From positions 1-52,294 of the forward strand of contig JBAUZZ010000553.1 of the NCBI GenBank assembly GCA_049585495.1: DNA of 52,294 nucleotides. Direction: 5' to 3'. Position 1 is the stretch's first letter, and each line of letters opens with the position of its first letter. The stretch is from Chthoniobacterales bacterium. Lineage in GTDB: Bacteria; Verrucomicrobiota; Verrucomicrobiia; Chthoniobacterales; JAFAMB01. Of this stretch, positions 1-52,294 are shown piece by piece. The translations under genes and the position numbers were made by a program. Under the pieces are notes generated by a model, which searched no databases, was not told the DNA's origin, and was given only the letters and a program-made list of their open reading frames with translations.

Positions 1-163
1 ATCGACTCTTGAGCTTCTCTGCCACCTCGCCGGTGTTGTCGGGACTTTTATCATTGACAATGATGGCGACTCCATCGTCCCAGAAAGCCGCGGGTATGCG
101 CGGTAGCGCGGACGGCAACGTCTTCTCGGCGCGGTAAGAGGGAATCACAATGGCCTTCTTCAT
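1..163 (-). CDS. glycosyltransferase family 2, N-terminal fragment (gene runs off the window start)
   Basis: Own translation from minus-strand ATG at 163-161: MKKAIVIPSYRAEKTLPSALPRIPAAFWDDGVAIIVNDKSPDNTGEVAEKLKSR. This is a GT2-like N-terminus (IVIPSY strand, then an acidic D.SPD.T block). It lies 8 nt downstream of ORF 172-1800 on the same strand. Confidence 0.6.
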   Translation of the reverse strand, partial: MKKAIVIPSYRAEKTLPSALPRIPAAFWDDGVAIIVNDKSPDNTGEVAEKLKSR

Positions 164-171
164 CGTCGGCG

Positions 172-1800
172 TTAAGTTTTCTGTGTCGATCGGAGCCGCG
201 TTCTGAATCCAATTTCCGAAGACTCGGCGGCTGACCCAGCCGCCCTACAATTTAACTTCGGATTTTGAGCCGAATCGGCCAAACCCCCGATCTGGATCGC
301 CAAAGCAGCTTTACCGCAGACCATCAGTGGTAGCGTATATCGGTCCATGTAATAGACGCAGACACAGTTAGCCAGAAACAGCACTATACTCGACAGCACC
401 AAGGTCTGAGCGAGCCAGACGGCAGGACGCGGATCGACCTTCGCCGATACGATACCGAGAGCTAGAACGACAACGAATAAAACAACAAGCGGAACTCGGC
501 CACCAAGACCCAGGTAATAATCGTGCCGGGAACGCTCAAGCTCCAAAGTTGCGCGGCGATAATCGAGCGAAGGCAAACTGTCGACCGCGAGAAAGAGTTC
601 AGGCTGCTGAAGCCGAAGGCGCGCACCGCCTTGATTGGAGATAAATACTGTACGGCTTAGTTTTCCGTTCGTTGCCCGAATAAACCCGTTTGAAAAGTCA
701 CGCCAGATTAGGGAGAGCAACCGGGGATGCAGAGTCTTCAAGTAAGCCAGGCTCGCGGCGAAGATCACTCGTTCGCTCTCTGCCTGGATTCTCACTTTGG
801 GAACACCGTTGGCGAGCAAAGCATCACGGATAACCTGGTCCGCGCCCAGACTATAAGATCCTTTCTCCAACTGGGCGTGGATCGCAACGCGAACGATTGG
901 GTTCGGTTGAGCCGAAGCCAGCTTATCAGCTAACTCCCGTTTTTCCGAGGCGGGGAGTCTGTTCAAAAAAGTTGCAACCCGATCGCTTAGGGTGACTCCC
1001 ATGCTCGGGCGATATTCGTCTCCGACAGCAGCAATCATCGCCCGGGCAAGCGCAACGTTAGCCGAGAAAGCTATCACCACGCAGAGCGCTGCTACTCCGG
1101 CCCGGAGCAATTGTCGCCGCCATTCAGGTTGACGGTGCCAGAGCAGCCAGCCACCTATCCCAATGAATGCAAGTGGCAGGCTGGCGCCAAGAATGACATT
1201 GATGTGCCGCGTTCCGATCGCCGTGAAGAATGCCACCGTAAAACCGATCCAGTAGCGCAGACGAGGTTTCTCCAAAGTGCGGAGACCGAAAGCGACGGTA
1301 AACAAAATAGCCGTGACGCTGAGCGATTCGGAACCGGCACATTGTTGTTGCGCATAGAGGCTGCTGGCCAGCAAGAAACAGAGGGTAACGATTCCCGTTC
1401 CCAGCACTGAACTGCTGCAGCACTTCGCCAGGAAAACAAGCGCTGCGACGAACGCTAAGTGTTGGCAGATAATCAGCGCATAAATCCCGGTCAGGGAAGG
1501 CGACTGCGCTGCGAACAGATTAAGCGTTGGGATCGGCTGGCCCATCAGCGCAGCCGAGGCCGCGTCGCCAATCCAGAAAGGGATCCGACCCAGGAAGCAA
1601 TACAGTGGCGGATAGTGCAGGATGTTAGCCGCACCTGCCGGCCAGACCAGTTGCGCGACCGCGTCGATATCCTTCCACAGGATAGGATAAAACAACAGCA
1701 AGTAGACTGACGGCAGGCACAGGAAGATGGCCGGATGCTGGCCCACAAATTCGAGGGGACCGGTCACCCATTTCAGTAAACGCACCAACCCGAAATACAC
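172..1800 (-). CDS. polytopic membrane protein of an uncharacterised family, possibly a GT-C-like glycosyltransferase; paralog of 44683-46206
   Basis: 542-aa ORF with many hydrophobic segments. The block WKDIDAVAQLVWPAGAANILHYPPLYCFLGRIPFWI is shared with the 44683-46269 ORF, and similarity is collinear along the whole length. The last ~25 codons read through a REP hairpin. Confidence 0.8.
   Translation of the reverse strand: MYFGLVRLLKWVTGPLEFVGQHPAIFLCLPSVYLLLFYPILWKDIDAVAQLVWPAGAANILHYPPLYCFLGRIPFWIGDAASAALMGQPIPTLNLFAAQSPSLTGIYALIICQHLAFVAALVFLAKCCSSSVLGTGIVTLCFLLASSLYAQQQCAGSESLSVTAILFTVAFGLRTLEKPRLRYWIGFTVAFFTAIGTRHINVILGASLPLAFIGIGGWLLWHRQPEWRRQLLRAGVAALCVVIAFSANVALARAMIAAVGDEYRPSMGVTLSDRVATFLNRLPASEKRELADKLASAQPNPIVRVAIHAQLEKGSYSLGADQVIRDALLANGVPKVRIQAESERVIFAASLAYLKTLHPRLLSLIWRDFSNGFIRATNGKLSRTVFISNQGGARLRLQQPELFLAVDSLPSLDYRRATLELERSRHDYYLGLGGRVPLVVLFVVVLALGIVSAKVDPRPAVWLAQTLVLSSIVLFLANCVCVYYMDRYTLPLMVCGKAALAIQIGGLADSAQNPKLNCRAAGSAAESSEIGFRTRLRSTQKT
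227..250 (-). repeat. REP-like hairpin with GTAG head (GGCGGCTG-ACC-CAGCCGCC then CTACAA on the + strand)
   Basis: Sequence ggcggctgacccagccgccctacaa, the same unit seen at >=14 other sites. It lies inside the 3' end of ORF 172-1800 and encodes ...NCRAAGSAAE... Confidence 0.85.
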
Positions 1801-1941
1801 GCTTCACTGCCTAGCAGCTTTTGCCGCCAGATCCATAGAAATTGCCAGAACGCAAACCCGGCTACATGTGGTAGGGCCAAGTTTCCCACCCACAACGCTT
1901 CGCGTAGCGATGCGGGCGGACACCTTGGCCTGATGCTTGAT

Positions 1942-2187
1942 TCAGGACGCGCTTGCCGTCCGCCCCTTGGTTTGATAACTCGCCCAGCAGTCGCCGCAGT
2001 AGCGTGACAACACATTTAGATCACGCGCGGTGCCGTAGCCAATATCAAGGATCGATGACGGTGAAGTAGAGAGGTAACGGCTGAATAGGCGAAGACACAT
2101 CCGGGGCGTAGCCTCGTCTTCTTCGGGATAAATCAACTCATAGAGCTCTGGTCGTCGATACAGGAGATTCCGCGTCTCCGGATCCAT
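1942..2187 (-). pseudogene. truncated class I SAM-dependent methyltransferase (N-terminal ~75 codons only)
   Basis: The 81-aa ORF MDPETRNLLYRRPELYELIY...SSILDIGYGTARDLNVL carries a degenerate motif I (ILDIG.GT) and then stops. No recognisable continuation in any frame down to 1801. Confidence 0.45.
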
Positions 2188-2259
2188 ATTGGAGTATTCT
2201 ATCTGAAGTTTCTGCTATCGGCAGCAACAGATGGCCGGCTCCAATGGACTTGCCGAGCC

Positions 2260-2284
2260 GGCGGCTGAGGCCAGCCGCCCTACA
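2260..2284 (-). repeat. REP-like hairpin with GTAG head
   Basis: ggcggctgaggccagccgccctaca, an 8-bp stem plus CTAC tail, ~85 nt upstream of qor. Confidence 0.8.
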
Positions 2285-2369
2285 AATGTGGCGTAGCCCG
2301 TTTTTGTTCATTCCCCCTTTCCTTGACACAGAGACCCTCCCGTCTCACCCTGGCCGATCGGTCAATTTT

Positions 2370-3365
2370 ATGAAGGCGATTCGATTACATTCCCAGGGCG
2401 GGCCAGAGGTCCTGCAATTCGAGGATGTCCCACTGCCAGAGCTCAAACCCGGCGAGGCGCTTGTCCGCGTCAATGCGGCTGGTGTGAATTTTCTCGATGT
2501 CTACCAGCGGACCGGACTTTACAAGATACCCTTACCGTTTACGCCCGGCATGGAGGGTGCCGGCACCATCGAGCGCGTAAGCGGCGATAGTGAGCTTCAG
2601 CCGGGTGCGCGGGTGAACTGGACGATGCAGCCCGGTGCTTACGCGGAATTCGCCGCTGTGCCGGCCTGGAAGTTGGTTCAGCTCCCCGATGGTATCGACT
2701 TTCAGGCTGCCGCAGCCGCCATGCTTCAAGGCATGACTGCGCAGTATCTCTGCGAAACAACCTATCCGGTCAAAGCTGGTGATAGCGTACTAGTACACGC
2801 GGGTGCCGGTGGGGTGGGTCTCCTGCTGATACAACTCCTGCGGCGAAAGGGAGCCAAAGTCTTCACAACCGTTTCGACCGATGCGAAAGCTGCCCTGGCA
2901 AAAGAGGCAGGAGCCGATGAAGCGATCCTTTACACCAAAGAAGATTTTGTTGCAGCAGTAAAAGCCTTCACGAAGGGGCAAGGCGTCCAGGTTGTTTACG
3001 ATTCGGTCGGCGCTTCGACTTACGAAGGGAGTCTCAATGTTCTCCGGCCGCTGGGTATGCTGGTGCTCTTCGGCCAATCCGGCGGCCGCGTCCCGCCGAT
3101 TGATCCAATTAATCTTACCGACAAGGGATCCCTTTTTCTCGCCAGACCCAGCCTTGGTCATCACATTGCAGATCGAAACAGCTTGTTGGAGCGAGCCTCG
3201 AAAGTCCTGGGCTGGGTCGCAACCGGAGCTTTGAAAGTCCGGATTGGAAAGGTCTATCCGCTGTCCGGAGTTCCAGAGGCGCACCGCGACCTGGAAGCGC
3301 GGAAAACGACTGGCAAGCTGATTATCGACGTTACGGATGACCAGAAGGAGACTGTATCGGCGTAA
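2370..3365 (+). CDS. qor: NADPH:quinone oxidoreductase (zinc-type ADH superfamily)
   Basis: ORF 2244-3365 trimmed to the internal ATG at 2370. MKAIRLHSQGGPEVLQFEDVPLPELKPGEALVRVNAAGVNFLDVYQRTGLY plus the AGAGGVG nucleotide motif. The upstream extension overlaps a REP. Confidence 0.9.
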   Translation: MKAIRLHSQGGPEVLQFEDVPLPELKPGEALVRVNAAGVNFLDVYQRTGLYKIPLPFTPGMEGAGTIERVSGDSELQPGARVNWTMQPGAYAEFAAVPAWKLVQLPDGIDFQAAAAAMLQGMTAQYLCETTYPVKAGDSVLVHAGAGGVGLLLIQLLRRKGAKVFTTVSTDAKAALAKEAGADEAILYTKEDFVAAVKAFTKGQGVQVVYDSVGASTYEGSLNVLRPLGMLVLFGQSGGRVPPIDPINLTDKGSLFLARPSLGHHIADRNSLLERASKVLGWVATGALKVRIGKVYPLSGVPEAHRDLEARKTTGKLIIDVTDDQKETVSA

Positions 3366-3553
3366 CGGCGTTCCGGCGTGTCGGCGTAAGTCTTCTCGGT
3401 CTCGGATCGTCACTCACTGATCTGAGCTTGCGGAGTGTTGGCGATCCTAAGAAGGCTTGGCCAATCATGCTCAGAAAATCCTTTGCTGTTTTCATGGCCT
3501 GTGCCTCGTTTCTAAATGCACGCCGATACGCCCACACGCCGATACGCCGACAC
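3366..3553. repeat. inverted low-complexity arms of the GTCGGCGT-word type
   Basis: Left arm cggcgttccggcgtgtcggcgtaag (3366-3390). Right arm cacgccgatacgcccacacgccgatacgccgacac (3519-3553) is the reverse complement of gtgtcggcgtatcggcgtgtgggcgtatcggcgtg. Starts directly after the qor stop. Confidence 0.7.
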
Positions 3554-3629
3554 CTTCATTCCCTCCCGTAACACGGGATCTCCGCCGCGGCGGATCGTCC
3601 TGCCGAATTCATCGCCCTAAGCTGCCACC

Positions 3630-4787
3630 ATGGACTTACTTGCCTCGATCCTGGCAGATGAGCAGGCCCGCAGGGATGCCTTCCCGATCTGCGAGAACAA
3701 GGTGTTTATGGCGCATGCCGCGGTAACAACCCTTCCGCGGGTAGTTGCCGACGCGATGGTCGACCTGGCCCGCGGCGCTTCTACCGATGTTCGAGATTTT
3801 GCCGAGACACTTAAGATGATTCAGCAGACCAGGGAGCTCGCTGCGCGGCTGATCCATGCTGGACCCGAGGAGATCGCGTTGCTCGGACCCACATCGCTCG
3901 GGCTCAGTCTCTTTGCGAACGGAATCGATTGGCAGGTAGGTGACGAAGTCATCTGTTACCTGGACGACTATCCGGCAAACGTTTACCCATGGTTGAACCT
4001 TCGCACCCGGGGAGTAGCCGTCCATTTCCTCGAGCCACCAGCGCCCGGCGCGATCACGCCGGAGCTGGTTGAGGAAGCTCTAAGCCCGAAGACCAGGCTG
4101 GTCGCTCTTGCCTCTTGTCATTTTGTCTCTGGCTACCGGATTGATATCGCGGGCATTGGGAAACTATTGCGCGAGCGCGGAATTCTGTTTTCGCTCGATG
4201 CGATACAAACTCTGGGGGCGTTCCCGACAACGGTCGAGCATGTTGACTTCCTCAGCGCCGACGCGCACAAATGGCTTCTCGGTCCGCTTGCGATCGGCAT
4301 TGTGTATATCCGCAAGGAATGGTTCGAGCTATGCCGCCCCACTTTGCTTGGATCCTGGAACATCAAGGCTCCGGGCTTCATGGCGCAGCCGGAAATCGAA
4401 TTCCTGCCGACTGCCCAGCGTTATGAGCCCGGCGCCTTGAATTTGTCAGGAATCGCCGGGATGAAAGCTGCAATCGAACTCTTCCTCGAGGTCGGTATCG
4501 ACCGAGTCGCCGAACGGATCTTGTCGATCCGGACACGGTTGGCAAAGGGGCTGGAGGAGCTAGGTTTTCGATTGCTTGATGCATCGCTGGCTTCGGCCCA
4601 GTCGGGAATCACAACCGTCTCGCATCCATCTCGGGATGTCACTGCGCTCTTCGAGAAGCTCAGCCGCGAAAATATTGTCTGTTCGCCGAGAGAAGACCGC
4701 GCAGGAACGAAATTTCTCCGCTTCAGCCCCCATTTTTATAATACGGAGGCGGAGGTGGATCGGGTGCTCGAGGCGCTGCGAGCTTAA
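3630..4787 (+). CDS. class V aminotransferase / cysteine desulfurase-like PLP enzyme
   Basis: 385-aa ORF with fold-type I features: SCHFVSGYRIDI, DAIQTLG, and SADAHKWLLGP (PLP lysine context). Confidence 0.88.
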   Translation: MDLLASILADEQARRDAFPICENKVFMAHAAVTTLPRVVADAMVDLARGASTDVRDFAETLKMIQQTRELAARLIHAGPEEIALLGPTSLGLSLFANGIDWQVGDEVICYLDDYPANVYPWLNLRTRGVAVHFLEPPAPGAITPELVEEALSPKTRLVALASCHFVSGYRIDIAGIGKLLRERGILFSLDAIQTLGAFPTTVEHVDFLSADAHKWLLGPLAIGIVYIRKEWFELCRPTLLGSWNIKAPGFMAQPEIEFLPTAQRYEPGALNLSGIAGMKAAIELFLEVGIDRVAERILSIRTRLAKGLEELGFRLLDASLASAQSGITTVSHPSRDVTALFEKLSRENIVCSPREDRAGTKFLRFSPHFYNTEAEVDRVLEALRA

Positions 4788-4840
4788 GTGTTGGCGTGCC
4801 CGGTCGAGGAAATGTGTCGGCGTGTCGGCGTATCGGCGTT
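4788..4840 (+). repeat. solo GTCGGCGT-word arm filling a convergent intergenic gap
   Basis: gtgttggcgtgcc...tgtgtcggcgtgtcggcgtatcggcgtt occupies all 53 nt between the stop codons at 4787 and 4841. Confidence 0.7.
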
Positions 4841-5614
4841 TTACGAGAATGTTGGGTACGCGGCGAACCGTCCCCAATAGACTCTGGTCTCGTATTCCAT
4901 TCTGACGTGCCCGTTTGTCTGGTAAGAATCGAAGAGGTCGGCAACGGCGCTCATCACTTCCGCATTGCCGGGTTGGCCAACATTTGGCACGTACGAGGAG
5001 GACAGGACCCGACCAAGAAGCGATTCCTTGTCCAGGAATTGAGGATGCGGGAAAGTGAAGAACTGAACAGGGTACGGCCCAAAGAAAGCCTGAATTTGCT
5101 CGAGCGTAACCCGCCGATGCACGACCTTTGGATATTCCAGCACCAGGCTTTGGAGAACTGATTCGTATCCACGCTGGAAATCGGACGCCTCGTCCAGGCG
5201 TTCATTCCAGATAATCGCAACCGGAGCACTTGCCCGCAAAATCCGGCTAAACTCCGATCTCGTCTTCGCTTGATCGAACCAGTGGAATGACTGGGCGCAG
5301 GTGATCAGATCAATCGAGCCCGCCGCTAACGTCGTCGCCTCGGAAGTACCAGGAACTCGGTGAAATCCAGGGGACCGTCCCAAGCTTCGTTCCGCGGCTT
5401 GCGCCATGGGCCCGTTTGGTTCGACCGCAAAAACTTCGTACCCGGCCTCGAGCAGCTGAGCCGTCAGAATACCAGTACCAGAGCCGATGTCAGCGACCCG
5501 AGCCGGCGCTGGAACGGATTTCGTCAGGTACTGCAGCATCGCGGCCGGGTAGTCCGGGCGGTATTTTGCATAATTTTCAACACGGTCGCTGAAGCGTTCG
5601 GTCGGGGATTTCAT
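4841..5614 (-). CDS. class I SAM-dependent methyltransferase
   Basis: ORF 4841-5635. Motif I VADIGSGTGILT, then EVFAVEPN. The ATG at 5614 has GGAG 7 nt upstream. The ATG at 5635 is an alternative start, but it lies in low-complexity DNA. Confidence 0.85.
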   Translation of the reverse strand: MKSPTERFSDRVENYAKYRPDYPAAMLQYLTKSVPAPARVADIGSGTGILTAQLLEAGYEVFAVEPNGPMAQAAERSLGRSPGFHRVPGTSEATTLAAGSIDLITCAQSFHWFDQAKTRSEFSRILRASAPVAIIWNERLDEASDFQRGYESVLQSLVLEYPKVVHRRVTLEQIQAFFGPYPVQFFTFPHPQFLDKESLLGRVLSSSYVPNVGQPGNAEVMSAVADLFDSYQTNGHVRMEYETRVYWGRFAAYPTFS

Positions 5615-5650
5615 TCCATTACTCCAATACTCCATTACTCCACAGACCAG

Positions 5651-5778
5651 CTCGAATAAATTCTCGCCCTACCACTCTGCTTGCCCACCACTCTGACCCA
5701 TCCATTCTGACTCCTCGAATAAATTCTCGCCCTACCGCTCTGTTGGCCCTAACCCTCTGACCCCACCCTATCTGACTC
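5651..5778 (+). repeat. tandem duplication of ~63-65 bp, two units
   Basis: Units at 5651-5713 and 5714-5778. Both start with the identical 23-mer ctcgaataaattctcgccctacc and end in ctgactc. Located upstream of hom. Confidence 0.85.
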
Positions 5779-5838
5779 CTACTCGCCCTCGTTTTCCCCC
5801 TTTACACGCTGCGAAGATTCCGCGAAGGATCCTTCTTT

Positions 5839-7128
5839 ATGCGGCAAATTGGAATTGGGCTCGCCGGCTTGGGTACGGTCGGCACCGGTGTGTTCCGGTA
5901 CCTGCTGCAAAATCGGGTGCTGCTTGCCGAACGCCTAGGGCTGGAACTATCTGTCCGCCGGATCGCGGTACGCAACCCCTCCTTGTTCCGGAGCGTCCAA
6001 CCGGCAGCAGACATCCTGACGTCGCATTGGGAAGCCGTCGTTGACGATCCAAGCGTTGAGATCGTGGTAGAGTTGATGGGTGGTATCGAGATCCCATTCG
6101 AGTTTTTTATGCGGGCGCTGGAAGTGAGCAAACCAGTCGTTACTGGCAACAAGGCCCTCCTGGCCGAGCATGGTGTGGAGATCTTCCAGAAGGCGTCTGA
6201 GAAGGGTGTCCCGGTCTTTTTTGAGGCAGCGGTTGCCGGCGGAATCCCGATTATCAAATCCATCCGTGAAGCCTTTATCGGGAATCATATCGAATCGGTC
6301 CACGCCATCCTGAACGGAACCAGCAATTACATTTTAACCCGGATGACGGAATCCGGACTCGAGTTTCCCGAATCCCTTCGCGAAGCGCAAAACGCGGGGT
6401 ACGCCGAGGCGGATCCGACCCTTGACATTAATGGATGGGATGCTGCGCACAAAGCAATTATCCTCGCATCTCTGGCTTACGGGTTCTGGGTAAACACTGA
6501 TCAGATTCATGTCGAAGGGATCGAGAGAGTCACGGCAGCTGACATCCGATTTGCCGATGGTCTGGGTTACCGGATCAAATTGGTCGCAACGATTCGCGCA
6601 AATGATGACAGCTCGATCGAGGTCCGGGTTCACCCGACGCTCGTACCAAAGAGCCATGTGCTGGCGTCGGTCAACGGGGTATTCAACGCCTTGATGGTTC
6701 GCGGCGACATTGTTGGAGATACTCTTTTCTACGGACGGGGCGCTGGTCAGGATCCGACGGCAAGCTCGGTCATCAGCGACTTGGCCCAAGCGGCAATCTG
6801 GTTGGACTCGGGCGGCAAAGCGTTCGGCTTTGTTCCTCACGGCCTTTACGGCAAATGCCTGCCGGTCGATCAGATCCATTCCGCGTTTTATCTGCGGCTA
6901 ACAGTCGAGGACAAGCCTGGCGTCCTTGCTCAGATTGCAAGTATCCTCGGCTCGCATCAGATTGGAATTTCTTCGGTGATCCAGCCGGAAAGCCACGAGG
7001 TTACCGCTGTTCCGCTCGTTCTGATGATCCACGACGCGCCGTTCGGGCGCACCCAGGCCGCCGTCAAACGAATCGCGAGTCTTGAGTGTGTGAAAGCACC
7101 TCCGGTCGTACTCTGGGTTTTGTCGTGA
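5839..7128 (+). CDS. hom: homoserine dehydrogenase
   Basis: MRQIGIGLAGLGTVGTGV NAD motif, NGTSNYILT, AEADPT.DINGWDAAHK, and a C-terminal ACT-like domain. Confidence 0.95.
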   Translation: MRQIGIGLAGLGTVGTGVFRYLLQNRVLLAERLGLELSVRRIAVRNPSLFRSVQPAADILTSHWEAVVDDPSVEIVVELMGGIEIPFEFFMRALEVSKPVVTGNKALLAEHGVEIFQKASEKGVPVFFEAAVAGGIPIIKSIREAFIGNHIESVHAILNGTSNYILTRMTESGLEFPESLREAQNAGYAEADPTLDINGWDAAHKAIILASLAYGFWVNTDQIHVEGIERVTAADIRFADGLGYRIKLVATIRANDDSSIEVRVHPTLVPKSHVLASVNGVFNALMVRGDIVGDTLFYGRGAGQDPTASSVISDLAQAAIWLDSGGKAFGFVPHGLYGKCLPVDQIHSAFYLRLTVEDKPGVLAQIASILGSHQIGISSVIQPESHEVTAVPLVLMIHDAPFGRTQAAVKRIASLECVKAPPVVLWVLS

Positions 7129-8225
7129 AGGCTGCGTCCGCAACAGAGCATCTGAAGATCGGTGTCATTGACCGCTACCGGCGATTTTTGCCAGTCGGTG
7201 CGGCTACCCCGGTTGTTACTTTAAACGAGGGATCGACGCCGCTCATCCACTCGCCCCGCTTGAGCACGATTGTCGGCCGCTCGCAGGTATTTTTGAAATT
7301 CGAGGGAGCCAATCCGACCGGCTCGTTTAAGGATCGAGGAATGACGGTCGCCGTAAGCAAGGCCGTAGAGCACGGCGCAAGATTGCTCGTCTGCGCTTCG
7401 ACTGGGAATACATCTGCGGCTGCTGCCGCCTATGCCGCCCGAGCCAGGGTGCGTTGTGCGGTCTTGTTGCCGGCCGGCAGGATTGCGATGGGGAAATTGG
7501 CCCAGGCCTTTGTCTACGGAGCCTCAGTGATTGCCATTGACGGCAATTTCGATACCTGTCTGCAGCTAATTCGCGAGCTCGCGTCCGAACCCGGCGTGGC
7601 TGTTGTCAACTCCATTAACCCGGACCGCCTGGAAGGCCAGAAAACCGCGGCTTTCGAGGTTGTCGACAACCTCGGCGACGCTCCGGACATTCATGTTCTT
7701 CCGGTCGGGAACGCCGGTAACATCAGTGCCTATTGGAAGGGATACAAAGAGTACGCCGAGCACGGGTTCGCGACCCGGGTTCCCCGGATGATCGGTTTCC
7801 AAGCGGCGGGCGCTGCCCCAATCTACTTTGACAAGGTGATCGAGAATCCGGAAACAGCCGCCTCGGCGATCCGGATCGGGAATCCGGCGAGCTGGGCACT
7901 GGCTAAAGCTGCGATCGCGGAATCCCGTGGCGCGGTCGATATCGTGACCGACGAGGAAATTTTCGCTGCGCAGCGATGGCTGGCCATCAACGAGGGAATT
8001 TTTGTCGAGCCGGCCAGCGCGACCGCAGTCGCCGGGCTCCTGAAGTGCAGCAGCGAGACTCCTTGCGCCCGGTGCCCATTTTCTGAGTCGGGCGAGCCCC
8101 GCACGATCGTTGTGACCCTCACCGGCCATGGACTAAAAGACGTAGGCGCGGTTTTAGATCGCTGCGCGGCGCCAGTTCAAGCACCAGCCAGTAAAACCGC
8201 CATTCTCGAAATTCTTCAGGCATGA
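7125..8225 (+). CDS. thrC: threonine synthase
   Basis: YRRFLPV...PVVTLNEGSTPLI, FEGANPTGSFKDRG (PLP lysine), GNAGN. The GTG at 7125 overlaps the hom stop (GTGA). The ORF-track start at 7086 lies inside hom. Confidence 0.92.
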   Translation: MKAASATEHLKIGVIDRYRRFLPVGAATPVVTLNEGSTPLIHSPRLSTIVGRSQVFLKFEGANPTGSFKDRGMTVAVSKAVEHGARLLVCASTGNTSAAAAAYAARARVRCAVLLPAGRIAMGKLAQAFVYGASVIAIDGNFDTCLQLIRELASEPGVAVVNSINPDRLEGQKTAAFEVVDNLGDAPDIHVLPVGNAGNISAYWKGYKEYAEHGFATRVPRMIGFQAAGAAPIYFDKVIENPETAASAIRIGNPASWALAKAAIAESRGAVDIVTDEEIFAAQRWLAINEGIFVEPASATAVAGLLKCSSETPCARCPFSESGEPRTIVVTLTGHGLKDVGAVLDRCAAPVQAPASKTAILEILQA

Positions 8226-9466
8226 GTCTTATTGTTCAAAAATTCGGAGGTACCTCGGTTGGAACTCCGGAACGTATTCTTGCGGTCGCGAAACGAATTC
8301 TGGCAACGCAGGCCGATAGAAACCAGGTTGTCGCGGTCTTGTCCGCCATGTCGGGCGTCACCGATAGCTTGATAGAGCTTGCCCGCGCGGTTGCACCACA
8401 TCCAACCGAACGCGAGATGGATGTGCTGCTCGCCACGGGCGAACAGACGACAATCGCCCTCACCGCGATGGCGATCGACGGCCTGGGCGGACAGGCAGTG
8501 TCCCTCACCGGTGCGCAGGCCGGGATTGTGACGGACGGTGTTCACACCAGGGCTAAGATCGCCAACATCACTCCGAAACGGATCCACGCCTTCCTCGAAG
8601 CGGGCAAAATCGTGATCGTGGCAGGTTTCCAGGGCGAGAGCTTCGATGGCCAGGTCACCACGCTCGGACGTGGCGGGTCGGATCTGACCGCGATCGCGTT
8701 GGCGGCGGCGATTAAAGCGGATCTGTGCCAGATTTTTACCGATGTCGAAGGTGTTTACACCTGCGATCCACGGATCGTAAAGGATGCACGGAAGATTCCG
8801 GAAATCTCGTATGACGAGATGCTGGAAATGGCTAGCCTCGGTTCTCGAGTGATGCAGTCGCGATCGGTTGAGTTTGCAAAAAAGTTCGGAGTTGTCTTCG
8901 AAGTCCGGAGCAGTTTTAACAACGAACCGGGAACGATTGTGAAAGCAGAGACGAGCAGCATGGAGAAAGTGGTCATTCGCGGCGTCAGCGTTGACCGTAA
9001 GCAAGCGAAAGTGACAATCAGCCAGGTGCCGGACAAGCCGGGCACCGCTTCCCGGGTCTTCAACGAGATCGCTGCCGCTAATGTGAATGTCGACATGATC
9101 GTGCAGAATGTCTCCGCCGCCGGGACCACTGACATTTCGTTTACCATACCGGCTGAAGAAATCGCCAAGACCGAGAAATCGCTGGGGCCGGTCGTCAAAG
9201 AGATCGGAGCCAAAGGCTTCACCGCGCAGGCCGGTATCGCGAAATTGAGCGTCGTCGGTATCGGTATGCGCTCACACTCCGGCGTCGCCGCGAGGATGTT
9301 TGAACTGCTGGCCAGCACCGGGATCAACATCCAGATGATCTCCACCTCCGAGATCAAAATCTCCGTGATCATTGATGAAGACCGGGTCGACGAAGGAGCG
9401 AATCTCGTCCACGCCGGCTTCGGCTTGGATTGCGCTTTTTTTGAAGAGGCAGAGCTTCGGTCGTGA
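8222..9466 (+). CDS. lysC: aspartate kinase
   Basis: MSLIVQKFGGTSVG, GRGGSDLTA, and two C-terminal ACT domains. ATGA overlap with the thrC stop. Confidence 0.95.
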   Translation: MSLIVQKFGGTSVGTPERILAVAKRILATQADRNQVVAVLSAMSGVTDSLIELARAVAPHPTEREMDVLLATGEQTTIALTAMAIDGLGGQAVSLTGAQAGIVTDGVHTRAKIANITPKRIHAFLEAGKIVIVAGFQGESFDGQVTTLGRGGSDLTAIALAAAIKADLCQIFTDVEGVYTCDPRIVKDARKIPEISYDEMLEMASLGSRVMQSRSVEFAKKFGVVFEVRSSFNNEPGTIVKAETSSMEKVVIRGVSVDRKQAKVTISQVPDKPGTASRVFNEIAAANVNVDMIVQNVSAAGTTDISFTIPAEEIAKTEKSLGPVVKEIGAKGFTAQAGIAKLSVVGIGMRSHSGVAARMFELLASTGINIQMISTSEIKISVIIDEDRVDEGANLVHAGFGLDCAFFEEAELRS

Positions 9467-9483
9467 GCTCAGGCGAACGGCTT

Positions 9484-9811
9484 CGCACAGAAGTCCGCGA
9501 AGACCTCACACAAAGGCCAGGAAGAAGATTTTACAGAAGCTCTCAAAGGCGGATTTGTAGGGCGGCTGGCTCAGCCGCCAGGAACACCCGGGCGAATCTC
9601 ACCCCAAACAGATCTCTCCAGCGCGTGAGCTACCCGCCGCAAGACCGGGAAACACGTTCCGACCATCGCATCGCCCCCACAGAACCCCAGAAGAGCCTTA
9701 CGCCAATGATCCTTCTCGACGGCTGAGCCAGCCGCCCTACAAAACCCTTTGAGTCCTTCGAGACCTTCTGTAAAAATTCCTTCGCGCTCTTCGTGTAAAA
9801 TCTTCGCGGCC
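9484..9811. repeat. composite MITE/REPIN-like element: ~65-bp terminal inverted repeats plus GTAG-head REP hairpins
   Basis: The left end ...gaagaagattttacagaagctctcaaaggcggatttgtagggcggctggctcagccgcc mirrors the right end ggctgagccagccgccctacaaaaccctttgagtccttcgagaccttctgtaaaaatt... The TIR words are shared with 33039-33338. Confidence 0.8.
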
Positions 9812-9840
9812 TTTTCCTAAACAGGCTAATTTCCTCCGCC

Positions 9841-11217
9841 ATGTGGAAAGGACGCTTCCAGCAAGAAACAGCGCCGGCGGTGCAGCGGTTCACCGAATCG
9901 GTCTCGTTCGACTGGCGTCTTTACAAGTTCGATATTCAAGGCTCGATTGCCCATTCCGCAGCCCTGGAAAAGGCGGGGTTGCTCACCGCTGAAGAGCAGC
10001 AGCAAATTGAGTCGGGTCTGAGGGCGATTGAGCGTGAGATCGACGAGGGCAAGTTTCTGTTCCGCCCGGAACTCGAAGACGTTCACATGAATATCGAATC
10101 AGCGCTCACGGTGCGCATCGGACCAGTGGGCGCCAAGTTGCACACTGCCCGGAGCCGAAATGATCAGGTTGCCCTGGACCTGCGGCTCTATCTCCGCCAT
10201 GAAGCCGGTGAGATCCGCCGCTTGATCACACGGTTACAGCGGGCTCTGGTCGACTCTGCTGGAAACTATCGCGACGCGGTTATTCCTGGGTACACGCATC
10301 TTCAGCGGGCACAACCGGTTCTGGTCGCTCACCACTTGCTCGCGTACGTCGAAATGTTGCAGCGAGATTGTGAACGATTGACCGATGCCACCAAGCGAAT
10401 CAATCGCATGCCCCTCGGCTCCGGTGCAATTGCGGGATCGACCATAGCGTTAGACCGCGAATATCTGGCAAAGCTACTCGACTTCCCGGAGGTTACGCGG
10501 AACAGCATGGACGCGGTCAGTGATCGGGACTTCGCTGTAGAAATGCTCTTCGCCCTAGCTCTGACCGGTGTTCATCTCTCCCGGCTAAGCGAAGATCTCA
10601 TCCTGTTCGCGTCTTCGGAATTTAAATTCATCCGCATCAGCGATGCTTACAGTACCGGTTCAAGCCTGATGCCACAAAAGAAAAATCCTGACGTGTGCGA
10701 GCTTACGCGCGGCAAGACAGGCCGCCTCATGGGAAACCTGGTCTCCTTGCTAACGACGCTCAAGGGTCTTCCCATGACCTACAATCGGGACATGCAAGAA
10801 GACAAGGAGGCCGTGTTCGACTCCATCGATCAAGTGAAGATTGCGCTCGAGGTTTACGTCGGAATGATCCCTGAGATCGAGATTGACACGTCCCGGGCTC
10901 GAGCCGCAGCCGAAGATCCAGCCCTGCTCGCCACTGATCTCGCCGACTACCTGGTGTTACGCGGTGTGCCATTCCGGCAGGCGCACGAAGTGATCGGTAA
11001 GCTGGTGGCGTATGCGTTGGACCAAAAACGAACGTTCCGCGAGCTGACGATTGATGAGTTCAGAGCATTTTCCGACCGGTTCGGACCGGACATATTTGAG
11101 GTTCTGAATCTCGATCGAGCTATCAGCCGGAGAACAACGATAGGGGCTCCATCCGCGGAGAACGTTGCTGCCGAGCTCGACCGCTGGAAGTCTGTGTTGG
11201 TGGCCCCCGACTTGTAG
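9841..11217 (+). CDS. argH: argininosuccinate lyase
   Basis: MWKGRF...FDWRLY, TARSRNDQV, GYTHLQRAQP, and the GSSLMPQKKNPD signature. Confidence 0.95.
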   Translation: MWKGRFQQETAPAVQRFTESVSFDWRLYKFDIQGSIAHSAALEKAGLLTAEEQQQIESGLRAIEREIDEGKFLFRPELEDVHMNIESALTVRIGPVGAKLHTARSRNDQVALDLRLYLRHEAGEIRRLITRLQRALVDSAGNYRDAVIPGYTHLQRAQPVLVAHHLLAYVEMLQRDCERLTDATKRINRMPLGSGAIAGSTIALDREYLAKLLDFPEVTRNSMDAVSDRDFAVEMLFALALTGVHLSRLSEDLILFASSEFKFIRISDAYSTGSSLMPQKKNPDVCELTRGKTGRLMGNLVSLLTTLKGLPMTYNRDMQEDKEAVFDSIDQVKIALEVYVGMIPEIEIDTSRARAAAEDPALLATDLADYLVLRGVPFRQAHEVIGKLVAYALDQKRTFRELTIDEFRAFSDRFGPDIFEVLNLDRAISRRTTIGAPSAENVAAELDRWKSVLVAPDL

Positions 11218-11300
11218 GGCGGTGGCTCACGCGCCGGGGAAATCTACTTGGCCTGAGATTCGCACGGGTGTTCCCGGCGGCTGAGCCAGCCTCCCTACAA
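11213..11300. repeat. REP doublet (REPIN-like), heads outward
   Basis: tgtagggcggtggctcacgcgcc (11213-11235) and ggcggctgagccagcctccctacaa (11276-11300). The argH TAG stop (11215-11217) is the TAG of the GTAG head. Confidence 0.85.
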
Positions 11301-11338
11301 GTCCACTTCTTCGCGTCCTTTGTGTCACCCACGAAAAA

Positions 11339-11962
11339 ATGTTGCAGCCGAGCTGGAAGCATGGGACGCAAAGCTGCGTGAAAAACCTTGATGCCTGGCA
11401 AATTCTGGAATCGAGGTCCTTATTCAAGAATCCTCACGTCGAAGTCCTCGAGGAGCGCGTGTCGCTCCCCGGCGAAGACCGGATTCGGACCTGGACGACA
11501 GTCCGCCGGAAGAAAGCGGTTGTCATTGCCCCGGTCACCGAAGGTGGTCGTTTTGTTCTGATTCATGAGGCCCGGGTACCCGTCCGAAAATGGCTATGGG
11601 AGTTTCCTGCCGGTCAGGTTGATGAAGCCGTTGAACCAAGCTCGGACGCGATCCGGGAGACGGCGGTGCGCGAGCTAACGGAAGAAACAGGTTATGAACT
11701 GGTCCCCGGGGGCGACCTCACGTTCCTTGGACACTTCTATTCCTCCCAAGGATTTACAGACGAAACGCAGCATTTATTCCTTGCTCGACCGGTCCGCCCG
11801 ACCGGGAAGAGTCATCAGCCGGACCAAAGCGAGGCGATTGCGGAGTGCCGCGAATTTACCTTCGCCGAGTTGCGCGCAATGATTGCGGGACACATCATTC
11901 AGGATGCAAACACGCTGGGCCTGTTTGCCCGGCTAACGGCAAAGAACCTATTGGCCGATTAA
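11339..11962 (+). CDS. NUDIX hydrolase (ADP-ribose pyrophosphatase-like)
   Basis: Nudix box GQVDEAVEPSSDAIRETAVRELTEETGY. Exact start is uncertain. Confidence 0.85.
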   Translation: MLQPSWKHGTQSCVKNLDAWQILESRSLFKNPHVEVLEERVSLPGEDRIRTWTTVRRKKAVVIAPVTEGGRFVLIHEARVPVRKWLWEFPAGQVDEAVEPSSDAIRETAVRELTEETGYELVPGGDLTFLGHFYSSQGFTDETQHLFLARPVRPTGKSHQPDQSEAIAECREFTFAELRAMIAGHIIQDANTLGLFARLTAKNLLAD

Positions 11963-11968
11963 AGTGCT

Positions 11969-12778
11969 ATGCGCTGGAAACTATCGGACATATTCAAATT
12001 CCGTGAAGGCGATTCTCCGGACGCGACCAAGCCGTTTCTGGATCACCTTGAGGATCTGCGCTGGGTGATTATCAAGATGGCGATCGCACTGGGCGCCGCA
12101 ATGATGCTGTCATTTCTGTTCCGGTTCCAGCTAGTGCATATCCTGCAATGGCCGTTAAAGAAGATCGATCCGAACCTGTTGAAAACGCTTGTCTCGCTCG
12201 GTGTTGCCGACTCTTTGACGATTTCCTTCCAACTTGCCTTCTATGCAGGAATCGTCCTGGCATTCCCGTTTCTCATCTATTTTGCCGCTGAATTTGTGTT
12301 GCCGGCCCTGACCCCACATGAGAAGAAAGCGATGCTCCCGGCGGTCTTAGTGGGGTTCGGACTATTCGTTGGTGGTGTCGTCTTCTCCTACTACTTCGTC
12401 CTGCCTCCGACTCTCCGGTTTTTCTTCCACGATGCCCAGGCCATGCAATGGACTCCAACCTGGACGGTGCGCGATTACTTTTCGTTCGTGACCCAAGCCT
12501 GCGTTGGATTCGGCGTCGCCTTTGAGCTCCCGGTGGTCATTCTGGTTATGATCCGGCTCGGAATCGTATCCACTGCCCTGCTCCGGCGAACCCGGGCCTA
12601 TGCTTTCCTGCTCATCTTCATCGCGGCGGCATTCCTCGCGCCCACACCTGATGCCGTTTCCATGGCGATGATGGGAACCCCGATGTATTTGCTCTACGAA
12701 GCCTGCATCGTGGTGGGCGGATTCATCGAGAAGAAACGCAAACGCGAGCAGGAAGCGGCCCTGGCCGCGAAGGGCTAA
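11969..12778 (+). CDS. tatC: twin-arginine translocase subunit TatC
   Basis: FLDHLEDLRWVIIK, six hydrophobic segments, and FFAAEFVLPALTPHEKK, typical of TatC. Confidence 0.92.
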   Translation: MRWKLSDIFKFREGDSPDATKPFLDHLEDLRWVIIKMAIALGAAMMLSFLFRFQLVHILQWPLKKIDPNLLKTLVSLGVADSLTISFQLAFYAGIVLAFPFLIYFAAEFVLPALTPHEKKAMLPAVLVGFGLFVGGVVFSYYFVLPPTLRFFFHDAQAMQWTPTWTVRDYFSFVTQACVGFGVAFELPVVILVMIRLGIVSTALLRRTRAYAFLLIFIAAAFLAPTPDAVSMAMMGTPMYLLYEACIVVGGFIEKKRKREQEAALAAKG

Positions 12779-12920
12779 GGGTAAGGGAGTTCCGGAGCGA
12801 GTGAGTAGTAAGTAGTTGTCAGTAGTCTGTAGTCTGTGATCTGTAATTTGTAATTATCACAGACCACAGAATACTGATTACTGACCACCGACAACTGACC
12901 ACTGTCTCCCGCCCTCTCAC
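12779..12920. repeat. arm-only low-complexity hairpin (CAGT/ACTGATT words, CTCTCACC tail), possible bidirectional terminator
   Basis: gtgagtagtaagtagttgtcagtagtctgtagtctgtgatctgtaat / ttgtaatt / atcacagaccacagaatactgattactgaccaccgacaactgaccactg...ccctctcacccc. Fills the convergent gap between tatC and the VWA gene and contains the stop at 12917. Confidence 0.8.
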
Positions 12921-15499
12921 CCCATCCTCCTCCTTAAGAAAATATCCAAGGGCAGCAGGAGTGCCGCGAGAGTCAACAGCCATGGCGCCAGGTCGATCCG
13001 GTCTCCGGGGACTCGCGGACCCGGCTGGAAAATCTCGGATGGCTTCGGTTCAAAACGCCCCTGGCCGGCGCCAGCGATCTTCTCCGGCGTCTCCTCATCC
13101 GTGCCAAAGTTGAGAAATTCTTTTGGATAACTGCGCACATAGTTGAGCGTAACCGGCGGAAAATTTGGAGCGCTAACCGAGATAAGACGAAGCCCCTGGT
13201 CCGGCAGTTTGAGATCGGCGATGTATCGCCCTGGACCAACTTGAGTAGCACTCTCCGTCTCGGTCTCTCCATCCGCGCCGGCGGAGACGACCGTAAGCGT
13301 CAGGCCATCGGCAAAAGAGCCGTCCGGTCGAACCGCGTTCACTTCGGTTCGTAGCCTGGAGTCTTCTTTTTCCTGAAGATTTACTTGAAACAAACCCGCA
13401 TCCGTACGGCGCATCAGGCTTCGAATCGCCTGGGACCAAAATTTTCCGAACCCAGGCCAGGATAACCATTCGGAGGCCCACCGGTTCTTCACATCGCTGG
13501 TGAAGGCGGCCGTCTGCCCAAGACCGAATCGCCACGTTGCAAAGAGCGGCTCACCTCGTTCCGTTGCCAAGAGAACATCAGCAGTGGGTTTCGGCTTAGT
13601 CGAGTTGTAACCGAGCAAAACCGGAGACTGACTCCAATCGATTCCCTCCAGAACTTTTGAATCTCGGACCGGTTGAGCCTGGAAGGGATCTTCGATCAAG
13701 CTGCTTTGGGCTACTTTCATGGTTTCGGTCGTAAAGATCTGCGGCAAATTCGCCGGGTCATTCGTCAAGTAAAATCGGCCGTTCCCGCGCTCTGCGAGCA
13801 GTTTGAGGAAAGGCACGTCTTTGTCGCTTTCGAATCCGAGACCGACCACCGATGTGGTGACACGATCGCTGAGGAGCATCGACACGAGATCCAACGCGGT
13901 ACCTTTGCCTTGCGCACCGTCAGGCATCTCGCCAGCAAATTTCTCTTCGGCATCAGCCGCATCAGAAAACAGAATCACGTGCTTAATTTGCGCATTGATG
14001 TCGCGCATCACTTTGAACGCCTCGAGAAGCGAGGTGTAGATATAAATTCCCCCTCCGGCCGAGTCGATCCCGAGAATTTTTGGTAAAAGCGTCGGGCGAT
14101 CCTGGAGCCGGGCCAGCGGCACCACTTGGTGGACTTTCGTATCAACCGCAAACAAGCCGAAGTAGTCGTTATCCTTCAACACGTCCATGGCAAGAACCGC
14201 ACCCTGGTCTGCGAGTGAGATCTTGGTGCGTCCTTGAACGGGAGCGGCCATCGAACCGGACCGGTCCAGGATGACTAACAGTGCTACCGACGGCGTTTCC
14301 TGGCGGTCATCGTGCTCCATCCGCACCGGAAGAATCTGTTCGACCGGTGTACGGTAGTATCCCCCGACGCCAAAACTGTTCTCACCGCCGGTCAAGATAA
14401 AGCCGCCACCCAAGTCTCGAACCCAGGTGCGCAAGAGCTCCATCTGCGACTGGGAGAGCAATAGAGCTGGCACATCGCTGGCGAGCAGCAGGTCGAAACC
14501 GTCAAGGTCTTCAATGGACTTCGGGAACCCTTGGGCTGAACGCACTTCAACCTGGAACCGTTCGTTGCGAAGCAGCCGGGCCAAAGGTTCTAGCCGCCTC
14601 TCTTCCGAATCGATCATCAGGACGCGCGGCTGCCCTCGGATCTGCACCACCGCTTCGCCGATATTGTTTTCAGCAAAGGTGTCGCCGGCCGCCTTTATTT
14701 CCACCTCATACCGGCTTCCTTCGGACGTCAAATTTTCAAACCGCACCGTATTTCGGCCTACTTTTAGTGGCACTGATTTTTCCCGAACCAGGAACTGATT
14801 CTCATAAAGCTTAACTGTGCCAGGCTGCTCGCGATTGGAACGAATCGTGGCCGTCAAATCAAACGGCTCGCCCGCCGCGAGGTTTCGCGGCACTTGAACC
14901 GATTCAACCAGAACCTCCGGTAAATCCGGATTCGGCAGGGCAACCGTTTCAATCTGCGTACCGCGTCCGCCCAGAGTTGCGGCCAACTCCTCTGCTCCAT
15001 TCGAGGTGTCGTTGCCATCACTCAGCAAAACGACTTTCCTTCGTCTATCCCTGGGTAGAATCGCTCCTGCGAATTCCAGGGCTGAACGAAAGTCCGTTCC
15101 CCGCTTGTGCTGGATCTCGGGCCAATTAAAAGCATTGGTCTGGTTGCTGAATGGGCGCCAGAGCTCGCACCCCTCGGCAAAGCCAACGATCGCGTATTCA
15201 TCACCTGGCCGAATAGTCTTCAGGCTATCCTCAACATACTGCCGGGCCGTTGCTCGCGCCGGCTTGGAAATGCTTGCTGAGTCGTCGACCAGATAGACGA
15301 CGGCGAGCCGGTCACTGGTGGTTCGCCAGTGGGGACCGGCGACCGCAAACACAACCATGGCAAGCGATGCGACACGGAGTAGCATGATCCCTGCCTGTTG
15401 ACCAGTCGTCAGCGCCACCAGTGATCGGCGCGATAACAGCCACAGCAAAGCGAGCACAGGGAGGAACCCAAGGAACCACGGGTAAGTCCATTCAATCAT
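12917..15499 (-). CDS. BatA-N/double-VWA membrane protein (Bat/aerotolerance-like operon)
   Basis: ORF 12917-15583 trimmed to the ATG at 15499 (ATGA overlap with the upstream stop). The N-terminus MIEWTYPWFLGFLPVLALLWLL resembles a BatA N-terminal domain. Two MIDAS-like motifs (VYLVDDSASIS, LVILDRSGSM) and a C-terminal TM segment. Confidence 0.85.
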   Translation of the reverse strand: MIEWTYPWFLGFLPVLALLWLLSRRSLVALTTGQQAGIMLLRVASLAMVVFAVAGPHWRTTSDRLAVVYLVDDSASISKPARATARQYVEDSLKTIRPGDEYAIVGFAEGCELWRPFSNQTNAFNWPEIQHKRGTDFRSALEFAGAILPRDRRRKVVLLSDGNDTSNGAEELAATLGGRGTQIETVALPNPDLPEVLVESVQVPRNLAAGEPFDLTATIRSNREQPGTVKLYENQFLVREKSVPLKVGRNTVRFENLTSEGSRYEVEIKAAGDTFAENNIGEAVVQIRGQPRVLMIDSEERRLEPLARLLRNERFQVEVRSAQGFPKSIEDLDGFDLLLASDVPALLLSQSQMELLRTWVRDLGGGFILTGGENSFGVGGYYRTPVEQILPVRMEHDDRQETPSVALLVILDRSGSMAAPVQGRTKISLADQGAVLAMDVLKDNDYFGLFAVDTKVHQVVPLARLQDRPTLLPKILGIDSAGGGIYIYTSLLEAFKVMRDINAQIKHVILFSDAADAEEKFAGEMPDGAQGKGTALDLVSMLLSDRVTTSVVGLGFESDKDVPFLKLLAERGNGRFYLTNDPANLPQIFTTETMKVAQSSLIEDPFQAQPVRDSKVLEGIDWSQSPVLLGYNSTKPKPTADVLLATERGEPLFATWRFGLGQTAAFTSDVKNRWASEWLSWPGFGKFWSQAIRSLMRRTDAGLFQVNLQEKEDSRLRTEVNAVRPDGSFADGLTLTVVSAGADGETETESATQVGPGRYIADLKLPDQGLRLISVSAPNFPPVTLNYVRSYPKEFLNFGTDEETPEKIAGAGQGRFEPKPSEIFQPGPRVPGDRIDLAPWLLTLAALLLPLDIFLRRRMG

Positions 15500-17376
15500 T
15501 CCGTTCGCCGCTGATGATACATCCACCATTCCAAACCTGAGAGTACGATGGCCAGGAACCCGCAGTAGATCCAGAGCGGCCACACCAGCCAGCCTTGCAG
15601 GGCGCCAGGCTGTAGGACGGCTGGTCCAGCCGCCGGGGCACCTCCTGAATTTGCCGAATTGATTGTCTCGGCGCCTGAGCCAGGCGCCTTACGACGAAGG
15701 TCGGATTGCGACGTGTCTTGGGTGTTTACCGCGATCGCACTGCGCAGCGGGTCATTTGCCAGTTCGTAAAATCCGGATCGCAACGGCCGGAAGCGACCTT
15801 CGGACTTCAATGGCGGGCCAGGTCCATCGCCGGGGCGTTTGGTCACCTGGACACCAGGGCCAAGTTCAATCGATTCTCCACACCGAAACTGAACCGGAGG
15901 TTGATCCGTCTTATTCGAGAGCCAGGTTAAAGCATTTCGAATCAGCAAGGGAAACGCGACACGCAATGGCAGATCTGAATCCGCCGGATCAAATCCGACA
16001 ATGACCCGGCGCTTCCCGGAGGACTCCAGGGAGAGCACGAGCGGACCCTCAGAGGAGACCATCGGCGCGCGAACCGTCCAACCGTTGACCGCCGCGGGAA
16101 GCCGCCGCGCCTTTAGAATTATTGTCCCCGTCAAATCGACAAACCGGGCTAGCGGATGGGAATGGTCCGTCTCAACCAGCAACGGTCTATCAACCTGGCC
16201 GGCGCTTTCGGTGGGGCAGCATCCGAGGAAGAGGTAATTGCCCGAGGAATCCAGCGAAACCCCGGGTGGAATCTCGCGATCGAGTATTACCGCCTCAAAG
16301 CCGGCAGCAAGTGCCGGCCTGAAATTGTCCGGACTGACAATTTGCGGTTCAACCGTTTCGTCCGCCCGGAGAAGGTTTTCCAGAAACCAGTTATTCTTCG
16401 TTACCAGGAGAACACGGACGGGCCGCTCCTCTGGAAGCACCGCGTAGGCTTCGTTATCGGAATCCAGCGCGTCCTTTTCCGATACTCTCGCAACGATCAG
16501 GCCACGGCTGTTTGCGTAACGCCGGACCGTTTTTATCCCTGTGAAGATAACGGGTTCCACTTCGCCCGGGTTCAGCTCGACCGATTTGACATCAAACAGC
16601 GCCCGGTCGACGTCCAGCTCGACCGGCACGGTGCGGCGGGTTGCGCTAAAGTTCCCGACTCGGACAAAGACCTCAGCAGACTGCCGATCGTTTACCAAAG
16701 GTCGCGCTTCAATCCCGACGATCCCGAGATTATCCAGGGAGTGATTCGTCAGAGGAATCTGGGCAATGACTGCGGACCCATCACCGCGCGGTGGCGTCTC
16801 GTCGCTCACAACCAAGATTTCCCGGGTTCCGCTGCGAGAGGCCAAGATGCTCTGGCTGAGCCGAACGGCAGCTTCGAGCTGACCAGCGGTGTCCGTTGGC
16901 TCAACTCGGTTAAGCGCCTGAACCAGAGAGGCCACATCGTCCGTTAACGGTGCGATCGTTTCCGGCATTCCTTGCACTACAATGAGCCCGACCGGATTGC
17001 GTGCATTCGCCTGGCGCAGGAGGGAGAGTACCTTCGCTTTGGCGACCTCCAGGCGCGTTCGGCCAGTTGCGTCTCTTGCCTGCATCCGGGCCCGGTTGTC
17101 CAGCACCACCATCGTGCTCCCGACCTCTTTCGGAGCGCCTGGCCACTCCAGGTGGGTGGCTGCCAGAATCAGGCAAATCAGAATGGCCAGGTTCAAAAGC
17201 AGAGACCACAGGTTTCGAAGCCGATGGAAGAGAGCGCGCCGCTGGTGCTCTTCGATCACTTTCCGCCAAAAAAGCAAGGTCGAGACGGTTCGACGACGGC
17301 GCCGAACCCTCAACAGGTACAGCGCGACAACCACCGGCACCAAGCCCAGTAGCCCAAGCGCAATCGGATAACTCAC
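15496..17376 (-). CDS. BatA-N-domain membrane protein (Bat-like operon)
   Basis: ORF 15496-17793 trimmed to the GTG at 17376 (GTGA overlap with the DUF58 stop). The N-terminus VSYPIALGLLGLVPVVVALYLLRVRRRR is BatA-N-like, with a second TM and a C-terminal TM. Confidence 0.78.
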   Translation of the reverse strand: MSYPIALGLLGLVPVVVALYLLRVRRRRRTVSTLLFWRKVIEEHQRRALFHRLRNLWSLLLNLAILICLILAATHLEWPGAPKEVGSTMVVLDNRARMQARDATGRTRLEVAKAKVLSLLRQANARNPVGLIVVQGMPETIAPLTDDVASLVQALNRVEPTDTAGQLEAAVRLSQSILASRSGTREILVVSDETPPRGDGSAVIAQIPLTNHSLDNLGIVGIEARPLVNDRQSAEVFVRVGNFSATRRTVPVELDVDRALFDVKSVELNPGEVEPVIFTGIKTVRRYANSRGLIVARVSEKDALDSDNEAYAVLPEERPVRVLLVTKNNWFLENLLRADETVEPQIVSPDNFRPALAAGFEAVILDREIPPGVSLDSSGNYLFLGCCPTESAGQVDRPLLVETDHSHPLARFVDLTGTIILKARRLPAAVNGWTVRAPMVSSEGPLVLSLESSGKRRVIVGFDPADSDLPLRVAFPLLIRNALTWLSNKTDQPPVQFRCGESIELGPGVQVTKRPGDGPGPPLKSEGRFRPLRSGFYELANDPLRSAIAVNTQDTSQSDLRRKAPGSGAETINSANSGGAPAAGPAVLQPGALQGWLVWPLWIYCGFLAIVLSGLEWWMYHQRRTE

Positions 17377-18260
17377 GCTGCCAGTCTCCGTTTCCGTAGA
17401 ACCCGCAAGATCAAATCTTCGAACGGATCGTTGGTTGTCGCTTGTAAAAATCCGGTCCGACTCTCTAGACAGTAGCGTTCCAAACCCTTGAGAAACTTTG
17501 TGACTTCGGCCGTGAACGCTGCACGCGCTGACTGGTTGGAGGTGACATCGAGGGCTTGGCCGGTTTCGCAATCCAGCAATTGGAAGTCTCCGGATAGATC
17601 CGGCGCCAACTCTGCCGGATCGACGAGCTGGATCACCTGAAGTTCGAACCGCTGGAACCGGAGGAGATTCAACGCCATCTGATATCCTTCCGGATCGAAG
17701 AAATCGCTGATCAAGATCACGAGTCCCCGGCGTCTTACCCGCTGGACAAAACGTTGAATCGCCTTCCTTAGCGAGGTTGTGCGCTCCGAACACTCAAGAG
17801 CGCCCAGAAAGCTCAGAATCTGGTGAAATTGACTTTTACCGCGGGACAGCCCGCAGTCCACGCCGAGGGTGTCGTCAAACGCATGAACATTGACTCGATC
17901 CAGATTTGCCAAGGAAATGTATGCCAGCGCCGCCGCGATTCTACGGGCCTGATCAAACTTACTTATCCCCCCTGCCTGCCAAGCCATCGATGCACTCGAG
18001 TCGACAAGCAGGTAGACGTGCAAATCTTCTTCCTCTTCGAACAGTTTCACAAACAACCGGTCCAGGCGGCCATAGACATTCCAATCGATCGTTCGTGGAT
18101 CATCTCCAGCCACGTAATTCCGGTAGTCCGCGAATTCCAGACTCGATCCGATGTGGCGCGATTTCCGTTCGGCGCGAGCGGCTCCGCGAAAGATCCTCTG
18201 AGAAAGGAGATAGAGATGCTCAAGCTTGGCGAGAAACTCCGTGTCGAACAACACCGCCAT
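17373..18260 (-). CDS. DUF58 domain protein (Bat/MoxR-associated)
   Basis: GSSLEFADYRNYVAGDDPRTIDWNVYGRLDRLFVKLFEEE is the DUF58 signature. ATG at 18260 preferred; the ORF-track start at 18281 is TTG. Confidence 0.85.
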   Translation of the reverse strand: MAVLFDTEFLAKLEHLYLLSQRIFRGAARAERKSRHIGSSLEFADYRNYVAGDDPRTIDWNVYGRLDRLFVKLFEEEEDLHVYLLVDSSASMAWQAGGISKFDQARRIAAALAYISLANLDRVNVHAFDDTLGVDCGLSRGKSQFHQILSFLGALECSERTTSLRKAIQRFVQRVRRRGLVILISDFFDPEGYQMALNLLRFQRFELQVIQLVDPAELAPDLSGDFQLLDCETGQALDVTSNQSARAAFTAEVTKFLKGLERYCLESRTGFLQATTNDPFEDLILRVLRKRRLAA

Positions 18261-18308
18261 CGGCCGAAACGGTCGCCACAATAGGACTTTGGAGCAAGCG
18301 AATTTCGC

Positions 18309-18423
18309 TGTAGGGCGGCTGGCTCAGCCGCCGGGCGATCTTCACCGCCATTTCCCGGCACCTGGGCCAGGCGCCCTACAATTCCGAAAGATCGCTCTCC
18401 GCCTTGGGCGGATCGTCCTACCG
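18309..18423. repeat. REP doublet plus a TCCGCC-NN-GGCGGA-type hairpin
   Basis: tgtagggcggctggctcagccgcc (18309-18332), cctgggccaggcgccctaca (18361-18380), then gatcgctctccgccttgggcggatcgtcctaccg (18390-18423). Divergent gap between DUF58 and miaB. Confidence 0.85.
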
Positions 18424-18489
18424 ACCGCGCCCCGCAACTCCTTGCTCCCCCTGCTTTTTCCGTCTACTGTACGCGCTCGACCGAAGGAG

Positions 18490-19851
18490 ATGGCCAAGGT
18501 TTACATAAAAACATACGGCTGCCAGATGAACGAGCGTGACTCTGAGCAAGTAGCGCGGATGCTCGTCGAGCGCGGCCACTTGATCACTCACCATGAAAAC
18601 GAGGCCGAGGTCGTTCTGCTGAACACCTGCAGCGTGCGCGATCTCGCGGAACAAAAAGCCCTCGGGAAAATGGGCATGCTAGGTGCCCTGTCACGCCACC
18701 GACGAGTGGTTTACGGATTTCTCGGTTGCATGGCGCAGAGCCGGGGTGAGTCCCTTTTGAAGGAAATCCCTCATCTCGACCTCGTCCTGGGCACGCAGAA
18801 GTTTCATCGGGTCGCCGATTATGTCGAGGGTGCGCTCAAACAAAAGACGGAGAGGATGGACGATGTGCGCTTGTCAATCGTTGACGTAGACGAGGAATCC
18901 GACTCGCAAGGCACAATCCGCGATCACCTGCTTTCAGATCGTCAGGTGACGGCTTTCGTCTCGATCATGCAAGGCTGCAATATGCACTGCACCTTCTGCA
19001 TCGTCCCGTTCACGCGCGGTCACGAACGCAGCCGTCCGATCCATCAGATCGTCGAGGAGGTCAAGAAGTTGGTGGACCGAGGTATTCGGGAGGTAACCCT
19101 ACTGGGGCAGATCGTCAATCTTTATGGCCGGCATGAGTTTCCGAAAATCGATGGCCGAAGTCCATTTGTTCAATTGCTGGAAGCGGTGCACGCCGTCGAA
19201 GGGTTGGATCGGATCCGTTTCACGTCACCGCATCCGATTGGTTTTCGTAGGGATCTGGTCGAAGCTTTCCGGTCGCTGCCCAAACTAGTCGAACATGTGC
19301 ATCTCCCGCTCCAGTCCGGCTCAGATCGGATCTTAAAGGCGATGCATCGTACTTACACGGCAGAAAAGTTCCTCACCCTTGTTGACCAGATTCGCGAAGT
19401 CACCCCAGAAATGGCAATGACGAGCGATATCATTGTTGGCTTTCCCGGAGAAAGCGACGAGGACTTCCAAAAGACGAAAGCGCTGGTTGATCGCGTCGGG
19501 TTCGATAACGCTTTCGTATTTAAATACTCTAAGCGTAAGGACACACCGGCAGCAGAAATGCCCGATCAAGTACCAGACCCGATTAAGGAGGGCCGAAACC
19601 AGGAACTGCTCGATTTAGTGAACCATTGGGCGCGCCGGCGGAACGCCGGGTTTGTTGGCCGGGAGGTCGAGATTCTTTGCGAAGGCCCGAGCAAAACCAA
19701 TCCGAGCCGGCTCATGGGCCGAACCCGTGGCAATAAGATTGTGGTGTTTGAAGGAGCACCGCGTCACATCGGGCAGTTGATGAACGTTCGAATCACCCGG
19801 GCATCAGGGTACACTTTGTACGGCGATCCCGCGATCGTTGGAGGCTGCTGA
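18490..19851 (+). CDS. miaB: tRNA-2-methylthio-N6-dimethylallyladenosine synthase
   Basis: MAKVYIKTYGCQMNERDSE, radical-SAM CNMHCTFC, and a C-terminal TRAM domain. ATG at 18490 is preceded by AAGGAG (18484-18489). The ORF-track extension covers REP DNA. Confidence 0.93.
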   Translation: MAKVYIKTYGCQMNERDSEQVARMLVERGHLITHHENEAEVVLLNTCSVRDLAEQKALGKMGMLGALSRHRRVVYGFLGCMAQSRGESLLKEIPHLDLVLGTQKFHRVADYVEGALKQKTERMDDVRLSIVDVDEESDSQGTIRDHLLSDRQVTAFVSIMQGCNMHCTFCIVPFTRGHERSRPIHQIVEEVKKLVDRGIREVTLLGQIVNLYGRHEFPKIDGRSPFVQLLEAVHAVEGLDRIRFTSPHPIGFRRDLVEAFRSLPKLVEHVHLPLQSGSDRILKAMHRTYTAEKFLTLVDQIREVTPEMAMTSDIIVGFPGESDEDFQKTKALVDRVGFDNAFVFKYSKRKDTPAAEMPDQVPDPIKEGRNQELLDLVNHWARRRNAGFVGREVEILCEGPSKTNPSRLMGRTRGNKIVVFEGAPRHIGQLMNVRITRASGYTLYGDPAIVGGC

Positions 19852-19911
19852 ACTATTTGAAATGATTCGCCTCGCCTCTGCCAGCAGCCTTCAAACGCAG
19901 CAATCCGGCCT

Positions 19912-20024
19912 TGTTGGGCGCCTGGCCCAGGCGCCGCGACCGCCTCTGCGTCGAGGCGGGTCGCCGCACCAAGTTTTTGCCCTACCGAAGAATCGGCTCT
20001 CCGCCTAGGCGGATCGCCCTACCG
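19912..20024. repeat. cluster of REP-like hairpins
   Basis: ttgttgggcgcctggcccaggcgcc (degenerate head), gcgaccgcctc/gaggcgggtcgc hairpin, then ccctaccg...aatcggctctccgcctaggcggatcgccctaccg. Confidence 0.75.
19936..19978 (+). terminator. possible miaB terminator (11-12-bp GC stem with a distal T-run)
   Basis: gcgaccgcctc-tgcgtc-gaggcgggtcgc followed 9 nt later by TTTTT. The T-run is not adjacent to the stem, so this is weak. Confidence 0.3.
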
Positions 20025-20075
20025 CCCTCTCACCTTCAGCCTTTGCAGATTACTGATTACTGACTACTGATTACC
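20025..20075 (+). repeat. solo low-complexity arm (CTCTCACC + ATTACTGA words)
   Basis: ccctctcacc...attactgattactgactactgattacc immediately upstream of ORF 20085. Confidence 0.7.
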
Positions 20076-20084
20076 GTTTTTTGC

Positions 20085-20654
20085 ATGGACTACTATCCTC
20101 CGCGTATATACGAGCTGAGTTTGCACACGGTTGGCCTGATCGTCGGCCTTTTCCTCCTTGCCATCCACCTCTTTGCCTTGCTTCGGCCCAAGGAGACTCA
20201 GGCTTGGCTGGCGAAGCTGCCGCGCTCAAAGAGTTTCGGTATCTTTGTACTCGCACTCGATGCGGTCTGGTGCTTTTGGCTGGCCACAAATATGGACCTG
20301 GGCGAATTCTCGGGATTTCGCCGCCTGCTCCAGATCTGCATCCCAGTGCTGGCCATTCTGACCGTACTATTTGTTGACGAGTTTCTTTCGGCGCGAGCCC
20401 TTGGGATTCTCGCCTTGCTCGTGGCCGAGCCAATTTTATCCGCCGCCTTTCTCCGCCCGGAGATTGCGCGCCTGCTCCTTGTCACCCTCGCCTACGTCTG
20501 GCTCACCGTGGGCATGTTCTGGATTGGAAAACCGTACCTGCTGCGCGATCAGATCAGCTGGTTGACCCGTTCTGCGACTCGATGGCGCATCGCTGCTATC
20601 GCCGGCGTGGCCTACGGGGCAGTTGTCCTGTTTTGCACGCTGACGGTCTTCTGA
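20085..20654 (+). CDS. hypothetical integral membrane protein (about 5 TM)
   Basis: 189-aa ORF with regularly spaced hydrophobic helices. No recognisable family. Confidence 0.6.
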   Translation: MDYYPPRIYELSLHTVGLIVGLFLLAIHLFALLRPKETQAWLAKLPRSKSFGIFVLALDAVWCFWLATNMDLGEFSGFRRLLQICIPVLAILTVLFVDEFLSARALGILALLVAEPILSAAFLRPEIARLLLVTLAYVWLTVGMFWIGKPYLLRDQISWLTRSATRWRIAAIAGVAYGAVVLFCTLTVF

Positions 20655-20689
20655 AGAAGTGGCCGGGAGAGAGAAGTGGCCGGGAGAAA

Positions 20690-20719
20690 GAAGTGTCAGT
20701 GTCAGTTGGGGAGTGTCAG
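20690..20719 (+). repeat. left arm of a perfect 30-bp inverted repeat around the four-helix-bundle gene
   Basis: gaagtgtcagtgtcagttggggagtgtcag. The exact reverse complement is at 21167-21196. Embedded in a longer arm (20655-20722) that includes agaagtggccgggaga x2. Confidence 0.92.
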
Positions 20720-21054
20720 TCAGCTCGCTGAAGTGCTCGAATTAGGCCGTTGATTAGACGGCCGACTTCCCCCGACAAAGAGATGAACTCCTGACTCTCG
20801 ATCAGGTAACGGCGGCGCCGGGCGATGATCACTTGCGTTTTAACCTCGTGAAGGGATCCCCTCGCATATCCAACGGACTGCACGAATTCACCGGTCGTTA
20901 TCCGTCCGGCTCCCTCGGCTATATTGCTGGGTACGGATACGGCTGCCCGCCGCAGCTGACTGGTTAAGCCGTAGAGCTCGCAACTTGGGAAATCCATCGT
21001 CATTTCATATACCAGATCACACAGATCGATCGCTTTGCCAGGCCACCAGATCAC
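20716..21054 (-). CDS. four-helix-bundle protein (23S rRNA intervening-sequence protein family, Avd-like)
   Basis: 112 aa, GTG start. ...CELYGLTSQLRRAAVSVPSNIAEGAGR...ARGSLHEVKTQVIIA... matches the conserved core of this family. Confidence 0.85.
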   Translation of the reverse strand: MIWWPGKAIDLCDLVYEMTMDFPSCELYGLTSQLRRAAVSVPSNIAEGAGRITTGEFVQSVGYARGSLHEVKTQVIIARRRRYLIESQEFISLSGEVGRLINGLIRALQRAD

Positions 21055-21083
21055 GATAACTTTGCAAATTCATATACAGAAAA

Positions 21084-21112
21084 GTCTTATGTTATTATAT
21101 TAAGCCTGTCAA
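21084..21112 (-). promoter_or_regulatory. AT-rich promoter-like patch upstream of the four-helix-bundle gene
   Basis: Minus strand reads TTGACA (21112-21107), then TATAAT only 7 nt later (21099-21094), or TAAGAC at 17-nt spacing. No clean sigma-70 geometry. Confidence 0.2.
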
Positions 21113-21166
21113 GCGCTCTAGTCTCTCTCCCTGACACTTTCTCTCTCCCAACTGACACTCCCCCAC

Positions 21167-21196
21167 CTGACACTCCCCAACTGACACTGACACTTC
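21167..21196 (-). repeat. right arm of the perfect 30-bp inverted repeat
   Basis: ctgacactccccaactgacactgacacttc, the reverse complement of 20690-20719, within the longer CTGACAC/CTCTCC arm 21121-21221 that ends at the neighbour's stop codon. Confidence 0.92.
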
Positions 21197-21221
21197 CTCC
21201 CCAACCGACCTTCTTTCCCAC

Positions 21222-22349
21222 TCACACCTCCAGCACCTTCGGAAACCGCGACAACACTTTAAATCCTGTCTCCGCCACGACTCCATTATCCTCATGTCGA
21301 ACGCCGCCCAGCCCTGGAAAATACAGGCCTGGCTCGACCGTGAGCACCTGGCCGCGCTTGAAATCGGTGCGGGCGATTCTAGGCGACTCGTGAATTTCCA
21401 AGCCGAGCCCGTGGCCAAGGCCGTGAAAGAAACCAACCCAGCGCCCGTTCCGAATTTCCGTCGGATAACCGTTTGCCGTGAACATTTGGGTAACTTTCTC
21501 CTGCAGCGCATTCCCCGACTCGCCAACTCGGATATTTTCCAGTGCGTAGCTTTGACCATCCAGCACGGTGTGCCAGAGCTTCCGCTGGTTTTCATTCGCC
21601 AGGCCCCGAACGACGGTGCGCGTCAGGTCCCCGTGATAGCCCGTCTTAGCATCCCGCGGAAAGACATCCAAGATGATCAGGGAATTCGCCAACAGAGGCC
21701 CGCTTCCACGCTCGTGAGGATCACAAGCCTGCTCGCCCCCGGTCACGATGGTGTTGATCGGCAGACCGCCCGCGCGAACGATCGCACTGTCGATCTCGCC
21801 CCGCAGAATTTCAGAGGTTAGCCACAAACCGGCCCAGCGCAGCCGGCGTTTAGCGCGGATCTCCGCGGCTTTCAGTACTTCAATTCCGCGAGCGAGGCCA
21901 ATTTCCGTTATTCTGATGGCCTTCTCGATTTTTTTTATCTCTTCAGCGGTCTTAAACTCCCGATCACCCCAAAACGGACCCTGCACCGGGCTCAACGTGA
22001 TTTTGCGTTTCGCCAACTGCTGTGCCAACCCGAAGGGAAAGTCCGCAGGGACCTGGGCGCGTCTGACCCGGCGCTGGCGAAGGAAATGAGCAATCGTTTC
22101 CTCAACTGGTGGTTTTGTCTTCAGCCGCTTTTCTAAAGAACCCTCGATTGTCGAAAGAGAGACCACCTCATCCACCATCGCCTGTTTCTTACCCCGATCG
22201 ATCTCCAGGTCACTCAATACGATCGATCGCTTTCCTCTGTGTTGCAGAAACAGGAACGCATCCGGGGCAGGGAACTTTGTTGCGTAAAGCATATCGGCAG
22301 ATCCTTCGCTGGATGCGTAGATCAACCGCGGCAGGTTATTTTTAGGCAT
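21222..22349 (-). CDS. M24 family Xaa-Pro aminopeptidase
   Basis: Creatinase/prolidase-like N-domain plus the M24 metal ligand pattern (DVFPRD..GYHGDLTRT, HGLGHGLGLEIHE, LTVEPGLY). ATG at 22349 preferred over the TTG at 22382. Confidence 0.9.
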   Translation of the reverse strand: MPKNNLPRLIYASSEGSADMLYATKFPAPDAFLFLQHRGKRSIVLSDLEIDRGKKQAMVDEVVSLSTIEGSLEKRLKTKPPVEETIAHFLRQRRVRRAQVPADFPFGLAQQLAKRKITLSPVQGPFWGDREFKTAEEIKKIEKAIRITEIGLARGIEVLKAAEIRAKRRLRWAGLWLTSEILRGEIDSAIVRAGGLPINTIVTGGEQACDPHERGSGPLLANSLIILDVFPRDAKTGYHGDLTRTVVRGLANENQRKLWHTVLDGQSYALENIRVGESGNALQEKVTQMFTANGYPTEIRNGRWVGFFHGLGHGLGLEIHESPRIARTDFKRGQVLTVEPGLYFPGLGGVRHEDNGVVAETGFKVLSRFPKVLEV

Positions 22350-22406
22350 AGGCAATGACTTAACTTCGAACCCCTTCTCCAACCCCGAGTCAACGGAAAA
22401 TATATT

Positions 22407-22599
22407 TGTAGGGCGCCTGGCTCAGGCGCCGGGACAACCCGGGCCACTCGCGGCGCGCGGGGTGTGGCTCGCCGGAAGGCTCGCCATACCGCAGCTGCAA
22501 CAGGCCCACATCGGTGGGCAGAACAGGCTCCCGCCGAGCCGCGCCTAACGGCGCCGGGACAACCCGGGCCACCGAGGCGCCTGAGCCAGGCGCCCTACA
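22407..22599. repeat. REP doublet (GGCGCCTG variant) with an internal 23-nt direct repeat
   Basis: tgtagggcgcctggctcaggcgcc (22407-22430) and ggcgcctgagccaggcgccctaca (22576-22599). ggcgccgggacaacccgggccac occurs at both ~22424 and ~22549. Confidence 0.88.
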
Positions 22600-22935
22600 A
22601 AGCTATTTCCATGTAGCAATCCTACACAGAAAGAGATACTTGATCCGGCCTCCAATCGGTCGTCTCCGTTTCTGCCATCTCCTTCAACTCTCTGTACCAC
22701 CTCAGAGAGGCCCTATTTAAGCAGACAAGGCAGCAATCGCCTGCGAAAAAAGGCCTTTGTTCACGGTGGGTGTCTTAAGACTCCATAGTTCAAAATATGT
22801 AGCAGAACTACCGAAACGAGGATTGATTTTTACCGATCCCTTTGTACGATGACTCGGATTTTTTTCCCAATCCCCTATCATCGCGAGGCAGGCATCGCCC
22901 CAGCAGTTGCGTAGTCTGCCTCTTACAAAGCAATC

Positions 22936-24033
22936 ATGAGCGCTACAAATAAAGATCCCATCGGCCTGCCGATTCCCCGCAGGACTTTTATTCGCCGTAC
23001 CGCGACGCTGGCTGGCGCGACTGCGGCCATGACCATCGCACCTCACCGTCTTTTCGCTGCCGGGGCGCCAACCGTGGTCAATTCAATCCGGTCACTATCG
23101 AACCCGTACCACGCGACCTGGAATCAAGGTGGTCAGGCTTTTGCCAAGGCAATCGGCGCCGAATATGTCACCCTGGTAACGGAGGGTGACAGCGAAAAGG
23201 GCATCGCCGACATTCGTGCAATTCTGGCGAAGACCGGCGGCAACATGTGCCTCAATGTTGACCCGAACGACAGCCCGGACGCACGCCCGATCGTTGAAGC
23301 TTGTGTCAAGGCCGGCGCCTACGTCGTAACGCAATGGAATAAACCAGCCGATCTGCATCCCTGGGATTTCAACCCCAATTATGTCGCGCACATCTCCTTC
23401 GATGGCGTCCGGTACGGACAAGAGACCGCCAAAGCTTTGGTCCAAGCCATGGGCGGCTCAGGTGGGATTGTGGCGCTCGGCGGCATCATCTCCAATACGC
23501 CGGCAATCGAACGGAAGGCCGGCATGGAACAGGTTTTGAAAGATAGCTCGAATGTGAAATTACTCGATTTCCAAGTCGCGAACTGGAAGCCCAACGAAGC
23601 GTTCACGATCGTCAGTGCCTGGCTGACTCGATTCGGTGACCAGATCAAGGGTATTTGGGCCGCCAATGACGACATGGGTACGGGCGCACTGGAGGCGCTG
23701 CGAGCGGAAAACCTGGCCGGCAAGGTACCAATTACCGGTATTGACGGGATTAAGGTTGCGGTCGATGCAGTCCGCGCCGGAGAGTTCGCTGCCACCGTTT
23801 CTTGGGATCCGTTCTGGCAAGGCAGCATGGGGCTGGCGATTGGCTATGCCGCCAAGAGTGGGAAATTCGATCCGGCCAAAGAACCAAAGGAACACCGTGA
23901 ATTCTACGGAACCGGGGTCCTGGTCACGAAAGAGAATGCGGATGAGTTTTACAAGAGCCACGTTGAATCGGAACCAAAAGTTGACTTCACGGATTTGTGG
24001 AGTCGCGTGACCGGCCAGATTCGCGCAAGTTAG
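22936..24033 (+). CDS. sugar ABC transporter periplasmic binding protein (ribose/YtfQ-like) with a Tat-type signal
   Basis: RRTFIRRTATLAGATAAMTIAP twin-arginine leader. Type I periplasmic-binding fold features (WAANDDMGTGALEAL). Confidence 0.9.
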   Translation: MSATNKDPIGLPIPRRTFIRRTATLAGATAAMTIAPHRLFAAGAPTVVNSIRSLSNPYHATWNQGGQAFAKAIGAEYVTLVTEGDSEKGIADIRAILAKTGGNMCLNVDPNDSPDARPIVEACVKAGAYVVTQWNKPADLHPWDFNPNYVAHISFDGVRYGQETAKALVQAMGGSGGIVALGGIISNTPAIERKAGMEQVLKDSSNVKLLDFQVANWKPNEAFTIVSAWLTRFGDQIKGIWAANDDMGTGALEALRAENLAGKVPITGIDGIKVAVDAVRAGEFAATVSWDPFWQGSMGLAIGYAAKSGKFDPAKEPKEHREFYGTGVLVTKENADEFYKSHVESEPKVDFTDLWSRVTGQIRAS

Positions 24034-24063
24034 GGCTGCGGGTTTTGGGTCGTTATTGCGAGC

Positions 24064-24263
24064 GGTGAGGAGTGAGGGGGAAAACGGTAATCGGTGATCA
24101 GTAGTCAGTGATCAGTAATCCGTACTCAGTTACGTAGTCTGAGCAGTCAAAGTCATGACTCAAAATCGCAATTTCAGTCAACCGCCACAAAGACTGATCA
24201 CAGACCGCTGATTACCGATTACCGACGACTGATAACTACTGATTACTGATCTCACCTCTCACC
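24064..24263. repeat. degenerate low-complexity inverted-arm element with a ~100-nt core
   Basis: Left arm ggtgaggagtgaggggg...cggtaatcggtgatcagtagtcagtgatcagtaatc. Right arm actgatcacagaccgctgattaccgattaccgacgactgataactactgattactgatctcacctctcacc. Ends 1 nt before the start codon at 24265. Confidence 0.8.
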
Positions 24264-24264
24264 G

Positions 24265-24675
24265 ATGCCGAACAACGATCTCTCTCAACAAATGCGCGAA
24301 AAGGTTGCCGTCGTAACCGGCAGTACGCAAGGTTTGGGCGAAGCAACGGCGCGGCTCTTTGCTGAGCGCGGGGCCAGCGGGATAGTGATCTGTGGCCGTA
24401 ACGTCGATAGAGGTCAAAAAATCGCGGCGGAGTTGACGGAGCGGGGTTGTCCGACCGGGTTTGTTCCGGCCGATCTCAGCAAGCTGGAAGATTGCTCTGA
24501 GGTTGTTGCAGCTGCTGACCGCAGATTCGGGCGGATCGACGTACTGGTGAACTCGGCCGGGATCACTGACCGCGGGACAATCCTCGATACATCTCCCGAG
24601 CTTTTTGACCAAATTTTTGATACCAATGTCCGAGCCCCGTTTTTCGGGGGGATGCGGTTAGTGGTGAAAGGGTGA
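24265..24675 (+). pseudogene. 5'-truncated remnant of an SDR oxidoreductase (first ~128 codons only)
   Basis: [25 protein letters not shown]...LVNSAGIT...NVRAPFF are normal SDR N-terminal motifs. The reading frame then runs into repeat DNA (GGMRLVVKG, stop). The catalytic S..YxxxK half is absent. Confidence 0.7.
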
Positions 24676-24885
24676 TCAGTAGTCAGTTGGCAGTTGGCAG
24701 TTGGCAGTTGGCAGTAGTCAGTAATCGGTAATCAGTAATCGGGGTTCAATGAACTTGTGACTTTGCGTGATGATTTTGCCACCGCTCCAAAGACTGAATA
24801 CTGGATACTGATTGATACTGATTACTGACTACTGACTACCCCTTCCACCTCTCACCCTCTCACCCTCTCACCTCTCACCCTCCTC
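24661..24885. repeat. low-complexity inverted-arm element with (CAGTTGG)x4 and (CTCTCACC)x4 microrepeats
   Basis: Left arm 24661-24740 includes (cagttgg)4 at 24684-24711. Right arm 24793-24885 is actgaatactggatactgattgatactgattactgactactgactacc followed by cacctctcaccctctcaccctctcacctctcaccctcc. Confidence 0.85.
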
Positions 24886-24896
24886 CCCCTCTCCCA

Positions 24897-25937
24897 ATGG
24901 ACCCTCAAACCAGCAGCCAGCCCTCGCGAACTGGTGAGATGAGCCCGGCACCCGCGGTGCGGAATCACGGGCAAGGATCGATAGAAAGATTCTTCGGCCG
25001 GCTTAAGCGCTTCGCACCGTTTCTGGCCTTGATTGCGCTCGCGCTCGTCATTGGCGTACTGAATCCGCGCTTCTTTGAATTCAATAATCTCGTTCGAATT
25101 GCGAACCTGGCGGCGATTCCGCTGGTGCTGGCGCTGGGAGAGACGTTTGTAATTCTCCTCGGCAGCATCGACCTGTCAGTGGAGGGCGTATTGGCGGTAG
25201 GCTCGGTGGTGATCAGCCTGCTCGTCCGCAACGACAGCAACACCAACGCCCTGGGTTGGCTCGGGCCGGTCGCGGCCCTGATCGCGTGCGCCGTGCTTGG
25301 CTGTTTAAACGGTCTGGTCCACGTCAACCTGCGCATCCCGTCCTTCATGGCCACGCTTGGCATGTGGTTCATCGGCGTTGGTTTGGCAACGCTAGCTCTG
25401 GGCGGGTCGAGTGTGCGTGTACTGGATCCCGGCATTCGGGCCTTGGCGCTTACCCGATTGCTTGAATTTCCGCTGGCTGTCTGGGTGGCGCTCGCCGCAC
25501 TCGGCGCCACCTGGGTGTTCGAGCGATTCACGACTATTGGCCGTTACGTGTACGCGATTGGAGGTGGCGAGGACCTGGCGGCGTTGTCGGGCATTCCGGT
25601 TAAACGAGTGAAGATTATTGTTTTCACACTCGCGGGCGCCCTATACGGCTTGGCTGGGCTCCTGGCCGCGGCGCAGCTGGGCCAGGGGAACGCATTGATC
25701 GGAAGTGGTCGACTTTTCTTCACAATCACTGCCGTGGTGGCAGGAGGTTCTGCGCTGACCGGGGGCGAAGGCGGCGTATTAAACACTCTGGTTGGCGTAC
25801 TAATCATTGCTGTCCTCGCCAATGGCATGGTGCTGCTGGGCATTTCGCCTTATCTGCAACAGGCGGTACAGGGGCTCTTGATAATCGTCGCAGTTGCCCT
25901 TTCCATCGACCGGGCCCGCCTCAAGATTGTGAAATAG
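24897..25937 (+). CDS. sugar ABC transporter permease (RbsC/YtfT-like)
   Basis: 346-aa polytopic ORF with GSIDLSVEG and GG.G...G..GA branched-sugar permease motifs. The N-terminal ~40 aa may be an extension. Confidence 0.9.
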   Translation: MDPQTSSQPSRTGEMSPAPAVRNHGQGSIERFFGRLKRFAPFLALIALALVIGVLNPRFFEFNNLVRIANLAAIPLVLALGETFVILLGSIDLSVEGVLAVGSVVISLLVRNDSNTNALGWLGPVAALIACAVLGCLNGLVHVNLRIPSFMATLGMWFIGVGLATLALGGSSVRVLDPGIRALALTRLLEFPLAVWVALAALGATWVFERFTTIGRYVYAIGGGEDLAALSGIPVKRVKIIVFTLAGALYGLAGLLAAAQLGQGNALIGSGRLFFTITAVVAGGSALTGGEGGVLNTLVGVLIIAVLANGMVLLGISPYLQQAVQGLLIIVAVALSIDRARLKIVK

Positions 25938-25940
25938 GCG

Positions 25941-27443
25941 ATGCTCTCGATCAGTCACGTAAGTAAAGCCTTCGCCGGCGTTCAGGCGCTCGACGATGTG
26001 AGCATCGAGATCAGCGAAAATGAAGTCGTTGGTCTGGTCGGCGAGAATGGCGCGGGAAAATCGACCCTTATGCGGATCCTTGCGGGTGTCTATACGCCGG
26101 ATCGCGGCTCACTCCGACTCGATGGCCAGCCGGTCATTCTACGAAAGCCAAGCGATGCCAATGCATCCGGGATAGGAATCGTGTTCCAGGAACAGTCCCT
26201 ACTACCAAACCTCAGCGTCGCCGAGAACATCTACCTCGGTCAGGAAGCGGAGTTTGTCCGGCTCGGCCTGATCGACCGGCGCCAACTGAATAGCGCCGCA
26301 CGGCGGCAGCTTGCCAAGGTCCAGGTTGACATCGATCCGCGTACCCGGACTTCTGAGCTGAACTTTGCCGCTCGTCAAATGGTTGAGCTCGCCAAGGCGC
26401 TGGCGCTGGAAGAACGCACTGACCGGCATCTGGTGATTCTGTTGGATGAACCGACTTCAGTGCTTGAGCAACGCGATATTGATATTCTGTTTGCGCGCAT
26501 TCGCGAGCTGAAACGCCGGGCCAGCTTTATTTTCGTCTCACATCGCCTCGACGAAGTTCTGGCGATGAGCGACCGCGTTTACGTAATGAAGGACGGCCGG
26601 GTGGTTGCGGAGATGCCAATCATCAACGCCACCATACCACAACTCCACCAGCTGATGGTCGGCCGCGACCGACATGCCGAGTACTATCGAGAGTCGCGCC
26701 AAAAGCCGCCTCGGCCCAAAATCGTGATGCAGGCCGCCGGTCTGACCGTAAGCGGTGTGTACCGGGACGTAGACTTCACCCTGCACCAGGGAGAGGTTCT
26801 CGGCGTGGCCGGCGTCATCGGCTCCGGCCGGGAAGGGCTCACGCGTACGCTTTTCGGGTTTCTTCCACAAACCCGCGGCACACTTCAAGTTAAGGGGCGG
26901 CAAGTCCGTTTGACCTCTCCGTCACAGGCGGCCGATCTCGGGATCGGTTATCTTCCACGCGAAAGGCGGGTCGAAGGGCTGGTCCTGCCTTTATCTGTGG
27001 CTGTAAACGTGACCCTTGCCAGTCTGTCAACGGTCAAAGTTAGCGGTGCGATCAATCCGCCACGCGAGCGCGACCTCGCGAGGCGCTGGGTAAAAAAACT
27101 CCGAATCCGCACGCCAAATGTCGACGCGCTCTGCCTCAATCTCAGCGGCGGTAACCAGCAGAAAGTCGTCCTCTGCAAGTGGATGAATGCTCGCTCTCAA
27201 ATTTTGATTTTTGATCACCCTACCCGGGGACTCGATGTCGGCGCCAAGGAAGAGGTGTATGAATTGATGCGCGATCTTTCGGAGAGCGGGATAGCGATAA
27301 TCCTTACGGCTGACACCTTGGAGGAAACGATCGGATTGTCCCACTCTATTCTGGTAATGCGTGACGGGCAGATAACCGCGCGATTCGAGGCGTCTCCGGG
27401 CGCCAAGCCCTCTCAGATCCAGCTCATCCGCCACATGGTGTAA
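25941..27443 (+). CDS. sugar ABC transporter ATP-binding protein (two fused ABC domains, RbsA/YtfR-like)
   Basis: Walker A GENGAGKST, signature LSGGNQQKV, and a duplicated ABC cassette of 500 aa. Confidence 0.95.
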   Translation: MLSISHVSKAFAGVQALDDVSIEISENEVVGLVGENGAGKSTLMRILAGVYTPDRGSLRLDGQPVILRKPSDANASGIGIVFQEQSLLPNLSVAENIYLGQEAEFVRLGLIDRRQLNSAARRQLAKVQVDIDPRTRTSELNFAARQMVELAKALALEERTDRHLVILLDEPTSVLEQRDIDILFARIRELKRRASFIFVSHRLDEVLAMSDRVYVMKDGRVVAEMPIINATIPQLHQLMVGRDRHAEYYRESRQKPPRPKIVMQAAGLTVSGVYRDVDFTLHQGEVLGVAGVIGSGREGLTRTLFGFLPQTRGTLQVKGRQVRLTSPSQAADLGIGYLPRERRVEGLVLPLSVAVNVTLASLSTVKVSGAINPPRERDLARRWVKKLRIRTPNVDALCLNLSGGNQQKVVLCKWMNARSQILIFDHPTRGLDVGAKEEVYELMRDLSESGIAIILTADTLEETIGLSHSILVMRDGQITARFEASPGAKPSQIQLIRHMV

Positions 27444-27489
27444 GCAAATGAAGAGGCAATTACGCCTATCCGCCAGAGTTCAGCGTCCA

Positions 27490-27780
27490 CCTACGCGCGT
27501 CGACTTAACAACACAGAATAGCCGCGATAAAGCGCCGAAGGCGCGAAATATGGTAGCCTGGGGCGCAAGCCCCAGGATGACGTTTTTAGAAAATCGCGTC
27601 CGGTCTGAAGGACCGGCAGAAACCTGGAACGTCCAACGCCTGGTGGGGGAATCACATTTCTGGCGCACCTTCAGTGCGCGACGCCTTTTTCGATCCTTAA
27701 CCCAGGGCTGCGCCCTGGGCTACCATATTTCGCGCCTTCCGCGCTTAGACCTCTACTACAAGCTTAGGTCGACGCGTATG
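27490..27780. repeat. ~290-bp near-palindromic MITE/REPIN-like element inside the ABC operon
   Basis: Inner inverted repeat 27531-27575 (agcgccgaaggcgcgaaatatggtagcctggggcgcaagccccagg) versus 27701-27745. Outer acgcgcgtcgac/gtcgacgcgt. Internal TGAAG-loop hairpins ccggtc-tgaag-gaccgg and gcgcac-cttca-gtgcgc. Confidence 0.85.
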
Positions 27781-27835
27781 GCATTCCCCGGACGACGGCG
27801 GAAGAACGATATCAAACCCATGACAACCGAACAAG

Positions 27836-28810
27836 ATGCAGAGCGATAGTGCCACTGCCAGAAGCTGGACCTCTCTCGCCAGCCGCATGCGCACGAGCGC
27901 CCCCTTTCTTGTATTGATCGGACTCGTGGCGCTCATTGGCATCTTAAAGCCAGGCTTTGTCAGCATCGACACTTTGGTGGTTGTAATGGCGGACACCGCA
28001 ACATTGTTCATCCTCGCGGCCGGCGTGACCTTCGTTGTGATGCTTGGAGGGATCGATCTTTCGATTCAGGCTGTCGCATCCTTCAGCAGCGTCATCGTGG
28101 CTGTGATGCTTAACCGAGCCGGGTACTGGACATTCCCCGCCGCCCTGCTGGCTGGTCTGGTGATCGGCGCCTTTAGTGGCATAGTCCACGTCTGGCTACG
28201 GATCCCATCGTTCATTGTAACCCTGGCGACCAGCGGACTGGCAGCCGCAGCTGCGCTCATCCTGTCGGAAGGGCGCTCAATCACTATCGGCGAAAGCGGC
28301 CGAGTGTTCTTGAGCTGGATAGTCGGACGCGTCTTCGGGGTGCCGAGCGTGATTATCGTCGGCGCAGCCGTCGGCGGCATCGGGATTTTGACGCAGCGTT
28401 ACACCTCCTTTGGTCGCTACAGTACCGCAATCGGAGCCGGCGAAGCGGCAACTTGGGCTTCAGGTGTTAAGGTTAATCGCCAAAAGGTCATTGCGTACGC
28501 CTTGTCGGCAACGCTGGCCGCGCTGGCAGGGATTCTTCTTGCCGGTCGACTGAGCAGCGGCTCACCGACGCTGGCGAACGAGCTTCTGCTACCTGCGATC
28601 GCAGCCGTCGTTGTTGGCGGAACAGCCATCACTGGCGGCGCGGGCGGGATCGGGCGCACGGCCATCGGTGCCCTGATAATCTCTGTCGTCCGCGTCGGGA
28701 TGACCTTTGTTGGAATCAATATTTTCGCGCAGCAGATCGTCTTCGGAGTGGTTCTTATCATGGCCGTCGCCGCGACGATCGACCGCAGCAAGATACTCAT
28801 TGTCAAATAA
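27836..28810 (+). CDS. sugar ABC transporter permease, second subunit (YjfF-like)
   Basis: 324-aa polytopic ORF, paralogous to 24897-25937 (GGIDLSIQA, GGTAITGGAGG). Confidence 0.9.
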   Translation: MQSDSATARSWTSLASRMRTSAPFLVLIGLVALIGILKPGFVSIDTLVVVMADTATLFILAAGVTFVVMLGGIDLSIQAVASFSSVIVAVMLNRAGYWTFPAALLAGLVIGAFSGIVHVWLRIPSFIVTLATSGLAAAAALILSEGRSITIGESGRVFLSWIVGRVFGVPSVIIVGAAVGGIGILTQRYTSFGRYSTAIGAGEAATWASGVKVNRQKVIAYALSATLAALAGILLAGRLSSGSPTLANELLLPAIAAVVVGGTAITGGAGGIGRTAIGALIISVVRVGMTFVGINIFAQQIVFGVVLIMAVAATIDRSKILIVK

Positions 28811-28839
28811 GCCGCCGAGAGGTAATTGGGTGTCGGCGT

Positions 28840-29631
28840 ATGGACCTCGAGCTAAAAGGCAAGGTGGCCGTCATCACCGGCGGTAGCGTGGGCATCGGCT
28901 TGGCAGTCGCAGAGGGGCTCGCCGCGGAGGGCGTCAATGTGGTTCTGGCTGCGCGTCAGGCCGAGCGGGCGCATGCGGAAGCGAAGCGGGTTGGCGACCA
29001 TTTTAAAGTGCGCGCAATTGGTGTTCCCGCCGATGTGGTGAAAGCGGAAGACGTTGGCAGAGTCATTTCGGTCGTCAAGCAGGAGTTTGGCGGCGCGGAT
29101 ATTCTGATAGACAACGCTGGTACCGGCAGCAACGAGACCATCATGGAGGCCCCTGATGAAAAATGGCAGTACTATTGGGATCTCCACGTGATGGCTGCCG
29201 TCCGGCTCGCTCGTGGTCTAGTGCCGTTGATGCGACAGCGCGGCGGCGGCGTAATCCTCCACAACGCCTCCATCTGCGCCGTTCAGCCGCTTTGGTACGA
29301 GCCGATCTACAACGTCACAAAAGCGGCGCTGATGATGTTTTCAAAAACGCTCGCCACAGAAGTCGTCAAAGACAATATCCGCGTCAACTGCATAAATCCC
29401 GGTTTGATTCTGACCCCCGACTGGATCAAAACCGCGAAGCAGTTGACCGCCGATAAAGGGGGCGACTGGGAGGGCTACCTCGCCTCGGTCGCGCGTGAGC
29501 ATGCGCCGATTGATCGCTTCGGCACGCCCCAAGAGCTTGCGAGCTTTTTCGTGTTCCTCTGTTCGAAACATGCCAGTTATTCGGTCGGATCGACTTACTT
29601 CGTCGACGGCGGGATGCTGAAAGTGGTTTAG
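28840..29631 (+). CDS. SDR family oxidoreductase
   Basis: KVAVITGGSVGIG, NAG, S...YNVTKAA catalytic triad context, 263 aa. Confidence 0.9.
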   Translation: MDLELKGKVAVITGGSVGIGLAVAEGLAAEGVNVVLAARQAERAHAEAKRVGDHFKVRAIGVPADVVKAEDVGRVISVVKQEFGGADILIDNAGTGSNETIMEAPDEKWQYYWDLHVMAAVRLARGLVPLMRQRGGGVILHNASICAVQPLWYEPIYNVTKAALMMFSKTLATEVVKDNIRVNCINPGLILTPDWIKTAKQLTADKGGDWEGYLASVAREHAPIDRFGTPQELASFFVFLCSKHASYSVGSTYFVDGGMLKVV

Positions 29632-29680
29632 TTCGAATTTCGGTTTACCTTCAACCCAAATTCCGAAATTGCCTCGCAGG

Positions 29681-29760
29681 GCGGCTCAGCAGGAGCTTCG
29701 CCCTACCGGTGGCGTTTCAGTGGAACGGCGTGGGTAGGGCGAGGGTCCCCGCGAGCCGCC
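29681..29760. repeat. REP doublet of the GGGCGAAGCTCC family, heads inward
   Basis: gcggctcagcaggagcttcgccctacc (29681-29707) and ggtagggcgagggtccccgcgagccgcc (29733-29760). Confidence 0.75.
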
Positions 29761-29769
29761 GTAACTGGA

Positions 29770-29971
29770 CGTGAAAACGCTCTATAAGAAGCTCGGACTT
29801 AGCGAGATGGACGCCGCAGCGCGTTTTCTTCATTGAATGCCTGGACTTTCCAGAGAAACGCTGCAGCACGTAACTTCTATGAGTCCAGAGGCTTCGTGAA
29901 GATAAGAAACAGACGGCGCAGACAATGCCGAGAAGGAACCGGACATCCTCTATTTCTGGTCGTGCAGATAG
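29770..29971 (+). pseudogene. GNAT acetyltransferase C-terminal remnant with frameshifts
   Basis: ...LNAWTFQRNAAARNFYESRGFVKIR in one frame continues as TDGADNAEKEPDILYFWSCR(stop at 29969-71) in the +1 frame. The N-terminal two-thirds is missing and REPs abut. Confidence 0.5.
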
Positions 29972-30003
29972 CTAACTGGCGAAAGGCAGGTTGCACGCTG
30001 ACC

Positions 30004-30033
30004 GCGGCGACGACGGAAGCGTCGCCCTCCAGG
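30004..30033 (-). repeat. REP hairpin of the GGAGGGCGACG...CGTCGCC family
   Basis: gcggcgacgacggaagcgtcgccctccagg. Confidence 0.75.
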
Positions 30034-30554
30034 GCCATTACAGATAGAACCTTATTAGATTAATTGCTCACACCGTCCCTGGTGTCGCGCAGGCCAACGC
30101 GATCCCAGCCAACACCAAACTCGCCGACCACACAAGATCGACGTTGAACCACGCTCGCCGGAGAATCGCCAGGCCAAGGAAATCGTAGACCAGCCAAGCC
30201 ATAAGCGCGGCAACCGCCAGATGAGACTAGCGCATCCGGGCGCGAGGTCCGGTCCGGCGCAAGCGCAGCGACAAAGGCGTGCTTTTCCGGCGGGGCGCCC
30301 ATGGCTAGGCGCGCCGTCGGATAAAAGGTCGGATCAGTTTTCCAACGAAATGACGGAGTGAGTATGGTTGTGGAGGGAGTTCGGTTTTAGCAATCCTCAA
30401 GCGGACTTCGAACGGAAGAGACCGGGAAGACGCTACGCATAAACCCTACAAACTCAATCCGGATTGTGAAAAGAAACCTGATTCCGGAGGCTGAACCGGG
30501 GACAATCGCGAAACTCCCAAAGGCTCATTTGTCGGGTGGTCCATACGCTTCAAC

Positions 30555-30629
30555 TTAAACCTGAATTCCGAAATTCCGGCGACGGCGGAGCGTCGCCCTC
30601 CAAGGCTCAATTTCGGGATTTGGGTTAAA
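30555..30629 (-). repeat. REP hairpin (GGCGACG-GCGGAG-CGTCGCC) nested in a 20-nt inverted repeat
   Basis: ttaaacctgaattccgaaatt-ccggcgacggcggagcgtcgccctccaagg-ctcaatttcgggatttgggttaaa. Confidence 0.8.
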
Positions 30630-30773
30630 TGGCTGCACGCTGAAGGCGTAAGAGAACTTAGCCTAAGGGTGGAGCGCAGCGGAACCCTGGGTATTCAAAT
30701 TAATATGCGCACAGCTCTGAAGGAGCGTAAGAGGCGAATCCCGCGTTGCAAACTGTCGCCGCCATCCAAAGAG

Positions 30774-31127
30774 TCAGTCCTCGATCACAGAAAGTCTAGT
30801 CACCTCGAACCTGCTGGTATCGGCCGGAAGATAAAGAACAGCGCTGGTCCGCGGCCAAAGGGCGGTGTGCCCGTAACTGGTTTGAGGATATTTTGCCGAC
30901 AGCGCAATCAGACTCCGAGTAATACAGAACGAGAGGTCCAATTTTTTGTCGGTTTCGTTCAACACCGATAGTCCGACAGCCTGATGTCTTGAACCCTGCT
31001 CGAAAGTGATCTTCAATTCGTCCCGATACGGATTTACAATATCGATCCAGGCCGCCCCGGCGGACACCAGGAGCGAGAGCCAGAACGTGAGCAGCCGCTT
31101 GATCACATCAACGGACAAGTAACGCAA
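30774..31127 (-). CDS. hypothetical small secreted or membrane-anchored protein
   Basis: 117-aa ORF with a TTG start and an N-terminal hydrophobic segment LLTFWLSLLVSAGAAW. No family recognised. Lies in a lower-GC, repeat-littered region. Confidence 0.3.
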   Translation of the reverse strand: MRYLSVDVIKRLLTFWLSLLVSAGAAWIDIVNPYRDELKITFEQGSRHQAVGLSVLNETDKKLDLSFCITRSLIALSAKYPQTSYGHTALWPRTSAVLYLPADTSRFEVTRLSVIED

Positions 31128-31297
31128 TCTTCGTCGGACATGAAGCAGCTTTTTCGGCCAAATCCGCCCGACAACTTAGGCTTTCGCCTGGGACGATGGC
31201 ACAATTCCCGGCAATCGAGAGTGTCCCTTTAGAGACCGGTGCTGGACGCCAATGCTTTTCTTTTGCCAGCGATCAACCGAAAGCACATTGTTCCTCC

Positions 31298-31516
31298 ATG
31301 AAAGGACGATTCAGCCCGCTTAATTTGATCATGGCCGTTGCGACACTCTTGCTATCCTCCTGTATGTCGGAACCGGACCTCCCCAGCGCCTCAGATCCGG
31401 CAGATTCGAACGTTTCGCAACCGCGAAGCCGGGAAGGGCTAACAAACGATGCGGAAGGAGCCCCGTCAGAGAAACGTCTCGAGCGACCAGGCGATTCGGC
31501 CCCATCCGGTTATTGA
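31298..31516 (+). CDS. putative small lipoprotein
   Basis: Internal ATG of ORF 31196-31516. MKGRFSPLNLIMAVATLLLSSC gives a signal peptide with a lipobox-like LSSC, followed by a low-complexity acidic/Pro/Ser tail. Confidence 0.45.
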   Translation: MKGRFSPLNLIMAVATLLLSSCMSEPDLPSASDPADSNVSQPRSREGLTNDAEGAPSEKRLERPGDSAPSGY

Positions 31517-31562
31517 ACTGCAGCGACGGCGCAGGCAAACCTAGCCAGCCTTTTCCCTGCCA

Positions 31563-32954
31563 ATGTCCAATGTCTCGCCTCAGCCATCGGCAGTCGCTCT
31601 GCGAAAGACCGGTGTGCTAAATAAGGTGACCGGTTTCTTCCTGTATCTCTTCGAGCGGATTACCCCGGATCCCTATATCTTTGCAGTATCGCTCACCATC
31701 CTTACCGCCCTGCTGGCTCTCATTTTCGCTCCGAAGGGCTCGGCACAGGTCATCCTTACCGGCTGGTACAACGGCCTCTTCAGCATCCTGGCGTTCGCGT
31801 TCCAGATGGTCCTCGTACTCGTGACCGGATATGCTCTTTCCAATTCCGGACCGGTTCGGACCGTTCTGGATCGGTTGGCCGCGCTCGCCACGACGCCTAA
31901 GCGGGCCATTGTGTTGACGATAGTGACAGTCATGCTCACGTCGTTCGTAAATTGGGGTTGCGGCCTGGTCGTGGCCGGATTGCTCGCACGGGAAATTGCG
32001 AAACGCATTCGGATCGATTTCGGGTGGCTTGTAGCCGGAGCGTATTCCGGCTGGATCATCTGGGCGAGCGGGTTCTCCAGTTCGATCGCGCTGGCCCAGG
32101 CCACGCCCGGGTCAGCTCTGAATATCGTTCAAAAGGTCACGGGACAGGTGTTGGGTCTGGGGGAGATGCTTTTTGCTCCGTTCAACCTCGTCCCCATCCT
32201 GGTCCTGCTTGTCCTGATTCCGCTGCTGTATTGTGCCATCCAACCCGCTGAACACGACACGGTAGCGGCAGATGCCGCCCGACTCGCCGCAGAGGATCAG
32301 GCGACGGAGTCGGCAGCAGGTGCGCCTGCAACGATTGCGCGGAAGTTGGAACAAGCATGGTTTTTGAATGTGATTCTGGTGGTCGCGGGAATCGCGGCGC
32401 TTTGGTTCAGTTGGGCGAAAACCGGACCAACGCTCGACATCAATTCTGTGATCTTCCTGTTTTTGCTAGCAGGCCTCCTCCTGCATTGGAGGCCGATTGC
32501 GTATGTCAGGGCGATCAACAACGCCGCCCGAGTGACGGGTCCTTTGATTCTCCAATACCCGCTCTACGGGGGAATTATGGGGATCATGACGACCACCGGG
32601 TTGGCGGATGTCATTTCCAAGGTCTTCGTGAGCTTTTCCAATGCGCACACCTTGCCGTTCTGGAATTATATCGCTTCGATCATTATCAGTCTCTTCATTC
32701 CGAGCGGTGGCGGGCACTGGGCGGTCCAAGGCCCTTTTACCGTTCCTGCAGCGGTGCACTTGCATGCGTCTCAAGCAGCCACTGCAATGGCTGTGGCGAT
32801 GGGTGAACAGGTTGCCAATATGATCCAACCATTCTGGGCTCTGCCGGTATTAGCGATTGCCGGAATCAGCCTGCGTCGGGTAATGGGTTTTACCGTGATG
32901 AGTTTCCTGGTCGGCGTCGTTGTGTTCGGGATCGCGTTGTTGGTATTGGTTTAG
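31563..32954 (+). CDS. short-chain fatty acid transporter (AtoE family)
   Basis: 463-aa polytopic ORF. The N-terminal ...FERITPDPYIFAVSLTILT... and overall architecture resemble AtoE/TIGR00366 proteins. Convergent with the acetoacetyl-CoA synthetase gene. Confidence 0.8.
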   Translation: MSNVSPQPSAVALRKTGVLNKVTGFFLYLFERITPDPYIFAVSLTILTALLALIFAPKGSAQVILTGWYNGLFSILAFAFQMVLVLVTGYALSNSGPVRTVLDRLAALATTPKRAIVLTIVTVMLTSFVNWGCGLVVAGLLAREIAKRIRIDFGWLVAGAYSGWIIWASGFSSSIALAQATPGSALNIVQKVTGQVLGLGEMLFAPFNLVPILVLLVLIPLLYCAIQPAEHDTVAADAARLAAEDQATESAAGAPATIARKLEQAWFLNVILVVAGIAALWFSWAKTGPTLDINSVIFLFLLAGLLLHWRPIAYVRAINNAARVTGPLILQYPLYGGIMGIMTTTGLADVISKVFVSFSNAHTLPFWNYIASIIISLFIPSGGGHWAVQGPFTVPAAVHLHASQAATAMAVAMGEQVANMIQPFWALPVLAIAGISLRRVMGFTVMSFLVGVVVFGIALLVLV

Positions 32955-32974
32955 CCTAAACGTCTGAACAAACT

Positions 32975-33001
32975 GCGGCTCAGCCGGAGCTTCGCCCCAC
33001 C
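32975..33001 (-). repeat. REP unit of the GGGCGAAGCTCC family
   Basis: gcggctcagccggagcttcgccccacc. Confidence 0.7.
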
Positions 33002-33038
33002 GCCGATTGTTCCGTGGCATATGATCGGTGGGCTAGCC

Positions 33039-33338
33039 CACAATCTCACAGAAGCGCCCAAAGAAGATTTTTACAGAAGCTCTCAGAGATCTCGAAGGGC
33101 ATCGGTCGGGGGCGTCGCGACCGTTGAGGAATTCATTCACGTAAAGGCGCTTGCCGCGCACCCGCCAGTCTTTCTGCAGAAAGGTCCTGTTTTCGCGAAA
33201 TGCCAGGAGATCTGTTGCACTTCATGATCGGCGCACCACGCAAGACCAGTCTTCGACCAGAGCCAAACCCAATCTTTGAGACCCTTTGAGAGCTTCTGTG
33301 AGAATCTTCTTCGCGTGCTTCTGTAAGATTTGTGAGCG
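33039..33338. repeat. MITE-like element with ~65-bp terminal inverted repeats (TACAGAAGCTCTCAAAGG family)
   Basis: Left end cacaatctcacagaagcgcccaaagaagatttttacagaagctctcagagatctcgaaggg. Reverse complement of the right end is cacaaatcttacagaagcacgcgaagaagattctcacagaagctctcaaagggtctcaaag. Same TIR words as 9484-9811. Confidence 0.8.
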
Positions 33339-33360
33339 ATGGGGTCAGCCGAATCTCTTA

Positions 33361-33389
33361 CTGACACTTCTCCCAACTGGCACTGACAC
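33361..33389 (+). repeat. solo CTGACAC-word arm
   Basis: ctgacacttctcccaactggcactgacac uses the same vocabulary as arm 21121-21221. Lies just beyond the stop at 33407. Confidence 0.65.
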
Positions 33390-33406
33390 AATCTCTCGCG
33401 CTTCGT

Positions 33407-35431
33407 CTACAGCCGTGCTGCCAACTCCACGAAATATTGCAAGGACCCCGGGTTGGCAACCGCCTCGCGGCTAATGGCTTTGGCCAGCGACGTGCCTTCA
33501 AACAGCCGCTTGACCGGCACTTCCAATTTCTTCCCGTTTAAGGTGTGTGGGATTTCCGGGACGGAAAAAATTGCGTCAGGTACATATCGCGGCGAGAGCT
33601 CTGCGCGTAAATGAGCACAAATAGCCTCGCGAAGCGCATCATTACAGTCGCGACCAGAAGAAAGCACCACGAAAAGCAGAAGCCTTCCAGGAACGGCGTT
33701 CTGCTGGAATCCGGTTGTATCGATCACCAGCGCTTCGAGGACCGCAGGTATTTTTTCAATCACCCGATAGAACTCAGCGGTTCCCATGCGGATGCCGCCA
33801 CGATTCAGGGTCGAGTCGGAGCGCCCATAGATTACGCATTGCCCGTCACCCACCGAGATCTCGATCCAATCCCCATGCCTCCAGATTCCGGGAAAATGTT
33901 CGAAATAGCTCGCCCGCATCCGGCTTCCATCTGGATCATTCCAGAATCGAACCGGCATGCAGGGCATTGGCGCGGTTAGGACTAACTCCCCCACCTCATT
34001 CCAGACGGGCTTGGCATCTTCATTCCAGGCTTCAATGGGTGCGCCAAGGCCGCGGCATTGCAATTTCCCCGCGTAAACGGGCACCAGCGGATTCGAAAGG
34101 ATGAATGCCGTGCAAACATCGGTCCCACCGCTGACTGATCCGAGCCACACATCGGATTTGACTTCGTTATAAACCCAGCGAAAGCCCTCCGGCGGCAAGG
34201 GTGCGCCCGTGGATCCGATGGCACGTAACTGCTTAAGATCCGCGAGTCTTTGCGGGTGAATATTTTCTTTCGCGCACGCCTGCAAAAATGGAGCGCTTGT
34301 GCCGAAATAGGTCATCCCTTCTTCGCCGGCCAACCGCCACAGCACGCCGAAATCTGGATATTTCGGGCTGCCATCGTAAAGAACGATTGTCGTCTTCAGG
34401 GCAAGCCCGGAAATAAGAAAATTCCACATCATCCAGCCGGCGGTTGTGAACCAGAAAAATCGGTCTCCCTCGCGCAAATCAAGATGTAACGACAGAGCCT
34501 TTAGATGCTCCAGCAACATTCCCCCGTGCCCGTGCACAATCGGTTTTGGAATACCGGTCGTGCCTGACGAATAAAGGATCCAGAGGGGGTGCTCAAATTC
34601 GACCGTCTCGAACTCCAGAGCGCCCTCGGCACTTCCCCCCTCGGCCGATGCCGAAAAATCGCGCCAATCCACTGCCAGCCGGGGAGGCAGGAAATTCGTT
34701 AGTTCCGCATCCGGTCGAGACACGTGGACCACCCTTTGAAGCGTAGGCAGCCCAGCGACAATCTCGCCCAGTGCCGATCTCCGATCGTGTATTTTTCCGC
34801 CGTAACGATAACTGGATATGGCGAAAAGCACCTTGGGCTCGATTTGGATTAACCTCTCGAGAACACCCTTGCTGGACAACTCCGGTGGACAACCGGACCA
34901 GATGGCGCCCAGGCTGGCGCTGGCCAGGAAAGCAATCACTGTTTCCGGACAGTTCGGCAGATACCCGGCAACGCGGTCTCCTTTCCTTACGCCAAGTTGT
35001 CGTAAGGCGGCCGCAACCAAGAAGACATGTTGGCCCAATTCCGCGTAAGTAAGCACCGCCCGCCCGGACTCTCCTCCTGGCTCGGGTTCGGTCCGCGCAA
35101 TGATGGCAACCCGATCGGGGAACTCCGATCGACCGCGCAACAAGTGTGCGGCGTAGTTCAGGGTCGCACCCGGGAACCAGTGCGCGCCAAGCGGCTTTTC
35201 GCCGACCAAAATTTCCTCCGGCTGCCGTTCGAACTGCACTGCAAAATATTCCGCTATCGATTTCCAGAACGGCCCGATTTGTGTCACTGACCAATCATAA
35301 AGTTCACGATAGTTGCTGCAGTGGACACCATAATGTTCGCTTACCCAGCGTTGATACCGAGCCAGATTGCTCTCAGTGAAGGCCGAAGCAGGCGGATGCC
35401 ATAAAGCTTCTGCAGGGGAAACGGGGTCCAT
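33407..35431 (-). CDS. acetoacetate-CoA ligase (acetoacetyl-CoA synthetase)
   Basis: 674 aa. N-terminus LWHPP...SNLARYQRWV...YRELYDWSV..IGPFW, YSSGTTGIPKPIVH AMP-binding motif, YGRSD.TLN.GG.R.G..E. Confidence 0.92.
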   Translation of the reverse strand: MDPVSPAEALWHPPASAFTESNLARYQRWVSEHYGVHCSNYRELYDWSVTQIGPFWKSIAEYFAVQFERQPEEILVGEKPLGAHWFPGATLNYAAHLLRGRSEFPDRVAIIARTEPEPGGESGRAVLTYAELGQHVFLVAAALRQLGVRKGDRVAGYLPNCPETVIAFLASASLGAIWSGCPPELSSKGVLERLIQIEPKVLFAISSYRYGGKIHDRRSALGEIVAGLPTLQRVVHVSRPDAELTNFLPPRLAVDWRDFSASAEGGSAEGALEFETVEFEHPLWILYSSGTTGIPKPIVHGHGGMLLEHLKALSLHLDLREGDRFFWFTTAGWMMWNFLISGLALKTTIVLYDGSPKYPDFGVLWRLAGEEGMTYFGTSAPFLQACAKENIHPQRLADLKQLRAIGSTGAPLPPEGFRWVYNEVKSDVWLGSVSGGTDVCTAFILSNPLVPVYAGKLQCRGLGAPIEAWNEDAKPVWNEVGELVLTAPMPCMPVRFWNDPDGSRMRASYFEHFPGIWRHGDWIEISVGDGQCVIYGRSDSTLNRGGIRMGTAEFYRVIEKIPAVLEALVIDTTGFQQNAVPGRLLLFVVLSSGRDCNDALREAICAHLRAELSPRYVPDAIFSVPEIPHTLNGKKLEVPVKRLFEGTSLAKAISREAVANPGSLQYFVELAARL

Positions 35432-35528
35432 AGTCGACGCGTCTGATTAGCGGGCAAGCTTACCGTATCGAGCCAGTATGTTTTCGCAAGAGACCGCCTT
35501 GGGCGGATCGTATCGCGTTGCGGCAGAG

Positions 35529-35620
35529 TCGGCGGCTGCTCTGCCGGAGCTTCGCCCTCCAGTGACGTTTTCCCTGGCATTTCAGCGATTAGGGCGAAGC
35601 TCCGGCTGAGCCGCTGCCGA
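35529..35620. repeat. REP doublet of the GGGCGAAGCTCC family, heads inward
   Basis: tcggcggctgctctgccggagcttcgccctccag (35529-35562) and tagggcgaagctccggctgagccgctgccga (35590-35620). Confidence 0.8.
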
Positions 35621-35732
35621 CCCTGCTGCACACCGAAATCCCCCAACCGCTTGACAAATGCTTTTCATCGCGCTTCATCTATGCTCCTTCCCGATTAGTC
35701 AGATCTAGAGATGATGTCGCGACCCTCCCCCT

Positions 35733-36686
35733 ATGATCACCGTTGAGAAGTTGACCAAGAGTTTCGGACCGAAACTCGCGGTTGATCACCTGACGTTCAG
35801 CGTTGCCAAAGGCGAAGTCCTGGGATTCCTCGGGCCCAATGGCGCCGGCAAATCAACCAGCATGCGAATGATCACAGGATATCTCCCGCCGAGCGACGGA
35901 AAAGTCGCAGTGTGCGGTTTCGACGTCGGCGAACAGCCGTTGGAGGCTCGTCGGAAGGTTGGCTACCTCCCGGAGAACGCACCGATCTACGGCGACATGT
36001 CGGTGCTCGGCTTTCTCGAGTTCTGTGCCGAGCTGCGCGGGCTGTTCGGAGTGGCGAAGAAGCAAGCCATCGAGCGCGTGGTTGAGCTCTGTGTGCTCGA
36101 GCGCGTACTGCACCAGAGCGTAGATACATTATCGAAGGGCTATCGGCACCGGACTTGCCTCGCGCAAGCACTCATTCACGACCCGGACGTGCTCATCCTG
36201 GATGAGCCGACGGACGGCCTGGATCCAAATCAGAAACACGAAGTGCGATCCCTGATCAAGCGCATGGGCCAGGAGAAAGCGATTATTTTTTCCACGCACA
36301 TCCTGGAAGAAGTTGAAGCCGCGTGTACCCGCGCGCTTATCATCGACCAGGGAAAGATTGTCGCCAACGGCACTCCTGATGAACTAAAGGCGCGCGCGCC
36401 GCTGGCCGGCACCCTGATTCTCGGACTCCGCAGCCTCCGCTGGGCGCAGCTCCAAACCCAGCTCGAGCCGCTGACCAGCCTCGAGCGGGCCGAGCTTCTT
36501 TCGGAGGATGTTTCCGGCCTCACGGCGAGGCTTTATCCCAAAGGCGCCAAAGGGACCCTGTTGCCCGAGCTTGTTAGTCTGGCACATCGCAACAGCTGGA
36601 ACGTCGAACATCTCAACGTCGACGAGGGTCGATTGGACGACGTTTTCCGTTCCATCACTTTGCCCGATACCAAGAGCATCGCATGA
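35733..36686 (+). CDS. ABC transporter ATP-binding protein (GldA-like)
   Basis: Walker A GPNGAGKST, signature LSKGYRHR, Walker B LILDEPT. Confidence 0.92.
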   Translation: MITVEKLTKSFGPKLAVDHLTFSVAKGEVLGFLGPNGAGKSTSMRMITGYLPPSDGKVAVCGFDVGEQPLEARRKVGYLPENAPIYGDMSVLGFLEFCAELRGLFGVAKKQAIERVVELCVLERVLHQSVDTLSKGYRHRTCLAQALIHDPDVLILDEPTDGLDPNQKHEVRSLIKRMGQEKAIIFSTHILEEVEAACTRALIIDQGKIVANGTPDELKARAPLAGTLILGLRSLRWAQLQTQLEPLTSLERAELLSEDVSGLTARLYPKGAKGTLLPELVSLAHRNSWNVEHLNVDEGRLDDVFRSITLPDTKSIA

Positions 36687-37414
36687 AGGCTATATGGACC
36701 ATCGCTAAACGCGAGCTTGGCGCCTACTTCACTTCGCCAGTCGCGTACGTATTTATCGTAATCTTTCTTTTGCTGGCCGGATTCTTCACTTTGCTGGTCG
36801 GGCGCTTCTTCGAAAGAGGCGTAGCGGATTTGTTGCCCTTTTTCGTTTGGCATCCCTGGCTTTATCTTTTCCTGGTGCCCGCAGTCGGGATGCGGCTGTG
36901 GTCTGAAGAACTGAGACTTGGCACAATCGAACTACTATTGACGATGCCGGTTACACCCTGGCAAGCGATCCTGGGTAAGTTTCTGGCAAGCTGGCTGTTT
37001 CTATTGTTGGCGTTATTTCTAACGTTTCCGCTTGTGCTGACGGTCGCCTATCTCGGCCACCCTGACCTTGGAGCGATTCTCGCCGGCTATGCAGGTAGTG
37101 CTCTGCTAGCGGGGGGATTTCTGGCGATCACCTGCCTGACCTCGGCGCTCACCAGGAACCAGGTGATCAGTTTCGTCCTGTCGGTCGTAATCTGTTTATT
37201 CCTGATCCTGTCCGGCTGGCCGCCGGTTACAGATACCGTGATCAACTGGGCGCCAGCCTGGCTGGTCGATGCTCTGGCGTCGGTTGGTGTGATGACTCAC
37301 TTTGATGGATTTCAACGCGGCGTCGTCGACAGCTGCGACCTGCTCTTCTTCCTCAGTATAATGGTGTTCTTTCTCTTCACTACCAGCGTAGTCCTCCGCG
37401 CGCGTCGCGCCTGA
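36683..37414 (+). CDS. ABC-2 type permease (GldF-like)
   Basis: 243 aa, 6 TM, ATGA overlap with the ATPase stop. Confidence 0.85.
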   Translation: MKAIWTIAKRELGAYFTSPVAYVFIVIFLLLAGFFTLLVGRFFERGVADLLPFFVWHPWLYLFLVPAVGMRLWSEELRLGTIELLLTMPVTPWQAILGKFLASWLFLLLALFLTFPLVLTVAYLGHPDLGAILAGYAGSALLAGGFLAITCLTSALTRNQVISFVLSVVICLFLILSGWPPVTDTVINWAPAWLVDALASVGVMTHFDGFQRGVVDSCDLLFFLSIMVFFLFTTSVVLRARRA

Positions 37415-37417
37415 TGT

Positions 37418-39334
37418 ATGAAAAAAGTTGAGAGCTGGCTTTATTCGGTGCTCGGCGTTGTCGCCGTATTGGTGATCCTGATTGCGATCAACTTGCTTGG
37501 TAACCTTCTCAAGTTTCGTTCTGATCTGACCGAGAACAAACTCTATACCTTGTCCGAGGGGACTAAGCGCATCCTCGGCAAACTCGATACCGAAGTTGAG
37601 ATGCGCTTTTACTTTAGCAAGGACAATGCGGCGATGCCCGTCCCTCTGCGCACCTACGCGCAGCAGGTCGAGGATCTTCTCTCCGAGTACGTGCAGAACA
37701 GTCACGGCAAAATTAAAGTCAAGAAACTTGATCCGATACCGGATTCGGACGCGGAAGATTCGGCGAATCTCGACGGCGTGGACGGTCAGGCTATCAATCT
37801 CACGGACAAGGTTTATCTTGGACTGGCTGTGAGTTGCCTGGATGCAAAGGCGTCCATTCCGTTTCTCAGTCCGGATCGCGAGGCGTTGCTCGAGTATGAC
37901 ATTTCCCGAGCGATCTCGAGCGTAATCAATCCAAAGAAGACGGTCATCGGGGTGATGAGCGCCTTACCCGTTACCGGGCAGGCGTCGCCTATGATGATGC
38001 TCCAACGGCAACAGCCTAGCCGGCCCTGGGTACTTCTCACCGAGTTGAAACAAAATTACGAGGTCCGCAACGTCCCGCTGACTGCCGATAAAATCGACGA
38101 CGACCTTTCGGTTCTTGTGCTGATCCATCCGAAAGGGATCACCGAGCAGGCGCAGTTTGCGATCGATCAATATCTGTTGCGCGGAGGCAAGTTGGTTGCC
38201 TTGCTCGACCCGCTTTCATTTGTCGACTCCCAATTGAGCGGCCAGGGCGGAATGATGAACGGGCAGAGTTTTTCCTCGAGTCTCGATAAACTTCTTCCAG
38301 CCTGGGGCCTCAAGTTTACCGACCATGAGGTGGTCGGTGATTCGGTATTTGCCACTCAGGTCCAGCGGGAGAGCGGCTCCACGTCAGATCCTACCATTCT
38401 CTCCATTACCGCCGATGGGTTAAATAAGAAGGACCCGCTCGGGGCCGTGACGAATGATTTGCTTATACCATTTGCAGGTGCTTTCACCGGGACGCCAGCC
38501 GTGGGTCTCAAAGAGGAGGTGCTGGTCACAACGTCGAAAGAAGCGGGACTGGTTGACATTATGACGGCTCAAATGGGGGCGGACGCTGTCCGCAAGGAGC
38601 TCAAGGCCCACAACGGCCAGTTTGCCCTTGCCGTCAGATTAACTGGCAGGTTCAAGACGGCCTTCCCTAGTGGGCCGCCCACTGGTTCGGAGAAGGAGCA
38701 GGCAAAGCCGGACCCGAGTCCTGCGCCGGTTCCATCCCCGTCACCCTCAGCCGCTCCCCCAGCCCTGAAAGAGGGTAAAGCCGACGCCGTTGTCGTGCTC
38801 GTCGGTGATTCCGACCTTGTCTATGACGGCATTGCTGGTCGCACCGAGCAGGCCCTCAATCAGACCATATTTGTTCCCTCCAATGGCAACCTCAACTTTA
38901 TTCAGAGCTGTATCGAGGAGCTCGCCGGCGACTCCAATTTGATCGGAATCCGTAGCCGCGCCTCAGGAAACCGGCCGTTTGTCGTCGTGAATAAAATGGA
39001 GGCGAGGGCCGAAGAAAAGTACCAAAGCAAGATTGACGAGCTTGAGACCAGCCTTGCTGACACGCGTCAAAAACTGTCGGAGCTGCAAAGCGGGAAGCAG
39101 ACCGATGAGAAAATGGTCTTGTCTCCGGAGCAGCAAGCCGAGATTAAGAAGTTTCACGCGAGCGAGGCCAACATCAACCAGGAGCTGAAACAGGTTCGCA
39201 AGAACTTACGGCAAGAGATCGACTCCCTGCAGAACAACTTAAAGTGGTTGAACCTCTTTGGCATGCCGGCACTGGTCACCATCGTTGGACTCACCTTGGC
39301 CGGAGTGAAACGTCGAAAGCGCGCGGCTCGATGA
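37418..39334 (+). CDS. GldG-family ABC transport auxiliary protein
   Basis: 638 aa with N- and C-terminal TM anchors, a large periplasmic domain, a Pro/Ser linker and a C-terminal coiled segment. Gene order is ATPase-permease-GldG. Confidence 0.82.
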   Translation: MKKVESWLYSVLGVVAVLVILIAINLLGNLLKFRSDLTENKLYTLSEGTKRILGKLDTEVEMRFYFSKDNAAMPVPLRTYAQQVEDLLSEYVQNSHGKIKVKKLDPIPDSDAEDSANLDGVDGQAINLTDKVYLGLAVSCLDAKASIPFLSPDREALLEYDISRAISSVINPKKTVIGVMSALPVTGQASPMMMLQRQQPSRPWVLLTELKQNYEVRNVPLTADKIDDDLSVLVLIHPKGITEQAQFAIDQYLLRGGKLVALLDPLSFVDSQLSGQGGMMNGQSFSSSLDKLLPAWGLKFTDHEVVGDSVFATQVQRESGSTSDPTILSITADGLNKKDPLGAVTNDLLIPFAGAFTGTPAVGLKEEVLVTTSKEAGLVDIMTAQMGADAVRKELKAHNGQFALAVRLTGRFKTAFPSGPPTGSEKEQAKPDPSPAPVPSPSPSAAPPALKEGKADAVVVLVGDSDLVYDGIAGRTEQALNQTIFVPSNGNLNFIQSCIEELAGDSNLIGIRSRASGNRPFVVVNKMEARAEEKYQSKIDELETSLADTRQKLSELQSGKQTDEKMVLSPEQQAEIKKFHASEANINQELKQVRKNLRQEIDSLQNNLKWLNLFGMPALVTIVGLTLAGVKRRKRAAR

Positions 39335-40518
39335 AACGAAAGCACTTTCTCATCCTTCTGATCATTGCCGTTATTCTGGCGCTGGGAGGGACGGCTTATC
39401 AACTCTCACAGTCGGCCGGCTGGAGCACGGCAAAGACCGATCGAGAGATGTTTCCAAATCTGGCTATCAACGATGTCGCCAAAATTCAGATCAGGACGGG
39501 CAGCGACAACTTGACGCTTCAAAGAGAAAACGGTGATTGGCGGATTGCGGAGCGTGGCGGCTACCCTGCTGATTTCGCGAAAATTCGGGACTTGATTCGT
39601 TCTCTCTGGGAGTTGAAAGCAGTGCGAGAAATGCAAGTCGGCCCTACGCAATTTGGCCGTCTGCAGATTTCGCCGCCTGGGACAACAGAGAAAGCCGGCA
39701 TCCAAATTGATCTGGCGGACAGCAATGGAAAGCCCATCAGCACCCTGATTCTTGGAAAGAAGCTGGAGCAAAACGAGGAATCCACGGTGCCTGGGCCGGC
39801 GGGCCGTTTCGTTTTCAATCCGTCGCATCCGGACCGAGTCGACATCGTTTCTGAAGGCTTTTTCAGCGTTGACCCGCTGGTTATCGGCCAATGGCTGGAT
39901 AAAGCGTTCGTCTCAACCGACAGCCTGAAAGAGATCACGCAGACAGGAGCAGATCCGAAGACGGGCTGGAAACTGGCGCGAGCCAACGACAAAACTGAGT
40001 GGAAGTTGGAGGATGCCGGTGCGAACGAAACGGTAAAAAAAGAGTTCGCGAGCAGCCTGGCCGGTTTTCACCCTGGAATCACTGATGTTCGACCGGCGAA
40101 TACAGCGCTGGAACAAACTGGCTTGCAACAACCTATCGCGGTGGATTTGACAACGTTCGATGGTTTCGAATACCGGCTGGCCATCGGGAAGGAGGGGTCG
40201 GAAAAATCCCGCTACCTGCAGGTGAAAGTAGCTGGGCATTTCGATGAGGTGCGATCACCAGAACCGAACGAAAAACCCGAAGACAAGCAGAAACGGGACG
40301 ATGAGTTCAAGAAGCACCTCGATGATCTGAGACAGCGCCTGGAGAAAGAACAGAAATTTGAGCACTGGATCTACCTGGTGCCAGAGTGGAGCGTGGAGCA
40401 GCTTCTGAAGCCGCGCAACGAAGTGGTTGCGACGGCCGCACCGGCCCCTAGTTCTGGGGCGCCGCCAGCTCAGCCGGCTTCCCCTTCCCCGACTCCGAAC
40501 GCGTCACCGGCGCCGTGA
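39331..40518 (+). CDS. DUF4340-like protein (GldG-associated)
   Basis: ORF 39244-40518 trimmed to the ATG at 39331 (ATGA overlap). Signal anchor MKRKHFLILLIIAVILALGG. This position after GldG is typical of DUF4340. Confidence 0.72.
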   Translation: MKRKHFLILLIIAVILALGGTAYQLSQSAGWSTAKTDREMFPNLAINDVAKIQIRTGSDNLTLQRENGDWRIAERGGYPADFAKIRDLIRSLWELKAVREMQVGPTQFGRLQISPPGTTEKAGIQIDLADSNGKPISTLILGKKLEQNEESTVPGPAGRFVFNPSHPDRVDIVSEGFFSVDPLVIGQWLDKAFVSTDSLKEITQTGADPKTGWKLARANDKTEWKLEDAGANETVKKEFASSLAGFHPGITDVRPANTALEQTGLQQPIAVDLTTFDGFEYRLAIGKEGSEKSRYLQVKVAGHFDEVRSPEPNEKPEDKQKRDDEFKKHLDDLRQRLEKEQKFEHWIYLVPEWSVEQLLKPRNEVVATAAPAPSSGAPPAQPASPSPTPNASPAP

Positions 40519-40519
40519 C

Positions 40520-40649
40520 GCTGCGAAGCATCACGGGTTTGTAGGGCGCGTGGCTCACGCGCTTGAACTAGGGGTCTTTAATTTTATTTACCGAGCAAGC
40601 TCTCCTGATCCGGGCAAGGATGACCCAGCGGCTGACCCAGCCGCCCTGC
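40520..40649 (+). repeat. ~130-nt REPIN-like unit, upstream inverted copy flanking dgt
   Basis: gctgcgaagcatcacgggtttGTAGGGCGCGTGGCTCACGCGC...ggtctttaattttatttaccgagcaagctctcctgatccgggcaaggatg...GGCTGACCCAGCCGCCCTGC. Its reverse complement recurs at 41988-42101. Confidence 0.88.
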
Positions 40650-40713
40650 AAGCTTACAAAATCTTTGTTTCCTACTGTGTTCTCAGACCAATCTGTGGTC
40701 TACTCCTGGAGCG

Positions 40714-41979
40714 GTGACACGCTTGAATTCGAATGGCTTTTACAATCAGTTCGATCTCGCCTGCCGGGAACATCGCGAGCCGGACGATTATCGGACGCCC
40801 TTCCAAACCGATCGCGACCGAATCATCTACAGCTCGGCGTTTCGGCGCTTACAGGCAAAAACGCAGGTCTTTCTTTCCGGCGAGTTTGATTTCTATCGGA
40901 CCCGGTTAACTCATTCACTGGAGGTGGCACAAATTGGGCGCGCCATCTGCTCGTACCTGCAACAGACCTCGCCGTATCTGAATGATGACTTTTATATTGA
41001 CCCCGATCTGGTTGAAGCGATTTGCCTGGCTCACGATCTGGGCCACTCTCCCTTTGGTCACGCTGGCGAAAGAACACTCCACCAATTGATGTTGCCCTTC
41101 GGCGGCTTCGAAGGAAACGCACAGAGCTTGCGGATTATCGCAGAGACCATCTACCCCGGTCTTGAGTCGCGACGTGGGATGAATCCGACACGCGCCTTCT
41201 TCGATGGGATTTTAAAGTATAAGTCTCTGTTCCGGGAAAACCCGTCGGCCAGCAACCACTTTATCTACGACGAACAGCTCTTTTTGCGTGATTTTGTCTG
41301 GCCGGATATAAGCCCCGGTGGCGGCTCGGATCGATACCAGTACCGAAGTCTCGAGTGCGAACTCATGGACTGGGCGGACGACACAGCTTATTGTCTGAAC
41401 GATCTGGTCGATGGCATCAACGCTGGCTTTCTTCGCCTGGAACGGGTGGAGCGCTGGGCAGAACGGCAAACTTTAGCTGGCGATCAGGCTCGCCATGCCG
41501 CATCAGTCTTGTCCGCCATCAGGGAGCACAAAGCAGAAGCCAGATTCAGTCGTCGTATTGGGCTTTTTATTCGATCAACCTCGTTGGTGGAACGATCCAC
41601 GCCGTTCTCGACCGCCAGCAGCAGGTACCGATTTGGGCTTTTCGTCGACCCGTCGATCCGCGCTGAGGCCGATCTCTATAAAAAGCTGTCCCAAGATCTG
41701 GTCTTTGATCACTCGCAGTTGCACCAACTCGAGCGCAAAGGGCGCATTATCCTGGAAGGGATTTTCGCTGCGTTTGCTGAAAGCTACTTAACCAATGCCG
41801 GGTTTGGTCTCCGGCTTTTACCCGAGGCTTTTGATCGGATTATTCGCTCCAAGCCTGACCGTCGCGTCCGAGCCCGGCTGCTCTGTGACTATGTGGCAGG
41901 GATGACAGACGGTTTCGCGCTTCGAACTTATAAGCGTTTGTTCGACCCCGATTTTGGGTCCATCCTCGATCTCGGCTGA
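40714..41979 (+). CDS. dgt: dGTP triphosphohydrolase-like HD-domain protein
   Basis: GTG start. YRTPFQTDRDRIIYSSAFRRLQAKTQVF, RLTHSLEVAQIGR, CLAHDLGHSPFGHAGE (HD motif). Confidence 0.9.
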   Translation: MTRLNSNGFYNQFDLACREHREPDDYRTPFQTDRDRIIYSSAFRRLQAKTQVFLSGEFDFYRTRLTHSLEVAQIGRAICSYLQQTSPYLNDDFYIDPDLVEAICLAHDLGHSPFGHAGERTLHQLMLPFGGFEGNAQSLRIIAETIYPGLESRRGMNPTRAFFDGILKYKSLFRENPSASNHFIYDEQLFLRDFVWPDISPGGGSDRYQYRSLECELMDWADDTAYCLNDLVDGINAGFLRLERVERWAERQTLAGDQARHAASVLSAIREHKAEARFSRRIGLFIRSTSLVERSTPFSTASSRYRFGLFVDPSIRAEADLYKKLSQDLVFDHSQLHQLERKGRIILEGIFAAFAESYLTNAGFGLRLLPEAFDRIIRSKPDRRVRARLLCDYVAGMTDGFALRTYKRLFDPDFGSILDLG

Positions 41980-41987
41980 CTCGGCTT

Positions 41988-42101
41988 GTAGGGCGGCTGG
42001 GTCCATCCCTGCCCAGATCAGGAGAGCTTGCTCGATAAGTAAAATTAAAGACCTTCCGGCGCGTGAGCCACGCGCCCTACAAACCGGCATGCTTCGCAGC
42101 G
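41988..42101 (-). repeat. ~115-nt REPIN-like unit, downstream inverted copy flanking dgt
   Basis: GTAGGGCGGCTGGGTCcatccctgcccagatcaggagagcttgctcgataagtaaaattaaagacc...GCGCGTGAGCCACGCGCCCTACaaaccggcatgcttcgcagcg. Confidence 0.88.
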
Positions 42102-42419
42102 TAATTGTACAGTCCTGTGCGCGGCCGTCCGAACTTCACCCGAAATACCGTGAATAACTGTGTATAATTTTTGCGTCAAAAGAGTTCTGCGGGGCTCTTC
42201 GCCAACCGTGCCGCATTTATCCACAAGGAAGGATTCGGTGCAAATCAAGTCTGGGCGCCCTCGCTGAACGGCTGGGGCGAGTAATTCACAGCATGAAGAT
42301 TAAGAAGTCCTGATGACCAAAAGAGACGAACTTCACCACGAATTTGTTAATAAAGAGCACTGGTGCTGTCATGAAAGATCGGTGGACGTCTAACAGCCCT
42401 ATGATTACGCTGTTGAAAG

Positions 42420-43094
42420 ATGCGAGTGCTTCTAGCTGAAGACGAAAAGAAGGTCTGCCAATTTGTTCGAAAGGCGCTCCGCGAAGCCGGGTTGGCCGTG
42501 GACGCTGTACATGACGGCGAGAGCGCGCTAGAAGCAGCGTTAACGGGCTGCTATGACGTCGTTGTCCTGGATATTATGATGCCAGGAAGGGATGGCTTGA
42601 GTGTACTCCGGATGTTGCGTGCAGCCAGAAATTCAACGCCAATACTCATACTTACAGCCCGCGGCGAAGTCTCGGAAAGAGTGGAAGGCTTAGAACTGGG
42701 CGCCGATGACTACGTAGCCAAGCCGTTCGCCATGCGCGAGCTGGTCGCGCGCGTCAATGCGCTCGCCCGCCGGGTCAACGGCGAACGGGCAACTGCCATG
42801 CGCGTGGCCGATCTGACGATGAATTTATTGACCCGCGAGGTCACCCGTGGCGGGAAGAAAATCGAGCTCGCAGTCCGCGAATTTGCTCTCCTGGACTATC
42901 TGATGCGATACCCTGGCCGCGTTTTATCGCGTACGAGCATCTGCGAGCACGTCTGGGATCATCATTTTGATACTGGAACCAACGTCGTAGATGTTTATAT
43001 CAATCGGCTTCGGCGAAAGATTGATGATTTTCACGAGGTAAAACTGCTCCATACCGTGCGTGGCGTGGGGTACATGTTGAGGGCACCGGAGTGA
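42420..43094 (+). CDS. OmpR-family response regulator (heavy-metal CusR/CopR-like)
   Basis: MRVLLAEDE...D...LDIMMPGRDG receiver domain plus a winged-helix C-terminus (LTRREF.LL.YL, VRGVGY). Confidence 0.92.
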   Translation: MRVLLAEDEKKVCQFVRKALREAGLAVDAVHDGESALEAALTGCYDVVVLDIMMPGRDGLSVLRMLRAARNSTPILILTARGEVSERVEGLELGADDYVAKPFAMRELVARVNALARRVNGERATAMRVADLTMNLLTREVTRGGKKIELAVREFALLDYLMRYPGRVLSRTSICEHVWDHHFDTGTNVVDVYINRLRRKIDDFHEVKLLHTVRGVGYMLRAPE

Positions 43095-44500
43095 AAGATT
43101 GGCCGCTGAGTACAAAGCTGACTGCATGGTCGGCGCTAATTGCCGGATTGAGTACGCTCTCCTGCATAATAGGTACAGGTTTTTTCTTGATCTGGGCGCA
43201 AATTGGTCTCTTGGACGGCCAGCTGAAAAAGGAGGCCAAGCATTTCTTTAACGAGTGGGAAGAGAGAGGTGATCAGTCCATGGAAGCGAGGCTGGCCCAA
43301 ATCCCCGGCATGCTGGCGGTGACCGCAACCAAGCGGTACATTCAGCTCCTGGACGACCATAAAAGGACCTTGTATGTCTCGCCCGACATTCCAGGTGCAG
43401 CTTTGCCGGCTACCGACCTCATCCGAGACACCATTCGAATGCGGGGTAAGCAGTATCGCATGGGGACCTTCCGACGCCACGGGCTCGAGCTGCGAATCGC
43501 CGCGGATATGGTCGCAATAGAAGAGGACGCAACCGAGCGAGCAATCACAATCGCATCGGCTCTCCCGGTTATGGTTGTGCTGACGGCCTTTGGCGGCTGG
43601 TGGATCGCTCGGAAGGCATTGCGCCCAGTGCATGCTATCGCCACGGCCGCCGAGGAAATCACAGCCGCGCGACTCGATCGTCGCCTTCCAGTCCCAGCTG
43701 TTGAAGACGAAATTGGACGGCTGACCAAGGTACTGAACGCGATGATTGATCGGCTCGACGTCAGTTTTCGTCAGGCAGTGCGATTTAGTGCGGACGCATC
43801 ACACGAGCTAAAGACACCGTTGACCGTTCTGAGGACAAGCATTGAAGATCTGCTTGAATCGCCGACTCTCTCCGAGGCTGACCGAAGCGCCGTTGCCGAC
43901 CTGCTCGAGCAAACGCTCCGACTTTCTTCCGTAACGGACAGTCTTCTGCTTTTGTCGCGTGCGGACGCCTGGCAGTTGCAGCTGGACTTGGAATCCACAA
44001 ACGTGTGCGAGATCATCCGGGCATGTGTCGACGATGCCCGGATTCTGGCCGAGCCTCGCGAAATCCAAATTGAAGAAAATCTGCCGAGTGCATTATACGC
44101 TAAAGTCGACTCAGGACGTCTGACCCAAATTCTGCTCAATCTGCTGGAGAACGCCATCAAGTACAATCTGGACCATGGCCTCGTGAAGATTGCTGCAGGG
44201 CCAGAGGTGGCGAAGAAAATCCTTTGGATCACTATCGGGAATACCGGTCAGGAGATTCGCCCGGAGATCGCTCCCCAGCTTTTTGAGCGATTCTTCCGTG
44301 ACGACCCGCAAGCCGGGATTCCCGGTCATGGATTGGGGCTCAGTATTGCTCGCGAACTGGCCAGAGCTCACGGCGGAGAGGTTACTCTTGCCCAATCTCG
44401 GGACGGTTGGACAGAGTTTCGGATCAGCCTTCCGCTGCAAAGTGACCTGCCCCGCCGCCCGGAGCGGACCAGCCGCGAGCTGGATGTTGTCCGTGGATAA
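43091..44500 (+). CDS. sensor histidine kinase (heavy-metal sensor type)
   Basis: GTGA overlap with the regulator stop. Two TM segments, HAMP, H-box SADASHELKTPL, N/G boxes (LLENAIKYN, GHGLGLSIAR). Confidence 0.92.
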   Translation: MKDWPLSTKLTAWSALIAGLSTLSCIIGTGFFLIWAQIGLLDGQLKKEAKHFFNEWEERGDQSMEARLAQIPGMLAVTATKRYIQLLDDHKRTLYVSPDIPGAALPATDLIRDTIRMRGKQYRMGTFRRHGLELRIAADMVAIEEDATERAITIASALPVMVVLTAFGGWWIARKALRPVHAIATAAEEITAARLDRRLPVPAVEDEIGRLTKVLNAMIDRLDVSFRQAVRFSADASHELKTPLTVLRTSIEDLLESPTLSEADRSAVADLLEQTLRLSSVTDSLLLLSRADAWQLQLDLESTNVCEIIRACVDDARILAEPREIQIEENLPSALYAKVDSGRLTQILLNLLENAIKYNLDHGLVKIAAGPEVAKKILWITIGNTGQEIRPEIAPQLFERFFRDDPQAGIPGHGLGLSIARELARAHGGEVTLAQSRDGWTEFRISLPLQSDLPRRPERTSRELDVVRG

Positions 44501-44529
44501 GGCGGCGCAAAGCGTGTGTCGATTCTGTT

Positions 44530-44673
44530 GAAGCGCCACCGGTAGGGCGAAGCTCCAGCTGAGCCGCTCTGCGGACCCTGCCGCAACTGCCATACGATTC
44601 ACCTATGGCGGAAGCCAGCCACGGCTCGCCGGGAGGCTCGCCCTACCGATGATGTACCACGGAAGCGCCACCG
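44530..44673. repeat. REP doublet flanked by a 12-nt direct repeat
   Basis: ggtagggcgaagctccagctgagccgc (44541-44567) and ggctcgccgggaggctcgccctacc (44623-44647). gaagcgccaccg occurs at 44530 and 44662. Confidence 0.78.
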
Positions 44674-44682
44674 AATTTGGCT

Positions 44683-46206
44683 TTAGATAGTTGGCGAGTC
44701 CGGTCGGGAACCGTTAGAACCGCTCGAGAAAACACTAGAGCCGAAAACGAAGACGGAGACCAAAAGAGGAAGGGTATAGCGCGGCTGCGAATAAACACCT
44801 AGGCAAGTTGCGCCATAGACGGCAACGCCGGCTCCCAAGGCGGTTAGTCCGATCAACAGAACGTTCGGCGGGAGCGCCTTCCTTCTGAGGCGCCAAGCTC
44901 CTATAACAGCAAACAAAATAAACCAGACAAGGATCGGTACCCCTTGCCAGTGCCCAATAAGCGGATCGCGCTGAGCTTTCTCCAGCATGCGTCTGGCGGT
45001 AGAAAAATCGAAGAATGGCAATGGAGGCAGATGGTTCCACCGTGAGGGTTCTTCTTCCACTACGCGAGCGAACAGGAACGTTGCGAAGGGACCGGACAGC
45101 GCAACGCGGTAGTCGCTTGTCGGCGCCCACCCTCTGGCAAACTCTTTGAGGATGATCGCGATCAATTTTGGATCAAGCGTTTGATAGAAGCAGACCATGG
45201 CGCGCAAAATTACCCTATCGCTTTCGGCCTGGTTTTGCTCTCCCTGGAGTCCTTGTTCCTTTAGGGCATCACGTATCACCCGGTCGGTACCCAAATGATA
45301 AGATCCGAGCTCGATCTGGGATGCCACTGCCAGGCGCACAGTCGGATCGGTAGTCAATGCGCTCGCCTTACGCAGAAGCTGTTCCCTTTCTGGAACGGAA
45401 AGTTGATTAACGAGTGTAGCAATCCGGTCGCTTAAGGTCCCCCCAAGGGTTGATCGCTCGATGACGTTGAAGCGGTGGCTCAAATACGCGACTAAGGAAT
45501 GCTCGATGCCGAGGATAGCCAGGCTAGCAACAATTCCACTCACCGCAATTCGAGCTTCCCGAGACTTCAATTTTCGAGAGCTAGTCAAAACCAAGGCTGT
45601 GAAGGGCAGCCACGCCAGCAGGACTACATTGATTTGGCGCGAGCCGATGGCTAGGAAAAGGGCGGCGATGTAGACTACCCAGGTTCGCCAGGTCGTTGTA
45701 GCGGTGAGAATTCGAAAACCGGCGCCAAATACCACGAACCAGCTAATGCTGGTTGTCGCCTCAGATCCACAGGTGTGAGCGAACGCGTAAAAGCTTGCGA
45801 CGGAGGCGAGCAGCACGGTGACGATCCCTCGATTCAATTTGGATAGCGGAAGCGAAACCAGGAAATAGCGCAGCGCTACCCAAAGACCGGCATGCTGAAG
45901 TAGGATCAGTGCAAATACGCCTGCCAGCGAAGGGTGTTGCTCGTCAAAGACAGTTGGCGCGTGGCCAGAAATCTTGCCTATAATCCAAAACGGAAGCCGT
46001 CCGCCAAAACAATAGATCGGTGGAAAATGCAGGATATTCGCTGCCCAGGCCGGCGAAAGTAGCTGGTGGACTGCATCGACGTCTTTCCAGAATGGCAAAA
46101 AGCGCCAGAACATCCAGGCCGAAGGAAGAGCCAGGACTGGCGTCGGATGGCGCCCGATCAACTCGAAAACCCAGGCGACTCTGCGACGGAATGCGTTATT
46201 GAACAT
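44683..46206 (-). CDS. polytopic membrane protein, paralog of 172-1800 (possible GT-C-like)
   Basis: ORF 44683-46269 trimmed to the ATG at 46206 (MFNNAF...), because the longer form overlaps lpdA by 35 nt. Conserved block WKDVDAVHQLLSPAWAANILHFPPIYCFGGRLPFWI. Confidence 0.8.
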   Translation of the reverse strand: MFNNAFRRRVAWVFELIGRHPTPVLALPSAWMFWRFLPFWKDVDAVHQLLSPAWAANILHFPPIYCFGGRLPFWIIGKISGHAPTVFDEQHPSLAGVFALILLQHAGLWVALRYFLVSLPLSKLNRGIVTVLLASVASFYAFAHTCGSEATTSISWFVVFGAGFRILTATTTWRTWVVYIAALFLAIGSRQINVVLLAWLPFTALVLTSSRKLKSREARIAVSGIVASLAILGIEHSLVAYLSHRFNVIERSTLGGTLSDRIATLVNQLSVPEREQLLRKASALTTDPTVRLAVASQIELGSYHLGTDRVIRDALKEQGLQGEQNQAESDRVILRAMVCFYQTLDPKLIAIILKEFARGWAPTSDYRVALSGPFATFLFARVVEEEPSRWNHLPPLPFFDFSTARRMLEKAQRDPLIGHWQGVPILVWFILFAVIGAWRLRRKALPPNVLLIGLTALGAGVAVYGATCLGVYSQPRYTLPLLVSVFVFGSSVFSSGSNGSRPDSPTI

Positions 46207-46234
46207 CGTAGACCGCAATGTGTAATTTTGCGGG

Positions 46235-47611
46235 CTAGATATGAATCGCTTCCCCGAACGCGGCGCCACTTGCCTCGTGGATCGCTTCGCTCAAGGTCGG
46301 ATGCGCGTGAATCGTCGCTTCGATCTCTTCATAAGTTGCCTCAAGGTTGATCGCCAATCCGAGCTCTGCGATCAGCTCGGTGGCTTCCGCCCCGATAATA
46401 TGCGCTCCCAGGATTTCACCATGCGGCTGGCCAATAATCAGCTTGACGAAGCCTTCAGGCTCCCCAACGGCGAGTGCCTTGCCGTTAGCCAAGAACGGAA
46501 ATTTTCCGACCTTGAACTGCAGGCCCTGTTCTTTCGCAGCTCGTTCGGTTAGCCCAACGCTTGCGACCTGTGGTTGGCAGTAGGTGCAGCCCGGGTATAC
46601 GGTCACCCGCTTCGGTTGATGGGAAGTAAACATCCCTTCAACGGCCTGGGTCGCTTCCCACATCGCAACGTGGGCCAACCAAGGGGGGCCAATAACGTCG
46701 CCGGCGGCAAACAGCTTATCGACGTTGGTCTGGTAACGCCCATCGACTTCGATGTAGCCTTTTCGGTCCAGCCGTAACTCGATGCCGCGCGGCACCAGTG
46801 GTGCGACACCGATCGCCACCAGAAGACAATCGGCGTCGAGTGTCTCTTGCCTCTTGCCTTCCACCATAATCCGCGCAGTTGTCTTGTCAGCCTCGGCCTT
46901 AACAACCTTCGTGTTGGTGAGTATTTTGATTCCCTGCTTGGACAACGACTTTTCCAGCGCCACACTAACTTCGGTGTCCTCGACGGGAAGAGCGTTAGGC
47001 AGCATCTCGACCAGTGTGACCTGGGTGCCGAACGCGTTGAAAAAGTAAGCGAATTCAACGCCGATGGCGCCGGCGCCAATAATGATCAGCCGTTTTGGCT
47101 GGTTTTCCAGGATCATCGCCTGGTGACTGTCAACGACTGTCTGGCCGTTAATAGTAAGTCCCGGCATCTCTCGAGCTACCGCGCCCGTGGCGATCAAAAT
47201 ATTAGCTGCTTCGACCGTCTCCTGTTGCCCCTCTTTAGTCAGGTAGACGACCTGGTTAGAATCCGGAATCGTGGCTTCGCCGCGAAGATAGTCGATCTGG
47301 TTCTTTTTAAACAGGAATTCAACGCCGCCGGCGAGCCTATCGGCTACAGCTCGGCTACGGGAAATCACCTTGGTCCAATCAAACCCGAGCTGGTCAAACT
47401 TGAGGCCGAAATCAGCGGCGCGCTTGCGCAGCAGCTCATAAAGCTCGGCGTTGCGAAGCAGCGACTTCGTCGGGATGCAGCCCCAATTCAGGCAGGTGCC
47501 GCCGGCTCGATCCTTTTCGACGCAGGCCACTTTCTTCCCGAGCTGAGCGGCCCGAATTGCGCCAACATAACCCGCGGGACCGCCACCCACGACAACAAGA
47601 TCGTATTTCAT
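46235..47611 (-). CDS. lpdA: dihydrolipoyl dehydrogenase (E3)
   Basis: MKYDLVVVGGGPAGY, redox-active GGTCLNWGCIPTK, HAHPTLSE. Confidence 0.95.
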   Translation of the reverse strand: MKYDLVVVGGGPAGYVGAIRAAQLGKKVACVEKDRAGGTCLNWGCIPTKSLLRNAELYELLRKRAADFGLKFDQLGFDWTKVISRSRAVADRLAGGVEFLFKKNQIDYLRGEATIPDSNQVVYLTKEGQQETVEAANILIATGAVAREMPGLTINGQTVVDSHQAMILENQPKRLIIIGAGAIGVEFAYFFNAFGTQVTLVEMLPNALPVEDTEVSVALEKSLSKQGIKILTNTKVVKAEADKTTARIMVEGKRQETLDADCLLVAIGVAPLVPRGIELRLDRKGYIEVDGRYQTNVDKLFAAGDVIGPPWLAHVAMWEATQAVEGMFTSHQPKRVTVYPGCTYCQPQVASVGLTERAAKEQGLQFKVGKFPFLANGKALAVGEPEGFVKLIIGQPHGEILGAHIIGAEATELIAELGLAINLEATYEEIEATIHAHPTLSEAIHEASGAAFGEAIHI

Positions 47612-47632
47612 AGTTTAGTGTCAGTTGTTGAG

Positions 47633-47851
47633 CCTGGAGGGCGACGCTCCGCCGTCGCCGGATCTGCAGAAGTTAGTTTATGCGTTAGGTTTACTATTAA
47701 CATGGTCAGTTTCTGGACATCGTTACCCTGCGCTAACTAACCGCTCGGTTCTCGGGTTGCATCTAGCAGGCACACCAAATCTGGCTCTGCGACTTAAAGT
47801 TAATGTTTAACTCCCATGGATTCCGGCGACGGCGGAGCGTCGCCCTTCAGG
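47633..47851. repeat. REP doublet (GGCGACG...CGTCGCC family) with an AT-rich 160-nt spacer, between lpdA and pdhC
   Basis: cctggagggcgacgctccgccgtcgccgg (47633-47661) and ccggcgacggcggagcgtcgcccttcagg (47823-47851). Confidence 0.85.
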
Positions 47852-47888
47852 CCTTCCGGATTGACCATTAACCACTGACACCGGACGC

Positions 47889-49238
47889 TTAAATTAACAT
47901 CAGCGCCGGGTTCTCTAACAGTTTTTTTAATTCGGCCAGGAATTGGGCACCGATCGCACCGTCGACTACCCGATGGTCACAGCTAATTCCAAGGATGATG
48001 CGCTGTCCAACAACGATTTGGCCCGCGGCATTGACCACTGGCTTCTGGATGATCGTTCCAACGGAAACGATTACGGATTGCGGCGGGTTAATGATGGCGA
48101 AGAATTGTTCGACTCCATAACCGCCAAGGTTGGAGACCGTTATAGTGCCGCCTTGGTATTCTTCCGGCTTCAGCTTTTTGGAGCGGGCTCGGTTAGCCAG
48201 ATCCTTGATGTCCGTGCTGATCTGGCTCAGGCTCTTTTTTTGAGCTTCCCGAATCACCGGCGTAACCAAGCCGTCTTCGATGGCAACGGCGCAGGCGAGC
48301 TGGACATTGGCGAACTGGATAACGGCGTCGCCGGCAAAGGCAGCGTTAGCCTGAGGCACCCGAGTCGCGGCGACTGCGGTCGCTTTGAGGATGAAGTCGT
48401 TGACGGTGATCTTGCCGAGGCCGGCGGATTCGAGGGATGCATTGATTTCTCGTCGGAGATTGACCATCGGCCCAGCGTCGATCTCGGCCTGAAGATAGAA
48501 ATGTGGGATTGTGGTTTTGGCTTCGAGCAGACGGGTAGCGATCGCCTTTCGCATGCCGCTCATCGGAATGCGCCTATCCTCGGCGGCCGCGGCGACGCCG
48601 AGCTCCTTGGCCGGAACCGGTTGCGGTCGCACTTTCGGTCCCTTTTGAGCAGTCTTCGCCGCTTCGAGGACGTCGTCACGGAGAATTCGGCTACCGGGGC
48701 CAGAGCCTGCAACGGACTTTAAGTCCACGCCTAGCTCCCGGGCGATCTTCTTGGCAAGCGGGGAGGCTTTCACGCGGCCATCCTGAATCTCCGCGGAGAC
48801 CTCATCCCCTGCTCTCTCTAATTTGCTTACTTCTTCCTGCCCTTGTTCTGCAGTCTTCTTCGGCTCCTTGGTAGCTGGCTTATCGGACTTTGCATCGGCT
48901 GCGTTAGTCTCATCACCCTCTGGCTTGCCCGATTTCGCACTTGCTGCGGCGCTTCGAATGGCTGATCTCCCGGGTTCCCCGCCCCCGCTCGGTTTCTCGC
49001 CTTCCTGCAGTAACAGCGCAAGCCTTTGGCCGATCTCCACTTTTTGACCTTCGTTTACGAAGATCTCGCTCAAGGTGCCTTCATCGAACGCCTCCATTTC
49101 CATCGTGGCTTTGTCGGTTTCCACTTCGGCAATGACATCACCAACGGCAACGGTATCGCCGACCTTTTTGAGCCACCGCACCAGTGTGCCCTCGGTCATC
49201 GTGTCACTTAGCTTCGGCATTTCGATCGTGATCGGCAT
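47889..49238 (-). CDS. pdhC: dihydrolipoamide acetyltransferase (E2) of the pyruvate dehydrogenase complex
   Basis: Start at the ATG 49238 (MPITIEMPKLSDTMTEG). Lipoyl motif ETDKATME, E3-binding ASPLAKKIARELGVDL, catalytic DHRVVDG. Confidence 0.93.
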   Translation of the reverse strand: MPITIEMPKLSDTMTEGTLVRWLKKVGDTVAVGDVIAEVETDKATMEMEAFDEGTLSEIFVNEGQKVEIGQRLALLLQEGEKPSGGGEPGRSAIRSAAASAKSGKPEGDETNAADAKSDKPATKEPKKTAEQGQEEVSKLERAGDEVSAEIQDGRVKASPLAKKIARELGVDLKSVAGSGPGSRILRDDVLEAAKTAQKGPKVRPQPVPAKELGVAAAAEDRRIPMSGMRKAIATRLLEAKTTIPHFYLQAEIDAGPMVNLRREINASLESAGLGKITVNDFILKATAVAATRVPQANAAFAGDAVIQFANVQLACAVAIEDGLVTPVIREAQKKSLSQISTDIKDLANRARSKKLKPEEYQGGTITVSNLGGYGVEQFFAIINPPQSVIVSVGTIIQKPVVNAAGQIVVGQRIILGISCDHRVVDGAIGAQFLAELKKLLENPALMLI

Positions 49239-49254
49239 AAACGAGTCCCTGGCG

Positions 49255-50229
49255 TTAACAGATTTCAAGGACACTGGTGATCACGCGTTGGGGATCGGGC
49301 AGTTGCTTCCTTTCAACAGGCGGGCTGTAGATGGCGGGAGCATCAATCGCCGAGACTCGGCCAACCGGCGCGTCAAGGTCGTCGAACGCCTTTCCCTGTA
49401 TGATCGAAGTCACTTGCGCCCCAACGCCGCAGAACGGCTTGTTTTCTTCCACTACCACGGCGCGATGGGTTTTGCGCACCGAGGCCAGAATGGTTTCTTC
49501 GTCAAGCGGGCGGATCGAACGCAGGTCGATCACCTCTGCATCGATATCATGCTCCGCGGCAAGGAACTCCGCCGCCTTCAGGCAGGTGATAACAGCCCGT
49601 CCGTGGGCGATAAGCGAGATGTCGGTACCCGGCCGTTTCGCCTCGGCCAAACCAAGGGGAACGAGGTATTCCTCCTCAGGGACCTCCCACTTCTCACCGT
49701 ACAAGAGAGTGTTCTCCATAACCATGACGGGATCGTTGTCGCGAATGGCAGACTTCATCAGTCCTTTAGCGTCAAAAGCAGTCGCCGGAGAAACGACTTT
49801 CAGGCCAGGCATATTCGCGAGGAGGTTTTCGGGCGTGTGCGAATGAGTCGCGCCAACGTTGGTGCCAGCGTTTGCCGGGCCGCGAATAACTATCGGTAAA
49901 TTGACGAGCCCGCCGGACATATAACGGATGCAGCCCGCGTTATTGATGATCTGATCTAAAGCAACATAAGCGAAGCTCCAGAACATCAGTTCAAGCACCG
50001 GACGAAGTCCGAGCATTGCCGCGCCAATACCCAACCCGATAAATCCGGCTTCGCTGATCGGCGTATCAACGACGCGTTTGTCGCCGTACTTCTTCCAAAG
50101 CCCTTCGGTGACCTTGTAAGCACCGTTATATTGCGCGACCTCTTCGCCAATAATTACGACGTTTTCATCGCGTCGAATCTCTTCATCGAGGGCATTCTTC
50201 AGGGCTTCGCGGTAAGTAATCAGCGGCAT
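49255..50229 (-). CDS. pdhB: pyruvate dehydrogenase E1 component, beta subunit
   Basis: MPLITYREALKNALDEEIRRDENVVIIGEEVAQYNGAYKVT..., typical transketolase-like Pyr and C-terminal domains. Confidence 0.95.
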   Translation of the reverse strand: MPLITYREALKNALDEEIRRDENVVIIGEEVAQYNGAYKVTEGLWKKYGDKRVVDTPISEAGFIGLGIGAAMLGLRPVLELMFWSFAYVALDQIINNAGCIRYMSGGLVNLPIVIRGPANAGTNVGATHSHTPENLLANMPGLKVVSPATAFDAKGLMKSAIRDNDPVMVMENTLLYGEKWEVPEEEYLVPLGLAEAKRPGTDISLIAHGRAVITCLKAAEFLAAEHDIDAEVIDLRSIRPLDEETILASVRKTHRAVVVEENKPFCGVGAQVTSIIQGKAFDDLDAPVGRVSAIDAPAIYSPPVERKQLPDPQRVITSVLEIC

Positions 50230-50244
50230 TTGTTTACCCCAACT

Positions 50245-51318
50245 TTAGGTATTGAAAAAGTAGGTCCCGTACTTGGCCGCGTCCGAATGGTTGTCGACTT
50301 CCCAATAAACGTCCGTCAAAATGTCCGACTCTTCCGGAAACGGACTTTGCTCCGCAAACTTCACCGCGTTGTTAGCTTCGTCCTTGGCCTGGCGATCGAT
50401 CTCTTCACAATCGCTCTCGGTGACAACCCCCTCCGCCAGCAGGCGGCTTGTCCAGATCCGGATCGGATCGTGCCTGCTCTTGTACTCCTCGATTTCCTCG
50501 GGAGTACGGTATTTCTTCGCGTTGGCGTCGGCCACAGAGTGGCCATAATAGCGATAGGTTTGTATCTCCAGAACTGTAGGCTCCGATTCGTTATGCGCTC
50601 GGTCAATCGCAACCTGGGTTTTTGCGCGCACCTCATAGATGTCCTCTCCGTAAAATACATCCCAGGCAATGTTGTAGGCTTCCGCGCGCCGAGCCAGGGC
50701 GTCTTTGAAGGCGGAGGAACGTTTTTGGCTGGTCCCCATCGAATAGCCATTGTTTTCGATAATATAAATGACCGGAAGTTTGAAGAGAGCCGCTAAGTTC
50801 AACGATTCATGAAATGGACCCTGGTTAATCGCTCCGTCGCCCAAATAACAGAGGCAGCAGCCGCGGAGACCCTTGTATTTCAGGGCATAGGCGATCCCAG
50901 CACCTAGCGGCGTCTGGCCGCCAACGATGCCGTGCCCACCCCAATAGCGTCTGTCGGGAGCAAAAAAATGCATTGACCCCCCCTTTCCTTTCGAACAACC
51001 GGTCGCCTTCCCGAACAACTCCGCCATGCATTCGTCCATGCTCATCCCGACGGCGAGAGCGTGGCCATGATCGCGGTAAGCGGTGATAACATGATCGTTC
51101 TCGCCCAGGAGCGAGATGGTCCCGACCGCCACGGCTTCCTCACCAGAATAGAGGTGCAGGAATCCACCCATCTTCCCGAGGTTGTAGTACTTGAGCGAGG
51201 TTTGTTCAAACCGCCGGATCCGGCACATATCGCGGAGAAGCTTGATCTTTTCGGCTTTGGTAAAAGAGCGATTGATCGCGGCGTCAGCGTAGGCGGATGA
51301 ATCGACCAACATATCCAT
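50245..51318 (-). CDS. pdhA: pyruvate dehydrogenase E1 component, alpha subunit
   Basis: TPP motif LGDGAINQG....LN.A, YRYYGHSVAD, 357 aa. Confidence 0.95.
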   Translation of the reverse strand: MDMLVDSSAYADAAINRSFTKAEKIKLLRDMCRIRRFEQTSLKYYNLGKMGGFLHLYSGEEAVAVGTISLLGENDHVITAYRDHGHALAVGMSMDECMAELFGKATGCSKGKGGSMHFFAPDRRYWGGHGIVGGQTPLGAGIAYALKYKGLRGCCLCYLGDGAINQGPFHESLNLAALFKLPVIYIIENNGYSMGTSQKRSSAFKDALARRAEAYNIAWDVFYGEDIYEVRAKTQVAIDRAHNESEPTVLEIQTYRYYGHSVADANAKKYRTPEEIEEYKSRHDPIRIWTSRLLAEGVVTESDCEEIDRQAKDEANNAVKFAEQSPFPEESDILTDVYWEVDNHSDAAKYGTYFFNT

Positions 51319-51342
51319 AAACTATACTACCTCGTTTGCCGG

Positions 51343-51969
51343 CTAGTGCCTAATTTGCTGGGGTCCAGACTCCGGCACGTGTCCCGGGGATCTTCTGCAG
51401 ACAGCTTGCGTCGCGACGAAGAGCGCCGTGAACAGCAAGTCACTGATCAGCGTATTCCGCAGGAACAAAATGGTAGGTTGCATTCCAGGGTGGCCAACCG
51501 TGAGAGCCTGAGCCCAGCCGGCGAAGGTGATCGGATAGTGCTGCACGGGAACGGGAAAGGGCGGGTCAACCAGCCAATCGATCGTATTCGTGAGAACATA
51601 GAAGATGAGCGAGCTCAGAATCGAGCACCCAAACAATAACAACGTTTTGTGACTCTGTTGTTTCGAAATCCACAACCCGAGCAGGAGAATGAGCCCAAAA
51701 CTAAAATACCCGGGAATCATCCGGGTATCGAGCAGGGGCACATGATAGTGCGCGTTCAAAATAATGTCCGAGACCAGGAGGGCTACTACGGGTACCAGGA
51801 AGGCGGCTTTCCGAGAGAGAAAAGCGCCCGAGCAAAGGACAACGGCTGCCATCGGAGAAAAGTTTCCCCACTCAGCCGGTGAACCAGCAAATGCGTACAG
51901 CAGGCGATAGAGGATCGCTCCGAGGGTGAGAACAAGGGCTTGAACCATGACGGCGAAATAGTTAGGCAA
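51343..51969 (-). CDS. small polytopic membrane protein, tentatively DUF6580-like putative transporter
   Basis: 208 aa, ~6 TM. WGNFSPMAAVVLCSGAFL resembles the N.SPIGA..LFGG motif I associate with DUF6580. Lies 24 nt upstream of pdhA on the same strand. Family assignment is from memory only. Confidence 0.55.
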   Translation of the reverse strand: MPNYFAVMVQALVLTLGAILYRLLYAFAGSPAEWGNFSPMAAVVLCSGAFLSRKAAFLVPVVALLVSDIILNAHYHVPLLDTRMIPGYFSFGLILLLGLWISKQQSHKTLLLFGCSILSSLIFYVLTNTIDWLVDPPFPVPVQHYPITFAGWAQALTVGHPGMQPTILFLRNTLISDLLFTALFVATQAVCRRSPGHVPESGPQQIRH

Positions 51970-52054
51970 TGAGCTAACGAAATCAATGTGAATTGAAAAA
52001 TCAATGGTGACCTGGGGCCAGGATTATAATAACCTAAAATAAAGATGTACTGAT

Positions 52055-52139
52055 CGTGCGAGACGCGCTTCGGCGCGTCCTAAATCGCAGGCGATGCCAT
52101 ATCGGCGATTTAGGCCAAGGTGGAACTTGGACCCTACCG
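52055..52139 (-). repeat. three-hairpin repeat unit ending in CCCTACC
   Basis: gacgcgc-ttcg-gcgcgtc (52062-52079), cctaaatcgc...gcgatttagg (52079-52114), ccaag-gtggaa-cttgg (52115-52130), then accctaccg. Confidence 0.65.
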
Positions 52140-52175
52140 TACCTTTGGCTGGTCAAGCCCAGGAATGATGTGACC

Positions 52176-52294
52176 TCACCAGTTCTTTACCATCAGCTGT
52201 AGCTCCTCGATCAGGGAATCGATCTTTTTCAAGTCCTTTCGGCGGCCCTTCTCCGGCTTGATATCAAGGGTCCGGCAAAGGGTAAGCATATCCC
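52176..52294 (-). CDS. 3' end of an unknown gene (partial)
   Basis: Own translation of the minus strand: ...DMLTLCRTLDIKPEKGRRKDLKKIDSLIEELQLMVKNW(stop at 52178-52176). Open to the window edge. No family recognised. Confidence 0.3.
   Translation of the reverse strand, partial: DMLTLCRTLDIKPEKGRRKDLKKIDSLIEELQLMVKNW

Follow-up and report, generated by a model that had tools for sequence, protein, structure and literature searches.

To our knowledge, the four-helix-bundle (4HB) family PF05635/TIGR02436 ranks among the largest bacterial protein families to which no function has been assigned. A protein with a homologous fold is bAvd, an accessory protein of diversity-generating retroelements (DGRs) which binds nucleic acid and the reverse transcriptase. 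Among the bacterial heptamer repeats, the cyanobacterial STRR were reportedly described by Mazel et al. in 1990 with the words CCCCAGT, CAACAGT, and TTGGTCA. We know of no explanation, after about 30 years, for the origin of ORF-bearing rRNA intervening sequences (IVSs), for the meaning of STRR, or for the heptamer excess in bacterial genomes. The IVS of Coxiella carries an open reading frame of the same 4HB family, is bounded by a terminal stem of 28 bp and is cut by RNase III; mobility of the ORF-bearing IVSs is an old suspicion, although a mobility enzyme is not known for them (PMC4990558). The GGGAATC arrays of Xanthomonas (Rehm et al. 2015, PMC4692102) are intergenic, lie near the 3′ end of the upstream ORF and vary in copy number. 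They form 70-75 convergent inverted pairs per genome, and the position given for array #15 in the authors' own table overlaps with the start annotated for XCC0516, a member of the 4HB family (PMC4692102).

Here we analyze a single-gene cassette at positions 20655-21221 of the window, that is, of the whole analyzed stretch of 52,294 nucleotides. The cassette consists of a 4HB gene which is enclosed by a long inverted repeat of short tandem words. We consider it probable that the locus represents a mobile single-gene foldback cassette of wide distribution, equivalent to the ORF-bearing rRNA IVSs but intergenic. In the literature searched we found neither a description of this architecture, in agreement with the original prediction, nor a paper linking the PF05635/TIGR02436 family to heptamer repeats. 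The gene-in-hairpin package appears to be previously undescribed and appears to link the 4HB proteins with the unexplained tandem repeats of 7 bases in bacterial genomes.

Layout of the locus

The original prediction had described a 4HB gene within a perfect 30-bp inverted repeat, with arms that reach up to the stop codons of both neighbours and with the stop codon of the gene itself inside the left arm, and had proposed that the transcript folds into a stem around the whole gene. This anatomy was confirmed at the sequence level. The ORF matches PF05635 (E 1.9e-29, 102.4 bits, cut-off 33.8) and TIGR02436 (E 7e-31, 106.6 bits, cut-off 24). The two 30-nt segments 20690-20719 and 21167-21196 are 100% complementary with a separation of 447 nt, and they are the sole 100% pair of at least 30 nt in a whole-window inverted-repeat scan (seed 12, arms of at least 18 nt, spacing up to 1500 nt). 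The left arm begins 1 nt past the membrane-protein stop codon and includes that of the 4HB ORF (20716-18); the right arm ends 1 nt short of the stop codon of the M24 peptidase gene. As the stop codons of the neighbours end at 20654 and start at 21222, the arms exactly fill the spacer. The RNA of 20655-21221 on the minus strand folds with -230 kcal/mol (z = -5.35 vs shuffles) and with a predicted closing stem of ∼55 bp.

The left arm is made up of 2.5 copies of the 17-mer AGAAGTGGCCGGGAGAG (20654-20695) followed by GAAGTGTCAGTGTCAGTTGGGGAGTGTCAG, which is the perfect 30-nt repeat. The words of the right arm are CTGACAC and CCCCAACT, and a 15-nt compound unit is found at 21143-21188. In both arms the repeat units are composed of AGT-anchored words, for example, AGTGTC and AGTTGGGG. 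The arms of this cassette are irregular, with units of 6, 8, 15, and 17 nt and ∼7 nt on average; clean heptamers are present in other arrays of the window.

Table 1. Coordinates of the cassette, its neighbours and the related repeats in the window
Feature	Position	Strand	Remarks
Left arm	20655..20719		3′ arm in gene orientation; G-rich on + strand
4HB gene	20716..21054	-	112 aa, GTG start; PF05635/TIGR02436 match
AT-rich spacer	21055..21121	-	67 nt, between 5′ arm and start codon
Right arm	21122..21221		5′ arm in gene orientation; C-rich on + strand
M24 metallopeptidase gene	21222..22382	-	Upstream, co-oriented host gene
Membrane protein gene	20085..20654	+	189 aa; convergent host gene; no Pfam match; synteny anchor
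Cargo-less hairpin	3360..3549		Arms 28 nt, 82% complementary, loop 132 nt; 8-nt words GTCGGCGT / ACGCCGAT
Solo array	4796-4839		Same words as hairpin 3360-3549
Solo array	5615-5790
Cargo-less heptamer hairpin	12807..12903		Arms 41 nt, 73% complementary, loop 1 nt
Solo C-rich-type heptamer array	20043..20074		(GATTACT)n; just upstream of membrane-protein gene
hpA, cargo-less foldback	24060..24262 (hairpin 24079-24237)		Outer GGTGAGG, inner GTAATCA/GTGATCA, loop ∼76 nt
hpB, cargo-less foldback	24655..24896 (hairpin 24666-24845)		Direct copy of hpA, 73% identity
Solo array	33340..33400		Words CTGACACTTCTCCCAACTGGCACTGACAC in common with right arm of main cassette

The cassette exactly occupies the intergenic spacer, and in most cases its gene points in the same direction as the gene upstream. 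With the neighbour genes at other loci called by a longest-ORF heuristic, the upstream gene is co-oriented in 46 of 55 other loci and the downstream neighbour is convergent, with its 3′ end towards the cassette, in 23 of 55; between co-directional genes the cassette gene has the sense orientation 27 times and the antisense orientation 4 times; upstream stop codons are concentrated within ∼10 nt of the arm edge, and the downstream start is at most 30 nt away in 40 of 71 loci.

The AT-rich patch which the original prediction had regarded as promoter-like does exist, but its promoter-like hexamers are found only on the strand opposite to the gene, and no promoter-like site is present on the gene's strand of the window spacer. 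In the 71 other loci the corresponding spacer has a median length of 64 nt, and scanning for the sigma-70 consensus did not yield a sense-strand site in any of these spacers (0/71). An internal promoter is not supported, and the cassette shows no consensus promoter of its own as far as such motifs reveal it. There is also no terminator-like site between the M24 peptidase gene and the cassette, and read-through from this gene would transcribe the entire cassette.

A perfect 30-bp inverted repeat round a short segment with an AT-rich patch, together with promoter-like hexamers which point outward on the + strand, might also be expected of an inverton, in which the repeat flips the 447-bp segment and switches the gene or a promoter on or off. 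The orientation is, however, the same in four of four independent contigs of the window locus and in eight of eight orthologous locus pairs, it is biased towards the upstream gene in the co-directional pairs (27 vs 4), and none of the 40 largest window ORFs has a recombinase domain. We therefore regard inversion as highly improbable and rejected it on the conserved orientation in the assembled contigs.

According to the original prediction the same architecture recurs at least seven more times in the window without intact cargo. This number is approximately correct. Four true cargo-less hairpins and three or four solo arrays of the same type are present (Table 1), whereas several further inverted repeats of the window are REP-like palindromes which are unrelated to the cassette. 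The hairpin at 3360-3549 starts at the stop codon of an alcohol-dehydrogenase-like gene (3365), and the hairpin at 12807-12903 fills the gap in which the tatC and VWA genes converge. The foldbacks hpA and hpB have the loop motif CCGCnCMAAAGACTGA in common; the right outer array of hpB, (CCTCTCAC)n, has clearly expanded in place and extends to position 24897, where the ATG of a permease gene begins. Two further candidates were rejected. The apparent bracketing of an aminotransferase gene (3519-3553 / 4814-4839) is due to a cargo-less hairpin and to a solo array which is separate from it and has the opposite polarity. The possibility that the other hairpins contain decayed 4HB genes was also discarded, as a profile of 81 homologues detected a single 4HB member in the window translated in six frames.

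The protein and its arms in other genomes

The sole cargo of the cassette is the 112-aa 4HB protein. Its closest solved relative is XCC0516 (PDB 2GSC, E 2e-20), which is a pentamer like bAvd. With dN/dS values of 0.03-0.16 the 4HB protein is, by this measure, under purifying selection. The anti-phage defence models of PADLOC gave 0 families at E <=0.01. The bAvd model PF22296 matches the window protein with E 0.0064, under the model cut-off, consistent with distant homology. This homology, and the observation that no Pfam family is more frequent than PF05635 in the vicinity of DGR reverse transcriptases (PMC10053308), could be taken to mean that the cassette is a remnant or satellite of a DGR, that is, an Avd accessory gene which has lost its reverse transcriptase. 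Such a descent seems scarcely credible to us, as none of the 40 largest window ORFs encodes a reverse transcriptase and as the cassette is tightly bounded by housekeeping genes here and at most other loci. The same 40 ORFs are also devoid of transposase and recombinase domains, and in this respect the expectation that no transposase is present held.

Other homologues carry inverted arms as well, as required by the original prediction, and their words differ from locus to locus. Flanking inverted repeats (score >=14) were found at 63 of 80 genome loci encoding homologues vs 1 of 291 shifted control positions, at 56 of 69 metagenome loci vs 0 of 184 shifted controls, and at 13 of 15 loci on viral contigs. 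The gene-in-hairpin package is present around ∼80% of the 4HB relatives in many bacterial phyla and is the norm for this subfamily. A period of 7 fits best in 43 of 81 upstream and 45 of 81 downstream flanks (17 of 443 control windows). The AGT core is found in 57% of the arm words but in only 16% of shuffled words, and the information content of the arm words is 5.56 bits as compared to 3.66 +/- 0.08 bits for shuffled words. Conversely, when starting from the repeats, 775 kb contain 97 adjacent inverted array pairs, of which 72 enclose a 4HB gene and 15 have loops of 20-119 nt; no cargo other than the 4HB gene was seen within correctly polarised pairs of this set. The 5′ arm is the G-rich one in 65 of the 72 gene-enclosing pairs and in 14 of the 15 short-loop pairs. 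The arm words are not derived from the upstream stop codon, a possibility which was rejected because stop trinucleotides are not enriched in them.

Mismatches between the arms are G.U-compatible in 87 sense and 73 antisense cases (p = 0.30), next to 121 transversions. As there is no preference for sense-strand G.U pairs, RNA-level selection on pairing has left no sign in these mismatches. In all 71 loci the GC content of the ORF is below that of the flanks (71/71). An rRNA context was not found, since Rfam gave no match in the window and the more than 160 homologous loci gave no match to E. coli rrn.

The 7-nt periodicity with its AGT core, the fixed polarity with a G-rich 5′ and a C-rich 3′ arm, and the link to STRR and to the GGGAATC arrays of Xanthomonas are features which go beyond the original prediction.

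Inheritance and relocation of gene and arms

Copies of the window locus at 100% are identical to it. A strain contig (L172) has four differences to the window over 7.1 kb, three of which are within repeats of this type or the cassette, and its left arm is one 17-nt unit short. By this comparison we could show that the arms vary by whole repeat units between strains. A contig of a 98% relative (L084) has a variant left arm and ends inside the repeat; two further contigs (L178, L179) were too short for use.

In three relatives (L085, L086, L089), with membrane protein identities of 87%, 74%, and 71%, the synteny of the miaB-like gene, the membrane protein gene and the M24 peptidase gene is kept and the cassette gene and the arms are missing. 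The syntenic sites are empty, and the arms are not an ordinary conserved spacer, in favour of the original prediction. This comparison of contigs shows that the cassette has been gained or lost at a syntenic site. In eight orthologous locus pairs, on the other hand, gene, arms and orientation were retained through speciation. Near-identical arm-plus-gene units are also found at unrelated loci.

It could be argued that the 4HB gene is an ordinary resident gene of the host and that its inverted repeat arose at the locus itself to terminate transcription, to insulate or to stabilise mRNA, without being mobile. The retention at the orthologous loci and the purifying selection on the protein would fit to such a gene, as would the arms, which are conserved at least as well as the ORF, and the failure to find a mobility enzyme or a target-site duplication: across the junctions of 68 loci the longest direct repeat has a mean length of 3.10 nt, equal to the 3.10 nt in shuffles. 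Residence is nevertheless quite improbable in our opinion. It does not account for the empty syntenic sites in relatives at 71-87% identity nor for the near-identical units at unrelated loci; in addition the GC content of the ORF is lower than that of the flanks in 71 of 71 loci, copies are present on viral contigs, and in Arthrospira 4HB genes are among the strain-unique genes (PMC8700078).

When proteins are at least 80% identical, the arm word is always common to both loci. For Acidobacteriota loci with non-homologous flanks, the word is common in 23 of 37 pairs with proteins at least 65% identical and in 45 of 427 pairs with proteins below 50% (p = 2e-12), the locus pairs of this comparison being non-independent. 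In these pairs with non-homologous flanks the nucleotide homology is restricted to the arms and the gene. From these comparisons we could show that gene and arms are inherited and relocated as one unit, including at unrelated loci. For the window itself, the best match of the protein in the genome, metagenome and viral collections searched is only 58% identical, and the movement of the window's own cassette lineage is therefore not traceable.

These data bear also on the question whether the hairpins or the gene came first. The heptamer hairpins could be primary and independent, generated by slippage or by a host process, and the 4HB gene could be a passenger for which their loops are preferred sites of landing or survival. 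In the window, the gene-bearing cassette is in fact outnumbered by cargo-less hairpins and solo arrays by ∼8 to 1, and 186 arrays are present in Xanthomonas campestris pv. campestris (PMC4692102). Moreover, hpA and hpB are gene-free mutual copies, no 4HB remnant is detectable in the loops, and the outer array of hpB expanded in place. Two paralogues of one MAG (L030 and L045) are 79% identical and have different words, which argues against a strict protein-word specificity and again suits independent hairpins. Nevertheless, we think it unlikely that the gene is a mere passenger, because the words follow the relatedness of the proteins despite unrelated flanks (23/37 vs 45/427), because the homology between relocated copies spans both the arms and the gene, and because ∼80% of the genes are bracketed and only 4HB cargo lies within correctly polarised pairs.

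Proposed mechanism and comparison with known systems

If the locus is a copy of a mobile foldback cassette, as we favour, the following picture emerges. The ends of the cassette would be inverted arrays of tandem words, canonically of 7 nt with an AGT core, and the 5′ arm would be G-rich whichever strand the cassette is on. Its only cargo would be a ∼110-aa 4HB protein which is homologous to DGR Avd and to the pentameric XCC0516. The cassette sits in the intergenic spacer from the stop codon of a co-oriented upstream gene onwards, which is the M24 peptidase gene in this case. The 4HB gene would be transcribed by read-through, and in the read-through RNA the arms would pair into the ∼55-bp stem that closes off the whole insert. 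By analogy to the ORF-bearing 23S rRNA IVSs, this stem may be a substrate of RNase III, so that insertion would be tolerable within transcription units. More speculatively, the 4HB protein might bind the repeat arms as DNA or RNA and might serve as the element's own factor for maintenance or spread, with catalysis provided by host enzymes. The cargo-less hairpins and solo arrays of the window would then be non-autonomous or decayed relatives.

A more general version of this proposal is possible, and we put it forward tentatively and with considerable doubt: PF05635 genes with heptamer arms might constitute an unrecognised class of mobile cassettes without a canonical transposase, in which the arms with their AGT core are recognised by the Avd-like pentamer and their spread is driven or licensed by it. 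The ORF-bearing IVSs might then be insertions of this class into rRNA, and STRR and the GGGAATC arrays might be non-autonomous copies or footprints. If the association is general, the origin of the IVSs, the meaning of STRR and the heptamer excess would become one problem with a concrete anatomy, namely arms of heptamers with an AGT core, a fixed polarity, a position from stop to start codon and one Avd-like protein as cargo. Direct tests would then be possible in cultured carriers, for example, Xanthomonas campestris (XCC0516), Nostoc PCC 7120, Zoogloea oryzae, and Nevskia soli. These could show how a selfish insert stays harmless in operons by means of a bracketing RNA stem, and could reveal a nucleic-acid-binding role of Avd-like proteins beyond retroelements. 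In practical terms, the cassettes would account for a common source of assembly breaks and of spurious small ORFs in soil metagenomes.

The closest described system is the 23S rRNA IVS of Leptospira and Coxiella burnetii ('S23p'). Both inserts carry an ORF of the same protein family, both are enclosed by terminal inverted repeats, with a stem of 28 bp in Coxiella and a predicted stem of ∼55 bp in the cassette, and both ORFs lie sense within the host transcript, for the cassette presumably so. The IVSs are however located in helix 9, 25 or 45 of the 23S rRNA, whereas the cassette is found between protein-coding genes. Cleavage by RNase III is demonstrated for the IVSs; the likeness of the cassette is drawn from its sequence and predicted fold.

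The heptamer repeats and the cassette arms are both tandem arrays with convergent inverted pairing just after the upstream ORF and with variable copy number, and two of the three STRR words have the (C)AGT core of the cassette arms. A 7-nt period is seen for the arms of the family at large, next to the irregular units of the window's own arms. The known heptamer repeats have been described as gene-free and have been interpreted as G-quadruplex formers or used as fingerprinting markers, whereas those described here bracket a gene as its cassette arms. In addition, the known repeats have one word per genome, but the words of the cassette differ by lineage. With bAvd the window protein has a homologous four-helix-bundle fold in common; unlike in a DGR, a reverse transcriptase was not found near the cassette when the 40 largest window ORFs were examined.

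Integron cassettes are likewise small promoterless single-ORF units with an imperfect hairpin inverted repeat and are co-oriented with an external promoter. However, they have attC at one end only and form arrays next to intI, neither of which applies to the cassette described here. In contrast to Drosophila FB elements, bacterial MITEs and REP/BIME elements, the cassette is devoid of a target-site duplication and of a transposase or RAYT, and the words of its copies are divergent. Nevertheless, the inverted termini of FB elements consist of tandem short repeats like the cassette arms, and in foldback transposons, MITEs and REP/BIME elements inverted termini, an excess of cargo-less over coding copies and an intergenic position next to stop codons are found as in the cassette. 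Two copies of such elements can also flank a captured fragment, similar to hpA-SDR'-hpB in the window. Finally, the cassette has terminal inverted repeats, presence/absence polymorphism and copies at unrelated sites in common with MITEs and transposons.

The four-helix-bundle gene and its arms

The product of the ORF between the arms is a true member of the PF05635/TIGR02436 family ("23S rRNA IVS"/Avd-like four-helix-bundle proteins, 4HB in the following), as had been predicted from the sequence alone. PF05635 is matched with 102 bits (cut-off 33.8), TIGR02436 with 107 bits (cut-off 24), and the crystallised Xanthomonas protein XCC0516 (PDB 2GSC) with an E value of 2e-20. No further 4HB gene was found in the window.

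Gene and arms make up the region 20655–21221, here called the cassette, which is enclosed by two convergent genes (see table). The perfect inverted repeat in the arms has a spacing of 447 nt and was the sole 100% complementary pair of at least 30 nt in a window-wide scan. Outward of it the DNA is of low complexity, with a 17-mer present in 2.5 copies in the left extension and a compound unit of 15 nt in the right one, and both extensions end exactly at the stop codons of the neighbours. In addition, the stop codon of the 4HB ORF sits inside the left arm. The original prediction had described both the perfect repeat and arms reaching up to the neighbouring genes, and is borne out on these points. 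It had also placed a stem around the whole gene and, in agreement with this, the sense-strand RNA folds with −230 kcal/mol (z = −5.35, 0 shuffles being as stable) into a predicted stem of ~55 bp which closes off the entire insert. Within the AT-rich loop, promoter-like hexamers were found only in the direction opposite to the 4HB gene, and in the window sequence no terminator-like site was found between the M24 gene and the cassette.

Occurrence, anatomy and placement of the cassettes

Contigs of one genome per species yielded 80 loci with 42–58% identical homologues, from Acidobacteriota, Planctomycetota, Chloroflexota, Verrucomicrobiota, Proteobacteria, Bacteroidota, Clostridia and Gemmatimonadota. 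The inverted-repeat score is that of the best ungapped inverted match of the 300-nt upstream flank of each gene to its 300-nt downstream flank. A score of at least 14 was reached by 63 of the 80 genome loci (shifted controls 1/291), by 56 of the 69 testable loci on JGI metagenome contigs (shifted controls 0/184) and by 13/15 loci on viral contigs, shifted controls being restricted to the other two collections. Other homologues do carry inverted arms, and the original interpretation is supported in part, namely for the family, the geometry and the generality, while the processing of the RNA is a prediction. Bracketed 4HB genes also occur in the genomes of isolates, for instance Zoogloea oryzae NBRC 102407 and Nevskia soli DSM 19509, and therefore the architecture is not an assembly artefact. 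No rRNA was found in the window or in any of the homologous loci of the genome, metagenome and viral sets. The cassette is one example of an architecture which is widespread and apparently undescribed.

The arms are tandem arrays of a short unit, the word, with a period of 7 nt. No other period fitted better in 43/81 flanks upstream and 45/81 downstream, versus 17/443 control windows. Both arms of one locus have the same word or differ by one base, and the words vary among loci. Phasing gives the consensus N-G-T-C-A-G-T, whose AGT core is conserved and was found in 57% of the words versus 16% of letter-shuffled words (total information 5.56 bits versus 3.66 ± 0.08). The arm words of the window cassette, AGTGTC and AGTTGGGG, match this pattern with irregular spacing. 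The polarity is fixed, as the G-rich array forms the 5′ arm and the C-rich array the 3′ arm whichever strand is concerned (65/72 gene-bearing and 14/15 cargo-less pairs). In 775 kb there are 97 pairs of adjacent inverted arrays. Of these, 72 have a 4HB gene between them (median loop 421 nt), 15 have loops of 20–119 nt, and the remaining pairs mostly consist of the right arm of one element and the left arm of the next; cargo other than the 4HB gene was not found in any pair of the correct polarity. The arms gave no sign of RNA-specific pairing (G·U-compatible mismatches 87 sense versus 73 antisense, 121 transversions, p = 0.30). At the loci L018 (2306–2885), L006, L012, L029 and L032 one or two extra cargo-less heptamer hairpins lie directly upstream of the gene-bearing cassette, which suggests local duplication or repeated insertion.

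The cassette sits precisely in intergenic spacers and is usually co-oriented with the upstream gene. When the loci are oriented by the 4HB gene, the 3′ end of the upstream neighbour faces the cassette in 46/55 and that of the downstream neighbour in 23/55 loci, and co-directional gene pairs have the 4HB gene in sense orientation in 27 cases and in antisense orientation in 4. These neighbours were called by a longest-ORF heuristic, which alone cannot yield a left/right asymmetry. Upstream stop codons cluster about −10 to +12 nt from the outer edge of the 5′ arm, and in 40/71 loci a long downstream ORF could start −4 to +30 nt from the 3′ arm; the cassette therefore takes up the whole spacer between stop and start, and the window cassette does likewise. 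The spacer between 5′ arm and start codon has a median length of 64 nt and contains a sense-strand sigma-70-like site in 0/71 loci versus 1.8 expected, and the 4HB stop lies a median of 12 nt from the 3′ arm. In 71/71 loci the GC content of the ORF is below that of the flanks.

Gain or loss, inheritance and other repeats in the window

The cassette has been gained or lost at a syntenic site. The order miaB-like gene, membrane protein, M24 peptidase is kept in relatives, and where the membrane protein is 87%, 74% or 71% identical the site has neither the 4HB gene nor arms, so that the empty sites sought by the original prediction exist: the same spacer holds a REP-like palindrome pair in L085 (the 87% relative), is 91 bp long in L089 and consists of unrelated sequence in L086. 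Where the membrane protein is identical, the contigs have an identical cassette.

Arms and one gene form a discrete unit which is inherited and relocated together. 4HB proteins at least 80% identical share the word in all pairs; eight of these pairs come from orthologous loci and agree in orientation, and in others the flanks are dissimilar and nucleotide homology covers only arms and gene. Among Acidobacteriota pairs with non-homologous flanks the word is shared by 23/37 at 65% identity or more, versus 45/427 Acidobacteriota pairs below 50% (p = 2e-12, the pairs not being independent). An exception are L030 and L045 from one MAG, whose proteins are 79% identical and whose words differ. The 4HB protein is under purifying selection, with dN/dS of 0.03–0.16 (pairs with dS from 0.5 to saturated). 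In orthologues the arms are conserved at least as well as the ORF and, in more diverged pairs, better than the spacer, which is weak evidence because repeats align easily.

The second strain contig L172 shows four differences from the window in 7.1 kb, three of them in cassette or hairpin; one 17-nt unit of the cassette is lost and hairpin hpB has a 5-nt deletion. The third is the loss of 1 nt from a C5 run at L172 position 834 (about 20769 in the window), which cuts the 4HB product to 99 aa and may be either a genuine frameshift or a homopolymer error of the long reads. L084, a 98% relative, has a left-arm variant at 3570–3654, with GTGTCAGTGAGAG replacing GTGGCCGGGAGAG, followed by REP-like sequence; its contig stops within the repeat, as is usual for short-read assemblies at such repeats.

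Features of the window and of one relative
Feature	Position	Strand	Remarks
Membrane-protein gene, 189 aa	20085-20654	+	no Pfam match; neighbour of cassette
4HB ORF, 112 aa	20716-21054	-	PF05635 and TIGR02436 profile matches
30-nt inverted repeat	20690-20719 / 21167-21196		in cassette arms
M24 metallopeptidase gene	21222-22382	-	other neighbour of cassette
Cargo-less hairpin	3360-3549		8-nt words; begins at stop codon
Cargo-less hairpin	12807-12903		fills spacer of convergent genes
Cargo-less hairpin hpA	24079-24237
Truncated SDR fragment	24265-24675		N-terminal ~127 aa only
Cargo-less hairpin hpB	24666-24845
Solo arrays	4796-4839, 5615-5790, 20043-20074
Solo array	33340-33400		words common to main cassette
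REP-like family	9551-9746, 22398-22608, 19900-19990, 40634-40653/41984-42003
REP-like family, L085	1885-1975
Acido-Lenti-1 (RF01687)	27531-27576	-	57.6 bits
Acido-Lenti-1 (RF01687)	27701-27745	+	41.6 bits
50-nt inverted repeat	40573-40622 / 42004-42053		92% complementary
HD-domain phosphohydrolase gene	40714-41979		HD and HD_assoc
47-nt inverted repeat, ~24-nt units	33042-33088/33284-33330		195-nt loop
Tandem array, ~24-nt units	9754-9813
GC-rich pair, 40 nt	35519-35630		88% complementary, 32-nt loop
GC-rich pair, 31 nt	47632-47852		97% complementary, 159-nt loop

Besides the cassette, the window holds four cargo-less hairpins of the cassette's type, together with solo arrays (see table). Two of the four, the foldback hairpins hpA and hpB, are direct copies, 73% identical including the loops, with the SDR fragment between them. 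The entire structure (24060–24896) interrupts a sugar ABC operon between its substrate-binding and permease genes and looks like a composite of two foldback copies carrying a captured gene fragment. In L086 and L089 an SDR gene, the ortholog (78–81% identity) of window 28840–29631, directly follows the M24 gene; in the window ~6 kb with a REP-like pair and the sugar ABC transporter operon lie between the two (22383–28839). The Acido-Lenti-1 copies, for which the gathering score is 37, are inverted relative to each other and lie in the gap that separates the ABC ATPase gene from the second permease gene, and therefore the motif may here be a repeated palindromic element and not an sRNA gene. 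The REP-like family, with the core TTTGTAGGGCG(C/G)CTGGCTCAG(G/C)CGCC, forms inverted pairs in several spacers. The 50-nt repeat is not of low complexity and brackets the complete HD-domain gene. A second low-complexity family has units of ~24 nt (ATTTTTACAGAAGC...TCTCAGAG), and the GC-rich pairs, located in spacers, stand apart from the heptamer and REP-like families.

Possible mechanism and relation to known systems

We suggest that the 4HB gene is expressed by read-through and that the read-through RNA would form a long stem with a perfect core around the insert. By analogy to the intervening sequences (IVSs) of Coxiella and Leptospira, RNase III would cleave such a stem, and a transcription unit could thus accommodate the insert at little cost. 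Slippage can explain how the arms have grown as far as the adjacent coding sequences; for example, an unpaired (CCTCTCAC)n array adjoins the ATG of a permease gene in the window. More speculatively, the AGT-core arrays may be binding sites of the pentameric Avd-like protein, which might aid maintenance or spread of the element, with host enzymes perhaps providing the catalysis. That the cassettes are a new class of mobile element with the Avd-like protein as its own factor is possible but less likely than not. The arms show no wobble bias, no target-site duplication was found at the cassette junctions, and the 40 largest ORFs of the window contain no transposase, reverse transcriptase or recombinase domain. 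PADLOC models gave no match.

By the tests applied, the cassette is neither a diversity-generating retroelement (DGR) nor a classical transposon, and it does not qualify as an inverton or integron cassette either. A full-text literature search, with most subscription journals beyond its reach, found no paper joining the PF05635/TIGR02436 family to flanking tandem-repeat hairpins. The Coxiella and Leptospira IVSs have an ORF of the same family and 28-bp terminal stems which RNase III cuts mid-stem (PMC4990558). The cassette is like such an rRNA IVS in geometry and unlike it in location. For the cassettes as a family, the arms belong to the same class as the bacterial heptamer repeats, and the less regular arms of the window cassette (units of 6, 8, 15 and 17 nt) may be placed there as well. 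Among the STRR words of cyanobacteria, reportedly described by Mazel et al. in 1990, CCCCAGT and CAACAGT have the (C)AGT core in common with the cassette arms. In Xanthomonas, GGGAATC arrays form 70–75 convergent inverted pairs per genome near upstream ORF ends, and Rehm et al., who noted the lack of any detailed literature on heptameric repeats, tied these repeats to no gene (PMC4692102). In their supplementary table, array #15 overlaps the annotated start of XCC0516 (PMC4692102), the crystallised member of the cassette's protein family. The cassette brings together IVS proteins, IVS stems and heptamer repeats, all three of which had been known but not explained.
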